Part shown: in pieces, positions 1 to 64,000 of the stretch
Numbering within the stretch: position 1 is the stretch's first letter
Layout of the letters: every line of letters begins with the position of its first letter
Assembly (NCBI GenBank): GCA_963748825.1
Contig: CAVVKN010000012.1
Location: forward strand, 64,001 to 128,000
Source of the DNA: Methanotrichaceae archaeon
GTDB taxonomy: Archaea > Halobacteriota > Methanosarcinia > Methanotrichales > Methanotrichaceae
Length of the DNA: 64,000 bases
Reading direction: 5' to 3'
Translations under genes and position numbers: made by a program
Notes under the pieces: generated by a model
What the model saw: the letters and a program-made list of their open reading frames with translations, nothing else
What the model was told of the DNA's origin: nothing
Database searches by the model: none

Positions 1-965
1 AGCCTGCAAAAGAGGTTCTGGCTGAGATCGAGCAAAGGTACCCGGCCTGCCCCGTTTGCGCGCCGCAGCCTAATTTAGACAAGACCGCAGGGGCAAGGCT
101 TCTTCCGGAAAGGGTGGAAAGGTGCCAATCCTGCGGCAGAGCTACGCTTGACGGCGTAATGCTCGATGCCCTGCGCCTGCTGCAAGGCTACGGTCTGCGC
201 GAGGAAGATGAGACGCTGCGCTCCGTAGGCTCGCCGCTAATTGAGGTCGGCTATCCTTTGGCCTACTCGCCGCGGCTTGGGCCCAGGAGCCTGATACTTT
301 CCGGTGACAGGTACAGCAAAGAGGCCGCAGAGGCGATGATAAAGCAAATTCCGGAGATCAAGGGAGTGATTCTGAGCCGAGGCGTCGCTGGAGTGGTCGC
401 CTCAAAGAAAAAGCCCCAGAAGAACGTGCTATTGGCCGGCTGCGACATGCGCGCCGACATCTCTCAAAGCCTCTTTGGCGAAACGGTGATATACAAGAGC
501 CAGTCGCGAATACACATCGAATTTTCCCGTCAGAGCGCCCCCAAGATGAGAATTTTAGAGCAGCTATCTTTGCAAGGAAAGCTTCGCGATGTAGTGGATG
601 GGCTCTGTGGCCCAGGAACACTGGGACTGATGTGCGTTTTGGCCGGGGCCAAGCGCGTGGTGCTCAATGATGCCTGGCTTGCCAGCGTGCAAAATGTGCT
701 GCTAAATCTTGAAGTTAATAGAAGTTTGCTTGGAATCGATGAGATTGAGTATCCGGAAACTTCCAAGAACGAAGTGGGAAAGGAGCCGGTGCTCGTCGGT
801 CGCGCCCACGGGGCCTGTGAGATCGAGGTATATCATGGCGACCTGGTGAGGCTCTTTTCCAGAGCGCGGCCCGGCGACATTTGCCTGATCGATCACTTTC
901 CCGGCGCGAATACTGCGGAGCTGGAGAGGGCCTGCCGCTGCTGTAAAGAGATCGTAATCGTATGA
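1..965 (+). CDS. Cys-rich (Zn-ribbon) putative SAM-dependent methyltransferase, 5' end outside the window
   Basis: Frame is open from position 3 (PAKEVLAEIEQRYPACPVC...). CxxC pairs and a motif I-like VVDGLCGPGTLG are present. Confidence 0.7.
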   Translation, partial: PAKEVLAEIEQRYPACPVCAPQPNLDKTAGARLLPERVERCQSCGRATLDGVMLDALRLLQGYGLREEDETLRSVGSPLIEVGYPLAYSPRLGPRSLILSGDRYSKEAAEAMIKQIPEIKGVILSRGVAGVVASKKKPQKNVLLAGCDMRADISQSLFGETVIYKSQSRIHIEFSRQSAPKMRILEQLSLQGKLRDVVDGLCGPGTLGLMCVLAGAKRVVLNDAWLASVQNVLLNLEVNRSLLGIDEIEYPETSKNEVGKEPVLVGRAHGACEIEVYHGDLVRLFSRARPGDICLIDHFPGANTAELERACRCCKEIVIV

Positions 966-1009
966 GGCTGAAGAGCGACGATTGAGAAACAATTGAAAAA
1001 CCAAATAAA

Positions 1010-1084
1010 TGGGACAGCGCGGATTCGAACCGCGGTCCAAGAGTCCCAAACCCTCGAGGATAGACCAGGCTACCCCACTGTCCC
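1010..1084 (-). tRNA. tRNA-Pro(TGG)
   Basis: Minus strand GGGACAGTGGGGTAGCCTGGTCTATCCTCGAGGG-TTTGGGA-CTCTTGGACCGCGGTTCGAATCCGCGCTGTCCCA folds as a cloverleaf. TTTTAAA box about 30 nt upstream. Confidence 0.93.
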
Positions 1085-1398
1085 AAAATGCAGTAGGCCT
1101 ACTGGTCTGTGGTCTTTAAAAGGCTTTTGCTAGGTATTTCCCTAGTGCGGTCATCAAAGCATTGCGATTCTAGAAAACCCTAATCACAACCTTTTTAAAT
1201 CCTGCTTTGATAGGGACATCTCATGGGAAAGACAGGAAGCATAGTATGGGTCAAGATTAAGGGCAGAAAGGGTCAGGTCCGGCAGGTTACCAAGGCTGAG
1301 GCCACTCACAAAAAGCCCGGTCCGATGCAAAGATATACCGCAGCAGGTTCTAGAGTCAAGAAGATAAAGAGATCTGCGAAGGCTACTCAAATCAGAAC

Positions 1399-2574
1399 AT
1401 GATCTCCCAGGACGTAGTCTTAGTTCGCTACGGGGAGATCACACTAAAAGATAGCTGGACCAGGCAGAACTGGGAACGCATTTTAGCTGGCAATATTGCT
1501 TTTTCCTTGCATAGGGCCAGGGTAGAGCATAAGATGGAGAGGGGCGAGGGCCGGATCTTCATCCATACCTCTGACTCCAGGGCAAGCGAGATTGCAGCAC
1601 GTGTTTTTGGAGTAGTCTCAACCAGCCCCGCCAGGACAGTCGCTTCGGATCTGGGGGAAATAAGCCGGGCGGCGGTAGAGCTGGCAGGCCTGGCCAAACC
1701 GAGCACTTTTGCCATCCGGCCCAGGCGCTCAGGGGTCTCATTCTCCAGCGAACAAATAGGGCGAGTCGTGGGTGAGGCCGTCAGAATTGCCACGGGCTCC
1801 TCTGTGGACCTGAATAGGCCGGAACTGGAGATCTTCGTTGAGGCCAGGAAGGATCGGGCCTTCATCTTCACCGAGGTTGTGAAGGGCGTGGGCGGCCTGC
1901 CTCTGGGGTCGCAGGGCAAGATGTTAGTTCTCATTTCAGGAGGCATTGACTCGCCCGTGGCCGCATGGATGATGATGAAGAGGGGCTGTCCGGTCACACT
2001 CCTGCATTTCGACTCCCGGCCTTATGCCGACGCCATAGACCAGTCCATGAGGTGCGCTGAGATTCTAGCGGACTGGACCGCTGGCAGAAAGATCGATTTT
2101 ATCACCATCCCCATCAGCCGGGGAATTGAGAAGATTGCATCTCACTATCCTAGAGCCACCTGCATTCTCTGCCGGCGCTTGATGTACCGGATAGCTACAG
2201 AGGTCATGGAGATGCAGGGGTGCCTGGGCATAGTCACCGGCTATTCCATGGGCCAGGTAGCCTCGCAGACGGCAGATAACATCCTGGCTGAGCAGGCGGC
2301 GATAGGAGTTCCGGTCTTCCATCCGCTCATCTCTATGGACAAGACGGAGATCATGGATCTGGCCAGAAAGGTAGGCACCTATGGCATTGCCGCAGAGACC
2401 AAATCCTGCACTGCCGTGCCGAACAAGCCCATGACTCGGGCCAAGAAGGGCGAGATCCTCATGGCAGAAGAAGAGCTTGGGCTGAGGGAAATAGCCAGAG
2501 CGCTGGTCAAAGAGATGACGGTAACCAGAATCGGGTACCAGGATATTGATTCTCTGCAAGAGGGCCATGAATAA
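1399..2574 (+). CDS. thiI: tRNA 4-thiouridine synthase ThiI
   Basis: VRYGEI N-terminus, THUMP region, GGLPLG, SGGIDS PP-loop, GQVASQT. Confidence 0.95.
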   Translation: MISQDVVLVRYGEITLKDSWTRQNWERILAGNIAFSLHRARVEHKMERGEGRIFIHTSDSRASEIAARVFGVVSTSPARTVASDLGEISRAAVELAGLAKPSTFAIRPRRSGVSFSSEQIGRVVGEAVRIATGSSVDLNRPELEIFVEARKDRAFIFTEVVKGVGGLPLGSQGKMLVLISGGIDSPVAAWMMMKRGCPVTLLHFDSRPYADAIDQSMRCAEILADWTAGRKIDFITIPISRGIEKIASHYPRATCILCRRLMYRIATEVMEMQGCLGIVTGYSMGQVASQTADNILAEQAAIGVPVFHPLISMDKTEIMDLARKVGTYGIAAETKSCTAVPNKPMTRAKKGEILMAEEELGLREIARALVKEMTVTRIGYQDIDSLQEGHE

Positions 2575-3142
2575 TATGTCTGTAAGCATATCAACAGTCA
2601 TTATTGATAGTACCTGAACTGTAAGTAATGAACTAACTTACGGATTATAGTTTGAGATTCCATTTTTTTGTCCGGCGCAAAAAAGACCTCAAAGCAATCG
2701 ATCATTCTCCATAGTGCTCCAATGATATTGATTACTAAGAGACGGGCATGGCTAGTTAGCGTGAGGTGATTTGGCCATGAAATATTCAGTGATATTCCTG
2801 CTAATCGCTAAAGTATCTACAGTTATTAATTCTAGGTGACGTCATATGGGCCTGAATAATCCTCAATTTCAGATATTTATACCACGATTTCTCCACTAAT
2901 TCCTGATTGAATTAGGCGTAAAACATAAATATTGAAAGAAGAGATACGAGATTACAATTGCGAATTAATTGATTAATTGCGATGATTGATTTAGTGTTTC
3001 CTTGGGCACGCATCAAGGGATTATGATAAACAGGCCACAATGGTCATATTTGTCGCCAATCTCACGAAGAAAGAATATTGGCAAATGTATTGCTAAACCA
3101 AGAAAAATAAGAATTTTAATCATAAGTTCAGGAGGGATACGA

Positions 3143-3346
3143 ATGGCTGAGGATAAGAAAAGGTCTAAAAAAGAAGTAAAGGGCACGATGACAGTTCAGG
3201 AGGCAGGAAGAAGAGGTGGCATGAAGACTGCTCAAACACATGGAAAGGATTTTTATGAAGAAATCGGCCATAAAGGTGGTCAGAGGGTCAAAGAATTAAT
3301 TGAAGAAGGCAAGAGAGCCAGGGCACTAAGCACAGAGAGGCAGTAG
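3143..3346 (+). CDS. KGG-motif general stress protein (GsiB/Con-10/Em-like), 67 aa
   Basis: MTVQEAGRRGG...HGKDFYEEIGHKGG. GGAGG upstream of ATG 3143. Confidence 0.85.
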   Translation: MAEDKKRSKKEVKGTMTVQEAGRRGGMKTAQTHGKDFYEEIGHKGGQRVKELIEEGKRARALSTERQ

Positions 3347-3374
3347 CGTCTTTTTTGTAAGAACGCAAGGACAA

Positions 3375-3413
3375 GTCCCGGCAGTGGCAGATTCTTTGCC
3401 GATTTGCCGGGAC
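3375..3413. terminator. GC-rich hairpin between convergent genes
   Basis: GTCCCGGCA...TGCCGGGAC 9-bp stem with an inner GGCA/TGCC pair. Confidence 0.4.
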
Positions 3414-3501
3414 CGGCATCTTGACCGGGACGCCTGGCTTTCTAGGGGCCATGTCTTCCAGCTTCGCGGCGCTCTGCTGGCGGCAAGATGAGACGGCGGC
3501 T

Positions 3502-4122
3502 TTACGGAGAGTCTGTGCTCTTCGGCTGATGGTCCTCTGTATTTTCGCTTGACGCTATCGCCATCTCATCCTTCATCTTGACCAGGATCCATCCTCGCTT
3601 GGTGCGGGTGAGAGCATAGCCGCCTTTGAGCCTTTTGCCCTCCAGCCAGAAGGCAGCGTGACCGCTATGCAGGGCCTCCCCCATGGAGATCTCCTGCCCA
3701 TCTTTTTGGGTCATATTTCGATAGGGACCCGTATCCCACACGACCACAGTTCCGGCACCGTACTGGCCTTCCGGGATTGTGCCCTGGAAAATGGCATATT
3801 CTAGAGGATGGTCTTCGGTCTGTATGGCCAGACGCTTGTCCCTGGGATCGAGGGAAGGGCCTTTGGGAACGGCCCAGGACTTAAGGACGCCGTCCACCTC
3901 CAGGCGCAGATCGTAGTGCAGGCGGCGGGAGCTGTGCTCTTGCACTACAAAGATCCTGTTGCTGGTACTGAGACCCTCGCCCGAGGGCTCAGAAGTGAGA
4001 GAAAAGTCCCTCTTCTCCCGGTAGGTTTTTAGTGGGTCCGGTTTTTCCATGCCGGATTTTGATGGATCAGATTTTTGCGAGCCTTCATTCATGAGAACAC
4101 CAATAACATTTTTCACGCTCAT
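3502..4122 (-). CDS. Stand-alone LigD 3'-phosphoesterase (PE) domain protein; start uncertain
   Basis: YREKRDF..T.EP, FVVQEH..RRLHYDLRLE.DGVLKSWAVPKGPS, EDHPLEY, YGAG.V.VWD.G motifs. Confidence 0.9.
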   Translation of the reverse strand: MSVKNVIGVLMNEGSQKSDPSKSGMEKPDPLKTYREKRDFSLTSEPSGEGLSTSNRIFVVQEHSSRRLHYDLRLEVDGVLKSWAVPKGPSLDPRDKRLAIQTEDHPLEYAIFQGTIPEGQYGAGTVVVWDTGPYRNMTQKDGQEISMGEALHSGHAAFWLEGKRLKGGYALTRTKRGWILVKMKDEMAIASSENTEDHQPKSTDSP

Positions 4123-4228
4123 AATTTAAAGATCTTCACTTGGCGAATAGGAATCGATAATCATTATAACTGACGAAGACTTTTTCTCCTCAAAACGATA
4201 ATATTACTAGCAAGAATTACTAGCAGGA

Positions 4229-6361
4229 GTGATCCCCATCCCCATGCCATCATCCCACTCGCATCACGAGCCCACGGATCTGGAGCCTGTGGCAAAAGTC
4301 GAAGAGAAAAAGCCCGATCAAGACAAGGAAATGAGGGCTAGAGAGGATTCCCGGCCGGATAGAGCCCAAAAAGAAAAGCCGCAAATGAGACATTCCGGCC
4401 ATGCCGGGCAGGGCCATGCAGGACAAGGCCATCAGGGCATGCTGGCCGATTTCAAGCGACGTCTGATCTTCTCTCTCATCCTTACCGGGCCGGTACTCTT
4501 GCTCTCTCCTCACGTGCAGCAGTTCTTCGGCTTTCATTGGCAGCCTTCTGGCTCCGCCACACTCCTTTTCCTGCTCTCCTCCGCAGTCTACTTCTATGGC
4601 GGCTATCCCTTCTTTGTCGGCCTGAAAGCCGAATTTCGAAAAAGGCAGCCGGGCATGATGACACTGGTGGCAGTTGCCATAACTGTGGCCTACGTCTACA
4701 GCTCTTCTGTCATCTTTGGCTTTGCAGGCATGGACTTCTTCTGGGAGCTGGTCACGCTGATAGATATCATGCTTCTCGGTCACTGGATCGAGATGCGCTC
4801 CACCATGGGGGCCTCGCGCGCCCTGGAGGAACTGGCAAAGATCTTGCCCTCTCAAGCGCATCTGATCCGGGACGGTGCGGTGCATGAAGTAAATGTTTCA
4901 GACTTAAAACCGGAAGATCACGTTCTTGTAAAGCCCGGCGAAAAGATTCCTGCAGACGGAAGGGTACTGGAGGGGGCCTCGGATGTAAATGAATCAGCGC
5001 TCACTGGCGAGTCTCAGCCGGTGATCAAGAGAGCTGGAGACGAGGTCATGGCCGGCTCGATAAATGGCTCAGGAGCTGTAACGGTGGCCGTCACGAAGAC
5101 GGGCAAGGACAGCTACCTGTCCCAGGTGATTGAACTGGTAAGACGCGCCCAGGAGAGCCGATCAAAGACCCAGAACCTGGCCGACAAAGCGGCATTTGCG
5201 CTCACGGTTGTGGCTTTAACGGCAGGCAGCCTCACCTTGGCCGCCTGGCTCATCCTGGGGGAGGGTTTTGCTTTTGCCGTGGAGAGGGCGGTGACGGTCA
5301 TGGTCACTGCCTGCCCTCATGCCTTGGGGCTGGCTATTCCTCTGGTGGTAGCCGTGTCCACCTCTCTGGCCGCCAAATCCGGGCTTCTGGTTCGAGAGCG
5401 GCAGGCCTTTGAGACGGCCAAAGACATCTCGGCCGTGGTCTTCGATAAGACGGGCACCCTCACAGAAGGCCGCTTCGGGGTCACAGATATTCTGCCTCTG
5501 GTGGAGGCGGATGAGAACAGGATCCTGGAGCTGGCAGCGTCCCTGGAGGGCCGGGCGGAGCATCCCATCGCTCAGGCAGTGACGAAAAAGGCGGAGGAGA
5601 GGAATCTAGCCATCCTCACGCCCCAGGAGTTTCGGCTCATTCCGGGAGAGGGAATCGAAGGCCAAGTAGGGGGCAGAAATCTGAAGATCGTCAGCCCCGG
5701 TTATCTGAAAGAGCTGAAAAACGATTTTCAGGACGAGCGGCTGGGGCGGTTGCTCGGTCAGGCAAAGACGGTGGTGATCCTTCTGGAGGGCGAAAAGCCT
5801 CTGGGTGCTATTGCTCTGGCCGATGTTGTCAGAAAGGAGTCACGAGAGGCTGTGGACCTGCTCAAGTCCATGGGCATAAAATGTATGATGCTCACCGGAG
5901 ACAATCGATCTGTCGCCGAGGCGGTCTCCAGGGAGCTGGGGCTGGATGAGTTCTTCGCTGAGGTTTTGCCTGGCGAGAAAGCGGATGCCATCAAGAAAGT
6001 GCAGGAAAAATACACCGTGGCCATGGTGGGAGATGGAGTCAACGATGCTCCGGCCCTGGCCCAGGCTGATGTGGGCATCGCCATCGGCGCGGGAACAGAT
6101 GTGGCCATCCAGGCCGCGGACATAATATTAGTAAGAAATGACCCGCGCGATGTGGTCAATATCATCAGCCTCTCTAGAAAGACCTATGCCAAAATGCTTC
6201 AGAATCTGCTCTGGGCCACGGGCTACAATGTAATTGCCATTCCTTTGGCAGCTGGCGTTCTTTATAGCTGGGGCATTCTGCTCAGCCCGGCAGCGGGAGC
6301 GGTGCTCATGAGCCTGTCCACGGTGATTGTGGCGGTGAATGCCAGGAGGCTCGAGATGTGA
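4229..6361 (+). CDS. copB: Copper-translocating P1B-type ATPase, CopB-like
   Basis: His-rich N-terminus, TGES, CPH, DKTGT, GDGVND, YN and MSLS motifs. Confidence 0.92.
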   Translation: MIPIPMPSSHSHHEPTDLEPVAKVEEKKPDQDKEMRAREDSRPDRAQKEKPQMRHSGHAGQGHAGQGHQGMLADFKRRLIFSLILTGPVLLLSPHVQQFFGFHWQPSGSATLLFLLSSAVYFYGGYPFFVGLKAEFRKRQPGMMTLVAVAITVAYVYSSSVIFGFAGMDFFWELVTLIDIMLLGHWIEMRSTMGASRALEELAKILPSQAHLIRDGAVHEVNVSDLKPEDHVLVKPGEKIPADGRVLEGASDVNESALTGESQPVIKRAGDEVMAGSINGSGAVTVAVTKTGKDSYLSQVIELVRRAQESRSKTQNLADKAAFALTVVALTAGSLTLAAWLILGEGFAFAVERAVTVMVTACPHALGLAIPLVVAVSTSLAAKSGLLVRERQAFETAKDISAVVFDKTGTLTEGRFGVTDILPLVEADENRILELAASLEGRAEHPIAQAVTKKAEERNLAILTPQEFRLIPGEGIEGQVGGRNLKIVSPGYLKELKNDFQDERLGRLLGQAKTVVILLEGEKPLGAIALADVVRKESREAVDLLKSMGIKCMMLTGDNRSVAEAVSRELGLDEFFAEVLPGEKADAIKKVQEKYTVAMVGDGVNDAPALAQADVGIAIGAGTDVAIQAADIILVRNDPRDVVNIISLSRKTYAKMLQNLLWATGYNVIAIPLAAGVLYSWGILLSPAAGAVLMSLSTVIVAVNARRLEM

Positions 6362-6472
6362 AATCGCTATTCTATTACTCGTAAGAAAGCTCCGAGGGTG
6401 GGATAATGACTATAACTTTAATGTTTAAATGCACAAAAAATATACAAGCGACCTAATTACTCAGTAATTATA

Positions 6473-6545
<73 letters not shown>

Positions 6546-6550
6546 TCAAG

Positions 6551-6624
6551 TGGGCCCGACGCGATTCGAACGCATGACCTCCGCCATGTCAAGGCGACGT
6601 CATAACCAGCTAGACCACGGGCCC
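6551..6624 (-). tRNA. tRNA-Val(GAC), tandem with tRNA-Phe
   Basis: GGGCCCGTGGTCTAGCTGGTTATGACGTCGCC-TTGACAT-GGCGGAGGTCATGCGTTCGAATCGCGTCGGGCCCA. Confidence 0.96.
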
Positions 6625-6734
6625 GCAAGCACCTTCCCTGTCTCGTTCTCGCAGATAAAGGCTTCGGTCTGACTTGGGAATAGCTAAAATGAAATTTGGA
6701 TAGGGGCGGCATCGTGCCCGGCCCTATCCAAATT

Positions 6735-9700
6735 TCAATTGTAGTAGACCTCTTTGTGATACTCATCCAGCGCCTTGATGGTGATCTGATCCTTCTTAGC
6801 CATGAGAATCGCATCTGCCGCTGCCTGAGCCGCCTGGATGGTGGTGATGTAGGGGAGATGGTAATCCACGGCGCTTCTCCGGATCTGGACGCCGTCCTTG
6901 ACCGACTGCTTGGTGGTGGGCGTGTTGATGATCAGCTTCACCTCGCCAATCTTGATATAGTCCATGATATTGGGGCTGCCGTTGTAGATCTTATTCACCT
7001 TCACCACAGGCAGGCCCGAGCGGCGCAGGTAATCGGCTGTGCTATCCGTCGCAATGATGGAGAGCCCTGCCTCATGCATCTTCTTGGCAGCCACAGCAAC
7101 TGCAGCCTTGTCCTCATCTTTGACGGAGATGAAGACCATGCCCTCCAGAGGCAGCGGATTGTCCGCGGACAGCTCTGCCTTGAAGAAGGCCAGGCCCAGC
7201 TTGTAGTCTATGCCCATGACCTCGCCCGTAGACCTCATCTCCGGCCCCAGCAGCACATCCGCGCCTGGCAGCTTGTCGAAGGGCAGGAGCACCTCTTTGA
7301 CGGAGACGTAAGGCGTCTTGGGCTCCAAGAGCATGCCCTGCTCGCGTAGGGACTTTCCAATCATGACGTTGGCGGCAATCTTGGCCAGGGGCAGGCCCAC
7401 GGCTTTGGAGACGAAGGGTATGGTGCGACTCGACCTGGGATTGGCCTCCAGCACATAAACCGTTCCGTCTTTGTAAGCCATCTGCAGGTTCACAATTCCT
7501 ACGACTTTAAGACCAAGCGCGATCTTGCGCACGTAGTCCCTTACTACCTCTAAAACCACACCCGGTAAGGTCTGGGGTGGAATCATGCAGGCGCTGTCGC
7601 CCGAATGAATGCCTGCCTCCTCGATGTGCTCCATGATGGCGCCGATCAGAACATCTGTTCCGTCGCAAACAGCGTCCACATCGATCTCCACGGCGTTTTG
7701 CAGGAAATCATCGATAAGAACCGGATGCTCATGGGAGACGTGCACCGCCTCGCGCATATAGACCTCCAGGCCCGCCTCGTCGTAAACAATCTCCATGGCC
7801 CGGCCCCCCAGAACGTAGCTGGGCCGCACCAGCACGGGATAGCCGATCCTGGTGGCAACGGCCTTGGCCTCGGCGGGAGTGAAGGCGATGCCGGCTCTGG
7901 GCTGAGGGATGTTCAACTGGTCCATGAGAGCATTGAACCTCTCCCTGTCCTCCGCCAGATCAATGCTGTCCGGGCTGGTGCCCAGGATCTTTGTCTTCAG
8001 GCCTCGGCGCGCGATCTCCTTTTCCAGGGGGAAGGCCAGGTTTATGGCCGTCTGGCCGCCGAACTGCACCAGTACACCGTAGGGCTGCTCCTTTTCCAGG
8101 ATGTTTATGACGTCCTCCAAAGTAACCGGCTCAAAGAAGAGCTTGTCTGAGGTGTCGTAATCGGTGGAAACGGTCTCAGGATTGTTGTTGACGATGTGGG
8201 TCTCGATGCCCTGCTCGCGCAGCGCCATCACAGCATGAACTGTGCAGTAGTCAAACTCGATACCCTGGCCGATGCGGATGGGGCCTGAGCCCAGGATCAG
8301 CACCTTCTTTTTGTCTGAGGGCACCAGCTCGCACTGGGTGTCGTAGGTGGAGTAGTAGTAGGGGGTCTTGGCCTCAAACTCGGCGGCACAGGTATCCACC
8401 ATCTTGTAAGTAGGAATGATGCCAAGCGAGATACGCATATCTGTTATCTCTTCCCGGCTTTTGCCCACGATGCCCGCTATCTGCTTATCGGTAAAGCCGG
8501 TGCGCTTGGCCTTCCTCAGGGTCTCGAAATTCAGTTCTGCCCCTATTTCCTTCTCCATGGCAATGATGTTCTCTATCCTGTAGAGGAAGTAAGGCTCAAT
8601 GCCGGTGATCTTTGAGATCTCCTCTGATGACATGCCCCTCTTCAAGGCCTGGTAGATGGCAAAGAGCCGCTCGTCAGTGGGATTTTCCAGGAGGTTTTTG
8701 ATCTCCTCATCCGTCCAGGTGGTGTACTTTCCCGCGTACCCCAGATCTTTATCGATATCCAGGGAACGAATGGCCTTCATGAGAGCCTCTTCGTAGCTGC
8801 GTCCAATGGACATGACCTCACCAGTGGATTTCATGGCCGTGGTGAGGGTCTTGTTGGCCTTGACGAACTTGTCGAACGGCCAGCGGGGAATCTTGATCAC
8901 CACGTAATCCACGGCGGGCTCGAAGGAGGCGGGCGTCTCTTTGGTCACATCGTTTCTGATCTCATCGAGTGTCATGCCGATAGCGATCTTGGCGGTAACT
9001 CGAGCAATTGGGTAGCCGGTGGCCTTGGAGGCCAGAGCCGAGGATCGGGAGACGCGGGGATTGACCTCTATGACCCGGTACTCCCCGTTCTTGAATGCGA
9101 ACTGAATGTTGCAGCCACCTTCAATTTCTAAAGCGCGGATGATGTTGATGGCTGCGCTTCGCAGCATCTGGATCTCCTTATCGGACAGGGTCTGGATGGG
9201 CGTGACGACAATGGACTCGCCAGTGTGAATGCCCATTGGATCCATATTCTCCATGTTGCAGATGGTGATGCAGGTATTGTTCGAGTCTCTCATCACCTCG
9301 TACTCCAGCTCAATCCAGCCTCCTACGCTCTCCTCCAGCAGGACCTGGCTAATGCGAGACCTCTTCAGCCCCAGCTCGCAGATGGAGAGAAGTTCCTCGC
9401 GAGTCTTGGCAATACCGCCACCAGAGCCGCCTAATGTGTAGGCGGGCCGGACTACCAGCGGCAGTCCCAGCTCCTCCATGACCGCCAGAGCCTCCTGCAG
9501 GGTGTTGACCGCTTTGCTCTTCGGCACAGGCTCGCCCACCCGCTGCATGGCTTTCTTGAAGAGGTCGCGATCCTCTGCCTCTCGAATGGACTTGACGGAC
9601 GTGCCCAGTACCTCAACATTGAATTTCTCTAAAACGCCCATCTCCGCCAGCTCGGATGTGATATTCAGGCCTGTCTGGCCGCCGATGCCGGCGATAATTC

Positions 9701-9953
9701 CATCAGGCCTCTCCTTCTCGATGATCTTGGCCACGATCTCCGGCACCAAAGGCTCAATGTAGACTTTATCTGCGGTGTCCGGATCGGTCATGATGGTGGC
9801 CGGATTGGAGTTGACCAAGACGACCTCGATTCCCTCTTCGCGCAGAGACTTGCAGGCCTGAGAGCCGGAGAAATCAAATTCTGCAGCCTGGCCGATCTGA
9901 ATAGGCCCCGAGCCGATGAGAAGGACCTTATGAATATCATTTCTTTTGGGCAT
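6735..9953 (-). CDS. carB: Carbamoyl-phosphate synthase large subunit
   Basis: [25 protein letters not shown], duplicated ATP-grasp domains, MGS tail; 1072 aa. Confidence 0.98.
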
Positions 9954-9955
9954 CT

Positions 9956-11062
9956 CTATCGCCTCCCGGCGGCAGCAGTCTTGTCATTCATTATTCTCAA
10001 GACCGATCCGAAGAAGGGGTCTTCAGTGCAGAGCGGTCCGGGATTGGCTTCCGGATGGTACTGGACTGCCAGAACATTGAGCTTGTCGCTCTTTATGCCT
10101 TCGACTGTGCCGTCGTTGGCATTGAGTTGAGTGATCTCCAGATCCGTGCCTTCTACCGAATCAGGGACCACGGCGAAGTTGTGATTCTGTGAGGTGATGT
10201 AGACAATCTTCTTTTCCAGGTCTTTGACGGGCTGGTTACCCCCATGGTGACCGAACTTGAGCTTGAAGGTCTGGGCACCTAGAGCCAGAGAAATGATCTG
10301 ATGTCCCAGGCATATTCCGAAGACGGGAATCTGTCCGGCAAAGTGCTTAACGGCTGAGATGGCCTCATAGGCCCTCTCGGGATCGCCCGGCCCATTGGAG
10401 ACGAAAAGTGCCTCTGGCCTTGCCGCCTCGATCAGAGAGATGTCGGCATGAGCGGGAAGCACGGTTACATCAAATCCGCGGCAAGAGAGGCTCTTTAAAA
10501 TGTTCCTCTTAATGCCTAAATCCAGCACCACCATGCGAGGACCTTTTCCCTCGATGCGATAGGGAGCCTTGCAAGTCACATCCCTCAGCAGATTTTGCGC
10601 GGAGATATCGGCCTGGGATCGGGCCATTGCCACCACATCCATGTCTTGCACGTCTCTCCTTTCGCCAACGGCAAGCGTGGCTTTCATTACGCCAAGCTCC
10701 CTCACCTTCAAAGTGAGCATGCGAGTATCCACGTCGCATAGTCCAGGCTTGCCCTCATCGATAAGGAACCGATTGAGCGTTTTTGCATGGCGATGATGTG
10801 TTGGCCGGTCCCAGTACTCCCGGCTGACCATGGCGCGCGGCCACATCTTGTCGGATTGAAAATCCTCACCGCTTATGCCGTAGTTGCCCTGCAAAGGATA
10901 TGTGAACATAAGCATCTGTCCGTGGTAAGAGGGGTCTGTTAATGCCTCCTCGTAACCGGACATAACGGTAGTAAAGACCAGTTCACCCGAAACCACGCCG
11001 GGCGCACCAAAACCGGTACCTTCCACCCTCGTACCGTCTTCTAACCCTAAGACCCCAATCAT
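9956..11062 (-). CDS. carA: Carbamoyl-phosphate synthase small subunit
   Basis: LEDG..GFGA, GELVF.T..SGY.E.LTDPSY, GICLGHQ, QYHPEA. Start placed at [10 protein letters not shown]. Confidence 0.96.
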
Positions 11063-11186
11063 AGTATCGGCAACACAAGAAGCTAAGTCACCTAAATACA
11101 TTTCGATGCTGGAAAATGGTTTTAGAGGCTTGGCTCTATCCGGCAGAATCACCATCTTTTTTAAGTTGGAGCCCTATTTCGCATGC

Positions 11187-11531
11187 ATGGAAGTTAAAGT
11201 GGAGATCTCGAAAAGCTCTGATTTCAAGCAGGTCTATGCCATCGGCGCAATAGGAGGCCACAGCCCCTATGACTTTCGCATTGCCTTTTACAACGACTCG
11301 CCCAAAACGGTGGTCGACGACGGCAAGAGCTTGACCATCATGGAGAGAAAAATCGATACGGAAATCATTCTCTCACCCCTGGCGGCCAAGGAACTGGCCA
11401 ACTGGCTGGTAGAACATATCAAGGACTATGAGAAGGTCTTCGGAGAGATCAAGAGGCCGGGATCGGTATCCCAGGGTCCTGCCGTTGTCGGAAAGGGCAG
11501 CGAGTCGGCAGCTATTCAGGGATATATGTGA
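11187..11531 (+). CDS. Conserved hypothetical protein (DUF3467-like)
   Basis: FKQVYAIGAIGGHSPYDFRIAFY...IILSPLAAKELA pattern; divergent from carA. Confidence 0.65.
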   Translation: MEVKVEISKSSDFKQVYAIGAIGGHSPYDFRIAFYNDSPKTVVDDGKSLTIMERKIDTEIILSPLAAKELANWLVEHIKDYEKVFGEIKRPGSVSQGPAVVGKGSESAAIQGYM

Positions 11532-11538
11532 GGCAGCT

Positions 11539-12099
11539 ATGAACAACAAAGAGAAGGTGCTGCTGCACAGAGGCATAGACAAGGTCAAGCAGAAGAAGTT
11601 TGAGGAGGCCTTAGAGATTTTCGAGCGAGTGCTCGCTATGAACCAGGAGATACCGGAAGTCTGGAACAACCAAGGCGTGGCTCAATATGGCCTCGGCCGC
11701 TTAGAAGAGTCCCTGCAAAGCTACGATCGATGCCTGGCCATGGACCCCGAAAATCTGGATGCTCTGAGGAACAAGGGCTTTTTGCTGAGAAACCAAAAAA
11801 GGCTGGAAGAGGCGCTTCTGGTTTACGACTGCGTGCTCCAGAATGGAGGCGATGCATTTGACATGGAATCCACGGCAGCGGTATTGACAGCATTAGGGCG
11901 GTTGGAGGAGGCATTGAGTTGCCTTTACCTGGCCAGGGAGGCAATGCCTTTGGAGCGCTTAGAAGATGAGATTGAGATGGTAAAGAGCCTGATGGAGCAG
12001 AGAGGCATCCCCGTTCCTCAGGAGAGAGCCCCCCCGGAGATCGCCCATCAGAGAACCCTTCAGAGAGATCTTCAGAGAGACCTTCAGGGGAAAGAGTGA
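11539..12099 (+). CDS. Tetratricopeptide repeat protein
   Basis: WNNQGVA..LGR.EE.L..YD TPR units. C-terminal LQRD x3 is encoded by a 12-bp tandem repeat. Confidence 0.85.
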   Translation: MNNKEKVLLHRGIDKVKQKKFEEALEIFERVLAMNQEIPEVWNNQGVAQYGLGRLEESLQSYDRCLAMDPENLDALRNKGFLLRNQKRLEEALLVYDCVLQNGGDAFDMESTAAVLTALGRLEEALSCLYLAREAMPLERLEDEIEMVKSLMEQRGIPVPQERAPPEIAHQRTLQRDLQRDLQGKE

Positions 12100-12168
12100 T
12101 ATTATCAAAAGAGAATAAATGAAGGGGTGCTTTCTGCATCTTAGAGCTTAATTTTTGGGGGATAGATA

Positions 12169-12402
12169 TTGAAAGGCTTCATAATGATAAACGTTGAGCC
12201 GGGAACGGAAAAAGCAGTCCATGATTGCCTGGAGGGCATCAAAGGTATTCGAGAGGTTGTGCCGGTCTACGGAGAGAGAGACTTCATCGCTATTGCCGAT
12301 GTGGAGAGCATATCCGACCTAAATCGGGCTGTGCTGAGCGTAAGAGAGATCAATGGAGTGACATATACTCAGACGATTCTTGGCATGGAGCTGAAGTTCT
12401 AG
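12169..12402 (+). CDS. Lrp/AsnC ligand-binding-domain protein
   Basis: FIMINVEPG.E..V...VYGERD.IA pattern, 77 aa. Confidence 0.85.
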   Translation: MKGFIMINVEPGTEKAVHDCLEGIKGIREVVPVYGERDFIAIADVESISDLNRAVLSVREINGVTYTQTILGMELKF

Positions 12403-12408
12403 AGATCA

Positions 12409-13593
12409 ATGCCCTCTATCAAAAATTCCGGCTCTCTTGCGCCCCTTTATCTGGCCGTCTTCGTCGCAGTCCTGGGATTCTCTCTGGTTGCGCCGTTCTT
12501 TCCTCGCTATGTCATGGATCTGGGCGCATCTTACACCATGCTCGGATTTATTGTCTCCGTCTACGGAGCGGTGCAGCTTCTCACCCAGATACCCATAGGC
12601 CGCCTCTCCGATCAGATGGGGCGAAAGAAGATCTTGCTCCTGGGCCTGGCCACTTTCTCCTTTCTGCCGCTCCTTTACATCTATGCGAAGAGTGCCAATT
12701 CTCTACTGTTCATCAGAGCATTAGGTGGACTTGGGGCATCAGCCGTCTGGCCCATTGCCATGGCACTTATTGTCGATCAGGCAGATGCGAAAAACAGAGG
12801 GGCAGCCATGGGCAGGTACAACGCTGCATTCTTCTCCGCCTTAGCTTTAGGCCCCCTGATAGGCGGAGTGCTCTACGATTTTTTCGGCCTGAATGCCCCT
12901 TTTTATTTGTGGGCTCTTCTGGGGGCTGCTTCGTTTCTTGTTATCTATTTCCGGGTAAAAGAGCCGGAGAAGATAAGGGTAAAGATGGGCCTTCTTCCTT
13001 CACGGGGAAAGGAAGCACTCATAGCACCCGGCTATCTGCCCACCTTTCTAGCCTGCTCCTGCGTCGTCCTCTGGGCGGGCGTGGTGGGCGGCTTCAACTT
13101 CACAATGCTGCCCAGCTTCGCTGCCAATCTGGGCTTTAATGCTACGGATGTAGGGATAATCTACCTGGTTTATGGAGGCAGCACGGCTCTTTTTAATATC
13201 TACTTTGGTCGCCAGGCCGACCGCGGAACAAGAAAAAAACTCATCTTCGCCGGCTGCCTGGCGGGAGCCATCAGTTTTGCTTTTCTCTCCCAGGCGGATG
13301 CCATGATCCAAGTCACATTCCTTTTTGCAGGTCTCGGAATGGGGCTGGGCATGGCAAGCCCGGCAGCCGCGGCGCTAATCGCTGATACAACATGTGCCGC
13401 CCGGAGAGGAGAGGTTTACGGCATCTTCAATACCGCTCGCATGAGTGGTGTGGTGATCGGGCCACTTATTGCGGGATTGACCGCGGATCTGCATGGAGTT
13501 AATGGTGCGGTCTATGCCTTTACAATGTTGGCTATTGCCATAACTCTGGGAACTCTAATCGTGCGCGAGTCAAATGAAATAAATAAAAAATAA
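12409..13593 (+). CDS. MFS transporter
   Basis: About 12 hydrophobic segments; motif A GRLSDQMGRK. Confidence 0.92.
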   Translation: MPSIKNSGSLAPLYLAVFVAVLGFSLVAPFFPRYVMDLGASYTMLGFIVSVYGAVQLLTQIPIGRLSDQMGRKKILLLGLATFSFLPLLYIYAKSANSLLFIRALGGLGASAVWPIAMALIVDQADAKNRGAAMGRYNAAFFSALALGPLIGGVLYDFFGLNAPFYLWALLGAASFLVIYFRVKEPEKIRVKMGLLPSRGKEALIAPGYLPTFLACSCVVLWAGVVGGFNFTMLPSFAANLGFNATDVGIIYLVYGGSTALFNIYFGRQADRGTRKKLIFAGCLAGAISFAFLSQADAMIQVTFLFAGLGMGLGMASPAAAALIADTTCAARRGEVYGIFNTARMSGVVIGPLIAGLTADLHGVNGAVYAFTMLAIAITLGTLIVRESNEINKK

Positions 13594-13624
13594 GCTGTCG
13601 GAACTGCCTATCCGTCCTATTCTC

Positions 13625-14041
13625 CTAAAGCACTCCCGGAGCGTTTATGTTGCTCCAGGAACCTTGCGAACCTATCCTCAGAGAGGACTTGCTCTGCGCG
13701 TACTTAAGGTTATTTTCCAGGTGTCCGCCAAAGGTTACCGGGATGGGAGACATAGATCCAGGAGCCCTGCTGCCAATCTGGATGGTATTGGTATTGTTGC
13801 TAAGCTTGACAGGGATGGCATTGTAATAGAAGCTCTGGCCCAGGAGAGGGAAATAGGGTGAATCTATTATTTCCATAATTGATATGTCTGCCGGTTTGAA
13901 GGAGCCTGCCTGCGAAGTATAGCCCATCTGGAAGAACATGGGATCATCGTAAGTCCACATCGTTGCCAGGCCGGTGCTGGCCAGCATAAGGAGCACAGCT
14001 ACGGAGATTATGTATTTCATCATAGTTTCTCCCCCTGACAT
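13625..14041 (-). CDS. Secreted hypothetical protein
   Basis: Signal peptide-like MKYIISVAVLLMLASTGLA. Confidence 0.65.
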   Translation of the reverse strand: MSGGETMMKYIISVAVLLMLASTGLATMWTYDDPMFFQMGYTSQAGSFKPADISIMEIIDSPYFPLLGQSFYYNAIPVKLSNNTNTIQIGSRAPGSMSPIPVTFGGHLENNLKYAQSKSSLRIGSQGSWSNINAPGVL

Positions 14042-14071
14042 TCGTTGGATTTAAACCTATCTCATCTGCCT

Positions 14072-14482
14072 TCAGGGTGTCCGCCAGATACCGCTGGAAT
14101 AGACCCTCATTGACGAACTGGATCTAGCAATATCAAGCGTTTTTGGCAGATCCCCATGGGTGCCGATCCACCACGGATTTGTCGGGTACTTGTTGACAAA
14201 ATATGGTTGATAGTAATAGTAAGGCTCTGCAGAGGTCCAGGGACTGTACCAGTAGGAATCGGCGTACGCCGGCCAGCTGCTGTAGCTTGGCGTATAACTG
14301 TAGGCGGGATAATAATATGGATAATACGGTTGAGTGGTAAAGAAAGGACCATAGCTATAGATCGGCCCTACGCCGAGCCAGTCCCAATATGTCTCGGATG
14401 TAGCTGCAGGCTCTGCGCCTGCAAAGGATGTCGATGTCCCCAAGAGAATGATCAGAAACAAGACTATTGCGATTTTTGCCAT
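14072..14482 (-). CDS. Secreted Tyr/Pro/Trp-rich hypothetical protein
   Basis: Signal peptide-like N-terminus and low-complexity YYPYYYP core. Confidence 0.65.
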   Translation of the reverse strand: MAKIAIVLFLIILLGTSTSFAGAEPAATSETYWDWLGVGPIYSYGPFFTTQPYYPYYYPAYSYTPSYSSWPAYADSYWYSPWTSAEPYYYYQPYFVNKYPTNPWWIGTHGDLPKTLDIARSSSSMRVYSSGIWRTP

Positions 14483-14638
14483 ATCCTATTCCCCTGCATA
14501 CTGGGTCTTAGAATAATATAAAACTTTCCCGCCCCAATCAAGCGGATTGAAAAAGAGATGAGATGGGCAGGACCTTTTGCTCCATCTCAAATGTATCTTT
14601 CTAAGCGATGCGTTATGCTTCATTCATCATGGGCGTTT

Positions 14639-17600
14639 TCACCTAGTTCTTCCTATGACGATCACCTTTTTGCTCACCACCTGATTTAGAAGCAAATAGT
14701 CCAGGCCTATCGCGCTGTCGTAGCCGGTAGCCGGCGCGTGCTTGCCGTCTCGGGCGTAGACAAAAACCCTATAGCTGCCGCCATCAATTGGAGCATTGGT
14801 CCAAGTCCACTGGTTCTTTGTAGACCAATCCTGCACAATCTTCCAGGCATTGCCTGTAGTGGGGCCCATCAGCCAGAACCGGTAGAGTATCGGATCTTTA
14901 TTGGCATCAGTGGCCATTGCAGTCCATTTTACTGCCGTTCCTGCACTCTGCGGACTTATCTTATCCGGCACCAGAGCCGTCAGCTTGGGTGGCTCATTGG
15001 GAGTGAGCTGATATGGCGCTCCCAATGCGCTATCGTAACTGGTTACAGGGCTATGCTTTCCATCCCGGGCGTAGACATAGACTATGTAAGCCCCGTCGTC
15101 GCTGCCGGAACTGGTCCAGGTCCACTGGTTGTTTATGGACCAATCCTGCACCACCTTCCAGGCATTGCCTGTGGTGGGGCCCTTCAGCCAGAACCGGTAG
15201 AGTATCGGATCTTTATTGGCATCAGTGGCCGTTGCAGTCCATTTCACTGTCGTTCCTGCACTCTGTGAGCTCTTTTTATCGGGAGTCAGAGTTGCCAGCT
15301 TGGGTGGCTGATTGGGAGTGAGCAGATACGGTGCCCCCAGTGCGCTATCGTAACCAGTCGCAGGATTATGTTTTGCGTCCCGGGCGAAGACATAGACGGT
15401 ATAAGCTCCACCATTGCTGGGGGAATCGGCCCATGTCCACTGGTTCTTTGTCGACCAATCCTGCACTACCTTCCAGGCATTGCCCGTGGATGGACCCGTT
15501 AGCCAGAATTTGTAGAATACCGGCTCTCTATCCGGATCTGAGGCCACTGCCGTCCACTTTATGGGCGTGCCGGCAACCTGGGCGCTGGGCTTGTCTGGCT
15601 TCAGGGAGATGAGAGTGGGCGGCAGGTTTGGCCGCAGCACGGTGAAAAGAGCTCCTGCATCGTCATCCCATCCAGCCGGGCTGGAGTGCAGGCCGTCTCT
15701 CACTTGCACCTGAATCTCGCTTGTTCCTGCGTCAGCAGGCGAGGTGGGCCATACCCAGGTAGAGTCGGTGGACCAATCCCGCGCAATCTTCCAGAATCCG
15801 CCCGTAGCTGGTCCCTTTACCCAGTACCTGTAGAACACAGGGTTTCCTTCTGGGTCCATGGCTGATGCCCGCCACCCTACGGTGGCACCTATGGGCTGCG
15901 GGCTAAACACATTGCTGGCCAGGCTGGTGATAACCGGCGGAAGGTTCTGGTTGATGATAGAGAAGCGAGCGATTTCATAGTCGTCTGAGCCTCCCGGTCC
16001 GGCATGATTTCCGTCCCTAACTGCTACCAGCACCTCGCTGTTGCCGGCGTCCATGGGATTGGTTCTCCAGATCCAGCGGTTGTTCTTGCCCCAGCCGGTC
16101 TGGTCCATCCAAAATCCGTTGGTAGAAGGCCCGCGCAGATAGAACTTGTACTGCAGGGGATTTCCCTCCGGATCTGAGGCCAGTGCTGTCCACCTAATCC
16201 AGCTTCCCACAAACTGAGGAGCCGGCCGATCGGAGAACAGTACATTGACTCGTGGCGGCAGGTTGGCGACCGTCAGCTTATAAGTGATCGGTTTCCTGGC
16301 ATCAAAGCCGTTCGCATCGGAATGCATTCCATCTCTAACCCATACCTCAACCTGATAATCGCCAGGCACGTATCCAACTGTGCTCCAAGCCCAGAAGGCA
16401 CTTGTCGTGTAGCCCGTATCGGAACGAACCTGGCTGCTTGGGGCAGGTCCTTTGATGACGAACCTGTACTGCAGCGGATCGTTCTCCGTATCTGTGGCCG
16501 TGGCGGTCAGGACTATAGACTGACCTACTCTTTGCGGGCTGGTTGGGTTAGCCGTCAGAGTCAAGACCGTCGGAAGTAGGTTGTTGTTCCTATTGCCGAA
16601 GTTCAACTCCTTACTGTCGCCTGCCACCAGGGCAAACGTGGTAAATGCAGGCGAAGTTGCCGTCCAGCCGCTCTGTAAGACCTCGCTCAATGTGTAGCTT
16701 CCCGGATCCAGATTTGTGAAGCTGTACCCGCCGTTGACGTTGGTGGTTGTGGTCAGCTCCACGCTCGTGGAAAGGTTCATGAGCTTGATCGTCCAGCCGG
16801 AGAGGCCGGGCTCGCCGTTGTTGGCTCCATTACCATTGATGTCGTTGTACTTGACGCCCCAGACAGAGGCCTTGCCGGGCGGGGAGACAAGCCTATTGCC
16901 GAAGTTCTGGTTGGTCTTGCTGCCGGGCAGGGTAACCGTAAGCTCTGTTGCCGTAGTCGGCGTCCAGCCGAGCTGTGAGAACTCGCTTACCTTGTAGATT
17001 CCCGGGAAGAGCTTCTTGAAGCTGTAAGCTCCCGTGGCATCGGTCTTGGTCTTGGCCAGGATTATGTCATGGACAGGACCGCCTACCGGCCCCACGAAGG
17101 TCAAGGCCATCTGCCAGTTGGCAATTCCCGGCTCGCCAGCGTCTTTCACGCTATTTCCGTTCAGATCGTTCCACTTGACCCCTGATATGGAGGATGTGCC
17201 AAATATGGGAATGGGCGCGATGATCAGCGATTTTACTGTAATGCTGACGATAATGGGATCGTCCACCTCATAGGTTCCGGGAGCGAGGTTGCTGAATGTG
17301 TAGGAGCCGTCCTCGTCCGAGGTCACATTGGCGATCTCTTTTCCGTTTTGCACAAGCGTCACAGGCTGCCCTGGAATGGATGGTTCATCCGAGTCCTGCA
17401 CTCCGTTCTCATTGGTATCGTAGAACTTGACACCGGAGATGGTAAATCCGCCTTTGTTGCCGAAGTCCTTGCCGGTTACGTCAGCATCCAGCAGGTCCAC
17501 TGTGTAGGATCCCTCCTGGGGCAGGCTGACGGTCCATCCTTCCGAAGCGACCTCGCTTACGGTGTACTTGCCCGGAGCGAGGTTCTTGAAGGCATAGGAG

Positions 17601-20600
17601 CCATCCTGACTGGAAGTGGTGGCATTGATAACACTTTCCATCCTGGGAGAGCTGGACATTCCAGCCGGCCTGGCCGGTCTCATCAGCATCCTTGGCACCA
17701 TTTCCATTGCTGTCAAGGAATACGCTTCCGGATATGGCCCAGGACCCGTGGTTTCCGAAGTCCTTGCCCGTTATATCGGCATCTGAGAGCGTTATAGAGT
17801 AGGAGCCCTCCGCAGGTGCCGTCCTGACCCAGCCGGACTGCTCTGTCTCGGTGACGGTGTAGGTGCCGGGCAGGAGGGTCTCAAACCTGTAAGATCCGTC
17901 CTTTGCTGTTGTCAGTTCCTTTTGCACAGCCTCATTGCTCTGAGCTGTGCCGGAGAGCGTGATCTTCCAGCCCTCCATTCCCGGCTCGCCCTCATTGGCT
18001 CCATTGCCGTCAAGGTCGTTGTACTTCATGCCGGATATGCTGTAGGATGTCAGCTTATTGGCGAAGTTCTTGTCCGTAGCATCGCTGTCTTTCAATTCTA
18101 CTGAGTAAGCATCCTCTTGGGGAATTGTCCTGATCCAGCCGGAGGGCAATGTCTCGCTGACTGTGTAGCTTCCCGCCAAAAGTCGCTCGAAGCGGTACGA
18201 TCCGTCCACACTCGTCAGGGCGGAAACCTCGCTGTTATCGGGTTTAGCAAGTCGGATCGTCCAGCCGGATAAGGCCTCGCCGCTATCTAAGAGTCCGTTT
18301 CCGTTCTTATCATCATAAGCTGTGCCGGAAATGTTCATGGCCAGCTCGCTGATGGTGAAAAAGGCTACAACCTCGCTATCAGAGCTGTCTTCAGCCGCGT
18401 GCTTGCCGTCTCTTACCTGAACTTTGACCTGGTTTTCGCCGGCATCCGCAGAGGATGTCGTCTGGGTCCAGGTCTTGGCATCGCCCCACTCAGTCACAGG
18501 CTGCCAGGCTCCGCCGGTTACAGGTCCGCTCAGGAAGAAGCGGTAGAGCAATGGGTCAGAGTCAGCATCAGTGGCCTCGGCAGTCCAGGTAATGGTTGTG
18601 CCGGGAATCTGGGGACTGATTAAATCTGCTGTCAGAGATTTCAAGACTGGTGTCTGGTTCACTGCAGCGGGAATCAAAGGCTCCGTTTCATTAACGGGCT
18701 GCGCCGGTATTGTCACATTTTCCGGTGCTATAGGTGTGGTAATGTTGTCTCCCGCAGGAGGTACAACGGTCTCCGGGGCAATCGTCACAGCTTCCGTCTC
18801 ATTGGCGGGCTGCTGTGTCGCATTTTCCGGTGCTACGGGTATGGTTATGTTTTCTGTCACAGGAGGTAGCACGCTCTCCGGAACAGTCGTCGCAGGCCCC
18901 GTCTTATTCTCTTCTGGCACTGTTACATTCTCGGCCGTAACAGGCTCTTGCACCGGCTTGATTTCGGGCGCAGGAGCATTTATGGAAAACTCGCGGCTCA
19001 TGTTGCCGGCTTCTCCCAGCGGTCCCTCATGCAGGCTATCTTTAACCTGTACTGAGATCTGGCTGGTGCCGGGCTGCATGGCTATCCAGGCCCACAGGTT
19101 CTCTGGTTGCCAATCTGTGGCAGGCGTGTCGTTGACCAGGAAGCGATATGAAATTGGATCGGATTCCGGATCACTGGCCTGAGCTGTCCAGGTGACTGTT
19201 GTTCCCAATAGTTGTGGGCTTTCGCTGTCCGCAGTCAAACCGGCAAGAGCTGGAGATTCATTGAGCTTGGCCGGTACTACTTCTGCGAGCACAGGTGCTG
19301 GTGCATTTATGGAAAACTCGCGGCTCATGTTGCCGGCTTCTCCCAGCGGTCCCTCATGCAGGCTATCTTTAACCTGTACTGAGATCTGGCTGGTGCCGGG
19401 CTGCATGGCTATCCAGGCCCACAGGTTCTCTGGTTGCCAATCTGTGGCAGGCGTGTCGTTGACCAGGAAGCGATATGAAATTGGATCAGATTCCGGATCA
19501 CTGGCCTGAGCTGTCCAGGTGACTGTTGTTCCCAATAGTTGTGGGCTTTCGCTGTCCGCAGTCAAACCGGCAAGAGCTGGAGATTCATTGAGCTTGGCCG
19601 GTACTACTTCTGCGAGCACAGGTGCTGGTGCATTTATGGAAAACTCGCGGCTCATGTTGCCGGCTTCTCCCAGCGGTCCCTCATGCAGGCTATCTTTAAC
19701 CTGTACTGAGATCTGGCTGGTGCCGGGCTGCATGGCTATCCAGGCCCACAGGTTCTCTGGTTGCCAATCTGTGGCAGGCGTGTCGTTGACCAGGAAGCGA
19801 TATGAAATTGGATCAGATTCCGGATCACTGGCCTGAGCTGTCCAGGTGACTGTTGTTCCCAATAGTTGTGGGCTTTCGCTGTCCGCAGTCAAACCGGCAA
19901 GAGCTGGAGATTCATTGAGCTTGGCCGGTACTACTTCTGCGAGCACAGGTGCTGGTGCATTTATGGAAAACTCGCGGCTCATGTTGCCGGCTTCTCCCAG
20001 CGGTCCCTCATGCAGGCTATCTTTAACCTGTACTGAGATCTGGCTGGTGCCGGGCTGCATGGCTATCCAGGCCCACAGGTTCTCTGGTTGCCAATCTGTG
20101 GCAGGCGTGTCGTTGACCAGGAAGCGATATGAAATTGGATCAGATTCCGGATCACTGGCCTGAGCTGTCCAGGTGACTGTTGTTCCCAATAGTTGTGGGC
20201 TTTCGCTGTCCGCAGTCAAACCGGCAAGAGCTGGAGATTCATTGAGCTTGGCCGGTACTACTTCTGCGAGCACAGGTGCTGGTGCATTTATGGAAAACTC
20301 GCTGCTCATGTTGCCGACTTCTCCCAGCGGTCCCTCATGCAGGCTATCTTTAACCTGTACTGAGATCTGGCTGGTGCCGGGCTGCATGGCTATCCAGGCC
20401 CACAGGTTCTCTGGTTGCCAATCTGTGGCAGGCGTGTCGTTGACCAGGAAGCGATATGAAATTGGATCAGATTCCGGATCACTGGCCTGAGCTGTCCAGG
20501 TGACTGTTGTTCCCAATAGTTGTGGGCTTTCGCTGTCCGCAGTCAAACCGGCAAGAGCTGGAGATTCATTGAGCTTGGCCGGTACTACTTCTGCGAGCAC

Positions 20601-23600
20601 AGGTGCTGGTGCATTTATGGAAAACTCGCGGCTCATGTTGCCGACTTCTCCCAGCGGTCCCTCATGCAGGCTATCTTTAACCTGTACTGAGATCTGGCTG
20701 GTGCCGGGCTGCATGGCTATCCAGGCCCACAGGTTCTCTGGTTGCCAATCTGTGGCAGGCGTGTCGTTGACCAGGAAGCGATATGAAATTGGATCGGATT
20801 CCGGATCACTGGCCTGAGCTGTCCAGGTGACTGTTGTTCCCAATAGTTGTGGGCTTTCGCTGTCCGCAGTCAAGCCAGCAAGAACTGGGGCATTGTTGGG
20901 CGGAAGAACTATCTCGAAGTTGGCGCTGCTGGCGCTGTCTCCTTCTGCATTGTGCTTTTCATCCCTTACCTTGGCCTCAATGGCATGCTGTCCGACCTGC
21001 TCCGCGGCAGCGGTCCAGCTCCAGACGGGGCTCTCCGACCAATCCTGCATTACCTGTCCGTCCATTGAGAACTGGAATTGCAGGGGATCGTTCTCGGCAT
21101 CAGATGCAACTGCCGTCCAGATTACTGCGGTTCCTGTAACCTGTGGGCTCTCTTTGTCTGCGGTCAGGCTGCTCATGACCGGAGCAGTGTTGGGAGGCAG
21201 AACTATCTCGAAGTTAGCGCTGCTTGCGCTGTCTCCGTCCTGGTTATGCTTTCCATCTCTTACCTTGGCCTCAAAGGCATGCTGTCCGACCTGTTCCGCG
21301 ACAGCCGTCCAGCTCCAGACGGGGCTCTCCGACCAATCCTGCACTACCTGTCCGTCCATTAAGAACTGGAATTGCAGGGGATCGTTCTCGGCATCAGATG
21401 CAACTGCCGTCCAGATTACTGCGGTTCCTGTAACCTGCGGGCTCTCTTTGTCTGCGGTCAGGCTGCTCATGACCGGAGCAGTGTTGGGCGGCAGAACTAT
21501 CTCGAAGTTAGCGCTGCTGGCGCTGTCTCCTTCTGCATTGTGCTTTCCATCTCTTACCTTGGCCTCAATGGCATGCTGTCCGACCTGCTCCGCGGCAGCC
21601 GTCCAGCTCCAGACAGGGCTCTCCGACCAGTCCTGCATTACCTGTCCATCCATTGAGAACTGGAATTGCAGGGGATCGTTCTCGACATCAGATGCAACTG
21701 CCGTCCAGATTACTGCGGTTCCTGTAACCTGTGGGCTCTCTTTGTCTGCGGTCAGGCTGCTCATGACCGGAGCAGTGTTGGGCGGCAGAACTATCTCGAA
21801 GTTAGCGCTGCTGGCGCTGTCTCCTTCTGCATTGTGCTTTCCATCTCTTACCTTGGCCTCAATGGCATGCTGTCCGACCTGTTCCGCGGCAGCCGTCCAG
21901 CTCCAGACGGGGCTCTCGGACCAATCCTGCACTACCTGTCCGTCCATTGAGAACTGGAATTGCAGGGGATCATTCTCGGCATCAGATGCAACTGCCGTCC
22001 AGATTACTGCGGTTCCTGTAACCTGCGGGCTCTCTTTGTCTGCGGTCAGGCTGCTCATGACCGGAGCAGTGTTGGGCGGCAGAACTATCTCGAAGTTGGC
22101 GCTGCTGGCGCTGTCTCCGTCCTGGTTATGCTTTCCATCTCTTACCTTGGCCTCAATGGCATGCTGTCCGACCTGTTCCGCGACAGCCGTCCAGCTCCAG
22201 ACAGGGCTCTCCGACCAGTCCTGCATTACCTGTCCGTCCATTGAGAACTGGAATTGCAGGGGATCGTTCTCTGGATCAGATGCAACTGCCGTCCAGATTA
22301 CTGCGGTTCCTGTAACCTGTGGGCTCTCTTTGTCTGCGGTCAGGCTGCTCATGACCGGTGCGTTGTTAGGCGGCAGAACTATCTCGAAGTTGGCGCTGCT
22401 CGAGCTGTCTCCTTCAGGATTGTGCTTTCCATCTCTTATCTTGGCCTCGATGACATGCCGTCCTACCTGCTCTTTGGCTGCATTCCAGCTCCAGCCTGGG
22501 CTATCCGACCAGTCCTGCACTACCTGTCCGTCCAGGGAAAACTGGAATTGCAATGGATCGTTCTCAGAATCCATAAAATCCACATTCCAGGTGATAGTCG
22601 AACCTATCTCCTGGGGGCTGAGCTTGTCAGGACTGAAATTAATGATCGCAGGTTTCTGGTTAGGCGGCATTACGATGAACGTCGCGCTCTTCCTGTCATC
22701 AAATCCGTCCTGCTCGGCATGCTTACCATCTCTTACCTGAACCTCTACCTGGGCTTCGCCCTCAGCTGCAGTCCAGGTCCATTGTTTGTTGGGCTGCCAA
22801 TCGGTTGTAGGAAGCCCGTTCAAAAAGAACCTATATAAAATTGGATCACTTTCGGCGTCATTGGCCTGGGCCGTCCAGGTTACAATGCTGCCTGTCTCCT
22901 GGGGACTGGCCTTATCAGATGACAAATCGGATATTACTGGCTTCTCATTGGGCTTGTTTATGATGAAGCTTGCCTTCTGGGACGAGTCGCCATCCGCATT
23001 ATGTGTGCCGTCCTTAACTCTTACCTCTATACTATGAGCGCCAAAATCATTGGCAGAGGTTTGCCAGGTCCATTGATTCTGGTATTGCCATCCGGTTACC
23101 GGCTGATTGTCCAGCAGGAACAGGAACTGCAGACCATCGCTTTCCTGGTCACTGGCTTCCGCCGCCCAGGTTACTGATGTACCGGCTTCCTGGGGGCTGG
23201 CGAGATCAGAGGTCAAGCTGATCATGACAGGAGCCAGATTTGCAGGTGTCGTTACCTGTGGCTGCTCCACCTGTTGCATCTGGGGGGGCTGTTGTTCCTC
23301 TACGGGCGGCACGTAAGCTTGCTCTGGGGCCGTCACAATGGGTAAAGGCTCAACAATTGGCTGCGCCTGGACTTCCGGGGGAGCTGGGGGGGCCGTTAAC
23401 AAAAAGTCAACTATTTTCTCATCCTGAGTAAATTGGGGGCCGGCATGAGTTTCATCTCTAACTGAAACGCTTATCTGGTATTTTCCGGCATCTTGTGAAT
23501 TAGTATCCCATTTCCACGTATTGTCCGGGGACCATTGGCTTACCGGCTTCCATACGTCTACAGGCCCCCATACGTCTCCCGTGGATGGCCCTCTTAGCCG

Positions 23601-23921
23601 GAACGTGAAGAACATGGGATCATTTTCCGGGTCCTCTGCTTTGGCCGTCCATTTTATGGAGCTGCCTGCTTCCTGGGGGCTGGGTTTATCGCTTTCAAGA
23701 GCGGTGAGCTTGGGCTGCTGGTTATAGCCCACTCCGCCCAGGTTATCCGGCGTGGAGAAATCCCCCACTCCTGAAGATCCCGGCTGCGGATCGAATTGTG
23801 CGAAGGCCGATATGGCCAGTAGCACTCCCGTTATCATTAACACTGCAAAGACGAGAAATACGTCCCTGTACTTGCGCTTGAATCTAGTCTTATTTTTGCA
23901 ATTGCTATCCGGTTTTTGCAT
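14639..23921 (-). CDS. Giant cell-surface protein (~3090 aa if joined): Ig-like/triple-tyrosine-type repeats plus SdrD-B/Cna-B-like domains; split by a 1-nt frameshift near 17635
   Basis: ORFs 17481..23921 and 14639..17716 join as ...SQDG-(S)VINATT when one base is removed. N-terminal membrane/signal segment; repeated ISG.K.ND.NGNG..D.GE motifs. Confidence 0.85.
18965..20890. repeat. About six near-identical 327-bp tandem repeats (109 aa)
   Basis: Antisense ORF starts at 19192, 19519, 19846, 20173, 20500 and 20827 are exactly 327 apart. Confidence 0.92.
20890..22600. repeat. Five to six 294-bp tandem repeats (98 aa)
   Basis: Period 294 (21078, 21372, 21666, 21960, 22254); unit NTAPVMSSLTADKESPQ...NFEIVLPP. 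Confidence 0.9.
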
Positions 23922-24124
23922 ATCCTCACTCTCCTTTTCTTACTATCTCACTCGCGCTTGACATTTTTCTAGACCAAAAGTCAGGCTTGGCATTTATGAA
24001 TCTATTTTTCACATTGAGGACTTGTTAGCAGTCCACAGCCATTGGCAATCTCATGTGAATACTCTATGAATTCAATATTGAATATTGACTGCGATACGCA
24101 TATTTATTTTTTGCAGTAATTCAT

Positions 24125-24631
24125 CTAGGCAAAGGGATGCTTCGCAGAGTCCTTCTTGGCCAGTACTTCCGATACATTGGGATTCTTAGCAGCGGCACGC
24201 TCGATGGCCAGCTTTGTAGCCTGATAGTTATATTCGTAGATCTTTTTCTTGTCTTTTGCATCCCATTCTAAGAACACGGATACGATTATCATCAGCTCCT
24301 CTGCCAACTCCTGGGGCAGGGTCCCTTCCGCCACACAGTCCATTACCGCCTTGGCTACAGCAGCCTGGGCGGGGCCGAACATGAGTATGGCCTGCCCGGC
24401 GTCTTTGATGGTAACCTTGTTTACCATAAGGGTGAAGGGCTTGGCGGGCAGGTTGGGCTCTAAGACCGCCAGCAAGGGAGTATGCCCCTTCGCGGGCGAG
24501 GCCAGGGCACTGACAAATGCCTGCTCTACATAGCTGCCTTTGGGCCCAATTACGAGATCGATATGGGCGATCTCCGGCCCCTCTCCCACCAATGCTTCTC
24601 CGATCAGTACTCTATCAAAAGGTTGCATCAT
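24125..24631 (-). CDS. fae: Formaldehyde-activating enzyme, stand-alone
   Basis: GEALVGEG.E.AHIDL.IGPK, GHTPLLAV, MFGPAQAAVAKAV, C-terminal HPF. Confidence 0.93.
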   Translation of the reverse strand: MMQPFDRVLIGEALVGEGPEIAHIDLVIGPKGSYVEQAFVSALASPAKGHTPLLAVLEPNLPAKPFTLMVNKVTIKDAGQAILMFGPAQAAVAKAVMDCVAEGTLPQELAEELMIIVSVFLEWDAKDKKKIYEYNYQATKLAIERAAAKNPNVSEVLAKKDSAKHPFA

Positions 24632-24762
24632 ACATACAACATAAGATCTGTATTCATATAAATTTGTACTCTATGCTCTCATGAAAATCTAGCCTTTCCG
24701 CATTTGCATCAAATCCATCTCGCCAAAAAATATATCATCATAATGAGCTGCAAGATAAGGCA

Positions 24763-25308
24763 ATGCGAATACTTGTAGTCAACAACTATGGACAGTTCAA
24801 TCACCTCATACGGCGCGCCATCCGGGAAAAGGTGGAGACGGACCTCATCTCCAACCAGACGCCTCCGGAGAAGATCGACGCTAACGGCCTCATTTTGGGG
24901 GGAGGGCCATCGCTGGAGCGCGCCGGGCGCTGCGCGGATTATCTGCGTGATCTGGATATCCCCATTCTGGGTATTTGCCTGGGCATGCAGCTCATGGGCA
25001 CCACCTTTGGCGGAAAAGTGGTGCCTGGCAGCATGGGAGGCTACGCGGAGGTGGATGTGCAGGTTCTCAGGGAAGACGACATACTAAAGGGCCTGCCGCC
25101 CAAGTTCAAGACCTGGGCCTCGCACATGGATCAGGTGTCGGAGCTTCCGGTGGGTTTTGAGATTCTGGCCAGGTCGAACGTCTGCGAGATCGAGGCCATG
25201 AAGCACCTGACCCGGCCGTTATACGGCGTGCAGTGGCATCCCGAGGTTGTTCATACCGAGTACGGCCCGGAGCTTTTAGATAATTTCATCGCCCTGTGCA
25301 AGAGATGA
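24763..25308 (+). CDS. guaAA: GMP synthase glutamine amidotransferase subunit A
   Basis: NYGQFNHLI.R, GICLG.Q, WASH.D, GVQWHPEV.HT. Confidence 0.93.
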   Translation: MRILVVNNYGQFNHLIRRAIREKVETDLISNQTPPEKIDANGLILGGGPSLERAGRCADYLRDLDIPILGICLGMQLMGTTFGGKVVPGSMGGYAEVDVQVLREDDILKGLPPKFKTWASHMDQVSELPVGFEILARSNVCEIEAMKHLTRPLYGVQWHPEVVHTEYGPELLDNFIALCKR

Positions 25309-25326
25309 ACGAAAAAGGCGACCCGC

Positions 25327-26061
25327 GTGAAGAGAGAAGATCAAGAAGATAGGATTTCTGAGCTGAATGAGTTTTTCTTGGCAGCGAAAAAGCTCTCCCC
25401 GATAAAGCTGGCCGCTCGGATACAGGAGTTCGGATTTCACTGCCTGCAATGCGGGGAATGCTGCCGGGGAGAAGACAACAGCGTGGTCGCCTTTCCTCGG
25501 GAGATAAGATGCATCCTGATAGCAACGGGCCTGCAGTGGCTGGAAGTTGTGGGCCCGCCGGAGGAGGGTGAGTGGGACAAAGACGGCTGCTTTCATACCC
25601 TGGAGTGGAGGCTGAAAAAAGATGGCGGATCCTGCCGGTTTTATCAAAATGGCCGCTGCTCTGTCTATCGTGCCCGGCCCATGCTCTGCCGCACCTACCC
25701 CTTCTATTTAGATAACGGCGAATTGATGTGCTCGGAGTGCCGGGGGCTGGGGGGCAAGATGGAATCCGACGAAGCGGAGAAATTGGCTGAGCAGCTCATT
25801 TTGCGCTATCTCTTCGAGATCCAGGAGGCCATCGCCCTGCTGGAAAAATATCGGGACTTCGAGAGAGGTGAGGCCGGGAAGAGCGGCGAGTGCATCGTGC
25901 ACGATAGCGAGGGGGAACACAGGATCGTAGGCGGAGAGCTGCTTAGTTTCCAGCAATTGAGAGATGAGAACGCTCGATTGAATGGAGAGAAGGGCAAGCC
26001 GAAAATCGCACCAAATGTTCCTCCACGTAAGCCAAGACCCCCGTTCTGTAGAGAAGTCTAA
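25327..26061 (+). CDS. YkgJ-family Cys-cluster protein
   Basis: FHC.QCGECC, C.FY...CSVY..RP..CR.YPF. Confidence 0.85.
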   Translation: MKREDQEDRISELNEFFLAAKKLSPIKLAARIQEFGFHCLQCGECCRGEDNSVVAFPREIRCILIATGLQWLEVVGPPEEGEWDKDGCFHTLEWRLKKDGGSCRFYQNGRCSVYRARPMLCRTYPFYLDNGELMCSECRGLGGKMESDEAEKLAEQLILRYLFEIQEAIALLEKYRDFERGEAGKSGECIVHDSEGEHRIVGGELLSFQQLRDENARLNGEKGKPKIAPNVPPRKPRPPFCREV

Positions 26062-26110
26062 ACAGTGGTCTAAAGACTCGAAGAATCCCAAGATCGAGAC
26101 AACCTTGATC

Positions 26111-26914
26111 TCACAGCCCCCCATACTTTCTCACGTGCTCCCAGGCTTTGTGCTCCTCCGGGAACCGATCCTTTCGGGAGTAGATGGAAGCATCCTCCCG
26201 CCCGTACAGTTTCCTGTCCTCGCCCACCGGGCAGACCTTGATGCATATCCCGCAGGGCGAGATTCCCCGCTGGTTCAGCTCGGCGCTGTGAGCGGTGCAG
26301 CTCTTCTTGTCCGTGAGCCCTTGCGGATAGTCCTTCTCGTCCAGAGCCTGCGCCGGGCACATCTTGACGCAGCGCATACAGCGGGTGCACAGCTCCTCAT
26401 GTAAGAGCGGATCGGACGGGAGCTCCGCTGCTGTAAAAACAGAGCCGAAACGCACGCGGGGGCCAAATTGGGACGTGAGCAGCATATTGTTTGTCCCGAA
26501 ATTGCCCAGGCCCGCCAGCAGGGCAGCGTGCCGGTGGGAGAAGAAAGCCACCGGATTTTTCAGCAGGGCCTTGATGCCGAAGTATCCGTCCCGGGGAACG
26601 AAGACGGAAGGGTGGCCTTTTTCATTCAGAAAATTGGCCAGGCGGTAGGTGTATTGGTCCAGGAGAGCATTCACGGTGTTGTACAGCTCCCTGTAGTAAA
26701 TTGATGGCGAGGTTTCCAGCACGGGCAGGCTGACGGGCAGACCAATAACGATCACCGATTTGGCCTGGGGGAATATGGACTGAGGATAAAACTCCTCCGC
26801 CATCCAGGGCTGAAAGGGTGGGTCCTTCCAGCGCTCTACATTCGCCACTCCCACCAGGGGTATCTCCATCTTCTTGCATCTTTTACGGACCGCTCGTAGC
26901 AACTCCTCACTCAT
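26111..26914 (-). CDS. Epoxyqueuosine reductase (QueG)-like Fe-S protein
   Basis: SHRHAA.LAGLG.FG.N, FGPRVRF, CxxCxxCxxxCP and CGICIKVCP. Confidence 0.8.
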   Translation of the reverse strand: MSEELLRAVRKRCKKMEIPLVGVANVERWKDPPFQPWMAEEFYPQSIFPQAKSVIVIGLPVSLPVLETSPSIYYRELYNTVNALLDQYTYRLANFLNEKGHPSVFVPRDGYFGIKALLKNPVAFFSHRHAALLAGLGNFGTNNMLLTSQFGPRVRFGSVFTAAELPSDPLLHEELCTRCMRCVKMCPAQALDEKDYPQGLTDKKSCTAHSAELNQRGISPCGICIKVCPVGEDRKLYGREDASIYSRKDRFPEEHKAWEHVRKYGGL

Positions 26915-27364
26915 GGAGATACTTTATTGCAATCAATGGATAAAAGGCTCTGCACGAGTTGCACTGATGCGCTACAGCTTGCTTTTCCGGGGCTTCAGGA
27001 TCATTGTCGTTATAAGTATAGTATATCGACCATTCATATGCTATATGGGATGTAGCAAATGGGAGTGAGTGGTCCAAAACAACGATTCTTGAATGTGTCA
27101 TATCCAAATGAGCAGGCGTACTCAACTTGATGCGGAAGGAAAAGCAACGAAACTAATTTTAGCAAGAGGAAGGCCTTGACATTTCAGCCTACTAGATGTT
27201 AGCGGCCCTTTTGTGAATTTTTCACAATAAATCATATATATCAGGCTTGTACTAATGCGAAACAAAAAGCGAGATTCAACTGGCGCTAAAGGTGCCTCTC
27301 CAAGCTTTAACGGAACCCAAGATCATGCCATCTTCGGCTTTGCTGATGAAGACGGGAGGAGATT

Positions 27365-27601
27365 ATGATGTCAGAATCAACAGAAAAAGGAACAAGCAAA
27401 GTGAAAGTAGCTGTAAGGAGCACCTTCCTTGCGCAATCCTGCGGTGCTGTTGACGAACGAGAATGCAGTATGATAAAACATCTAATCCTGGCTGAAACGC
27501 GAAGATCAAATGCGCCTGCCTGGGTGGCGGAAGAGCTGGACAAAATGCTCAATTGTCCCGCATGCAGAGGCTCGCATCTATTCCTTGATCAGAGACAATG
27601 A
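27365..27601 (+). CDS. Small Cys-containing hypothetical protein upstream of the nuoEF-like operon
   Basis: GGGAGGA ribosome-binding site; 78 aa with CPAC. Confidence 0.5.
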   Translation: MMSESTEKGTSKVKVAVRSTFLAQSCGAVDERECSMIKHLILAETRRSNAPAWVAEELDKMLNCPACRGSHLFLDQRQ

Positions 27602-27680
27602 GAACTCTATTAGGAATACGGGGGAATTATTGGAAGAGGGGCAGAGAGAACCCCTAAGAAAAGCCCAGGGAGGTGGCATT

Positions 27681-28148
27681 ATGAACGATGCTGACAAGGA
27701 AAAGCTGAATAATATAATAAAAAAATATAATGGAAAAGAAGGATTCTTGATCCAGTTGCTCTTAGATCTGCAAAGCGAGTTGCATTGGATCTCCAAAGAA
27801 GCCATCGGGGAGCTTTCCCAGAGGCTTAAGATTCCAGCAAGCCAGATATTCAGAGTGGCGAGCTTCTACAAAGCGATGAATCTCTCTCCCGTAGGCCGGC
27901 ATAAAGTATGCGTTTGCATGGGAACCGCCTGCCAGGTGCGAGGCGCTCAGAGATTGCTGGATGCAACACAGTCAAAATTGGGGATAAAACCGGGACAGAC
28001 TACGCCGGACAATAGCTTCACTCTAGATAGGGTCAACTGCCTGGGATGCTGCGCCATCGGCCCGGTAATTGTAGTAGATAATGATTATTATGGCCGGGTG
28101 GACTCCAAGAGGGTAGAGAAGATATTGGGCAAGCTTGCACTCGAATAG
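27681..28148 (+). CDS. NuoE/HydC-like [2Fe-2S] subunit
   Basis: VASFY, VCMGTAC.VRG, CLGCC..GP; GGAGG before ATG 27681. Confidence 0.92.
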   Translation: MNDADKEKLNNIIKKYNGKEGFLIQLLLDLQSELHWISKEAIGELSQRLKIPASQIFRVASFYKAMNLSPVGRHKVCVCMGTACQVRGAQRLLDATQSKLGIKPGQTTPDNSFTLDRVNCLGCCAIGPVIVVDNDYYGRVDSKRVEKILGKLALE

Positions 28149-28186
28149 TCAATATCAGTCAGTGATTAGAAAAAAATGGGGAAGAG

Positions 28187-30097
28187 ATGGCAAGACTTAC
28201 ATCAATTCAGGATCTGGAGATCTTGAGAGATGAGATCACGTGCACGAGAGATCCCAAGAAAAAAATTGTGGCAATCTGTGCCGGTACCGGCTGCCAAGGC
28301 CTTGGCGCGGGAAAGGTCGTCAGCGCCTTTAAAAGCGAGGTTGAGAAGAGGGGTCTGCATAGAGAGATCAGCATCAAGGAGACGGGGTGTCCCGGCTTTT
28401 GCGAAAAAGGGACTCTCGTGGTTGTATATCCGCAGGGAATCTATTACATGGGCGTCCAGCCGGATGACGTTCCGGAGATCGTGGAGGAGACCATTCTCAA
28501 AGGCGAGCTGGTAGAACGCCTTCTTTATACAGATCCTGCAACCGGGCTAAAGGCAATACTGGAAGATGATATCCCGTTTTATAATCATCAGATGAGACTT
28601 CTAATAAAAAATAATATAAAAATAAATCCTAGAAATATATACGACTACATCGCCCTGGGTGGCTATGCCGCTCTAGCTCGCGCCTTATCACAGATGACTT
28701 CTCAAGAGGTAATTGATGAGATAAAAAAGTCAGGCCTCAGAGGGAGGGGTGGAGGCGGATTTCCCACCGGGAAAAAATGGGAATCGACAGCGGGAGCGTT
28801 CGGAGACCCCAAATATGTGATCGTCAATTGCGATGAGGGAGACCCGGGTGCCTTCATGGATCGTGCCCTCATGGAAGGCAATCCGCACAGCGTTTTGGAG
28901 GGGCTGATAATTGGAGCCTATGCGGTTGGAGCGCATAGCGGCTACATCTACGTGCGCATGGAGTATCCTCTGGCCGTGGAAAATGCAAAATTCGCCCTGC
29001 ATCAGGCCCGGGAGCTGGGCCTTCTTGGGAAGAACATACTTGGCAGCGGATTTGATTTCGATGTAACCGTGCATAGAGGTGCGGGTGCCTTTGTCTCTGG
29101 AGAGTCAACCGCTCTCATGAACGCCCTGGAGGGCAAAGTGGGCGAGCCCCGGCCCAAATATGTCCATACCTCTGAGTGCGGGGTCTGGAATCGACCCAGC
29201 CTGCTCAACAATGTGGAGACCTGGGCCAATATCCCTCTCATCATCAACCGGGGAGCCGAATGGTTTTCCTCCATTGGAACGGAAAGAAGCAAGGGAACCA
29301 AGATCTTCTCACTGGTAGGAAAGGTCAACAATACCGGTCTGGTGGAAGTTCCCATGGGCATGAGCCTGGCCGACATAGTTTACAAGATAGGAGGTGGAAT
29401 TCCTGGTGGAAAAAAGCTCAAAGGAGTGCAGACGGGAGGTCCCTCCGGTGGAATAATTCCTGCCCGGCATTTGCAGACGCCGGTTGACTTCGACGAGCTT
29501 ACGAGCCTTGGTTCCATGATGGGCTCAGGCAGCATAATTGTTATAGACGAGGATACTTGCGTCGTAGATTTGGCTCGCTACTTTGTGGACTTTCTCTGCG
29601 ATGAGTCCTGCGGCAAGTGCCTGCCTTGCCGGGAGGGCCTGAAACAAATGCGAGAGATATTAGACGGCATTGTTTCCGGCAAAGGGCATGAGGGAGATCT
29701 GCGAATTCTCAAAGAGATAGCAGAGCTGATGAAAAATGCGTCGCTGTGTGCATTGGGTCGGACGGCAGTAAATCCAGTTTTAAGCACAATTGCCCACTTT
29801 CCAGATGAATATGCTGCCCATATAATTGAGAAAAGGTGCCCCTCTCTGGCCTGCAAAGCCCTTGTTTCATATTTCATAGAGCCAGAGATCTGTATAGGGT
29901 GCGGTCTGTGCCAGAAGAACTGTCCCCAAGGAGCCATCGAGGGAGAGGAGGACAGCATCAGCGTCATAGATCAGTCCCGCTGCACTCGATGCGGCATTTG
30001 CTTTGAGGTATGTCCACCTAAGGTGAGGGCTGTCAAGAAGGTCTCCCGAGGACTTTCTCATTCTGCTGAGAGACTCAAGAGAGGTGAGAAGGCATGA
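28187..30097 (+). CDS. NuoF/HydB-like FMN/NAD(P)H-binding subunit with N-terminal [2Fe-2S] and C-terminal 2x[4Fe-4S]
   Basis: GLRGRGGGGFPTG.KW, NCDEGDPGAFMDR, ESCGKC.PCREG, two ferredoxin motifs. Confidence 0.93.
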   Translation: MARLTSIQDLEILRDEITCTRDPKKKIVAICAGTGCQGLGAGKVVSAFKSEVEKRGLHREISIKETGCPGFCEKGTLVVVYPQGIYYMGVQPDDVPEIVEETILKGELVERLLYTDPATGLKAILEDDIPFYNHQMRLLIKNNIKINPRNIYDYIALGGYAALARALSQMTSQEVIDEIKKSGLRGRGGGGFPTGKKWESTAGAFGDPKYVIVNCDEGDPGAFMDRALMEGNPHSVLEGLIIGAYAVGAHSGYIYVRMEYPLAVENAKFALHQARELGLLGKNILGSGFDFDVTVHRGAGAFVSGESTALMNALEGKVGEPRPKYVHTSECGVWNRPSLLNNVETWANIPLIINRGAEWFSSIGTERSKGTKIFSLVGKVNNTGLVEVPMGMSLADIVYKIGGGIPGGKKLKGVQTGGPSGGIIPARHLQTPVDFDELTSLGSMMGSGSIIVIDEDTCVVDLARYFVDFLCDESCGKCLPCREGLKQMREILDGIVSGKGHEGDLRILKEIAELMKNASLCALGRTAVNPVLSTIAHFPDEYAAHIIEKRCPSLACKALVSYFIEPEICIGCGLCQKNCPQGAIEGEEDSISVIDQSRCTRCGICFEVCPPKVRAVKKVSRGLSHSAERLKRGEKA

Positions 30098-31575
30098 TCA
30101 AGTTGAAGATCAAGATCGACGGTCGTGAGATTGAAACCGATGCCAAGAGCTGCCCGGCCACGATACTGGAGGCAGCAAGGCTGGCCGGCATCCATATTCC
30201 TACATTATGCCATCATCCTTCTCTCGGACCCTATGGATCTTGCCGGCTGTGTACGGTGCAGATCGAAAAAAATGGCCGGAAAAAGTTTGTCACCGCCTGC
30301 AACTATCCGGTAGAGGAGGGACTTGTCGTAAATACTCGCTCACCGGAGGTTTTAGACATTCGCAAGATGATCTTAGAGCTTCTCATAGCCCGATGCCCCC
30401 AGGAGAAGAAGTTGCTGGAGCTGGCCGGAGAATATGGGATTTTCAAGCCTCGCTTTATGCTGGAGGATAAAAATTGCATCCTCTGCGGATTGTGCCACCG
30501 GGTCTGCGAGGAGCTGGTGGGTGTATCGGCTATAAGTGCTCAGAATCGAGGAGTTACCAGGGATGTGGATACGCCCTACGGGGAATTATCGGAAGACTGC
30601 ATCGGATGCGGTGCATGTGCTCTGGTATGTCCCACAAAGTCCATATTGGAAAGAAAAAACATCTACCCACTGTCCTCTGCCGATATCAAAGATATGGAAG
30701 AGGAATTTCTCAGTGGAACTATTGATGACGATCTGGGAGTCAATAGGGAAATATTTGCCGGCAGGAGCAGCATAGAGGGACAGGATGGAGGGATGGTAAC
30801 CTCAATTCTCCAACAAGGAATTGAAACAGGGCTGCTGGATGCGGCTGTGGTTGCTCAAAAAGATACGAGCTTGGGAGCAAAAGCAACTCTAGTTGACGAA
30901 ACTGATCTGATTTTGCAGGCCAGGGGGACGAAGTATGTGCGGGTGTCTGTTATCGCCCCGCTTATGGATGCCTTGAACAGCGGCAAAAGGAGAATTGCCG
31001 TTGTCGGCACGCCCTGTCAGATCCGAGTGGTTAGAAAATTGCAGATGCAGGGATATTTTAATGAAAAATTTCCTGATGCTGAGATATTTCTCATAGGCCT
31101 CTTCTGTTTCGAAAGCTTCGATTATGAATCTCTCAAGAGTCACATCCGAGAGCTTTTCGGCATAAATCTTGATAGTGCCGAAAGGGTCCAGATCGCCAGA
31201 GGAAAATTCATAGTGGCAATAGACGGCAAAGAGCACTCCTGCCGTGTGCGGGAGCTTGAACGCGAGGTGAGGTCAGGCTGCGGATTTTGTGATGATCTGG
31301 TCAGCCGGCTGGCGGACATATCCGTAGGTTCGATTGGAAGCCCGGATGGATACTCCACGGTGATAGTCAGATCAGAGAGAGGGGAAAAGCTGCTGGAAGC
31401 GGCGGTGTTTAGTCGAAGAGAGATAAACAGGGATGAGATCGTTAAGCTGGCTGGATTTAAAAAGAAAAATGCAGATAAAAATTTTGCCGGGATTGTGGCA
31501 GGGCTGCCGGAACGATTTGAGACGGAGAAGAGGGAATATGCTCCTGTTTACAGCAATTTGGGCATTTCATCCTGA
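30094..31575 (+). CDS. Fusion of a NuoG/HydA N-terminal Fe-S region with an FrhB/FdhB F420-binding domain
   Basis: IPTLC.H..L...GSCRLC.V and CILCGLC.RVC, followed by GQDGG.VT, GTKY, VGTPCQ, IGLFC.E.F, C.FC.D...ADISVG..GSPDG.STVIVR. Confidence 0.88.
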   Translation: MIKLKIKIDGREIETDAKSCPATILEAARLAGIHIPTLCHHPSLGPYGSCRLCTVQIEKNGRKKFVTACNYPVEEGLVVNTRSPEVLDIRKMILELLIARCPQEKKLLELAGEYGIFKPRFMLEDKNCILCGLCHRVCEELVGVSAISAQNRGVTRDVDTPYGELSEDCIGCGACALVCPTKSILERKNIYPLSSADIKDMEEEFLSGTIDDDLGVNREIFAGRSSIEGQDGGMVTSILQQGIETGLLDAAVVAQKDTSLGAKATLVDETDLILQARGTKYVRVSVIAPLMDALNSGKRRIAVVGTPCQIRVVRKLQMQGYFNEKFPDAEIFLIGLFCFESFDYESLKSHIRELFGINLDSAERVQIARGKFIVAIDGKEHSCRVRELEREVRSGCGFCDDLVSRLADISVGSIGSPDGYSTVIVRSERGEKLLEAAVFSRREINRDEIVKLAGFKKKNADKNFAGIVAGLPERFETEKREYAPVYSNLGISS

Positions 31576-31625
31576 ATCTCATTTCGCTCGAAAGATCTAT
31601 ACAGGAACAGGACCAACCCCTTCGC

Positions 31626-31937
31626 ATGGATTACACACTCAAACGAGGCTTCAAGCCCGATTTAGAGCGAATTCAAAAGGCACTGGAAGAGGAGTTTCCG
31701 ACAGAGATAAAGCAAGAGGACGGCAAGCTTCTTCTCAGCTATGGAGCTCTTAAAAGCATCTGTGTGTCGATCACCGGCAAGAAGCTCACTGTGACCACAG
31801 AGTCGGTAATAGGCGCGGACGATGTTGTTGCCATGGATACCAACAAACGCTTTAGAAATTTCCTGGAAAAAGCCACAGGTTACAACGCCAAGCAGAGACT
31901 GCAGATGGCCAAAAAAGAGGTAACCAAAGGAGCCTGA
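31626..31937 (+). CDS. Conserved archaeal hypothetical protein (DUF5611-like)
   Basis: MDY.LKRG.KP, SYGAL, FLE.ATGY.AK.R pattern. Confidence 0.7.
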   Translation: MDYTLKRGFKPDLERIQKALEEEFPTEIKQEDGKLLLSYGALKSICVSITGKKLTVTTESVIGADDVVAMDTNKRFRNFLEKATGYNAKQRLQMAKKEVTKGA

Positions 31938-31951
31938 TTGAAATTTCAATT

Positions 31952-33061
31952 TCAGTATAAAGTCAGCTTGCCTTTGACAAACTGCTCCACCAGGGCGTCC
32001 GTGCTCTCCAGCCAGAAGTCCAGGATGGCATCGACCTTCGACTCCATTGCGGGAGTTATGGTCAGGTCGCCTGAGATCTGCACGCCGCGCAGGAGCGGCT
32101 GGCTGATGGGCGAGCCGATCTTGCTCACCAAGGTAACATAGGCCTCCTCCACTCCTTCCAGCTCCGCGATCTCGGATGCAGCTTTTTGCGCCAGCACGTT
32201 GTAGATCTTGCCCACGTGGCTGACGGGATTTTTTCCGGCTATGGCTTCCATGGTCATGGGCCGCATGGGCGTGATCAGGCCGTTGCCGCGATTGCCCCGG
32301 CCCGTGGCTCCGTCGTCTCCCATCTCAATGGAGGTGCCGGTAACTGTCAGGTAGATGTTCTCCCCGGCATCAGCACAGTTCACATAGACCTCTAAATCCC
32401 CGGCACCTTGGGCCTTTCTCGTAACTGCCTCCTGGACGCGAGACTTGGCCTCATCGTACTCTTCTCGCGAATTGATGAATCGGTCGACCATGGCTGCGGC
32501 CACTACCAGGGTCAGCTTGTCTCCTACGCGTACCGCCATGAGCTTGGTGTCCTCTCCCACGCCCGGCACGCTTCTCACAACCTCCTCCAGATCCAGGATG
32601 AGCTGTTCGGTCTCGCTCAGCGGTGCATATCCTACTCCGATGGAGGTGTCATTTGCTCCCCGACCAATGAGGCTTCGTAGCTCCGGGGCTCCCTCTTCCA
32701 CGCGCGGCTCGACCTCGAATTGCAGCAGATTTTTTACAGTTTTATGAAAGTGTGATGCTGTAGCATTCTCAATGATCTCGCGGATCGGCTTTCCGGAGGG
32801 CTTGCTGGCCCGGCCGCCCACGACCACAGAAGGGGGCTTTATAATCGCGCCTCCTGCAAAGCGCGGCGCGCTCTTGCCGGCAATGATCAGGACCTTGTCA
32901 ACATTGTGGTGCAGGATCTGGCCGAACTCGTCCAGATAAAACTCACAGAGAGAGCGGGAGATGGCCTCGGAGATGCCGTCTGCCAGGGTATCCGGGTGGC
33001 CCAGGCCCTTTCTCTCCACTACCTCGAAGGGAGGAGGATTGTGCTTATTCAGGATGATCAT
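31952..33061 (-). CDS. mat: Archaeal S-adenosylmethionine synthetase
   Basis: [53 protein letters not shown]. Confidence 0.95.
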
Positions 33062-33168
33062 AAAAACCACAGGATATAATATGATTAATACTTTTCGAAG
33101 ATACAAAATTTTTCAATTTCTGCCTCATGCATGAATTTATAAGCTTGAAAAACTCAGGCCTTCTTTAT

Positions 33169-34404
33169 ATGAGTGAAACATCGGCCATTTCCGGTCAAGA
33201 GACCATTCAGGAGTCCTTCGTAAAGAGGATAAGCGCTCTGCAGTCCGACAACAAGAGCCTCGCCGAAGAGCTGGAGACAACCAGGATGGAGAGGGAAGAG
33301 GTAAGAGCAAAGCTCTTCGAGTCCCTCATTGCCAATAAGAAGTATCTGCGAGAGGTTGAGCGGCTGAAGAAAGAGAATATCCTCCTCAAGAGGATGCCGC
33401 TGTTCCTGGCAACGGTTGTGGAGATGGGGTCGGACTATGTCCTGCTCAGGCAACACGGCAATAATCAGGAGTTCATCACTACTGTTCCACCAGAACTGAT
33501 GGGGATAATCCAGACAAACTCTCGTGTGGCCATAAACAACTCTCTGACCATCGTTCGGGTCCTGGACCGTTCTGTGGATGTCCGGGCCAAAGTAATGGAG
33601 CTGGTAGAGGCCCCCGATGTGTCCTACGAACAGGTGGGTGGTCTGGAAAGCCAGATTCAAGAGATCAGGGAGACCGTGGAGCTGCCGCTCACTAATCCTG
33701 CTATCTTCAAGGAGATCGGCATAGAGCCGCCCAGAGGCGTCCTGCTCTACGGCTTGCCGGGAACGGGCAAGACCATGCTCGCCAAGGCTGTAGCTCACGA
33801 ATCCAGGGCTACTTTCATACACATGTCCGGCTCGGAGCTGGTGCATAAGTTCATAGGGGAGGGCGCGCAGCTCGTTCGCGATATCTTCCAGATGGCGCGC
33901 GAGAAGGCCCCCAGCATCATATTCATCGATGAGATCGACGCGGTGGGAAGCATACGAACCCATGACGGCACCACGGGAAGCGCCGAGGTCAACCGCACTA
34001 TGATGCAGCTCTTGGCGGAGATGGACGGATTTAGGACCAGGGGAGACATCAAGATCATCGCGGCCACGAATAGAATCGATATTCTGGATCCTGCGCTGCT
34101 GCGGCCAGGTCGCTTTGACAGGATCATTGAGATTCCCATGCCTTCAGCGGATGGAAGGCTCAAGATCCTGGAGATCCATTCCAAGAAGATGAAGAAGGAT
34201 GAGGACGTGGATCTGATGGAGATTGTCAAAGTCACAGAGGAAGCGAGCGGTGCCGATCTCAATGCCGTTGTGGTTGAGGCTGGCATGAATGCTCTGCGTA
34301 GAGGCGCATCTTCGGTTGGCAAGAGCGATTTCGAGGTGGCAATCAGAAAGGTGCTCGGGGATGAGGTTGAAGGATCGGAAGAAGCCCTGAGGATGTTCTC
34401 TTAG
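33169..34404 (+). CDS. pan: Proteasome-activating nucleotidase
   Basis: Coiled coil plus AAA+ domain (G.PGTGKT, FIDEIDA, ATNR.D.LDPALLRPGRFDR). Confidence 0.93.
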   Translation: MSETSAISGQETIQESFVKRISALQSDNKSLAEELETTRMEREEVRAKLFESLIANKKYLREVERLKKENILLKRMPLFLATVVEMGSDYVLLRQHGNNQEFITTVPPELMGIIQTNSRVAINNSLTIVRVLDRSVDVRAKVMELVEAPDVSYEQVGGLESQIQEIRETVELPLTNPAIFKEIGIEPPRGVLLYGLPGTGKTMLAKAVAHESRATFIHMSGSELVHKFIGEGAQLVRDIFQMAREKAPSIIFIDEIDAVGSIRTHDGTTGSAEVNRTMMQLLAEMDGFRTRGDIKIIAATNRIDILDPALLRPGRFDRIIEIPMPSADGRLKILEIHSKKMKKDEDVDLMEIVKVTEEASGADLNAVVVEAGMNALRRGASSVGKSDFEVAIRKVLGDEVEGSEEALRMFS

Positions 34405-34496
34405 GCGGCAAAGCCGCAACTATTTTTATCTGATCTTGACGCTTTGGCATTTCTGGATTTGGCTTAGCCAAGCGCAATAATGAGGCTGACGAGAAT

Positions 34497-35177
34497 ATGG
34501 CAGGCATAAAGAAGCCTTTTCGAATTTTGGGTCTGGCGGATCTGCATGATCGCATCGAGATGCTTGACAGCCTGAAGGATATTGATGCAGATCTCATTGT
34601 CTTTTGCGGAGACCTGCACAATGCCGGCAGCCGGGAGACGGCCTTGCCTGCCGCTTTTGCCCTGGCCAACCTGGGGCCGCCTGTGCTCATTGTTCCCGGA
34701 AATATGGACCACAGGGATGTCGTGCCCGATCTATGGGACGAAGCGGGCCTGCGAATGCTGCATCGCTCCTCCTTTTGCTTTGCAGACCTGGGCTTTCTGG
34801 GCATGGGCGGAATGGTAGCGAAAGATCCCCGGCGGCTGGGAGATCCTGCTCGCTACTATCATCAGGATGATGAGGTTTATGAGACTCTGGCCGCGGCTTA
34901 TCTGGATATAGCAGACGCAAGAATTAAGATAGTAATTGTGCATCAGCCGCCTCGGGGAGCGCAAGATACTCTTTACAATGGGGAAAGCTCGGGATCGGTC
35001 AGCCTTCGTCGCTTCGTGCAGGAGTATCAGCCCGACCTGTTGCTTTGCGGGCATATCCACGAGGCGCGGGGAATGTGTTTCGTCGGCTCCACCCGGATCG
35101 TCAATGTGGGAGAGCTGCGAAGGGGATTTGCAGCGCTCATCGAAATAGGTGAGGAGATAACCGTAAACTGGATCTAA
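34497..35177 (+). CDS. Calcineurin-like metallophosphoesterase
   Basis: DLH, GD, GN.D, H.PP and GHIHE motifs. Confidence 0.9.
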   Translation: MAGIKKPFRILGLADLHDRIEMLDSLKDIDADLIVFCGDLHNAGSRETALPAAFALANLGPPVLIVPGNMDHRDVVPDLWDEAGLRMLHRSSFCFADLGFLGMGGMVAKDPRRLGDPARYYHQDDEVYETLAAAYLDIADARIKIVIVHQPPRGAQDTLYNGESSGSVSLRRFVQEYQPDLLLCGHIHEARGMCFVGSTRIVNVGELRRGFAALIEIGEEITVNWI

Positions 35178-35278
35178 GAATGGACCTAAAAATGGCTCTT
35201 CGCCATTTCCAGTGGCTAACCCTCGGTTGCTATTGACTTTCGAGATGTAATTGAATCTCGGTGCGCTTCTAGCAACTT

Positions 35279-35560
35279 TGCGGTTTTATTCCGTAACCGG
35301 CGGGGTTTAATTATTCAGCTACGAATATTAACCGCAGAGACGCAGAGTTCGCAGAGACGTGCAATTTACCTTATTAACAAACACCTGGAAAGAATAGAAT
35401 ATTTGCTTCTGAGTAATAGTCGTCTCTGTGCGTTCGTCCTCCGTACGCTCTGCGACTCTGCGGTTCTATTCCGTAAACCACCAGGGTTTTATTATCAAGC
35501 TACGATTATTTACTTGCCACAAAGGTGCAGAGTTCACTGAGAACTCACAGAGGACTCAAG
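35279..35560. repeat. Intergenic MITE-like inverted repeats within ~50-bp direct repeats
   Basis: AACCGCAGAGACGCAGAG (35330-35347) vs CTCTGCGACTCTGCGGTT (35448-35465), 17/18 inverted. Direct repeats at 35279-35329 and 35459-35510. Confidence 0.7.
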
Positions 35561-35620
35561 CACCATTACCCACTCGATACAGCTAGGAGCTCCAAAAATG
35601 ATTGGCAGAAGGATGTTTGC

Positions 35621-36433
35621 ATGGATTTTCATCTGAAGGAAGAAATTGATCGCGGGATAAATGCCATGCAGGCTCTGATCAAGCTTGTGCCGGAGGGCGG
35701 GCTGAAAAACCTGGTTTTGGTCCGGGAGGAGATGGATGAACTGATCTCCCCCGAATTTGAGCCCTATTTCTCGGCAAATGCTGCGCTTCACCTGCTGGCC
35801 GTTTGCGAGAGATGCGGCCGGTGCTGCCTGGAGGAGGTGGGGATTGCCGTCTCCGTAGATGACTGCCGCAGGATAGCCCGGCACCAGGGGCTAAGCCTGA
35901 AGAAGTTCATGATGGACTACACAAGGCCTCATGAGCTGAAGGGCGAAATAGTAGGATCGGCCAGGATGCTCGGCAAAAAAGAGGGCGATCCCTGTCCATT
36001 TTTCGATTCCAGCCTGTCCGGTTGCCGCATCTATTCCGTCAAGCCGCAGGTGTGCACGGCCGCCCTTTACCTCTCCAAAATGAATCTGCTAACGTGTGAA
36101 GAGCAGCAAAAAATTGGAACATTTCCAATATGCTCCGCCGATGAAAAGCTGAGGGCCAGGATATCGGATTTTGCCCTGCAGCTCAATGATGATGCCGAGG
36201 CTAAGAGCGAGCTTGTGAGGCTCTTTGCTTCCACTCGGCCCGAGGTAGAACTATTTCGATTTCTCCTCCGCTTGAAGGGCATGGAGATCTACTTCGGGCC
36301 GGAAAGAGCGGCACTCCTGGCGCGCCGGTTGGGTCTCGCGAGAATGCCGGAGGACGAGGAGCTGAATGAAGCGGGTTTTCTGTATGCGGTCAGCTTGCTG
36401 GGCGAGAGGGAGAAATTGAGGGAGATCTCATAA
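35621..36433 (+). CDS. YkgJ-family Cys-cluster protein
   Basis: CERCGRCC, CPF.....GCRIY.VKP.VC. Confidence 0.8.
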   Translation: MDFHLKEEIDRGINAMQALIKLVPEGGLKNLVLVREEMDELISPEFEPYFSANAALHLLAVCERCGRCCLEEVGIAVSVDDCRRIARHQGLSLKKFMMDYTRPHELKGEIVGSARMLGKKEGDPCPFFDSSLSGCRIYSVKPQVCTAALYLSKMNLLTCEEQQKIGTFPICSADEKLRARISDFALQLNDDAEAKSELVRLFASTRPEVELFRFLLRLKGMEIYFGPERAALLARRLGLARMPEDEELNEAGFLYAVSLLGEREKLREIS

Positions 36434-36505
36434 GCGCTTAAGAGAAAGTGTGATAGTATCCCTCCTCAGGCAAAATCATAAGTGAAAAGCCAAAGACCCG
36501 TCCCA

Positions 36506-37631
36506 TCAGTACCTCAGCAGCGCCCCCACTCCTCCCATTGCCTCCAGGAATTCGTCGTCCTCCAACAATGCCACTTCTGCTCCCGTTCTTTCTGCCTGCT
36601 CGTAAAGTCTCTCCAGGCTCAGGGCCTGCATCTGCCCGCCGCAGGTAGGGCAGGTCTCGCCCTCCTGGTGGGCGAAGTGGCACTTTTTGCAGATCATCTG
36701 AGGAAGGGCAAAGCCGCTGGAGAGAAGCAGGTGATTGACTCGACCTTCCTCTAGAGCCCTGCCCACCTCGGCCAGGCCGTAGGCAGAGGGCTGCCCTTTG
36801 AGCACCGCCTCCTTCAGTCTCTCTGCCAGATTGAGCTGCACAGATCTTTCCTCTCTGGCCAACTGGCCGCCTAGCTTCACCAGATCTCCGCCAGGTGTCT
36901 GCATGGAGATGTCAACGACGCCCAGGAGCCTGTCCTTCCAATCAATGGGCAGCATCTCTACAAGCTGGCCCTTGGCCTCACCGGGACCCGCCACCACTAA
37001 TCCTTTGATCTCTCCAAGATCAAGCCGGCCTTGCAGATCCTCCACTACTGCAGTGAGGAAGGACTTTATTGCACCGCTACGAAGGCGGTTGTAGCGCATC
37101 TGGCTCCAGCCGCCCTTTTTGTGCTTGTTCATGAGATCTATCGATAACTTTTTCTTCTCCTCCAGGATGTCGGAGCGGATCACAAATAGCCTGGCCTCCT
37201 GAGAGTCGAGCAGCAGCAGGGCATAATCCTGGTAATCGTCCTTGAGCCTGGCCAGGGGCAGGAGGAAGGGAGAGCTGTCCAGCACCACCATGGGCTCCAG
37301 CGATACGCCTAGCCTGAAGACTTGCAGAAAATCCCTGGCAGCGGAGGCGAAGATCACCCGGCCCTTCTCGCCTTTTATGACTTCAGCCGCGAGGAGGGGC
37401 TCGATCATCTGATTTGGTTTTCAGAAAGGCTTCCTGGAGATCTTTGGGCAGGGCGCTCTTCATGGCTTTCAGCTTGGACTGCACAAGGAGATTATCATCT
37501 CTGTTGATTGTAGTAAGATAAATGGAAAGAAAGGCATCCTGCTCGTCTTTTGTTTCGGCCAGGGCCCGCAGATCGATATCCGAGATGGGTGTAAGGAGAT
37601 GTAAGTCATTTGCTTTTTCGAGGGACTGCAT
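36506..37631 (-). CDS. Release-factor-like protein (baeRF/Vms1-like, eRF1 domains 2-3); split by a 1-nt frameshift near 37414
   Basis: KHKKGGWSQ.RY.R, CxxC...CxxC ribbon, GGVGALLRY end. The N-terminal ORF (AFLSIYL) joins in frame if one A is removed. Confidence 0.8.
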
Positions 37632-37731
37632 AAGAATTATCATGCTCTTGTCGCAGAAATAACTATCTAATCTACACAAGGTTTATTTGCCATCAGGCGA
37701 AGCACACGTTCATCAGATTATGAGGAATGCT

Positions 37732-38238
37732 ATGCGACTTTCCATGGATTTAGAGCTGCAGGACATACCAGGTCAGCTTCTCCTGGCTTTGCAGCCCTTC
37801 AGGGATAATAAGGCCAACATCATCAGCGTGGTTCATCACAGGGATAGAAAGACACCCCGCGGCATGATCCCGGTTCGCTTCGTAGTGGAGATGGACCGGA
37901 CCAAGATCGAGACCGTCAACGCCAAGCTCAAGGAGTGCGGCATCTCCGTGGTGCGAGCGGGCGAGGACCGTCTCATCGAGGCCGTCTCCGTTGTGCTTGT
38001 AGGCCATGTGCTGCACAGCGATCTGGGAGATACCGTAAACCGCATCGACTCCACCGGCTTTGCCGAGGTCATGGACGTTTCTCTGACCATGACTGGTGTG
38101 GACGAGCCGTCTTCCGCCTATCTCAAGATCCGCGCCACCGGCAAGGCCGAGATCCAGAAGGCATTGGCCATCTTACGCGAAGTGGGCGCCGAGAAAAAGC
38201 TGCTTGTGATTGAGCCGATAGAAACAGAGGCGATCTGA
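37732..38238 (+). CDS. ACT-domain allosteric regulator partner of homoserine dehydrogenase
   Basis: DLEL.D.PGQL...L.P....ANIISVVH; directly upstream of hom. Confidence 0.85.
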   Translation: MRLSMDLELQDIPGQLLLALQPFRDNKANIISVVHHRDRKTPRGMIPVRFVVEMDRTKIETVNAKLKECGISVVRAGEDRLIEAVSVVLVGHVLHSDLGDTVNRIDSTGFAEVMDVSLTMTGVDEPSSAYLKIRATGKAEIQKALAILREVGAEKKLLVIEPIETEAI

Positions 38239-38240
38239 AT

Positions 38241-39248
38241 ATGAGAGACATCAAGGTTTCCCTGGTGGGCTACGGCATCGTCGGCCACGGCGTGGTCGAT
38301 GTCCTCAGTCGCAAGAAGAAGATGCTTCGGGATATGGGCCTGAACATTAAGCTGATCAGCGTCACCGATCACACCGGTACTGTGATGGCGGAAGACGGCG
38401 TGGACGCGGAGAAGATTTTGGGCGAGAGGACGCTGGCCAATGTGGCCACTACCAGCATGAAAGGCAAAGAGGCCATATCCGCCATCGACTCCGACCTGGT
38501 GGTCGAGGTCACTCCCACTAACATCGTACACGGCCAACCCGGCCTGGGTCACATGGAAGCGGCTCTCTCCAGCGGCAAGCATGTCGTGACCTCCAACAAA
38601 GGCCCGCTGGTGGTCTCCTACAGCCGCCTGAAAAAGCTGGCCGAGGAGAACGGCGTGATGATGAAGTTCGAGGCCACCGTGGGCGGCACCATGCCACTCA
38701 TCAGCCTGGTGGAACGCACGCTGGTGGGTAACACCATCTTCGGCATCCGCGGCATATTCAACGGCACCTGCAACTACATCCTCACCCGCATGACCGAGGA
38801 GGGCATACCCTACACCCATGCTCTGAGCGAGGCCCAGGACATGGGGATCGCCGAGGCCGATCCTAGCTACGATGTAGAGGGCGTGGACACTGCCGGAAAG
38901 GTGGTCATCCTGGCCAATTCGCTCTTCAACATGAACATCAAGTACAGCGATGTTGATGTTACAGGCATCACCGGCGTCACTCCCGAGGCCCTGGCCCTGG
39001 CCAAGAAGCGCGGTTATGCCATCAAGCTCATCGGTGATGTGCCTGCTCTCACGGTACGGCCCACTCTGGTACCTATGGGCAGCCCCATAGCTGTGTCGGG
39101 AACCCTGAACTCGGCGGCTATTTACACCGATCTATCGGGAACCATAACCGTAACCGGCCTAGGTGCCGGCTCCATCGAGACCGCTTCCGCCATTCTGACG
39201 GACATCGTCAGCATCTACAGGACAAAACGCATCGATGCCATATTCTAA
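38241..39248 (+). CDS. hom: Homoserine dehydrogenase
   Basis: GYG.VG, HVVTSNKGP, FEATVGG, GIFNGTCNYIL, EADPSYDVEG.D. Confidence 0.96.
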   Translation: MRDIKVSLVGYGIVGHGVVDVLSRKKKMLRDMGLNIKLISVTDHTGTVMAEDGVDAEKILGERTLANVATTSMKGKEAISAIDSDLVVEVTPTNIVHGQPGLGHMEAALSSGKHVVTSNKGPLVVSYSRLKKLAEENGVMMKFEATVGGTMPLISLVERTLVGNTIFGIRGIFNGTCNYILTRMTEEGIPYTHALSEAQDMGIAEADPSYDVEGVDTAGKVVILANSLFNMNIKYSDVDVTGITGVTPEALALAKKRGYAIKLIGDVPALTVRPTLVPMGSPIAVSGTLNSAAIYTDLSGTITVTGLGAGSIETASAILTDIVSIYRTKRIDAIF

Positions 39249-40928
39249 ATGACGAGCTTTCTTGCCTTCGCAAATCTCTGCCAGAAGGTAGAGGCAGTAT
39301 CCGGCTCCCTGGAGAAGATCGACCTAGTCGCAGCATTCCTGGCAGGCCTGGACGAGACAGAACTCTCCATGGCCTGCAGCTATGTCATGGGCACGCTTTT
39401 CCCTCCCAGCCTCGATCTGGTTATGGGCGTGGGGCCGAGCATCCTCTACGAGGCCCTGGCGAAAGCCTGCGGCTGCTCGGCCGAGCAGATCTCGGACATG
39501 CTGCGTGCCACCGGTGATCCGGGCCTGGTTGCCGCCGGCATTGTGGAGAAGAGAAGGCCAATTGGCTTTGCCGCCTTCCAAGAAGCGGAGCCGCTTTCTA
39601 TCGCAGACGTTTATGAGAGATTTGTGGCAATAGCTCGCGCTTCCGGCAAGAGAAGCCAGGATGCTAAAGTCAAAAACCTGCAATTTCTATTCAGCCAGGC
39701 CGGCTCTTTGGAGGCCCGGTATATTGCCCGTCTGGCCATTGAGGACATGAGGATCGGCGTAGGTGAAGGGGGCGTGCGGGATGCTGTTGCCCGGGCCTTT
39801 TCCAAAAGCGGGGCAGATGCAGAGAGCGTGGAGCGGGCCTATAACCTCACCAACGATATGGGCCTGGTAGCAGTTGCCGCCAGGCGCGGCACTCTCTCGC
39901 AATTGAGCGTCATGATCAATCACCCCATCAAGATGATGCTGGCTTCGCTTGGCGAGAGCATTGCAGCGGCTTTGGGGGAAATTGGTACTGCAGCTATTGA
40001 GTGGAAGTATGACGGCGCTCGCGTGCAGATCCATAAGGAAGGGGACAGCATTGCCATCTTCTCCCGCCGCATGGAGAATGTAACGGCATCTTTGCCTGAG
40101 ATCGTCCTGGCAGCCAGGCAGATAACTGCGAAGAGCGCCATACTGGATGGTGAAGCAGTGGCCATTGGCAAAGACGGCCGGCCCATGGCCTTCCAGGAGA
40201 TTTTGAAACGTTTTCGCAGGAAATACAATGTAGAAAAGCTTGCTGCTCAGATTCCCCTGCGCCTCTTCCTGTTCGATTTGATCTATCTGGATGGCAAAAG
40301 CGTGACGCATCTGCCCCTAAGTGAAAGAAGAGCACTCCTGGAGAAGATTGCCAATCCCACTCTTCTTGCCGATCAGGTACTGTCCGGTAGTGTCGAGGCA
40401 GCAGAGGAGATCTACCGTCAGGCTCTGGCAGCCGGCCATGAAGGGCTTATTTTAAAGAATCCCAACTCAGTATACGCTCCGGGAAAGAGAGGCAAGAACT
40501 GGCTGAAGATCAAGCCGGTTATGGAGACTTTAGACCTGGTGGTGATAGGCGCAAAGTGGGGCGAGGGCCGCAGAGCGAGCTTCCTTGGCTCCTACCGGCT
40601 GGGATGCCTGGACACTGCCACCGGCAATATTTTAGATATGGGCTTTGTGGCCACCGGGCTTACGGATGAGGCTCTGGCGGAACTCACGGATATGTTCCGG
40701 GAACTGATTCTGCTGGAGAAGGGCATGGAGGTGGAGATCAAGCCGGCGGTGATCTTCGAGGTGGCCTACGAGGAGATACAAAAGAGTCCCAACTACTCCT
40801 CCGGATATGCCCTCCGTTTTCCCCGGATGGTCGCCGTAAGGGACGACAAATCTTTGGAGGAGGCGGACAGCCTGGAGCGCGTCGTCTCCCTTTATAAAGG
40901 ACAGAGGGGCAGGCGCAATTCCGTTTGA
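39249..40928 (+). CDS. lig: ATP-dependent DNA ligase
   Basis: EWKYDGAR, LDGE, FD, EGL..K, W.KIK, LRFPR. Confidence 0.96.
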   Translation: MTSFLAFANLCQKVEAVSGSLEKIDLVAAFLAGLDETELSMACSYVMGTLFPPSLDLVMGVGPSILYEALAKACGCSAEQISDMLRATGDPGLVAAGIVEKRRPIGFAAFQEAEPLSIADVYERFVAIARASGKRSQDAKVKNLQFLFSQAGSLEARYIARLAIEDMRIGVGEGGVRDAVARAFSKSGADAESVERAYNLTNDMGLVAVAARRGTLSQLSVMINHPIKMMLASLGESIAAALGEIGTAAIEWKYDGARVQIHKEGDSIAIFSRRMENVTASLPEIVLAARQITAKSAILDGEAVAIGKDGRPMAFQEILKRFRRKYNVEKLAAQIPLRLFLFDLIYLDGKSVTHLPLSERRALLEKIANPTLLADQVLSGSVEAAEEIYRQALAAGHEGLILKNPNSVYAPGKRGKNWLKIKPVMETLDLVVIGAKWGEGRRASFLGSYRLGCLDTATGNILDMGFVATGLTDEALAELTDMFRELILLEKGMEVEIKPAVIFEVAYEEIQKSPNYSSGYALRFPRMVAVRDDKSLEEADSLERVVSLYKGQRGRRNSV

Positions 40929-40952
40929 ATGTGAATCTTGGAGGCAACTACG

Positions 40953-42239
40953 ATGATTACAAAGATGCTAAGTGAGCTGAAGGATGAAGATCTGCAAGCC
41001 CTTCTCTCCCGAGATGTGGGCATTTCCGATGTGCTTTCCGCAGTTAATGAGATTGTCATGGAAGTGGGAAGCAAAGGGGATGAGGCGCTCTTCAAGTACG
41101 CTGAGAAGTTTGAGGGGGCGCGTCTCGATGACCTGAGAGTAAGCGAAGAAGAGATTGATGCGGCTTACGATCTGGTGGAGGAAAGGCTCATGCAAGCCTT
41201 ATCCGATGCGGCATATAACATCCGCCAATTCCATAACATGCAGAAGGAGCGCGAATTGTGGATGACTGAGGTTGCTCCCGGTGTCTCCGTGGGCCAGAAG
41301 ATCGCACCCCTTGACTCTGTGGGCGCCTATGTGCCCGGCGGGCGGGCCTCCTATCCAAGCTCTGCTTTGATGAATGTTATTCCCGCCAAAGTGGCCGGTG
41401 TTTCCCGGATAGTAGTATGCACTCCACCCAAAGCGGATGGGTCCATAACTCCTCTCACCCTGGTTGCTGCCGATATGGCCGGTGCCGATGAGATTTACAA
41501 GGTTGGAGGAGCCCAGGCCATAGCTGCTATGGGACTAGGCACCGAGAGCATAGAGCAGGTGCAGAAGATCGTGGGGCCGGGCAATGTGTACGTCACTGCT
41601 GCCAAGATGCTCATGAGAGGCAGCGTGGAGATCGACTTTCCGGCGGGCCCGAGCGAAGTTCTCATCCTGGCCGATCGGACCGCCGATCCGGGAGTTATCG
41701 CCGCAGACATGATCGCCCAGGGGGAGCATGATCCCAGGTCCATTTCTGTGCTGGTATCTCTGGATGATCTTTTGGCCTGCGCCGTGATCGAGGAGTTGAG
41801 TATTCAGGCGGCTGGCGCAGCGCGTCGTGAGATAGTGGAGCAGAGTTTGGAGCACAGCGCAGTTCTCGTGGCGGGCGACATGGACGAGGCTCTGGACTTT
41901 TGCAATGCCTTCGCGCCCGAACATTTGGAGATAATCACCAAGGACCCCATGGCCGTCTTGAGGTACATAAAGAACGCAGGCAGCGTGTTTTTGGGGAAGT
42001 TCACACCGGTAGCGGCAGGCGACTATGCCAGCGGCACCAATCACGTACTTCCCACCTCCGGCTACGCTCGGGTCTTCTCGGGACTCAATGTGGACCACTT
42101 CACCAAGAAGATCAGTGTGCAGATGATCACCGATGACGGGCTCCTGGGCCTGGAGGATACTATTACCACTCTGGCCGAGGCGGAAGGCCTGAAGGCACAC
42201 GCGGAATCGGTGAGAAGAAGGCTGGAGCCGAAGGTTTGA
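40953..42239 (+). CDS. hisD: Histidinol dehydrogenase
   Basis: YVPGG.ASYPSS, GPGN.YV, AGPSE, APEHL, GDYASG.NHVLPT. Confidence 0.97.
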
Positions 42240-42352
42240 AGACTTGACAGAAGCTAATGTGACGGTAAAAAGAACAACGTTTCTATCTCGTTGAGGGTGG
42301 GGAGGAAGCCACATCCGGCAAATTCCAGAATAGAATAGAATAGGAGAATCGC

Positions 42353-43324
42353 ATGAGATCGTTTTCGCCTCGCACGGCCGCCCGGGCTCTCTGGCAGATG
42401 AGGATCCGGGGGAGGCCCTTTGTGCTCTCCCACGGCATAAATGCTCGCTGCAACCTGAGCTGTCGTTTTTGCGAGTACTGGAGGCACCCAGGCCGGGAGA
42501 TGAGCACGCCGGAGATCCTGCACATGCTGGATGAGGCGCAGGATTTCGGCATAGGCGTTTACAATGCCTGGACAGTCGAGCCGCTGCTGCGAGAGGATCT
42601 GCCTGAAATACTGCGGCACGCCAAGTCCCTGGGGCTTACAACCTCGCTCATCACCAACGGCCTGCTCCTGCGCCAGAGGGCGAAGGAGCTTCCCGATCTG
42701 GACCTTCTCTCCGTCTCCGTGGACGGCATCAAGAGTTACAAAGAGCTGCGGGGCATCGATCTGCAGTCCGTCCTGGAAGGCATCCGGGCGGCGCAGCAGG
42801 CAGGCCATGAGATTCTGATGAACTGTGTCATTTCCGGCAAAAATGTGGGCGAGCTGGAGGATCTGGTGCACCTGGCCCAGTCGCTGGGGTGCTGGATATC
42901 TTTTGAGCCCATGCACGAGTCCTTCGGCATCGAGGAGAAGGTGTGGGGCTCTTTGAGGATACAGGATATTCCAGCATACGAGGAAGCGCTAGAGCGGCTG
43001 ATAGAGCTGAAGAGAAGCGGGGCGCCTATCATCAACTCCGTGACCTACCTGAAGATGATAAGGGACCTGGAGCCCAGATTCAATTGCCATGCAAGCGACA
43101 TCATTTTGCATGTGGCATCGGACGGCACTATCGAGAACTGCCGCGTGCACCGCGAGCCGCTGGGCAATGTCTCCGAGGGACTGGCAAAGGTGTGGCAGTC
43201 GTCGCAAGATAGGCGAAAGGAGATCGTCCAGGGGTGCGAAGGGTGCCTGTTCTTCGGGTATGTGGAAAACAGCCTGCTCTACGAGTTTGTGCCCGAGGTT
43301 ATGAGGCACTACGAGTGGATGTGA
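42353..43324 (+). CDS. Radical SAM/SPASM protein
   Basis: CNLSCRFC motif; C-terminal C...DG....C...CEGC. Confidence 0.9.
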   Translation: MRSFSPRTAARALWQMRIRGRPFVLSHGINARCNLSCRFCEYWRHPGREMSTPEILHMLDEAQDFGIGVYNAWTVEPLLREDLPEILRHAKSLGLTTSLITNGLLLRQRAKELPDLDLLSVSVDGIKSYKELRGIDLQSVLEGIRAAQQAGHEILMNCVISGKNVGELEDLVHLAQSLGCWISFEPMHESFGIEEKVWGSLRIQDIPAYEEALERLIELKRSGAPIINSVTYLKMIRDLEPRFNCHASDIILHVASDGTIENCRVHREPLGNVSEGLAKVWQSSQDRRKEIVQGCEGCLFFGYVENSLLYEFVPEVMRHYEWM

Positions 43325-43354
43325 TGCAAAAGCGCCTCGGTGGATTGCAAAAGG

Positions 43355-43906
43355 TTATAGGATTCCTATTTTACTCTTGATCATTCGTATATCATTCTCT
43401 ATCCGGGCCTGCCACTCGATATTATTATGGACAGCCAGGTCATCCCGCAGGCCCCTTATTTCATCGATCGTCTCCTTTTGTCCTTCCAGCAATGTCCTTT
43501 GCCCATCTACCAGAGATTTCGCATTCTCTCTCGTGCCTTTCATATCGCCTTTTAGTTCCTTCAGATCATCTCTTATATCGATGAGAACGGGAATTGCTTT
43601 GTCAAGCTGAATCGTTGTACAAAACTGGGCATATTCGCCCACCCTCATGACATCTCCTTCGTAAGTACCTACTACAATCCTGGATACAGCGGCCCGGTTC
43701 GGTCTTTTTTCCTGTGCCAGCTTCCTGAAGGCATTGACTTCTTTCTCGCCGCCATCGACCAAGACCATTACTTGTTGTTCCTGCTCGTCCTCGACGTTAT
43801 GGGCCTCAAACATCTTGATGCGACTTGCCATTGCTTTGTTCATCAGAAAGTACCTATAGCCTACGTCGTGGACTTTGGGGCCGGAGATGGTAATTTGGAG
43901 CTTCAT
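43355..43906 (-). CDS. Acylphosphatase-domain protein with C-terminal coiled coil
   Basis: I.ISGPKVHDVGYR; heptad-rich tail. Confidence 0.8.
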   Translation of the reverse strand: MKLQITISGPKVHDVGYRYFLMNKAMASRIKMFEAHNVEDEQEQQVMVLVDGGEKEVNAFRKLAQEKRPNRAAVSRIVVGTYEGDVMRVGEYAQFCTTIQLDKAIPVLIDIRDDLKELKGDMKGTRENAKSLVDGQRTLLEGQKETIDEIRGLRDDLAVHNNIEWQARIENDIRMIKSKIGIL

Positions 43907-43958
43907 AATTAATCTATTATGTGCACTTGGACCTAGAAAAGCATTTTGGATAACGAGT

Positions 43959-44050
43959 ATGCCTGCGATATCATTTTGCTTGTGGCACCAAAAGGCAGCA
44001 TGGAAAACTGCCGGGTCCACATAACCAGCCGCTGGGCTATTGTCTCAGGG
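43959..44050 (+). pseudogene. Decayed copy of a ~92-bp piece of the radical SAM gene (43089-43180)
   Basis: atgcctgcgatatcattttgcttgtggc...aactgccgggtccac...agccgctgggctattgtctc aligns with atgcaagcgacatcattttgcatgtggc...aactgccgcgtgcac...agccgctgggcaatgtctc. Confidence 0.75.
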
Positions 44051-44106
44051 TGAAAGGAAGGCGCCTCGCTGATTTGCATGGCAATCGATTACGTCCCTGG
44101 GATCGG

Positions 44107-44143
44107 GTTGCAATTCTTGTTTTTTTGGAACTGGAAAAAATAT
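44107..44143 (-). repeat. Outlying degenerate CRISPR repeat
   Basis: GTTGCAATTCTTGTTTTTTTGGAACTGG matches the consensus at 24 of the first 28 positions; the last 9 nt have diverged. Confidence 0.75.
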
Positions 44144-44260
44144 CTATTTTATCGGCTTTTCTCCTCTTGCTTGCGCTTTTTGCCTTCGAGCCTCTTGTTT
44201 CTCTTTCTTTTTGTTCACCGTCGCCGTGCTCGGTGCATCCTTTTTAAATAAGTTGATCAT
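44144..44260 (-). CDS. 38-aa basic ORF inside the oversized spacer
   Basis: MINLFKKDAPSTATVNKKKEKQEARRQKAQARGEKPIK; ATGA overlap with the upstream ORF stop. Confidence 0.35.
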   Translation of the reverse strand: MINLFKKDAPSTATVNKKKEKQEARRQKAQARGEKPIK

Positions 44261-44589
44261 GATTGCTCCCTCGCATACCTCACGATTAATGTGATATCAT
44301 AGGATCTGCTCATATTAATTTGTTCGCATACGAAAAAATGCTTAACGCTGTCTAGAAAAGCATCTAACTCCTTGGTTCCGGCAACTCGCGTTCCCTGACA
44401 TCGTTTGTACTGCACCCAGGCTATATCTGCACCCTCCGGGAGGGCTCTGGTTTTCTTCTTTGTTTCTTCTCCCGCAGATGTAATAGTTTCCTTCACCGTG
44501 CCAGCCATTGGAGAGATAGGTGGTGAGCTTCGGATAACTGGATTGGCGATAGTCTGAACGGCGGCGGGCTGTTCATTGTCGCGTTTCAA
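44257..44589 (-). CDS. Hypothetical ORF or gene fragment inside the oversized spacer
   Basis: 110 open codons beginning in the degenerate repeat; no recognised family. Confidence 0.4.
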   Translation of the reverse strand: MKRDNEQPAAVQTIANPVIRSSPPISPMAGTVKETITSAGEETKKKTRALPEGADIAWVQYKRCQGTRVAGTKELDAFLDSVKHFFVCEQINMSRSYDITLIVRYAREQS

Positions 44590-44734
44590 AACTTGTTCTT
44601 CATGGAAATGGCCATTGTACGTGGCCGACCAGGCGTTCCCGGTCGTACCTGTGGAGTTTCAATCCTTGTTTTCATGGAACTCGCCCTCGGACTCTGGTTC
44701 ATCCTGGGCAATGCCCTTGCAGCCTTGGGGTTTC

Positions 44735-46194
44735 CCATGGAAAACCACACGAAACCAAAATCAGGAGGCGATCTATTCACCACCCCCAGATGGCCTTTTC
44801 TGGCCGACCTTGATCTCAGAAATGTCTGCGATCTCACGCATGAGAGCATTCTTCCGGCTGCTCTCTTTCAGGTGATAAAAGGCATCCACAATTGCAGCGA
44901 CCCGATCCGTTAAATGCTCTTCCTGAAATGAAGGTGCATGGCAGGGCTTATCCTGACTCGATCCCCTCTTTCTGCATTCACCTTCCAGATACAACTCCTG
45001 GTTGATCAGAAGATGATAAATGAGACAGATGAGTTTCCTGGCCACGGCAACAATCGCAACATTACGCTCCTTCTTTTTTATCAATCTCTGGAAGAATCTG
45101 GACAGCGCCGTCTTTTTCATATTTGATATGGTCTGCGCTGCTTGGACAAGTATAACTCTGATGTGCTTGGAACCCCTCTTTGTAATTCCACATTTTTTCT
45201 TCTTGCCTGCAGATTCGTTTTCTCCGGGATTGAGGCCACACCATTTTGCGAGCTGGTCCGGAGTCTTAAAATCACGGTAGTTCCCAATCTCCGACAGTAT
45301 GACCGATGCAGATGTGAATCCAATTCCAGGGATCGACATGACTATGGCCAGATCTTTGCTCTTTTGCTGAACTCCTTTCAGAACCTCAAGGCTTAGCTTC
45401 TCCATTTTGGATTCGAGATTGTCAAGGATTTCCAGAGCATCTATTAAGAGCATTCTGCTTGTATCGTTAAGACCATTTTCAAGTGCTGATCTAATCAGGT
45501 CTTGCTTCTTCCTTATCTTTCCGGAGGGTATGCCTTTCAAGATCTCTTCGATGGGCTTATTTTTAGCAAGACAGTTCAGGATGTATCTGCCGGACTTGCA
45601 GAAAATATCGTCCATGGTAGAACTGAGCTTAACCCCGCTTGATGATAGATATTTATGAATCCGATTCCTGAACTGAGTTCGTGTCTTGACATATCCGGAC
45701 CTGGCTCGGGTCATCATCCTAAGGTCTCGGTCCTCATCGGTAAATACGCGAGATCTTTTGATTTGACCGTTCAAGCAAAGGGTTGCGATTCGGTTTGAGT
45801 CTTTAGAGTCGGATTTGTCATTTGGAACGGTCTTTATCTGCAACGGATTGGCTACAATTGTATCTATGGTTTTGCTCAGAGCATCATAAATCGGCATCCA
45901 ATAGACACCAGTAGCTTCAAATGCCACTTGTTCGCATTTGTTGGCAACCAGCCAGTTGCGGAATCTCTTAAGCTCGGCTTTTGTTGTCCCAAAATTCTCT
46001 CGAATTGTCGGTACATCATCGCCTGTTATTGTGGCAACGATCAGATCTTTATGGACATCTGCTCCGCAAACTCTATCTCTTCGTTTGTTCATACACGTCT
46101 CTGCCTGATATGGGCAGATGATCTTTCCCTGAGATGGGATAATTTCCCATACGCGTTCCACGACGCAGTCCCGTATTCGGGGGGATCTTGGCCT
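44735..46194 (-). mobile_element. IS110-family element copy 1, lacking the terminal 130 bp
   Basis: Starts after spacer+GTTTC (44730-44734). Matches copy 2 up to the internal GTTTC at 46195-46199, where copy 2 begins. Confidence 0.93.
44773..46092 (-). CDS. IS110-family recombinase/transposase, 439 aa
   Basis: DEDD tetrad (GADVHK, FEATG, KSDSKDS), SIPGIG, conserved Ser in GL.P....SAG, A.VAVARKL. Confidence 0.95.
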   Translation of the reverse strand: MNKRRDRVCGADVHKDLIVATITGDDVPTIRENFGTTKAELKRFRNWLVANKCEQVAFEATGVYWMPIYDALSKTIDTIVANPLQIKTVPNDKSDSKDSNRIATLCLNGQIKRSRVFTDEDRDLRMMTRARSGYVKTRTQFRNRIHKYLSSSGVKLSSTMDDIFCKSGRYILNCLAKNKPIEEILKGIPSGKIRKKQDLIRSALENGLNDTSRMLLIDALEILDNLESKMEKLSLEVLKGVQQKSKDLAIVMSIPGIGFTSASVILSEIGNYRDFKTPDQLAKWCGLNPGENESAGKKKKCGITKRGSKHIRVILVQAAQTISNMKKTALSRFFQRLIKKKERNVAIVAVARKLICLIYHLLINQELYLEGECRKRGSSQDKPCHAPSFQEEHLTDRVAAIVDAFYHLKESSRKNALMREIADISEIKVGQKRPSGGGE

Positions 46195-46237
46195 GTTTCC
46201 CATGGAAAACCACACGAAACCAAAATCAGGAGGCGAT

Positions 46238-47557
46238 CTATTCACCACCCCCAGATGGCCTTTTCTGGCCGACCTTGATCTCAGAAATGTCTGCGATCTC
46301 ACGCATGAGAGCATTCTTCCGGCTGCTCTCTTTCAGGTGATAAAAGGCATCCACAATTGCAGCGACCCGATCCGTTAAATGCTCTTCCTGAAATGAAGGT
46401 GCATGGCAGGGCTTATCCTGACTCGATCCCCTCTTTCTGCATTCACCTTCCAGATACAACTCCTGGTTGATCAGAAGATGATAAATGAGACAGATGAGTT
46501 TCCTGGCCACGGCAACAATCGCAACATTACGCTCCTTCTTTTTTATCAATCTCTGGAAGAATCTGGACAGCGCCGTCTTTTTCATATTTGATATGGTCTG
46601 CGCTGCTTGGACAAGTATAACTCTGATGTGCTTGGAACCCCTCTTTGTAATTCCACATTTTTTCTTCTTGCCTGCAGATTCGTTTTCTCCGGGATTGAGG
46701 CCACACCATTTTGCGAGCTGGTCCGGAGTCTTAAAATCACGGTAGTTCCCAATCTCCGACAGTATGACCGATGCAGATGTGAATCCAATTCCAGGGATCG
46801 ACATGACTATGGCCAGATCTTTGCTCTTTTGCTGAACTCCTTTCAGAACCTCAAGGCTTAGCTTCTCCATTTTGGATTCGAGATTGTCAAGGATTTCCAG
46901 AGCATCTATTAAGAGCATTCTGCTTGTATCGTTAAGACCATTTTCAAGTGCTGATCTAATCAGGTCTTGCTTCTTCCTTATCTTTCCGGAGGGTATGCCT
47001 TTCAAGATCTCTTCGATGGGCTTATTTTTAGCAAGACAGTTCAGGATGTATCTGCCGGACTTGCAGAAAATATCGTCCATGGTAGAACTGAGCTTAACCC
47101 CGCTTGATGATAGATATTTATGAATCCGATTCCTGAACTGAGTTCGTGTCTTGACATATCCGGACCTGGCTCGGGTCATCATCCTAAGGTCTCGGTCCTC
47201 ATCGGTAAATACGCGAGATCTTTTGATTTGACCGTTCAAGCAAAGGGTTGCGATTCGGTTTGAGTCTTTAGAGTCGGATTTGTCATTTGGAACGGTCTTT
47301 ATCTGCAACGGATTGGCTACAATTGTATCTATGGTTTTGCTCAGAGCATCATAAATCGGCATCCAATAGACACCAGTAGCTTCAAATGCCACTTGTTCGC
47401 ATTTGTTGGCAACCAGCCAGTTGCGGAATCTCTTAAGCTCGGCTTTTGTTGTCCCAAAATTCTCTCGAATTGTCGGTACATCATCGCCTGTTATTGTGGC
47501 AACGATCAGATCTTTATGGACATCTGCTCCGCAAACTCTATCTCTTCGTTTGTTCAT
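46238..47557 (-). CDS. IS110-family recombinase/transposase
   Basis: Same protein as copy 1; start placed at MNKRRDRV. Confidence 0.95.
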   Translation of the reverse strand: MNKRRDRVCGADVHKDLIVATITGDDVPTIRENFGTTKAELKRFRNWLVANKCEQVAFEATGVYWMPIYDALSKTIDTIVANPLQIKTVPNDKSDSKDSNRIATLCLNGQIKRSRVFTDEDRDLRMMTRARSGYVKTRTQFRNRIHKYLSSSGVKLSSTMDDIFCKSGRYILNCLAKNKPIEEILKGIPSGKIRKKQDLIRSALENGLNDTSRMLLIDALEILDNLESKMEKLSLEVLKGVQQKSKDLAIVMSIPGIGFTSASVILSEIGNYRDFKTPDQLAKWCGLNPGENESAGKKKKCGITKRGSKHIRVILVQAAQTISNMKKTALSRFFQRLIKKKERNVAIVAVARKLICLIYHLLINQELYLEGECRKRGSSQDKPCHAPSFQEEHLTDRVAAIVDAFYHLKESSRKNALMREIADISEIKVGQKRPSGGGE

Positions 47558-47571
47558 ACACGTCTCTGCCT

Positions 47572-47715
47572 GATATGGGCAGATGATCTTTCCCTGAGAT
47601 GGGATAATTTCCCATACGCGTTCCACGACGCAGTCCCGTATTCGGGGGGATCTTGGCCTGTTTCAATCGCGGGATCAAACGTCCTATAAACTTGTCGGCC
47701 TTCACTGCCCATATC
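47572..47715 (-). ncRNA. Putative bridge/seek RNA of the IS110 element
   Basis: Perfect 11-bp closing stem (47572-47582 with 47705-47715) encloses a repeat-matching GAUUGAAAC and donor-matching (AU)GGGAAA. Expression is not shown. Confidence 0.65.
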
Positions 47716-48496
47716 CGGCTTAACGTGAACGGATAACAATATGTGGTTTTCCATCCGTCACGTGTGAGCCCCTGCCTGGGCTCATGGGCGTTTCAATCCT
47801 TGTTTTTGTGGAACTCGCCCTCGGACCTATATTATAGTAATGACTACTATAAGTAAAAATCCGATGTTTCAATCCTTGTTTTTGTGGAACTCGCCCTCGG
47901 ACCCATCTATGCCCAGGAATATATTCGATGTCTTTGAGTTTCAATCCTTGTTTTTGTGGAACTCGCCCTCGGACATTCCCACCTTCGAAATAGACCGAGC
48001 GTTTGAGATTGCGTTTCAATCCTTGTTTTTGTGGAACTCGCCCTCGGACCGACATAATCACCAAGACCGCCCCAATTGACGGCCTGTTTCAATCCTTGTT
48101 TTTGTGGAACTCGCCCTCGGACATTGATTACTTGTTTCATGTTCATTACCTCCCTGCTAGTTTCAATCCTTGTTTTTGTGGAACTCGCCCTCGGACTCCA
48201 AGCGATTGCCTCTGGAGAAGTTAGATCGAATTGTTTCAATCCTTGTTTTTGTGGAACTCGCCCTCGGACCGCAACAGGTGACGACCTTTCCAGCAAAGTT
48301 GAAGCTGGTTTCAATCCTTGTTTTTGTGGAACTCGCCCTCGGACTGGGACACGGCGCTGGTTCTGATGCCGATCTCGTATAGTTTCAATCCTTGTTTTTG
48401 TGGAACTCGCCCTCGGACTATAATTTTGGATTCGTCATTCATGCATCCTCACGGTTTCCCATGGAAAACCACACGAAACCAAAATCAGGAGGCGAT

Positions 48497-49816
48497 CTAT
48501 TCACCACCCCCAGATGGCCTTTTCTGGCCGACCTTGATCTCAGAAATGTCTGCGATCTCACGCATGAGAGCATTCTTCCGGCTGCTCTCTTTCAGGTGAT
48601 AAAAGGCATCCACAATTGCAGCGACCCGATCCGTTAAATGCTCTTCCTGAAATGAAGGTGCATGGCAGGGCTTATCCTGACTCGATCCCCTCTTTCTGCA
48701 TTCACCTTCCAGATACAACTCCTGGTTGATCAGAAGATGATAAATGAGACAGATGAGTTTCCTGGCCACGGCAACAATCGCAACATTACGCTCCTTCTTT
48801 TTTATCAATCTCTGGAAGAATCTGGACAGCGCCGTCTTTTTCATATTTGATATGGTCTGCGCTGCTTGGACAAGTATAACTCTGATGTGCTTGGAACCCC
48901 TCTTTGTAATTCCACATTTTTTCTTCTTGCCTGCAGATTCGTTTTCTCCGGGATTGAGGCCACACCATTTTGCGAGCTGGTCCGGAGTCTTAAAATCACG
49001 GTAGTTCCCAATCTCCGACAGTATGACCGATGCAGATGTGAATCCAATTCCAGGGATCGACATGACTATGGCCAGATCTTTGCTCTTTTGCTGAACTCCT
49101 TTCAGAACCTCAAGGCTTAGCTTCTCCATTTTGGATTCGAGATTGTCAAGGATTTCCAGAGCATCTATTAAGAGCATTCTGCTTGTATCGTTAAGACCAT
49201 TTTCAAGTGCTGATCTAATCAGGTCTTGCTTCTTCCTTATCTTTCCGGAGGGTATGCCTTTCAAGATCTCTTCGATGGGCTTATTTTTAGCAAGACAGTT
49301 CAGGATGTATCTGCCGGACTTGCAGAAAATATCGTCCATGGTAGAACTGAGCTTAACCCCGCTTGATGATAGATATTTATGAATCCGATTCCTGAACTGA
49401 GTTCGTGTCTTGACATATCCGGACCTGGCTCGGGTCATCATCCTAAGGTCTCGGTCCTCATCGGTAAATACGCGAGATCTTTTGATTTGACCGTTCAAGC
49501 AAAGGGTTGCGATTCGGTTTGAGTCTTTAGAGTCGGATTTGTCATTTGGAACGGTCTTTATCTGCAACGGATTGGCTACAATTGTATCTATGGTTTTGCT
49601 CAGAGCATCATAAATCGGCATCCAATAGACACCAGTAGCTTCAAATGCCACTTGTTCGCATTTGTTGGCAACCAGCCAGTTGAGGAATCTCTTAAGCTCG
49701 GCTTTTGTTGTCCCAAAATTCTCTCGAATTGTCGGTACATCATCGCCTGTTATTGTGGCAACGATCAGATCTTTATGGACATCTGCTCCGCAAACTCTAT
49801 CTCTTCGTTTGTTCAT
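48497..49816 (-). CDS. IS110-family recombinase/transposase (FLNW allele)
   Basis: One substitution relative to copies 1-2. Confidence 0.95.
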   Translation of the reverse strand: MNKRRDRVCGADVHKDLIVATITGDDVPTIRENFGTTKAELKRFLNWLVANKCEQVAFEATGVYWMPIYDALSKTIDTIVANPLQIKTVPNDKSDSKDSNRIATLCLNGQIKRSRVFTDEDRDLRMMTRARSGYVKTRTQFRNRIHKYLSSSGVKLSSTMDDIFCKSGRYILNCLAKNKPIEEILKGIPSGKIRKKQDLIRSALENGLNDTSRMLLIDALEILDNLESKMEKLSLEVLKGVQQKSKDLAIVMSIPGIGFTSASVILSEIGNYRDFKTPDQLAKWCGLNPGENESAGKKKKCGITKRGSKHIRVILVQAAQTISNMKKTALSRFFQRLIKKKERNVAIVAVARKLICLIYHLLINQELYLEGECRKRGSSQDKPCHAPSFQEEHLTDRVAAIVDAFYHLKESSRKNALMREIADISEIKVGQKRPSGGGE

Positions 49817-49830
49817 ACACGTCTCTGCCT

Positions 49831-49974
49831 GATATGGGCAGATGATCTTTCCCTGAGATGGGATAATTTCCCATACGCGTTCCACGACGCAGTCCCGTAT
49901 TCGGGGGGATCTTGGCCTGTTTCAATCGCGGGATCAAACGTCCTATAAACTTGTCGGCCTTCACTGCCCATATC
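49831..49974 (-). ncRNA. Putative bridge/seek RNA, copy 3
   Basis: Same sequence as 47572-47715. Confidence 0.65.
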
Positions 49975-50237
49975 CGGCTTAACGTGAACGGATAACAATA
50001 TGTGGTTTTCCATCCGTCACGTGTGAGCCCCTGCCTGGGCTCATGGGCGTTTCAATCCTTGTTTTTGTGGAACTCGCCCTCGGACCACTGCCATCAAGTT
50101 CTAATGGGACCAATTCAATTTTGTTTCAATCCTTGTTTTTGTGGAACTCGCCCTCGGACATATTAGGTGATTTTCATGAAACTATGTATTATATGTTTCC
50201 CATGGAAAACCACACGAAACCAAAATCAGGAGGCGAT

Positions 50238-51557
50238 CTATTCACCACCCCCAGATGGCCTTTTCTGGCCGACCTTGATCTCAGAAATGTCTGCGATCTC
50301 ACGCATGAGAGCATTCTTCCGGCTGCTCTCTTTCAGGTGATAAAAGGCATCCACAATTGCAGCGACCCGATCCGTTAAATGCTCTTCCTGAAATGAAGGT
50401 GCATGGCAGGGCTTATCCTGACTCGATCCCCTCTTTCTGCATTCACCTTCCAGATACAACTCCTGGTTGATCAGAAGATGATAAATGAGACAGATGAGTT
50501 TCCTGGCCACGGCAACAATCGCAACATTACGCTCCTTCTTTTTTATCAATCTCTGGAAGAATCTGGACAGCGCCGTCTTTTTCATATTTGATATGGTCTG
50601 CGCTGCTTGGACAAGTATAACTCTGATGTGCTTGGAACCCCTCTTTGTAATTCCACATTTTTTCTTCTTGCCTGCAGATTCGTTTTCTCCGGGATTGAGG
50701 CCACACCATTTTGCGAGCTGGTCCGGAGTCTTAAAATCACGGTAGTTCCCAATCTCCGACAGTATGACCGATGCAGATGTGAATCCAATTCCAGGGATCG
50801 ACATGACTATGGCCAGATCTTTGCTCTTTTGCTGAACTCCTTTCAGAACCTCAAGGCTTAGCTTCTCCATTTTGGATTCGAGATTGTCAAGGATTTCCAG
50901 AGCATCTATTAAGAGCATTCTGCTTGTATCGTTAAGACCATTTTCAAGTGCTGATCTAATCAGGTCTTGCTTCTTCCTTATCTTTCCGGAGGGTATGCCT
51001 TTCAAGATCTCTTCGATGGGCTTATTTTTAGCAAGACAGTTCAGGATGTATCTGCCGGACTTGCAGAAAATATCGTCCATGGTAGAACTGAGCTTAACCC
51101 CGCTTGATGATAGATATTTATGAATCCGATTCCTGAACTGAGTTCGTGTCTTGACATATCCGGACCTGGCTCGGGTCATCATCCTAAGGTCTCGGTCCTC
51201 ATCGGTAAATACGCGAGATCTTTTGATTTGACCGTTCAAGCAAAGGGTTGCGATTCGGTTTGAGTCTTTAGAGTCGGATTTGTCATTTGGAACGGTCTTT
51301 ATCTGCAACGGATTGGCTACAATTGTATCTATGGTTTTGCTCAGAGCATCATAAATCGGCATCCAATAGACACCAGTAGCTTCAAATGCCACTTGTTCGC
51401 ATTTGTTGGCAACCAGCCAGTTGAGGAATCTCTTAAGCTCGGCTTTTGTTGTCCCAAAATTCTCTCGAATTGTCGGTACATCATCGCCTGTTATTGTGGC
51501 AACGATCAGATCTTTATGGACATCTGCTCCGCAAACTCTATCTCTTCGTTTGTTCAT
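50238..51557 (-). CDS. IS110-family recombinase/transposase (FLNW allele)
   Basis: Same protein as copy 3. Confidence 0.95.
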   Translation of the reverse strand: MNKRRDRVCGADVHKDLIVATITGDDVPTIRENFGTTKAELKRFLNWLVANKCEQVAFEATGVYWMPIYDALSKTIDTIVANPLQIKTVPNDKSDSKDSNRIATLCLNGQIKRSRVFTDEDRDLRMMTRARSGYVKTRTQFRNRIHKYLSSSGVKLSSTMDDIFCKSGRYILNCLAKNKPIEEILKGIPSGKIRKKQDLIRSALENGLNDTSRMLLIDALEILDNLESKMEKLSLEVLKGVQQKSKDLAIVMSIPGIGFTSASVILSEIGNYRDFKTPDQLAKWCGLNPGENESAGKKKKCGITKRGSKHIRVILVQAAQTISNMKKTALSRFFQRLIKKKERNVAIVAVARKLICLIYHLLINQELYLEGECRKRGSSQDKPCHAPSFQEEHLTDRVAAIVDAFYHLKESSRKNALMREIADISEIKVGQKRPSGGGE

Positions 51558-51571
51558 ACACGTCTCTGCCT

Positions 51572-51715
51572 GATATGGGCAGATGATCTTTCCCTGAGAT
51601 GGGATAATTTCCCATACGCGTTCCACGACGCAGTCCCGTATTCGGGGGGATCTTGGCCTGTTTCAATCGCGGGATCAAACGTCCTATAAACTTGTCGGCC
51701 TTCACTGCCCATATC
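51572..51715 (-). ncRNA. Putative bridge/seek RNA, copy 4
   Basis: Same sequence as 47572-47715. Confidence 0.65.
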
Positions 51716-54700
51716 CGGCTTAACGTGAACGGATAACAATATGTGGTTTTCCATCCGTCACGTGTGAGCCCCTGCCTGGGCTCATGGGCGTTTCAATCCT
51801 TGTTTTTGTGGAACTCGCCCTCGGACTTCTTATCCATCCAAGAAGCTGCCCGCCAAGGCTCTGTTTCAATCCTTGTTTTTGTGGAACTCGCCCTCGGACA
51901 ATCGCATAATGGCGGAAAACGCGGCAATCCTGGGTTTCAATCCTTGTTTTTGTGGAACTCGCCCTCGGACTCCTCAGTGCATTGCATCAGCTTCCAAGCC
52001 TTTCCAGTTTCAATCCTTGTTTTTGTGGAACTCGCCCTCGGACCCGCGATGCTAGCCAAGCTCTCTGATATGATTATCTGGGTTTCAATCCTTGTTTTTG
52101 TGGAACTCGCCCTCGGACTTTTGGACTAACTGCTCCGATAAATCTCCTATAGAAGTTTCAATCCTTGTTTTTGTGGAACTCGCCCTCGGACGGCGGGAAA
52201 GTCGGCTGCCGGCATGGGCGATTTTGATGTTTCAATCCTTGTTTTTGTGGAACTCGCCCTCGGACCGGAGTAAGAGATTCGCGGTTATCAAATCCCAAAC
52301 AGTTTCAATCCTTGTTTTTGTGGAACTCGCCCTCGGACTTGGGGTTGGTCATGGGGAATGCAGCTCTTGGGGGAGTTTCAATCCTTGTTTTTGTGGAACT
52401 CGCCCTCGGACAAGATAGATGAGGTTTGAGCATGAGAGGCACACTGCGTTTCAATCCTTGTTTTTGTGGAACTCGCCCTCGGACTGCGGTCTCAAACGCC
52501 AGGCCGAGCCTGGTTGATGTGTTTCAATCCTTGTTTTTGTGGAACTCGCCCTCGGACAACAAGAAGTAGCCGATGCAGTCAAAGTATATGCGGGTTTCAA
52601 TCCTTGTTTTTGTGGAACTCGCCCTCGGACCCAACCAGATTAGACCATTGGTGTCCATAATTTGCAGTTTCAATCCTTGTTTTTGTGGAACTCGCCCTCG
52701 GACATCTAGATGATGCAGATTACCAGAGCCGGATTTAACCAGTTTCAATCCTTGTTTTTGTGGAACTCGCCCTCGGACCTGTTTTGCAAGCCCGAAGATG
52801 GCGGCGCGGATGGAGTGGTTTCAATCCTTGTTTTTGTGGAACTCGCCCTCGGACGTACTTTTCTGTCCTGAAGATCGTGCGCATGCGATAGTTTCAATCC
52901 TTGTTTTTGTGGAACTCGCCCTCGGACCACAATTATCCAGAACGGTGTCTCCTTCGTTGGTAGTTTCAATCCTTGTTTTTGTGGAACTCGCCCTCGGACA
53001 AAGATATGATGCTCAGATCAAAGACCTATTACATAGTTTCAATCCTTGTTTTTGTGGAACTCGCCCTCGGACTTGTCATATCTTCCAAGCATATTCCAAC
53101 GTTCTTGATGTTTCAATCCTTGTTTTTGTGGAACTCGCCCTCGGACTACGAGCGGCACCGTTGGAGATACCTTCTATATATGTTTCAATCCTTGTTTTTG
53201 TGGAACTCGCCCTCGGACAGCAAAAAGGACTTGCAACAAGCGGAACTATTAGAGTTTCAATCCTTGTTTTTGTGGAACTCGCCCTCGGACACTCCCGCAA
53301 TCGCTTCACAAATTCCGGCCATTCTCAGAGTTTCAATCCTTGTTTTTGTGGAACTCGCCCTCGGACTGTAGATGCTCAGATGGCATGATCTCATAGGTTG
53401 TGACAGTTTCAATCCTTGTTTTTGTGGAACTCGCCCTCGGACGCTGGAGCCTCGTATTGGCATCACACGAACTCATCGTTTCAATCCTTGTTTTTGTGGA
53501 ACTCGCCCTCGGACTATCCGCAGTGCCATTTATGGCAGTCTCGTATCAGGGTTTCAATCCTTGTTTTTGTGGAACTCGCCCTCGGACTTCATGCCGAACC
53601 GCTATAGCCCATGAACATCCTAAGTTTCAATCCTTGTTTTTGTGGAACTCGCCCTCGGACAAGGAATCTTCCCGTGCATTCGCAGTGATTAGGATGTTTC
53701 AATCCTTGTTTTTGTGGAACTCGCCCTCGGACTGCGAACTGGTCAGAAGAAAGAAGAACATCGTTTGTGTTTCAATCCTTGTTTTTGTGGAACTCGCCCT
53801 CGGACGTTACTCTTACGGCATCCAGTCCCGGTATTTGGGGGTTTCAATCCTTGTTTTTGTGGAACTCGCCCTCGGACGGTCGAAACATCGGGGCTCCAAG
53901 ATTGCAGAAGATGTTTCAATCCTTGTTTTTGTGGAACTCGCCCTCGGACATTATATCGCAGCTTGATCCCTCAGCTAGAAGTAATGGTTTCAATCCTTGT
54001 TTTTGTGGAACTCGCCCTCGGACTAGCTATCTGGATGAATTGAATCAGTACGTATCTGAGTTTCAATCCTTGTTTTTGTGGAACTCGCCCTCGGACACTC
54101 AGCACACACCCACACAGACGACGGGATAGATCGTTTCAATCCTTGTTTTTGTGGAACTCGCCCTCGGACACATAACCCTATTACCCGTGATCGGTTATAG
54201 TTGGCGTTTCAATCCTTGTTTTTGTGGAACTCGCCCTCGGACGCAATTTACCTCTCGCGTCCATCTTAGCATGGAACGGTTTCAATCCTTGTTTTTGTGG
54301 AACTCGCCCTCGGACGCTGATTGCGGCGCGTGGTTCATGATTAGGTGATCAGTTTCAATCCTTGTTTTTGTGGAACTCGCCCTCGGACTGTCATGCCATA
54401 GCATCTATGATCTGTCATCGAGTCAGGTTTCAATCCTTGTTTTTGTGGAACTCGCCCTCGGACGCTGGCATGAGTTCTCGATGGCATGGGGGTAGGTAAG
54501 TTTCAATCCTTGTTTTTGTGGAACTCGCCCTCGGACCTATCAGAAGGGGCCGGGTGGTTGGGGATACTGGCAGTTTCAATCCTTGTTTTTGTGGAACTCG
54601 CCCTCGGACTCTGTTTTCAGATATGCCTTATTGGTACATTCGTTAGTTTCAATCCTTGTTTTTGTGGAACTCGCCCTCGGACGTGAGACACAGTCGATGC

Positions 54701-54905
54701 AACTGTATCTTGAGACAAACTGTTTCAATCCTTGTTTTTGTGGAACTCGCCCTCGGACCTTGGAATAAGCAGAGATCGAACGATTGATGGAGGAAGTTTC
54801 AATCCTTGTTTTTGTGGAACTCGCCCTCGGACAGCATTTGCGGAAAAGACAGGCAACAGAAATATCTGGTTTCAATCCTTGTTTTTGTGGAACTCGCCCT
54901 CGGAC

Positions 54906-55064
54906 AGCGGCTTTTTTTCGTCCTTTTCCCCGTTTCTCAGTGTCAAACCGGCCTTTTCTCACCCTCCTCAAAGCATTAGAGGAATTTATTAGATGGCTTA
55001 TAAATTCATTCCGGCAGGTGGGCCCGAAAATAGGCTCGCTGGCCCAAAAACGGATGGCGCATCT
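54906..55064 (-). promoter_or_regulatory. CRISPR leader with TATA-like box
   Basis: Non-coding stretch between the cas6 stop and the first repeat; TTTATAA on the minus strand at 54998-55004. Confidence 0.8.
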
Positions 55065-55721
55065 CTATTTCAGTTTTGTAACCGCCCCGTAACCTCTGGA
55101 GACTGACTTGCCCAGCCCCAGGAAGTCCGGGATGGCAAAGGTTGTGGTGAACTCTCCTCGTATCCCCGTGACTTTTGTCCCCTTCAGCAGGCAGATCTCA
55201 TCCTGCATCCCGCCCACCTCCAGCCGAATGTGCTCTTTGGCCACGTAGCCCAGCCCCTTGGAGGCGGAGAGGATGTTGCCCACCAGGATTCTTCTCAGCA
55301 GATCCTTTCTTTCCTCTCTGTTTGCATTTAAATATTTGGGGTAGTTGTCCTGGCTAAGTGCCAGCCAGGGCGTGGCAAAACTGTAGCTTTGGATCTTTTC
55401 GCAGCATCCGAACTCCTCGCTCTTCAGGGTAATGCCGCGCTCCATGATGCTGTACTTGCTCTCTCCCAATTTTATCTCATCGAATTTATCATAGATCTCT
55501 TTCAGGACCTCTGCCCCCTCGTTGATGCCAAGGACCAGGGGACTTCCCTCCAGCATCTTGTACTGGATGAGAGGATATTTGTAGATCAGCTTGTCCGTCA
55601 CATGCTGGTGCAGCAGCGCATGCTCATTGAAGCTGGTGGCAAAGAAGCCGCGCAGCTTCGATGCGTCCCCGTGCATGGGCGCGTCCGAGTGCAGGGTGAG
55701 GCGGAGGATTTTGAGGATCAT
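55065..55721 (-). CDS. cas6: Cas6b-type crRNA processing endoribonuclease
   Basis: KLRGFF, LHQH, Y.YPLIQYK, F.TPWLAL.Q.NY, Gly-rich loop GLGKSVSRGYG. Confidence 0.92.
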   Translation of the reverse strand: MILKILRLTLHSDAPMHGDASKLRGFFATSFNEHALLHQHVTDKLIYKYPLIQYKMLEGSPLVLGINEGAEVLKEIYDKFDEIKLGESKYSIMERGITLKSEEFGCCEKIQSYSFATPWLALSQDNYPKYLNANREERKDLLRRILVGNILSASKGLGYVAKEHIRLEVGGMQDEICLLKGTKVTGIRGEFTTTFAIPDFLGLGKSVSRGYGAVTKLK

Positions 55722-55723
55722 GG

Positions 55724-55951
55724 CTATCCTTTCTTATCGAAGAACTCTTCACGACTAATCCCCGCCTCTTTTAGAATCTCATTCAACAACCCTTTGGGAA
55801 CATCATAACCATGAAATGGAACCACCGTTGACTTTTTGGTTTCAGGGTTGTGGTAAAAATGATGGCTGCCGCTGATTCTCTCCAGCTCAAAACCGCATTT
55901 CTCAAGTATTCTAGCCAGCTTTTCCGGCGGGATGCAGGGTAGTTTAGCCAT
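55724..55951 (-). CDS. hicA: HicA-family toxin (mRNA interferase)
   Basis: LEK.GF...R.SGSH, VPFH.....GLL..ILKEAG. Confidence 0.92.
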   Translation of the reverse strand: MAKLPCIPPEKLARILEKCGFELERISGSHHFYHNPETKKSTVVPFHGYDVPKGLLNEILKEAGISREEFFDKKG

Positions 55952-55986
55952 GCCACTCAGGAACATGCTTCAAGTTGCTTAAAAAT

Positions 55987-56226
55987 TTAAGCATTTGCCT
56001 CGACTGCAATCGTGCATATCATCGAATCATCGGATTCTATGGGCACTTCTTCGCCGCGGGCGATCATGCAGGCAATAAAGCCCTCAATTGCCTCTTTTGC
56101 CATTGCCAGCGCCTCTTCAACCGTTCGCCCGAAGGTCAGGCAACCCGGCAGTGAAGGCACAATCACCGTATAAGTTCCGTCTTCCTCTTTTCGGAGCATA
56201 ATTTTATAGCGTAATGTCTTCATCAT
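55987..56226 (-). CDS. hicB: Short HicB-family antitoxin
   Basis: EEDG.Y.V.VPSLPGC.TFG.TVEEA..MAKEAI. Confidence 0.92.
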   Translation of the reverse strand: MMKTLRYKIMLRKEEDGTYTVIVPSLPGCLTFGRTVEEALAMAKEAIEGFIACMIARGEEVPIESDDSMICTIAVEANA

Positions 56227-56272
56227 AGTGGTCTCCTATCCTATATTGATATTTGATGCTGTCTTTGATCTT

Positions 56273-56341
56273 GCGGCTTTGCGGGCTCCCGCGCATGGAC
56301 GCGTGCGAGGCGGGGTGAAGCGGAGATTTTTTGGGAAACAT
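56273..56341 (-). pseudogene. cas6: Decayed 5' fragment of cas6
   Basis: Aligns with 55652-55721 (cccgcgcatggacgcgtgcgag-gcggggtgaagcggag vs cccgtgcatgggcgcgtccgagtgcagggtgaggcggag). Retains an ATG 16 nt after the cas3 stop. Confidence 0.75.
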
Positions 56342-56357
56342 ACCGCAAGCTCCCAAC

Positions 56358-58793
56358 TTAAATGATCATGGAGCCCCCTCCGGCTCCCGCTCGCATGAAG
56401 CCCGTTTCCAAATCGTAGTAGTTGGGCAGCTCATCTCTTGAAATATAACCCATATCGGAATCTTCAGCGACCAGGTTATGAGCGTATTTCTCCGGTGCGG
56501 AGATCACATACTCGCTGAAATCCTTCTTTATCTTGAGATACTTTTTCGTCCTCTCCAGATGATTCTTTTCAGACTGCATATCCAGGTATTGTTTCCAAAT
56601 CCCTGCAGCGTTATCGTCCAACTCGACAAAGACATTCACTTTGGGATAGTCCTCTTCGATGAGCTTGAAGTTCTTGTTCAGATCCTTAAACGCTAATCCG
56701 GCAATGCAGTCCAGGTTATCCTTCGACTCTTTCTCGCCCATGCCTCTCTTCACGGCTTTGAAATATTTGTTATTAAGGTCCAGGAATTCTGATTCTTTAA
56801 TTGGCCCTTTGATCTGCTTCAAAATGTCCAGCGTCTTGCTTATCAAGAATGGATCGTAAATATATTTATAAAATTCTTTTCGATCATCTTTCAAAATGAA
56901 AATCGATACTATGCCCTTTTCGTCTTTGGCGGAGTGTCTATTGCATCTGCCCGCTACCTGGTTGATCGAGTCTAGTGGTGCAAAGTCCCTGTAAACGATA
57001 TCTGCATCAATATCTACGCCAGCTTCTATGAGCTGAGTGCTGACAATGACCTTTCTTTTTCTCGGTGATTCTTTGGATTCTCTTATCTCATTTATCCGCG
57101 TCAACCTCTCCTTTGGGATTACATTTGTGGAGAGGAAAAATCTCTTTGTATTCTCCAGTTCCAATCCTTGAACGAATTTATAAATCTCTTGAGCCGAGCC
57201 TATCGTGTTTAGAACGATCAAGAAATCTTTCTCTTTCTTCTGGAGCAAGTCCTCATTAAGCAAGGCTTTGAATTCATCTAGGGTCAGTGCTCTCTCAATT
57301 CTTGGTATGAGCTCAATTCTATTCAAGCCCCGGAAGTATTCCTCTTTCCTTTGTGCTATCTCCTTGATCTCTCCTTTTGCTTCATCGAAGATGAGCGGCT
57401 GGGTCGCAGTGATGAAGACAACGTAAGTGTTGAACTTCTCGCAAAGCAGCTTCAATGAATCGTGTATCAGCAGCCAGTAATGGTGAGGCACAGCCTGGAC
57501 CTCATCCAGAATGATTATGGAGTTAGCAAGCTTGTTGAATTTGCGAAGCTGTTTATTCCTGTTGGAAAAGAGTGTGTTAAAGAGCTGCCAGAATGTGGTT
57601 ACAATTATCTCTGCATTCCAGCCTTCCAGGAGCAGCAGGCTTTTATCGACTTCGTACTCTTTCTCCTCGGTCTTGTACTTCACATCCGAAAGATGGTGAT
57701 GTTTGAGAAGTAGCCGGGAATCTTTGGTGTCTCCTCCCACAACATCATCAAAGACCTTGTAGTTTTGATCGATTATGCTCAGAAAAGGCAAAGCGTAGAT
57801 TATTCTGGGCTTGATTTTTCGCTCATTCTCCAATCGCTCTCTCAGTTTCAGGGAAAGGGAAAGAGCGGTGAGCGTCTTGCCCGTGCCTGTGGGAACATTC
57901 AGGGAGAGGATCTTATCGTCCAGGTTCCAATTTTTGATTCTTTCCACAGCCTCTTCATATATCTGATTCCTGAGGCCATTGATATTGTCCTGATTGGATG
58001 AAAAGCCCTTTGCATCCCTATAGTCATCCACCAGCTTTGATGAAAGGCCCAGCCGGTCCAATTTGATTCCATCTAGTCCTGCATCAGTCTTGTCAGCATC
58101 TAAGAGTGCAGAGTAAATAAACTGAGATAAAAAATACGGGTAAAGATCGCTTTTTTCACTCAAGTCCCTAATGAAACGCTTCTCCTTTCTGCCAATATCT
58201 TTTGTCGCATCTTTTAAAATATAATCAATAATATTATCCACGTCGAGTTTTAAGCTCATATTCTCTTTAGACAGAAGCAGTGCCAGTATTTCTCTGATCT
58301 CTGCCATGTCAATGGTGTTTATTTGTTCTACCGCCACCCTCAGAATTTTGTCCTTGTCGGCATCGATTTCCTTAATTTCATCCATTGCATTTGGTAGATT
58401 TCCGTGATGCCTCTTCACTGCCAGGAAAGACAAGATGGGCAAGTATTCAGCCAAACTACCTCTTCGCCCTGTCTGACTTAAGTATTCCTTTATCACTGCA
58501 TACGTAAAGAAAGCCGAGAGCAGGCCGTGATGAGTGTTGTCCTTGGCTTTGAGAGACTTCTTTTTATTCTCATCGGTCTCAATAATGTAATCCTGGAAAA
58601 ATTTCGTAGCTTTTCCCAGGTCGTGCGTCACACCCATGAGGTAAGCAGCGTCTGTCAAGAGATCCTTGTCATCTATGTTTAGAGATTTGTCTGTAACAGT
58701 TTTCCTGCTCAATTGCCCTACTCTGCTCAAGTGATCCACCAGGCGTTTATCCGGGTGAGACTTGAGCTTAAAGGAATACGATTCGCTCGCCAT
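56358..58793 (-). CDS. cas3: Cas3 HD nuclease-helicase
   Basis: L.DHL, HDLGK, HH, DAD; PTGTGKT, DEVQ, TAT, STQLIEAGVDID, QVAGRCNR. Confidence 0.97.
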   Translation of the reverse strand: MASESYSFKLKSHPDKRLVDHLSRVGQLSRKTVTDKSLNIDDKDLLTDAAYLMGVTHDLGKATKFFQDYIIETDENKKKSLKAKDNTHHGLLSAFFTYAVIKEYLSQTGRRGSLAEYLPILSFLAVKRHHGNLPNAMDEIKEIDADKDKILRVAVEQINTIDMAEIREILALLLSKENMSLKLDVDNIIDYILKDATKDIGRKEKRFIRDLSEKSDLYPYFLSQFIYSALLDADKTDAGLDGIKLDRLGLSSKLVDDYRDAKGFSSNQDNINGLRNQIYEEAVERIKNWNLDDKILSLNVPTGTGKTLTALSLSLKLRERLENERKIKPRIIYALPFLSIIDQNYKVFDDVVGGDTKDSRLLLKHHHLSDVKYKTEEKEYEVDKSLLLLEGWNAEIIVTTFWQLFNTLFSNRNKQLRKFNKLANSIIILDEVQAVPHHYWLLIHDSLKLLCEKFNTYVVFITATQPLIFDEAKGEIKEIAQRKEEYFRGLNRIELIPRIERALTLDEFKALLNEDLLQKKEKDFLIVLNTIGSAQEIYKFVQGLELENTKRFFLSTNVIPKERLTRINEIRESKESPRKRKVIVSTQLIEAGVDIDADIVYRDFAPLDSINQVAGRCNRHSAKDEKGIVSIFILKDDRKEFYKYIYDPFLISKTLDILKQIKGPIKESEFLDLNNKYFKAVKRGMGEKESKDNLDCIAGLAFKDLNKNFKLIEEDYPKVNVFVELDDNAAGIWKQYLDMQSEKNHLERTKKYLKIKKDFSEYVISAPEKYAHNLVAEDSDMGYISRDELPNYYDLETGFMRAGAGGGSMII

Positions 58794-59472
58794 TCCCGAC
58801 CTCCCAAAGCTCTTTTACCTTCGCTTTGATTTTCTTTCCGTTCCTTTCAAACAGAATCTCGCGGTAGTCGGTTACCTCTCTTGCTTCTCCCATCTCGCCT
58901 GGCATCACTTCTGAGAAGTATTCCTTTCCTTCCTCGAAATCCGGCTCAAGAAGGCAATTACCCGGCACCACGCTATCTATATCCTGGACATCTTCTCCTG
59001 AACTCTTCAGACCAAACTCTCCTATGAACTTGAAGTTGCAGATGAGCTCGCTTAGTCCAAGACACGGAGTGTATACAGACTGATGGCTGGTGAGCAAGTC
59101 TTTCAGCTTTTTATATAATTGCTCATCGGAGTGAGAGAAATAAATTCTGTACTTCGGATCTTTGACGAACTCGAATCTGATCTGGGTTCTGTTCTTGATC
59201 AGATGCATCTTAATTGCGCTCTTGGTATCAATCAGGTTCTCTCCAATCCTCACTTTTTTTACAGGCGCCAGGATTTTGCAGCCGATTTTGGCATCAACCT
59301 TAAAGAAGTGCCTGAAATACTCCGTTTTGTCCAGACCGACGATGGCCCCGATCAGCCCTGAGAGAGCAGTTCGGGGCGGGAAAGAATAGGTGAGTGGAGA
59401 GCTGGTAGAGTAATTCTTCCTGAAGTGGGCGTAGTCCCCCCACACATCGAATACTATTACTCTCTCCGGCAT
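58768..59472 (-). CDS. cas5: Type I-B Cas5
   Basis: FDVWGDYAHFRK...SSPLTY.FPPRTAL.GLIGAI.G; TPCLG. Confidence 0.95.
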   Translation of the reverse strand: MPERVIVFDVWGDYAHFRKNYSTSSPLTYSFPPRTALSGLIGAIVGLDKTEYFRHFFKVDAKIGCKILAPVKKVRIGENLIDTKSAIKMHLIKNRTQIRFEFVKDPKYRIYFSHSDEQLYKKLKDLLTSHQSVYTPCLGLSELICNFKFIGEFGLKSSGEDVQDIDSVVPGNCLLEPDFEEGKEYFSEVMPGEMGEAREVTDYREILFERNGKKIKAKVKELWEVGNGERIVFL

Positions 59473-59479
59473 CTGGACC

Positions 59480-60400
59480 TCAGAACGCAATTGGCTTTAT
59501 GGCTATGCCGGTAGCTGCTGCCAATCCTTCAATTGGGAAACCGGCCCCTTCTTTGCAGAACTTAATCCTGCCGTCCACGCAAATCTCAATATCCTTGATT
59601 GAGCCCTTTTCCGCAGCAAGTTTCTTGACCAACTCTGATATCTCAAGCTGGTAATCTACGGTGTCACGAATGTTCTCATGAGGCATCTCGGTTACCAGCT
59701 TTAGCATCTTATCTAGATCCCCAATATGATAGTTCTCTTTGCTGTAATTCACTTTGAGGAGCAACCTTGGAACCTGTCCTGCTTTGGATCTGGAAATCAG
59801 GCTCTTGGTTCCATTCCAAATGCCTTCTAGCAAGAGCTTTAAATCATCCTCGGTAAGATGAGTGTGTTTGGCAGCGTTCTCGTTTACGATGCCATAAAAG
59901 GAGATAAGCGAATAGGGCAGAAAGTCCTCTTCTCTAAACGTTGCCTGCTTAGAACCCTCCTTAGAGGCAAAGGCTCCGGTTCCCTTAATATGCATCATAG
60001 TAACACGATGGAGCGAACGGCCCATCTTAAACTGCACTGGACCGGTATAGATTATCGAGTCCTCTTTTAAAGGTATTACTCCACCGAAGAGACGAATATC
60101 GATGCACTCGCCCAAAATTTTCTCGGCATCATTACCAAAGTTGCCTGCTCTCATCTTTCCATCTTGGATAAGACCTTTCTCTTGGTCGTAGACTACTTCC
60201 CTTACAAAGATCTCAAGGCCTTTGAAATTGTGAAGGTAGTCCCGGATGGTCCTTTTCAATCTGACATCTGTTACGAGGTTGATGCCGGTCTCTTCATCAA
60301 TCCGAGGCTTGTTCTCGTCCATTGGATCTCCGTTAGGATTTCCGTCTCTAATGTCGTAGATAAAGAGAATTTCTGATCTGTTCTTAACTTCCTCGTTCAT
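59480..60400 (-). CDS. cas7: Type I-B Cas7 (Csh2)
   Basis: GNPNGDP..EN.PRID, VTDVRLKRTIRDY, DIRLFG, TGPVQF. Confidence 0.96.
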   Translation of the reverse strand: MNEEVKNRSEILFIYDIRDGNPNGDPMDENKPRIDEETGINLVTDVRLKRTIRDYLHNFKGLEIFVREVVYDQEKGLIQDGKMRAGNFGNDAEKILGECIDIRLFGGVIPLKEDSIIYTGPVQFKMGRSLHRVTMMHIKGTGAFASKEGSKQATFREEDFLPYSLISFYGIVNENAAKHTHLTEDDLKLLLEGIWNGTKSLISRSKAGQVPRLLLKVNYSKENYHIGDLDKMLKLVTEMPHENIRDTVDYQLEISELVKKLAAEKGSIKDIEICVDGRIKFCKEGAGFPIEGLAAATGIAIKPIAF

Positions 60401-60402
60401 TT

Positions 60403-62274
60403 TTATGCCCCCTCTCCAATTTGCTCGTCAGTCTCTTTTGTATTCTTAAACAGTTTTTGCATGTCCATTCCTAAAACAAAGTAGAAGCTTAGCTCATCAT
60501 CTGCTTCTTTCCAATTGACTCCAGCTAAAACAAAATAATGCGCAATGATGGATTCCAAATCACGGTAGTAATTTTTCCCATATTCCTCCAGCTTGTTCTG
60601 AATTTCTGGTAGGAGCCTCTTGATTAGTGCTTCATTCATTTTTAGGCCATGCAACTTGGCCCGGAATGGCGTCGCTTTTTTGTCATTCCACTGTATATTG
60701 AGCAGATTTTGAGTGAGAACTCCTTCCAAGAATGTCGCTTTCTTGGCATCGCTCGTAAAAAACGACTTATTAGCCTCAAAAAACCTCTCAACTTTTTGTT
60801 CCAGCGGAAGACCTTCGAGATTTTCGATAGATTGCATTCCACTTCCCTTTTCATCCATTTCTTTCAGCTCCTCCTTAGAATCTCTGAAAAGATTAAGCTC
60901 TTTTAGATAGTGCAATAGCAGGAAGCCATTCAACGTGGCAATATTTGTAGGATAGCCTTCGATGAAAGCTTCTCTTGCTTTTCTTATTATAAAATCCATT
61001 AGCAAATAATAATCAATTCGGTTTCCAACAAAAATCTTATTGACCATCTCCAAGAAAATTTTATCAAACGTTCTATTCTTGGACTCTTGCGGGAAGAATC
61101 TCCTCAAGACACCGAAATTGAATTCGAGGTGGTTCTTCTCTTTCTGCGATTCATTCAAGAGCTGATCGTTATATGCCTCGAATCTCTCGTCCACTTTGTC
61201 CTTGATATCGAAAAGGGCTTTCAATCGAGATGGCAGAATTCCCTCGATGAGAAGCAAGATTCTGTATGATGATTGTTCCTTTTTATAAAATATCAGGCTG
61301 TTGCTGATAAAGTCTTTTTTATCCTTGACGAGGTCCAGAATCTCTTCTTCATCTGAAGTTATATTGCTCTTGATTTCTCTGTTTATTTTCAGCTTCCTTT
61401 TCTGATCCTTTCCGCCCAAGATGCTCAGAATGTCTTGAAAATCGCAACCTAACGCTAGCTTTGGCACGAGCAAATACCTGAAGCCGTAGAAGCCAAAGTC
61501 AAGCCTTTCCTCTACGTATTTCTTGCCTAACTCCAGGCTTGTGGCGCAGTTAAAGCATACGGGTGTATTCTTCCAGGACTCAGAGACATCAAATCCTCCG
61601 GCAATGAAGCCGGGCTTATCAAATGTATGGAAAGCCCAGGGAATTGCAAAGCCATAGACTTCCTCTTTTTTCTGCCTGCAAACAGAACAAAATGCGTCTC
61701 TTCCCAGAGATGTCCCCTGAGACTTCTTGGTGGAATACTTATCACTTCCCGTTCGAAGCAAGATGCTCTTGAAAACCGGATGATCGCTAAGATATGAAAT
61801 GCCTTCTTCTTTTTCAATTGCAAGGGTAATTATGGCGTTATACTTTGAATCCTTCCCAGAGTATTTCTCATTCAATTCTGCAACAATTCTGTCTTTTTGG
61901 CCCTTGATTGCTATACTCATTTTTTTAAGGTTATCTTTTTCTTCATCTGATATGTCATAGCTATCATAGTTTTCAAACCATTTTATAAACCTGTTCTTGA
62001 ATGTCTTTTCGACTTGGCCAGCTACTTTGCTGGTTGGTGTTGCATCGGTGCCGTTTGGAGCACCTTTTTTATATAAATATAAAGCAGGTTCTTTGAATTC
62101 ATCTAGAACAACTCGACTAAAAGAATAATCACCATTTATCTCGCTCAAAATTACTAATAAAGCATATTTATACTTTCCATTACTATTTGGATTCTCAATA
62201 AAGGTTGATAACAGGTCATTTCCACCTTTATTTTTTTGCACATAATCTCCAATTCTGCTTACCGCCTCAATCAC
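60403..62274 (-). CDS. cas8b: Type I-B large subunit Cas8b (Csh1)
   Basis: CSVC...F.T.DKPGF...PVC..C zinc motif; C-terminal FLEGVL..LL.IQ...PF...F.LG; located upstream of cas7. Confidence 0.9.
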   Translation of the reverse strand: MIEAVSRIGDYVQKNKGGNDLLSTFIENPNSNGKYKYALLVILSEINGDYSFSRVVLDEFKEPALYLYKKGAPNGTDATPTSKVAGQVEKTFKNRFIKWFENYDSYDISDEEKDNLKKMSIAIKGQKDRIVAELNEKYSGKDSKYNAIITLAIEKEEGISYLSDHPVFKSILLRTGSDKYSTKKSQGTSLGRDAFCSVCRQKKEEVYGFAIPWAFHTFDKPGFIAGGFDVSESWKNTPVCFNCATSLELGKKYVEERLDFGFYGFRYLLVPKLALGCDFQDILSILGGKDQKRKLKINREIKSNITSDEEEILDLVKDKKDFISNSLIFYKKEQSSYRILLLIEGILPSRLKALFDIKDKVDERFEAYNDQLLNESQKEKNHLEFNFGVLRRFFPQESKNRTFDKIFLEMVNKIFVGNRIDYYLLMDFIIRKAREAFIEGYPTNIATLNGFLLLHYLKELNLFRDSKEELKEMDEKGSGMQSIENLEGLPLEQKVERFFEANKSFFTSDAKKATFLEGVLTQNLLNIQWNDKKATPFRAKLHGLKMNEALIKRLLPEIQNKLEEYGKNYYRDLESIIAHYFVLAGVNWKEADDELSFYFVLGMDMQKLFKNTKETDEQIGEGA

Positions 62275-62290
62275 CCAAAATCACCATCAA

Positions 62291-62944
62291 TCAAACGCAT
62301 ATATTCCTGTACGTGCAGTCCACGCACCTGGCCTTCTGCTTCGTCCCATCGGGAAAGTATCCCCTCTGAATTATCATCAGTATCTCGCGCACAATCTCCT
62401 TCGCCTTCTCATAATCTTTTTGCTGAAAGTCTATTTCCGCCACATAATTGTTGCTCCTGGTGTAGCAGACAAAGCCCCGCTTCACATCCACGCCGAAGTG
62501 CTCCATGATGAGCAGCCCGTAAAGTGCCGCCTGAAACTTGTGCGTCCTGTAAATGGTGTTTTTAAACTCGGCATACTTGTAATCCAGAGGTGCAGCCGTT
62601 CCATCTTCCAGAAAGAGAACCTCATCCACCTCTCCCTTGAAGTGGTACTTGTGCGAAGTCAGATAAACCGAGATCTCTTTTCCCGTGCAATTCAGCTTCT
62701 TTCTCACGTAATCCCGGTTCACCTTCTCCCGGATCTCGTGCAGCTCTCTGCCCTTCAAAACCTTGAAGCGCCGCTCCTCTCTCTGGGCGATGCCCAGGCA
62801 GTGCATGAAAAATATGAACCTGGGGCAGAACAGGTACTCCAGCGCATCGGATACCGTGACGAAAATCTCCTGCGCGGGTGCGGGCTCTCGCGCGCCCTCC
62901 TGCGCCTGCCCGCGCGTGGCCGCTGTATCATCATCTGTCTCCAT
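62291..62944 (-). CDS. cas4: Cas4 nuclease
   Basis: EY.FCPR, G.VDE...P.DYK, Q...Y, C-terminal C..C.Y...C. Confidence 0.95.
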   Translation of the reverse strand: METDDDTAATRGQAQEGAREPAPAQEIFVTVSDALEYLFCPRFIFFMHCLGIAQREERRFKVLKGRELHEIREKVNRDYVRKKLNCTGKEISVYLTSHKYHFKGEVDEVLFLEDGTAAPLDYKYAEFKNTIYRTHKFQAALYGLLIMEHFGVDVKRGFVCYTRSNNYVAEIDFQQKDYEKAKEIVREILMIIQRGYFPDGTKQKARCVDCTYRNICV

Positions 62945-62951
62945 TTTGCCC

Positions 62952-63197
62952 TCAGAACACCTTGGTTAACATCATGCCCGCCACCAGTTCTCGGTCGAAT
63001 CCCGTTCCGATCAGCTTGATCTTATCAAAGCAGTCCTCGCACATGGGAAAGACGTAGACTGAATCAGACTCCTCGATGACCGCCTCGCACTCCAGGGCCA
63101 GGGAGTCGGACTGATTCCGGTTCAGATCGCCCAGAAAGGCGCTCTTCTGCACCCGGAACAGGCCGTATCTCTTACAGAGCTTCGCTACCTTAAGTCT
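62952..63197 (-). pseudogene. cas2: cas2 lacking its N-terminal YDI strand
   Basis: RLKVAKLCKRYGL.RVQKSAF.G...DSVYVFPMC..C is Cas2. The upstream residues are unrelated and lack the catalytic Asp. Confidence 0.82.
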
Positions 63198-63260
63198 TGC
63201 ATATGCAAAATTATGGAGCGAGAAGATCTCTCTCAGCAATCTTTCCGAAAAATATTACTA

Positions 63261-63419
63261 CTAGATAAGCGGCTTAAAAGGGACAGACTTGTTCTCTTCG
63301 TCCGGGCAATCTTCATTTAGCCACTCTAAGTCGCCATCGCTCAATTGGTCTATGACGGCATCTAGGTAAGCCCCTTTATCCGTGACGATATGCCTTTCCC
63401 GCATAATTTCAACTGCCAT
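63261..63419 (-). CDS. 52-aa acidic protein, candidate antitoxin (not in the ORF track)
   Basis: MAVEIMRERHIVTDKGAYLDAVIDQLSDGDLEWLNEDCPDEENKSVPFKPLI; AGGAG and TTATATA upstream. Confidence 0.55.
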   Translation of the reverse strand: MAVEIMRERHIVTDKGAYLDAVIDQLSDGDLEWLNEDCPDEENKSVPFKPLI

Positions 63420-63491
63420 TTAATCTCCTGGTCATGCATCTGCTTTCTATCTATATAATCCTTTAGACAAATGGATTTTTGTAGAATATAA

Positions 63492-63788
63492 TCAAATTCT
63501 ATAGTCTGTATTTCTCCTCTTAGTTATTATTATATCTACCACATCAACAATGTGCGCGAGGTCATCTACCGTATATTCTATTCTTGTTTGTGCTCCTATT
63601 CGGATGCGATATTTGCGCGGATTAGATCCCGCTATCGGTGAGATATCCATCATTGGGCGAGGTGTATATGGGTCTATGCTTAATTCATTTATGCGATCCG
63701 ATATAATAACTGCCGCCTCGTGGTTCAGGTGATCGAATTTATTTAAAACCTTATTCGCTCTCTTTTTTATTGTAATCTCATATGGCAA
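63492..63788 (-). CDS. relE: RelE/ParE-family toxin
   Basis: YEI.I..RA.K.L...I..RI.EL..DP..PRP..D....G...YRIRIG..RI.Y.VD. Confidence 0.8.
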   Translation of the reverse strand: MPYEITIKKRANKVLNKFDHLNHEAAVIISDRINELSIDPYTPRPMMDISPIAGSNPRKYRIRIGAQTRIEYTVDDLAHIVDVVDIIITKRRNTDYRI

Positions 63789-63884
63789 CCTTTCTTCTCC
63801 TCAAATTTCTACGGCTAGATGCAAGATCTGCTAAATGGAATAAATAAGTTTCGAGAGTGCGATTTTGGCCAAAAGGATTTGAAA

Positions 63885-64000
63885 AGTGCATGAAGAATAT
63901 GAACCTGGGGCAGAACAGATACTCCAGCGCATCGGATACCGTGACGAAAATCTCCTGCGCGGGCGCGGGCTCTCGCGCGCTCTCCTGCGCCTGCCCGCGC
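63885..64000 (-). pseudogene. cas4: Second, 3'-truncated cas4 copy running off the window
   Basis: 116 nt match 62800-62915 with 4 mismatches; homology stops after FFMH. Confidence 0.88.

Follow-up and report, generated by a model that had tools for sequence, protein, structure and literature searches.

CRISPR array and cas genes

The window (the whole 64-kb stretch of DNA that was analysed) carries on its minus strand a CRISPR array of 55 repeats of 37 nt, GTCCGAGGGCGAGTTCCACAAAAACAAGGATTGAAAC, at 44656..54905, with a repeat spacing of 71-76 nt, unique spacers and cas genes adjacent. The cas operon lies upstream of the leader at 55065..62944, also on the minus strand, with cas6b just beyond the array end at 54905. 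According to Pfam its gene order from 62944 down to 55065 is Cas4, Cas8b (TM1802), Cas7, Cas5, Cas3 and Cas6b; Cas_TM1802 scored 584 bits and Cas_Cas7 213 bits, and Cas6b_N with Cas6b_C, Cas3 HD plus helicase, Cas5 and Cas4 were also matched. From this gene set we infer that array and operon are of type I-B. In Rfam the array hits CRISPR-DR7 on the minus strand, its 36.0 bits falling 1 bit short of the gathering score (37). The direction of the repeats is backed by that strand, by a decayed terminal repeat at 44656-44692 and by the location of the leader and cas operon at the opposite, high-coordinate end. The class B repeats discussed below match Rfam DR60 on the opposite strand, and Rfam strand choice for repeats was taken as unreliable. 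At the 3' end of a repeat, ATTGAAAC would become the 8-nt 5' handle of the crRNA.

Insertion sequences within the array

Three repeats of the array are occupied by four near-identical copies of a 1,590-bp IS110-family element, all on the minus strand. BLAST of the element against the 64-kb window matched only these four units, starting at 44730, 46195, 48454 and 50195, and found none outside the array, in agreement with the sequence-only reading. That reading had also described one identical structure at three sites, and for two of them it is confirmed: complete copies 3 (48459..50048) and 4 (50200..51789), each adjoining a GTTTC core (48454-48458 and 50195-50199), show the order spacer, GTTTC, 1,590-bp element, complete 37-nt repeat, in the same orientation and with differing spacers. 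The intact repeats directly upstream of these copies in the crRNA sense lie at 50049-50085 and 51790-51826. At the third site, 44730, it missed a head-to-tail dimer with a truncated copy. Here copy 1 (44735..46194), bordered by a core at 44730-44734 and then a spacer, is linked via the GTTTC at 46195-46199 to copy 2 (46200..47789), which is complete at 1,590 bp and whose left end (LE) abuts the intact repeat at 47790..47826. Copy 1 is truncated at its 5' end; the 130 bp that it lacks (LE nt 1-130) are the stretch that stands next to the repeat in the other copies, and it starts exactly after an internal GATTGAAAC.

Each insertion lies between a complete repeat (ending in GGATTGAAAC) and the next spacer, in the orientation of crRNA transcription; the occupied repeats are numbers 43, 45 and 54 of the 55, counted from the leader. 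In all array insertions of the family genomes and metagenome contigs described below, LE adjoins the 3' end of the repeat. All copies have GAAAC on both sides, and the core on the right-end (RE) side is GAAAC in 29 of 34 cases. There are no classical terminal inverted repeats but a short identical junction core and orientation-specific insertion, the hallmarks of the IS110 family. With identical copies of 1.6 kb at the same base of a 37-nt repeat, chance is no issue. Contigs from RNA libraries cover parts of the element, although such contigs cannot show transcription, ends or strand.

One might suppose that the copies spread within the array by homologous recombination or duplication between repeats rather than by targeted insertion, given the ample homology that repeats provide and the identity of copy 1 with copy 2 and of copy 3 with copy 4 (the pairs differ at one base, unit position 1230). 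We find this barely credible. The spacers flanking each insertion are different on both sides at all three sites, which favours separate events over segmental duplication, and no spacer-IS-spacer blocks are shared; moreover, the RE side has only 5 nt of repeat rather than a whole one, and the same junction recurs in four unrelated repeat families and at unique sites in ~30 genomes. It is likewise very improbable that misassembly of a repeat-rich region produced the four copies, or just the tandem. The stretch 44.5-52.3 kb is known from the assembly alone, and the dimer joint RE-GAAAC-AGGCC occurs in only one of 105 family genomes, the present one; yet a fixed single-base difference separates the two pairs, each junction has its own spacer, and equivalent junctions of repeat and LE appear in many independent assemblies.

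Transposase

The transposase gene of copy 2 occupies 46238..47557 on the minus strand (439 aa plus stop), its ATG at 47557 being a conserved column in the alignment of relatives; the same gene is at 44773-46092, 48497-49816 and 50238-51557 in the other copies. The product matches Pfam PF01548 DEDD_Tnp_IS110 (residues 10-151, 1.3e-21), PF02371 Transposase_20 (residues 251-332, 5.4e-26) and the NCBIfam equivalog NF033542, 'IS110 family RNA-guided transposase', at 257.9 bits vs. a cut-off of 140. It also matches the IS621 transposase in PDB (8wt6; E 5.5e-08), and the positions D, E, D..D and ES-G line up (present/IS621: aDvhk/iDtak, vaFEATG/ciEATG, DkSDskDs/nKTDtvDa, NESaG/YESGs), the N-terminal stretch aligning weakly (8.7 bits). 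In this family the catalytic residues are D, E, D and D plus a serine in the C-terminal domain, and the alignment shows them conserved. By these matches the element is an IS110-family insertion sequence with a predicted DEDD (RuvC-like) transposase.

Putative bridge RNA and target guide

Upstream of the transposase gene lies a 5' non-coding region of 232 nt, a putative bridge RNA gene (47558..47789, minus strand; 49817-50048 and 51558-51789 in copies 3 and 4), of which copy 1 retains only 46093-46194. Rfam 15, searched over 44600-51900 at E <= 1, returned no bridge-RNA match, only CRISPR-DR7. The consensus fold of 19 relatives predicts a long-range stem around a loop closed by GGCN/NGCC, with compensatory changes; in the stem closing the guide loop these fall at columns 95/136 (2 sequences) and 96/135 (4 sequences). 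This loop carries the putative left target guide GATTGAAAC, equal to the last 9 nt of the repeat (47660..47668, minus strand; also 49919-49927 and 51660-51668).

When the 6 nt before AAAC in nine guide lineages were compared with the respective flanks, 37 positions matched; in a control of 133,496 re-pairings the mean was 16 (sd 3.0, maximum 27), and none reached 37. In nine lineages, then, guide block and flank vary together, whereas the non-coding sequence around the block and the protein remain homologous. As in IS621, the non-coding end holds a guide that corresponds to left target plus core and covaries with the natural targets, which argues that the target is set by this internal guide. 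The proposal of the sequence-only reading that the element is programmed against the ATTGAAAC end of the repeat is therefore the best one, since the internal GATTGAAAC in the loop covaries with the flank.

An alternative is that the transposase protein itself recognizes ATTGAAAC, with the internal GATTGAAAC a binding site or a coincidence; the guide is, after all, known from DNA sequence alone, and a complementary pair at RE and LE (below) could be protein-bound inverted repeats. The shift of the internal block with the flank against a homologous background, and a transposase that passes the equivalog of an RNA-guided family, leave this explanation a small chance.

The second element of that pair is a loop in LE, ATGGAAAAC (47746..47754, minus strand), which is complementary to the subterminal RE sequence GTTTTCCAT and could serve as a donor guide or else represent a subterminal inverted repeat. 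The pairing, ATGxxAAAC in LE with GTTTxxCAT in RE, shows four compensated dinucleotides in four lineages and uses the strand opposite to that of the left donor guide of IS621. Among the aligned lineages no guide covarying with the LE start was found. On the spacer side, the right flanks (34, ATTGAAAC clade) agreed with the predicted TTGTCG at a mean of 1.44 of 6 positions vs. 1.5 by chance, so that the element apparently does not read the right half-site. In three other lineages the reverse complement of the candidate right-guide segment matched the right flank at 7/9, at 8/10 and in a 7-nt run.

Insertion sites in related genomes

LE is present in 40 of 105 family genomes. Verified arrays contain 25 of their 61 junctions (class A 11, class B 3, class C 11); of the other 36, 6 have repeat-like flanks. 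An exact ATTGAAAC closes 41 of the 61. The metagenome contigs gave 68 distinct junctions, 47 in verified arrays of four repeat classes and 21 not, and 60 of the 68 end in exact ATTGAAAC. The four array repeat families hit have only ATTGAAAC in common, and the other junctions sit at this 8-nt motif in different parts of the genome. The source genome has two other copies, at ATTCAAAC and ATTAAAAC, with CCTATTCAAAC and CACTATTAAAAC flanking up to the junction. In neither census nor source genome, then, do most copies lie at sites lacking the motif. A class B/class A hybrid array was observed in contig L012.

Whether it is CRISPR that is targeted is another matter. Genome G000 has 138 ATTGAAAC sites, 54 of them belonging to the array, 5 to IS copies and 79 to the rest of the genome, and 30 genomes of the genus have 3,100 vs. 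1,313 for a reversed-word control, so that at most ~58% are 'excess' sites (arrays plus other repeats). The share of insertions in arrays is about the same as the share of motif sites in arrays, showing specificity for the motif and not for CRISPR per se; the earlier claim of specific CRISPR targeting thus goes too far. It is a real possibility, though one we lean against, that the guide is aimed at an 8-nt word of which arrays happen to hold about half of the sites, with no selection for arrays; the unoccupied 10-nt matches to GGATTGAAAC in a dispersed 4-copy repeat also fit this. Such a view would sharpen the favoured explanation, not displace it. Against it, the guide matches 9 nt, not 8, of the class A and class B repeats, and the three youngest copies of the genome are all in the array, for which the motif-only probability is (54/133)^3 = 0.07. 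Furthermore, every sister lineage with another guide is tuned to a multi-copy repeat of its own (in genome G003 six of six readable flanks share one context), which suggests that guides are selected to match abundant, harmless repeats.

Proposed mechanism

The 1,590-bp element is very probably an active IS110-family insertion sequence of a methane-making archaeon, with a GAAAC core on either side, that chooses its target via an RNA-type guide in its own 5' region. The guide, presumably acting as RNA, would present the loop side GAUUGAAAC. This equals the top strand of the repeat 3' end, so that pairing would be with the bottom strand, as for the left target guide in IS621. Core recombination would then join the junction of a presumed circular intermediate (...CCATGG-GAAAC-GCCCATGAG...) to the repeat end; the exact crossover point probably lies within AAAC, since only the G varies between the two sides. 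Such a reaction would leave the element with a complete repeat on one side and the following spacer on the other, always pointing the way crRNA is transcribed. If the right flank (the spacer) is not read, every array repeat ending in ATTGAAAC is a target. Other targets would be any genomic ATTGAAAC site and the guide-coding DNA of the element itself, the latter explaining the truncated tandem copy. Self-targeting forms are A-B-GAAAC-B in the window and repeat-A-A-B in contig L109; the nested form expected before a tandem occurred in none of the 105 genomes.

Insertion into an array places nt 1 of the putative bridge RNA gene right after a complete repeat, in the pre-crRNA direction. It is conceivable, if rather unlikely, that the element is no mere squatter but uses the CRISPR expression machinery, with host crRNA maturation making the transposon guide. 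The leader promoter would then transcribe guide RNA and transposase, and a Cas6b cut 8 nt upstream of the element would yield a bridge RNA with a crRNA-type 5' handle; 85-bp mini elements would ride on both host maturation and transposon guide, and the element might silence or rearrange the spacers behind its insertion, as perhaps in the L012 array.

IS110 elements home on harmless multi-copy repeats by programmable RNA, and the repeat chosen here is the host's own immune memory. Because the guide matches the part of the repeat common to at least four Methanotrichaceae repeat families, a single guide would give access to all arrays in the host and in its relatives, and another target site would arise whenever a spacer is acquired. 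The cost to the host per insertion would be one spacer, perhaps also the expression of the spacers behind it, a small loss at repeats 43, 45 and 54 of 55 from the leader. The element may be a naturally occurring example of targeting by one half-site (the left), of relevance to the programming of bridge recombinases, and points to a design hazard, namely, that guide-encoding DNA can itself be a target.

Relation to known systems

The element resembles IS621 in its two protein domains with aligned catalytic positions, in the structured RNA (here a predicted fold) of a long 5' non-coding region, and in a guide equal to the target's left half plus core, with a short core at both ends (PMC11208160). 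The natural target of IS621 is also a multi-copy genomic repeat, the REP elements (PMC11208160), so that both systems naturally target such repeats. Unlike IS621, the present element has an archaeal host, targets CRISPR repeat ends, has its core within AAAC rather than CT, shows candidate donor pairing with the opposite strand, and apparently does not read the right half-site, whereas IS621 is described as reading both. The guide here follows, rather than precedes, the other side of the loop, an order that we take to differ from that in IS621.

IS1111-group elements are aimed at integron attC sites, and IS4321/IS5075 at Tn21 inverted repeats. These too are IS110 relatives homing on conserved repeat ends of another element, although their targets are different. 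In the IS1111 group the guide RNA is downstream of the transposase (PMC11187229).

[quoted passage not shown] Multiple array copies are thus common to both, and dimer and MITE have counterparts here; that report is bacterial and descriptive, and the parts of it drawn on here name no guide, target word or mechanism. Repeated IS110 insertion in arrays was accordingly already known, and the guide offers a mechanism behind the IS110 copies, dimers and MITEs that older, scattered reports had noted in arrays.

IS1000 of Thermus thermophilus is likewise an IS110-family element. In its catalogued form, 32 bp at one end are identical to host CRISPR repeats (PMC6352166), as expected of a reference copy located within a repeat; the interpretation given there is that IS sequence was recruited as CRISPR repeats, with no targeting proposed in the parts of that paper drawn on here. 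A further IS110-family element, the archaeal ISC1229 of Sulfolobus, has a sequence bound by the CRISPR-repeat-binding protein Cbp1, insertion into arrays not being among the features reported in the sections concerned (PMC10883916). Speculatively, the Cbp1-bound sequence could reflect a repeat-like guide.

Element copies in the CRISPR array

BLAST of the 1,590-bp IS110-family element against the window gave four copies, all in the CRISPR array (44656-54905, minus strand; 55 repeats of 37 nt), and none besides, in agreement with the sequence-only reading that no further copy lies in the 64 kb. As units that each include one 5-nt core (GAAAC), copy 1 starts at 44730 (1,465 bp) and copies 2, 3 and 4 start at 46195, 48454 and 50195 (1,595 bp each). 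Upstream of a full copy stands a complete repeat ending in GGATTGAAAC; the element then begins with its left end (LE), GCCCATGAG, and runs through 232 nt of non-coding DNA and the transposase gene to its right end (RE), GGTTTTCCATGG, followed by GAAAC and a spacer, with transposase and array sharing one direction. The occupied repeats are 43, 45 and 54 of 55, counted from the leader, and the spacers flanking the insertions differ on both sides at every site. Copies 1 and 2 are the same, as are copies 3 and 4, and one base separates the two pairs. This is the structure described earlier for the sites, except that the first holds a dimer: a full copy, GAAAC, and a copy without its first 130 nt.

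The array is assigned to the minus strand because its repeats match Rfam CRISPR-DR7 in that direction (36.0 bits, 1 bit below the gathering score), its low-coordinate terminal repeat is decayed, and cas4, cas8b (TM1802, 584 bits), cas7, cas5, cas3 and cas6b lie past its high-coordinate end, also on the minus strand. The 3' end of the repeat on this strand is AAGGATTGAAAC; in Cas6-processed crRNAs, the last 8 nt of the repeat become the 5' handle. A decayed repeat-like stretch (44098-44132, ~69% like the repeat, ~520 bp past the terminal repeat) is perhaps an old array end, and a 62-nt direct repeat (43089-43150 and 43959-44020, 77% alike, 870 nt apart) lies near a radical-SAM gene. No self-targeting spacer was found, the longest match of the 51 array spacers to the element being 11 nt.

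The host genome measures 2.88 Mb in 25 contigs (the window is on contig C12), and near-identical element copies occur in Methanothrix sp. and Methanotrichaceae archaeon records. In contigs from public sequencing runs, no run shared half of the window's words (best share 0.45), and the short Logan contigs of four such runs held no repeat-LE or RE-spacer junction with 31 letters on each side; the nearest junction contig, of 51 nt and from an RNA library, has 21 letters on the LE side. The public-run contigs back neither the window's assembly nor transcription of the element.

The transposase, of 439 aa, contains the domains DEDD_Tnp_IS110 (1.3e-21) and Transposase_20 (5.4e-26) and passes the NCBI equivalog 'IS110 family RNA-guided transposase' with 257.9 bits, the cut-off being 140. 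It aligns (E 5.5e-08) with the transposase of IS621, for which structures of bridge-RNA complexes have been solved; the acidic residues and the serine of ES-G, which we take to be catalytic, are in place. A search for viral carriers in IMG/VR returned neither relatives of the transposase nor an exact 30-nt LE match.

Covariation of a putative guide with the flank

Within the element's 232-nt leader, a block that we consider a putative guide, GATTGAAAC (plus-strand coordinates 47660-47668), is identical to the nine letters with which the repeat ends. We aligned the leaders of 19 copies (70-100% identical) from the window's genome and related genomes. Their consensus fold has a long-range stem, GATATGGGCAGTG with CATCTGCCCATATC, conserved throughout, and within it a target loop whose closing stem, GGCN/NGCC, shows compensatory changes at two pairs; inside the loop a small hairpin precedes the guide block. 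No bridge-RNA family of Rfam matched the region of the element at E <= 1.

The guide block varies by lineage, and the DNA just outside LE varies along with it. Guide and flank are, respectively, GATTGAAAC and GGATTGAAAC in the clade of the window's copies, CCCTAAAC and CACCCTAAAC in the group of loci L034/L036, GGCTAAAAC and GGGGCTAAAAC in the copies of related genome G003, GTTTAAAAC and CGTTTAAAAC at L043, CTGCGGAAAC and CCTGCGGAAAC at L049, and TTTGAAAC for both at L042; the fit is weaker in L038, L047 and L048. Over the six letters before AAAC, guide equals flank at 37 positions in nine lineages. When guides were re-paired with the flanks of other lineages, the mean was 16 (sd 3.0, maximum 27), and 0 of 133,496 re-pairings reached 37. 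The same pattern revealed the left target guide of IS621, which is the top-strand sequence of the left target plus core (PMC11208160). The element's guide would act as RNA, and a circular intermediate would carry the junction TTTTCCATGG-GAAAC-GCCCATGAGCCC.

Insertion sites in related genomes and metagenomes

LE was present in 40 of the 105 family genomes. When we tabulated the flanks of homologues, in which the sequence-only reading had expected repeats, the exact word ATTGAAAC ended 41 of the 61 readable LE junctions in family genomes (LE matches with query start at or before position 4) and 60 of the 68 distinct junctions from an exact-match scan of metagenome contigs, counts that overstate independent events, with ancestral insertions shared between genomes (L044/L065, L074/L079). 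The metagenome count dropped 15 of 83 matches (flank <12 nt or identical 45-nt flank), and the metagenome loci are 80 of the 101 matching stretches. Verified arrays, defined by at least two further copies of the 28-nt flank at ~72-nt spacing, accounted for 25 of the 61 family-genome junctions (11 in class A, 3 in class B and 11 in class C repeats); 6 more had repeat-like flanks and no verified array, and the remainder lay in unique DNA, including L021, whose pattern-based class C label was false. Two loci in this table, L036 and L049, have other guides. Arrays held 47 of the 68 metagenome junctions (18 class A, 11 class B, 13 class C and 5 of a fourth class).

These four repeat classes have little in common besides ATTGAAAC. 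Class A and class B repeats have Rfam CRISPR matches; class C repeats (L029, L039) have none at E <= 0.01, their CRISPR status being read from spacing alone. The fourth family (ATTGCAGAGCCTATCCCGATGAAAAGGGAATTGAAAC) is occupied at its last base (L095, L104, L135, L143, L174). At L012 (= L025; 1-4317), the element stands between 17 upstream class B repeats and downstream class A-like repeats, a hybrid explained either by two adjacent arrays or by fusion via recombination between two copies of the element.

Two older copies in the window's genome have flanks one letter off ATTGAAAC, with ISL3-like associations and no arrays: one of full length, 93% identical (L005, C5:26695-31293, flank CCTATTCAAAC), and a 316-nt fragment, 94% identical (L006, C23:220541-223857, flank CACTATTAAAAC). 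The first lies inside an ISL3-like element, between end repeat and transposase start, and an ISL3-like end truncates the second; at these loci the IS and ISL3-like mobile elements are nested in each other.

Sister lineages with other guides each sit in a different multi-copy repeat. In G003 (L035, L084-L089), guide GGCTAAAAC goes with CTTCTGGGGCTAAAAC before the element and GAAAC TAATGGTTTTCCTAGCGCG after it at 6 of 6 readable flanks, and at L034, L036 and L090-L093 the copies with guide CCCTAAAC sit in the near-palindrome CCCCACCCTAAA(C/G)GGATGGGG.

Word recognition as a sufficient explanation of the insertion sites

The window's genome holds 138 ATTGAAAC sites, 54 of them array repeats and 5 the element's own guides. 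Across 30 genus genomes at least 90% complete, we counted 3,100 such sites versus 1,313 for the reversed word, so that the surplus (arrays plus other repeats) makes up at most ~58% of sites. The array share of insertions is comparable in size, at 41-51% for genomes and 69% for metagenome contigs, and recognition of the word ATTGAAAC alone suffices for the insertion data, which require nothing more. The observation of the element in CRISPR repeats is real and the earlier interpretation, that it is programmed against the repeat end, right in substance; a specificity for CRISPR as such is more than the site shares call for. We think that the guide was selected because arrays offer many harmless sites, given that the sister lineages are tuned to different multi-copy repeats, as IS621 is to REP elements. 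Array transcription might also be used by the element. Unoccupied ATTGAAAC sites lie in two dispersed elements of the window's genome (four copies, at C5:3013 and on C7, C10 and C18; three copies, on C6, C11 and C22), one of which includes a 10-nt match, GGATTGAAAC, so that even a perfect left half-site can stay empty.

For IS110/IS1111 elements, guidance by bridge or seek RNA and homing on repeats are established (PMC11208160, PMC11187229). A 2016 survey recorded in Thermoanaerobacter arrays three copies of IS110 sharing 'the same insertion flanking sequences', together with an IS110 dimer and a MITE, and its account of these arrays gives no mechanism (PMC4852346). In Thermus, the catalogued IS1000 was noted to have at its end 32 bp equal to the host's CRISPR repeats (PMC6352166), and in Sulfolobus the CRISPR-repeat-binding protein Cbp1 was found on the IS110-family ISC1229 (PMC10883916). 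Full-text searches of the main text of open-access papers yielded nothing in which a guide of the bridge or seek RNA kind is connected with CRISPR repeats. The novelty lies in the explanation and in how widely it applies, in archaea, with a guide aimed at a single word common to several repeat families.

The right flank and the donor ends

Of 34 RE junctions, 29 continue with GAAAC, also at sites whose LE side has another letter before AAAC, which argues for a G that is part of the element and for an exchange within AAAC. The target loop has on its 5' side a candidate right target guide (GACAAGTTTAT in the window; 47685-47695, minus strand, conserved and at the corresponding position of copies 3 and 4), and in three other lineages this side behaves as such a guide. 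In the 34 right flanks of the window's clade the predicted TTGTCG was not enriched (fit 1.44 of 6, chance level), and targeting in this clade, judged from these flanks, therefore appears to be by the left half-site, so that insertion beside any spacer would be possible; such half-site targeting would be a further new point. GACAAGTTTAT contains TTTATA, and its ACAAG equals the five letters directly before GATTGAAAC in class A repeats.

On the donor side, LE nt 36-44 (ATGGAAAAC) are complementary to GTTTTCCAT in RE, with four compensated dinucleotides in four lineages. The pair could be a donor guide or subterminal inverted repeats; its pairing strand is opposite to that of the IS621 left donor guide. 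The RE end plus core forms a near-palindrome.

Tandem copies and a mini element

Let A be the first 130 nt of the element, which end with the guide, and B the remainder. The guide-coding DNA, GATTGAAAC followed by AGGCC, is a perfect left half-site, and insertion into it would give the nested form A/A-B-GAAAC/B. The window's tandem reads A-B-GAAAC-B. Its mirror image is found in the metagenome contig L109 (minus strand, nt 114-375), which reads repeat-A-A-B, the first 131 nt, up to the guide, being tandemly doubled before a full copy at a class C repeat. Each would correspond to the nested form after loss of one of the two parts that it has in duplicate. Among the 105 family genomes, the nested junction occurs in none and the window's tandem junction in one, that of the window. 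From these forms we infer a self-insertion step behind the tandems; such self-targeting of the guide gene would also be new.

A mini element of ~85 bp, consisting of LE nt 1-44, ~25 nt and the last ~15 nt of RE, is absent from the window's genome and present in at least 20 related ones (L041, L044-L046 and L061-L083 in family genomes; L106, L107, L117, L127, L139, L157 and L168 in metagenome contigs). Like the full element it is flanked by ATTGAAAC and GAAAC, often within CRISPR repeats. It has neither guide nor gene and so must move in trans, and it looks like a non-autonomous derivative, the mini form of an archaeal element being likewise new.

What the first reader, a model, noticed from the sequence alone, without database searches (positions are those of the whole stretch)
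47572..47715. Candidate bridge RNA whose target loop encodes the CRISPR repeat end
Seen (minus-strand RNA, folded by eye): an 11-bp stem GAUAUGGGCAG/CUGCCCAUAUC closes two domains. Domain 1 is a GGCC/GGCC stem with an internal loop carrying GACAAGUUU (47696-47688; only GUUU matches the core side, as expected if that flank is a variable spacer) and GAUUGAAAC (47668-47660; 9/9 to the repeat). Domain 2 is bounded by GAUC/GAUC and carries GCGU, AUGGGAAA (47615-47608) and GGGAAA (47594-47589), matching the predicted donor junction GGGC-GTTTC-CCAT. Known: IS621 bridge RNAs and IS1111 seekRNAs use such paired loops for target and donor. Inference: a one-sided, repeat-specific guide. The donor-loop assignment is less certain because AUGGGA can also form a hairpin.
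Basis: partly seen in the sequence, partly recalled or inferred. Interest (0 to 1): 0.85.

Follow-up and report, generated by a model that had tools for sequence, protein, structure and literature searches.

The report
Bridge RNA aimed at CRISPR repeats
This stretch encodes the guide RNA of a jumping gene in a methane-producing archaeon; the guide matches the last bases of the host's CRISPR repeats, which explains why copies of the element sit inside the CRISPR array.

Summary
Window 47572-47715 (minus strand) is the core of a guide ("bridge") RNA. It lies in the 235-nt left end of a 1,595-bp IS110-family insertion sequence. Four copies sit in a type I-B CRISPR array, each directly after a repeat end ...GATTGAAAC.

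Evidence from about 90 related copies in metagenomes and genomes:
- The 3' strand of loop 1 (GAUUGAAAC) changes together with the left flank.
- The 5' strand (GACAAGUUU) changes together with the right flank, as its reverse complement.
- AUGGGAAA in loop 2 changes together with the element's right end.
- The crossover core is AAA.

- The guide is two-sided by design. Only in CRISPR arrays is the right half unmatched.
- It is not specific to one repeat. It matches the (G)ATTGAAAC end shared by at least four repeat families, and about half of insertions lie outside arrays.
- The guide order is the reverse of IS621.
- No right-donor guide was found.

The DNA that encodes the guide is itself hit by further copies, giving nested and truncated elements. 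I rate this a new variant of a known kind.

The parts
47572..47715 (-). Core of the bridge RNA: an 11-bp closing stem encloses the target-binding and donor-binding domains
   Evidence: Folds. Consensus structure and pair counts on 60 homologues. RNA-library contigs cover it, e.g. X1 record 4 spans 47442-47727 with 0 differences.
47555..47789 (-). Non-coding left end (235 nt) of IS copy 2, with two 5' hairpins followed by the bridge RNA core
   Evidence: Copy boundaries. The right end has only 43 nt after the stop codon.
47688..47696 (-). Right-target guide, GACAAG + UUU (5' strand of loop 1). Its reverse complement is AAA + CTTGTC.
   Evidence: It changes together with right flanks in relatives. 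Examples: L065 predicts AAAGTCAAC and the flank is AAAGTCAAA; L068 predicts AAAGATGAC and the flank is AAAGATGAT.
47660..47668 (-). Left-target guide, GAUUG + AAA + C (3' strand of loop 1). It is identical to the repeat end.
   Evidence: 260 of 315 positions equal the left flank; shuffles average 171.9 and 0 of 5000 reach the observed value. Matching pairs of guide and flank include TAAAAAAAC, TATATAAAC, GACTGAAAC, CCCTAAAC and GGCTAAAAC.
47608..47615 (-). Left-donor guide, AUGGG + AAA. It is identical to the element's right end plus core.
   Evidence: 63 of 64 events have the guide equal to the right end, across four variants: ATGGG 54, ATGCG 5, ATGAG 3, ATGTG 1.
46238..47554 (-). Recombinase gene of copy 2 (438 aa; DEDD RuvC-like domain plus Tnp domain)
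   Evidence: D11, E58, D94, D97 and S293 are invariant in 16 homologues.
46195..47789 (-). IS copy 2 (1,595 bp). Its left end abuts the repeat at 47790-47826 and its right end abuts truncated copy 1.
44730..46199 (-). IS copy 1, lacking its first 125 nt. The break lies exactly at its own GATTGAAAC guide DNA.
   Evidence: It is identical to copy 2 over 1,470 nt, and the two copies share GAAAC at the junction.
48454..50048 (-). IS copy 3, between the repeat at 50049-50085 and the spacer at 48419-48453
   Evidence: It has one difference from copy 2 (position 47424).
50195..51789 (-). IS copy 4, between the repeat at 51790-51826 and the spacer at 50160-50194
44656..54905 (-). CRISPR array of 55 repeats of 37 nt, read on the minus strand. 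The last repeat (44656-44692) is degenerate.
   Evidence: Rfam CRISPR-DR7 scores 36 bits, just under its gathering score of 37.
55065..62944 (-). Type I-B cas genes upstream of the array: cas6b, cas3, cas5, cas7, cas8b (TM1802 family) and cas4
   Evidence: Pfam matches.

Best explanation
The region encodes the bridge (guide) RNA of a 1,595-bp IS110-family insertion sequence of a Methanothrix-like archaeon. The RNA is read from the element's left end, upstream of the recombinase gene.

How the guides work:
- Loop 1 binds the target. Its 3' strand GAUUG-AAA-C has the same sequence as the left target plus the AAA core, so it pairs with the bottom strand. [quoted passage not shown]
- Loop 2 carries AUGGG-AAA, which has the same sequence as the element's right end plus core, and recognises the donor junction.
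- The DEDD/serine recombinase then exchanges strands at AAA.

Why CRISPR arrays are hit: every repeat ends in GATTG-AAA-C, so each repeat is a left half-site. The element inserts there with the spacer side unmatched. This restores an intact repeat on its left and puts its own end in front of the next spacer.

What is shown and what is inferred: the anatomy, the co-variation of three guides with the flanks, and the insertion sites are shown. RNA-protein binding, the chemistry and the circular donor are inferred from the IS621 and IS1111 literature.
For: - Recombinase family: (IS621 chain 8wt6, E 5.6e-8).
- Copies in the window: four copies, each directly after ...GATTGAAAC.
- Left-target guide against left flank: 260 of 315 positions match, shuffles average 171.9, 0 of 5000 reach the observed value.
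- Right-target guide against right flank: 162 of 366 match, shuffles average 103.7, 0 of 5000. Without the first position: 117 of 305 against 77.9, 0 of 5000.
- Left-donor guide equals the right end in 63 of 64 events, over four variants.
- Co-variation inside a CRISPR context: one repeat family ends AATTGAAAC in L048, whose IS guide is GATTGAAAC, and AACTGAAAC in L076, whose guide is GACTGAAAC.
- Core is AAA: right junctions read CATGGG-AAA-G... in clades whose 5' loop strand reads ...C-UUU.
- Conserved fold: 93-94% of cells are paired, against 22-46% when the 3' partners are slid by 1-3 columns.
- The guide DNA acts as a target: L032 has a copy nested right after another copy's internal guide, and the window's copy 2/copy 1 junction and L049 show the matching right junction.
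- Short elements with only the first 44 nt of the left end and about 40 nt of the right end are found in 4 of 6 loci inspected. They would have to be moved by a full copy.
- Contigs from RNA libraries of four studies cover the region.
Against: - No guide for the right donor side was found. The diagonal scan gave only inconsistent registers.
- Structural co-variation is thin. Only 4-5 of 31-35 pairs change on both sides, and most stems never vary.
- Two mutually exclusive pairings of UCCC (47604-47601) cannot be separated. GGGA/UCCC is 99.2% paired with one compensatory pair. The CCC...GGG hairpin is 77-98% paired and is the pairing kept in L062.
- The right-flank match is moderate even outside arrays (2.0-2.5 of 5 positions).
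- The order of the two target guides is the reverse of IS621 (passages seen).
- No Rfam family matches at E up to 1.
- The RNA evidence is contigs only. They show no ends and no strand, and DNA carry-over is possible.
- No empty site was found for comparison.
Confidence: 0.88

Rival explanations
1. The recombinase protein itself recognises ATTGAAAC in DNA. The internal GATTGAAAC would then be an att-like DNA site or a captured piece of repeat, not an RNA guide.
For: The internal copy is used as a DNA target. Short inverted repeats (CCCATG) at both ends could be protein sites.
Against: The internal 9-mer changes in step with the flank in at least 10 different guide classes, while the recombinase stays 59-100% identical. 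It lies 117-125 nt inside the element, not at the junction where an attP-like core would lie. A second segment, on the other loop strand, tracks the other flank as its complement. That pattern is what RNA pairing to both DNA strands predicts.
Confidence: 0.04
2. The structure is only a 5' untranslated leader that controls recombinase translation or stability. Its similarity to the target would be a by-product.
For: The closing stem ends 18 nt before the ATG at 47554. Most stems are invariant, as in a regulatory leader.
Against: A leader does not explain three separate segments that change together with the left flank, the right flank and the element's right end.
Confidence: 0.03
3. It is a bridge RNA, but CRISPR arrays are hit only because they hold most copies of a short site. 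There is no adaptation to CRISPR.
For: In the own genome 55 of 81 GATTGAAAC sites are repeats of this array. Three to four insertions in repeats against none in the 21 other free sites is what site numbers alone would give. 29 of 59 events show no array in the flanks held. Complete-like genome G035 has 2 of 6 copies in an array.
Against: The ATTGAAAC guide is kept in RNAs whose recombinases are only 59-60% identical to the window's (L083, L086-L088). Among the 38 of 60 distinct RNAs that carry this guide, the right-target guide has 13 different 6-mers. I chose those rows by the guide itself, so only the variability of the right guide is informative. Array insertions are 30 of 59 for this guide and 1 of 30 for other guides. 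Four repeat families are used.
Confidence: 0.45

Closest known systems
IS621 / IS110-group bridge RNA (Durrant et al. 2024, PMC11208160; Hiraizumi et al. 2024, PMC11208158; I saw passages of both)
   Same: - The recombinase has the DEDD RuvC-like and Tnp domains.
- The guide RNA is encoded in a long left end upstream of the gene.
- It has two loop domains.
- Each target flank is read on a different strand, with the core included in both pairings.
- A donor guide matches the element's end.
   Different: - The order in the target loop is reversed. Here the 5' strand pairs with the top strand (right target) and the 3' strand with the bottom strand (left target).
- The core is AAA (3 nt), not CT.
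- A common 11-bp stem closes both domains.
- No right-donor guide was found.
- The ends carry a 6-7-bp inverted repeat.
- The protein is only distantly related to IS621 (E 5.6e-8).
- The host is an archaeon.
IS1111-type seekRNA (Siddiquee et al. 2024, PMC11187229; I saw the abstract and passages)
   Same: The segment complementary to the top strand comes before the segment that matches it. The ends carry inverted repeats close to the termini.
   Different: In IS1111 elements the non-coding region usually lies downstream of the gene. Here it lies upstream, with only 43 nt after the stop codon. I did not determine which subgroup the recombinase belongs to.
Tn7-like transposons that use CRISPR repeats as attachment sites (Chacon Machado and Peters 2025, PMC11837452; I saw the abstract and passages)
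   Same: These are mobile elements that land in CRISPR arrays in one orientation, leave the repeat intact and insert at the spacer side.
   Different: They have unrelated machinery (a TnsD-like protein reads the DNA) and occur in cyanobacteria. Here an RNA guide of 9-10 nt reads the repeat end.
Half-match recombination by IS621 (bioRxiv 10.64898/2026.08.31.748434; I saw the abstract only)
   Same: A substrate that matches only half of the guide can be recombined. This fits insertion after a repeat with an unmatched spacer side.
   Different: That was shown in a cell-free system for IS621 excision and off-target insertion. Here it would be the main natural route into arrays, which is not tested.

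Membership tests
IS110-family bridge RNA (IS621 type) | Encoded in the non-coding end next to a gene with DEDD_Tnp_IS110 and Transposase_20 domains | tested here: met
   PF01548 at E 1.5e-21 and PF02371 at E 5.9e-26. NF033542 scores 257.9 bits against a cut-off of 140. The left end is 235 nt and the right end 43 nt.
IS110-family bridge RNA (IS621 type) | Target loop whose two strands change together with the left and right target flanks on opposite DNA strands | tested here: met
   Left: 260 of 315 against a shuffle mean of 171.9. Right: 162 of 366 against 103.7. In both cases 0 of 5000 shuffles reach the observed value.
IS110-family bridge RNA (IS621 type) | The 5' strand of the loop is the left guide (pairs with the bottom strand) and the 3' strand is the right guide | tested here: not met
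   The order is reversed. GACAAGUUU (5' strand) is the complement of core plus right flank. GAUUGAAAC (3' strand) equals left flank plus core. The IS621 order is taken from the text seen.
IS110-family bridge RNA (IS621 type) | Donor loop with left and right donor guides that match the joined ends | tested here: inconclusive
   The left-donor guide is met (63 of 64). No right-donor guide was found.
IS110-family bridge RNA (IS621 type) | A short core shared by target and donor and included in the guides | tested here: met
   AAA is present at both junctions of every copy and in all three guides.
IS110-family bridge RNA (IS621 type) | The RNA binds the recombinase and is required for recombination | not testable with these tools
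   Only RNA-library contigs that cover the region are available.
IS110-family bridge RNA (IS621 type) | Match to a curated covariance model | tested here: inconclusive
   Apart from the CRISPR repeats, the only Rfam match at E up to 1 in 43000-56000 is a chance-level one outside the element (mir-1910, 43959-44039, 22 bits against 70, E 0.79). I do not know whether Rfam 15 holds a bridge RNA family.
IS1111-type seekRNA element | Non-coding region with the guide RNA downstream of the transposase gene | tested here: not met
   Only 43 nt follow the stop codon, and the guide lies upstream.
IS1111-type seekRNA element | The top-strand complement comes before the bottom-strand complement in the RNA | tested here: met
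   The rule is taken from the text seen.
IS1111-type seekRNA element | Sub-terminal inverted repeats of 7-17 bp | tested here: inconclusive
   The left end reads C-G-CCCATG-AG and the right end reads C-CATGGG. That is a 6-7-bp inverted repeat at the lower limit. The range is quoted from the text seen.

The most novel reading that the evidence does not exclude
A clade of archaeal IS110 elements has specialised on the (G)ATTGAAAC end shared by many CRISPR repeats. By my recollection this is the part kept as the 8-nt 5' handle of mature crRNAs.
- It recombines by the left half-site alone, so that any spacer may follow.
- It always lies in the direction of pre-crRNA transcription. Its bridge RNA and recombinase mRNA can therefore be made from the CRISPR leader promoter, and perhaps released by Cas6b cleavage 8 nt before the element.
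- It reshapes arrays: the spacer behind it loses its handle, arrays of different repeat types are joined (L012, L030), and miniature copies are seeded.
In short, an RNA-guided mobile element would use the RNA-guided immune locus as its safe harbour and expression platform.
Probability: 0.3. Interest if true: 0.8.

Novelty: new variant of a known kind. Interest (0 to 1): 0.62.

Why it matters
Bridge recombinases are being developed as programmable genome-writing tools. This family offers four things.
- **A different architecture.** It is a natural system with reversed guide order, a 3-nt core, one closing stem and no obvious right-donor guide. That widens the known design space.
- **Natural half-site use.** Insertion that needs only about 9-10 matched bases on one side bears on off-target rules.
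- **A cost of the mechanism.** A guide identical to the target makes the element's own DNA a target.
- **An effect on CRISPR arrays.** An RNA-guided element repeatedly colonises and rearranges arrays in Methanothrix relatives, which are important methanogens. The left end was found in 58 of 105 genomes of the family.

The four literature searches I ran returned no paper reporting IS110 elements or bridge RNAs aimed at CRISPR repeats.

Tried and rejected
- **Right-donor guide.** I scanned every RNA position for complementarity to AAA plus the first 9 nt of the left end in 15 donor classes. Recurrent hits at the 3' half of the CCC...GGG hairpin need G-T wobbles and shifting registers. Hits at the closing stem (UAUGGGC) and at UUAUGGG do not change with the donor. 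I therefore rejected all of them as evidence.
GCGU/ACGC is an almost invariant hairpin stem. GGGAAA becomes GGGUUU, GGAUUU or GGGAUA in clades with the same right end.
- **AUGGGA/UCCCAU hairpin.** It is lost where the donor guide is AUGCG, AUGAG or AUGUG.
- **A five-copy 'element' carrying GGATTGAAAC in the own genome.** It turned out to be the start of the 23S rRNA genes behind a tRNA, not a mobile element.
- **Empty-site search.** The stretch spacer-repeat-spacer next to copy 3 found only the repeat part in 5 of 58 other genomes of the genus, and the spacers in none.
- **Subgroup placement.** A plasmid search gave only 'IS110 family' names. IS4321 and IS5075 match only the C-terminal 27% of the protein. 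No IS621 sequence was available to build a tree, so the subgroup is left open.
- **Parsing error.** One row (L070, counted as 'in arrays') is an error of my script, because its left flank is too short. I count 1 of 30, not the printed 2 of 31.
- **Rows left out of the flank statistics.** W_c2, L032, L033 and L049 are nested or tandem copies. L044 carries a different element. L055, L059, L075 and L014 lack an anchor. L056, L057, L071, L077 and L078 have no upstream sequence. L015-L019 are distant or partial.
- **First hand-in.** I added the field and sent the same report again.

Full report
**What is in the window**

The window carries a CRISPR array of 55 repeats of 37 nt at 44656-54905. Just beyond its high-coordinate end lie type I-B cas genes on the minus strand: cas6b, cas3, cas5, cas7, a TM1802-type cas8b and cas4. 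Read on the minus strand the repeat ends ...AAGGATTGAAAC, and the last, degenerate repeat is at 44656-44692. The array is therefore read on the minus strand.

Four copies of one 1,595-bp element interrupt the array, all on the minus strand:
- Copy 2: 46195-47789.
- Copy 3: 48454-50048.
- Copy 4: 50195-51789.
- Copy 1: 44730-46199, which lacks its first 125 nt.

The full copies differ at one position (47424). Each left end (GCCCATGAG...) follows a repeat end directly. Each right end (...CCATGGGAAAC) is followed by a spacer.

The element encodes a 438-aa protein with the two Pfam domains of IS110 recombinases. It passes the NCBIfam model 'IS110 family RNA-guided transposase'. It is distantly similar to the solved IS621 and ISCro4 recombinases. 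D11, E58, D94, D97 and S293 are invariant in 16 homologues. S293, in the motif NESAGK, aligns with the YESGSS stretch of IS621. I take it to be the catalytic serine, which is an inference. Relatives of the element come from Methanothrix, Methanotrichaceae and Methanosarcinales genome bins.

**The observation**

The predicted fold has the 11-bp closing stem, the GGCC/GGCC stem and a second domain. It folds better than all but 1-2 of 200 shuffles.

**Test by relatives**

I collected 11 loci from genomes, 80 from metagenomes (recombinase identity 59-93%) and further loci from genomes of the same family. In these the left-end RNA can be aligned and the flanks differ.

- **Left-target guide.** The 3' strand of loop 1 always equals the left flank plus AAA. 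Examples of guide and flank: TAAAAAAAC/TAAAAAAAC (L060, L061), TATATAAAC/TATATAAAC (L062-L065), GACTGAAAC/GACTGAAAC (L067), CCCTAAAC (L073, L089 and others), ACCTAAAC (L081), GCCCTAAAC (L091) and GGCTAAAAC (L099). Over 63 distinct insertion events, 260 of 315 positions agree. Shuffled pairings average 171.9, and none of 5000 reaches the observed value.
- **Right-target guide.** The 5' strand of loop 1, read as its reverse complement, tracks the right flank. L065 predicts AAAGTCAAC and the flank is AAAGTCAAA. L068 predicts AAAGATGAC against AAAGATGAT. L062 predicts AAAGCGAA against AAAGCGGA. L089 predicts AAAGGATGAC against AAAGGATGGG. Within the window's own clade, L010 and L005 match 8 of 9. 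Overall 162 of 366 positions agree against a shuffle mean of 103.7, with 0 of 5000 shuffles as high.
- **Left-donor guide.** AUGGG-AAA in the second domain equals the element's right end in 63 of 64 events. It follows the right end when that changes to ATGCG, ATGAG or ATGTG.
- **Caveat.** The shuffles do not keep relatedness. However, the events are separate insertions, and the guide classes recur with different flanks.

**Core and boundaries**

In clades whose right flank starts with G, the right junction reads CATGGG-AAA-G while the left junction reads ...AAA-C-A.... The exchanged core is therefore AAA, and the C after it belongs to the element. All 15 donor classes start with C. The trailing C of the left-target guide matches the element's first base in every clade. 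It matches the right flank only in the window's clade. This may act like the 'handshake' bases described for IS621 (passages seen), which is an inference.

**Architecture**

On 60 distinct RNAs the consensus keeps four elements:
- the closing stem;
- the basal stem of loop 1;
- an apical hairpin in loop 1 (GGGAC...GAUCCC);
- the GCGUC...GAACGC hairpin.

GGGA (47637-47634) pairing with UCCC (47604-47601) is 99.2% paired, with one compensatory pair (AU 48, GC 11). With that pairing the donor domain mirrors the target domain: stem, apical hairpin, and the guide on the 3' strand. A competing CCC...GGG hairpin also has support, and L062 keeps it by changes on both sides. I cannot decide between the two. 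Few pairs vary, so the structure rests more on conservation than on co-variation.

**How this differs from IS621**

- **Guide order.** In IS621 the 5' strand of each loop pairs with the bottom strand and the 3' strand with the top strand. Here the order in the target loop is reversed. The seekRNA paper describes that order for IS1111-type elements, whose RNA lies downstream of the gene.
- **Mixed features.** This element combines the upstream position typical of the IS110 group with the IS1111-like order and a 6-7-bp inverted repeat at its ends.
- **No right-donor guide.** None emerged from the scan.

**CRISPR arrays as targets**

The window's clade carries the guide (G)AUUGAAAC. Of 59 distinct, non-nested insertion events of this clade, 30 have further copies of the 30 nt before the element at about 72-76-bp spacing in the flanks held. 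An earlier count on fewer loci gave 22 of 42. For other guides the figure is 1 of 30, after removing one parsing error.

Four repeat families are used:
- the window's type, Rfam DR7 (16 events);
- ...AAAGNCGTGGCCCAATTGAAAC (12 events);
- a DR60 type (1 event);
- ...CCCGATGAAAAGGGAAYTGAAAC (2 events).

In the last family, the variant ending AACTGAAAC (L076) hosts an element whose guide reads GACUGAAAC.

Inside arrays the right flank matches the right-target guide at chance beyond the first C (1.5 of 5). Outside arrays the match is 2.0 of 5, and in other clades 2.5 of 5. In arrays only the left half-site is therefore used. This fits the 'half-match' behaviour reported for IS621 (abstract seen).

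Whether this is adaptation or site abundance is open. In the own genome 55 of 81 GATTGAAAC sites are repeats. Five more lie in the element's own guide DNA. The other 21 are all empty, and they include sites in the 23S rRNA genes. In complete-like genomes 2 of 6 copies (G035) and 2 of 3 copies (G075) lie in arrays, and in the multi-contig bin G083 (82% complete) 3 of 3 do.

**Self-targeting**

The left-target guide has the sequence of the target, so the DNA that encodes it is itself a target.
- L032 shows a copy inserted right after the internal guide of another copy.
- The window's junction between copy 2 and copy 1 (CCATGGGAAAC|AGGCC...) and L049 show the matching right junction.
- L014 has a deletion that starts right after the internal guide.

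There are two possible origins for the window's arrangement. One is a nested insertion followed by loss of the duplicated 125 nt. The other is recombination between the joined ends of a tandem pair (as seen in L033) and the nearby internal site. Both are inferences.

**Consequences for the array (inference)**

- The repeat to the left is restored, because the element supplies the final C.
- The spacer to the right is now preceded by ...GGGAAAC instead of the full repeat, so its crRNA should be lost.
- The three occupied repeats are numbers 43, 45 and 54 of 55 counted from the cas side.
- The element points in the direction of array transcription.

Contigs from RNA libraries of four studies cover the bridge RNA. 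Some run from the left end into foreign flanks, including a repeat of the second family. Contigs cannot show ends or strand, and DNA carry-over is possible, so this is weak support for expression.

**Literature**

- NCBI already names a 93%-identical protein 'IS110 family RNA-guided transposase'. The element as such is therefore a recognised kind.
- The listings of four searches showed no paper on IS110 elements or bridge RNAs aimed at CRISPR repeats.
- The nearest concept is a Tn7-like family that uses CRISPR repeats as attachment sites.
- IS110-family ISC1229 of Sulfolobus carries binding sites for the CRISPR-repeat-binding protein Cbp1 (passage seen). This may be a related phenomenon and is only a lead.
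The target catalogues of Durrant et al. and of the 2026 survey may already hold this family.

**Verdict**

It is a new variant of a known kind and of solid interest to people who work on bridge recombinases and on CRISPR array dynamics.

Noticed in passing
L120, L123, L124, L125 (each about 1495-1590); also L030:18-57 and L055:1686-1725: Miniature elements of about 85-90 bp, made of the first 44 nt of the left end plus about 40 nt of the right end (...GTTTTCCATGGGAAAC). They have no gene and no bridge RNA. Several lie after CRISPR repeats. They would have to be moved by a full copy. Many family genomes hold several hits that cover only left-end positions 1-44.
   Followed up: partly
L012:56-2928 and L030:1-3361: The element has one CRISPR repeat family on its left (DR60 type in L012, the 'GTGGCTCGATTGAAAC' type in L030) and DR7-type repeats on its right. 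This suggests either recombination between copies in different arrays or arrays lying in tandem.
   Followed up: partly
L014:1343-2127: A degenerate copy with an internal deletion that begins right after the internal GATTGAAAC and ends before AUCAUCUGCCC, with GAAA on both sides.
   Followed up: no
own genome C23:216127 (minus strand), outside the window: GGATTGAAACTTGTG is a near-complete two-sided match to the guides (the predicted right flank is CTTGTC) and is unoccupied. A truncated copy (first 312 nt) lies about 6 kb away at C23:222045-222357.
   Followed up: no
own genome C5:3029, C7:86312, C10:32548, C18:147495: GGATTGAAAC also occurs near the start of each 23S rRNA gene. None of these sites is occupied.
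   Followed up: yes
L044:about 40-200: A second, different IS110-type left end whose loop carries GUCACAAAAC. It lies after a flank ending ...GATACAAAC, so it is another guide class of the same architecture.
   Followed up: no
L073, L089, L090, L092, L093, L095 flanks: The CCCTAAAC-guided clade repeatedly sits in one conserved, partly palindromic site (GCGGCCACCCCACCCTAAA|GGATGGGGTATGCTTCGGGCCGC). This looks like a repeated intergenic element rather than a CRISPR repeat.
   Followed up: no
window 14797-22565: Long tandem repeats of 294-327 nt (5.7-5.9 copies, 93-99% matches), and a 315-nt repeat at 14797-15508. This is probably a gene with repeated domains.
   Followed up: no
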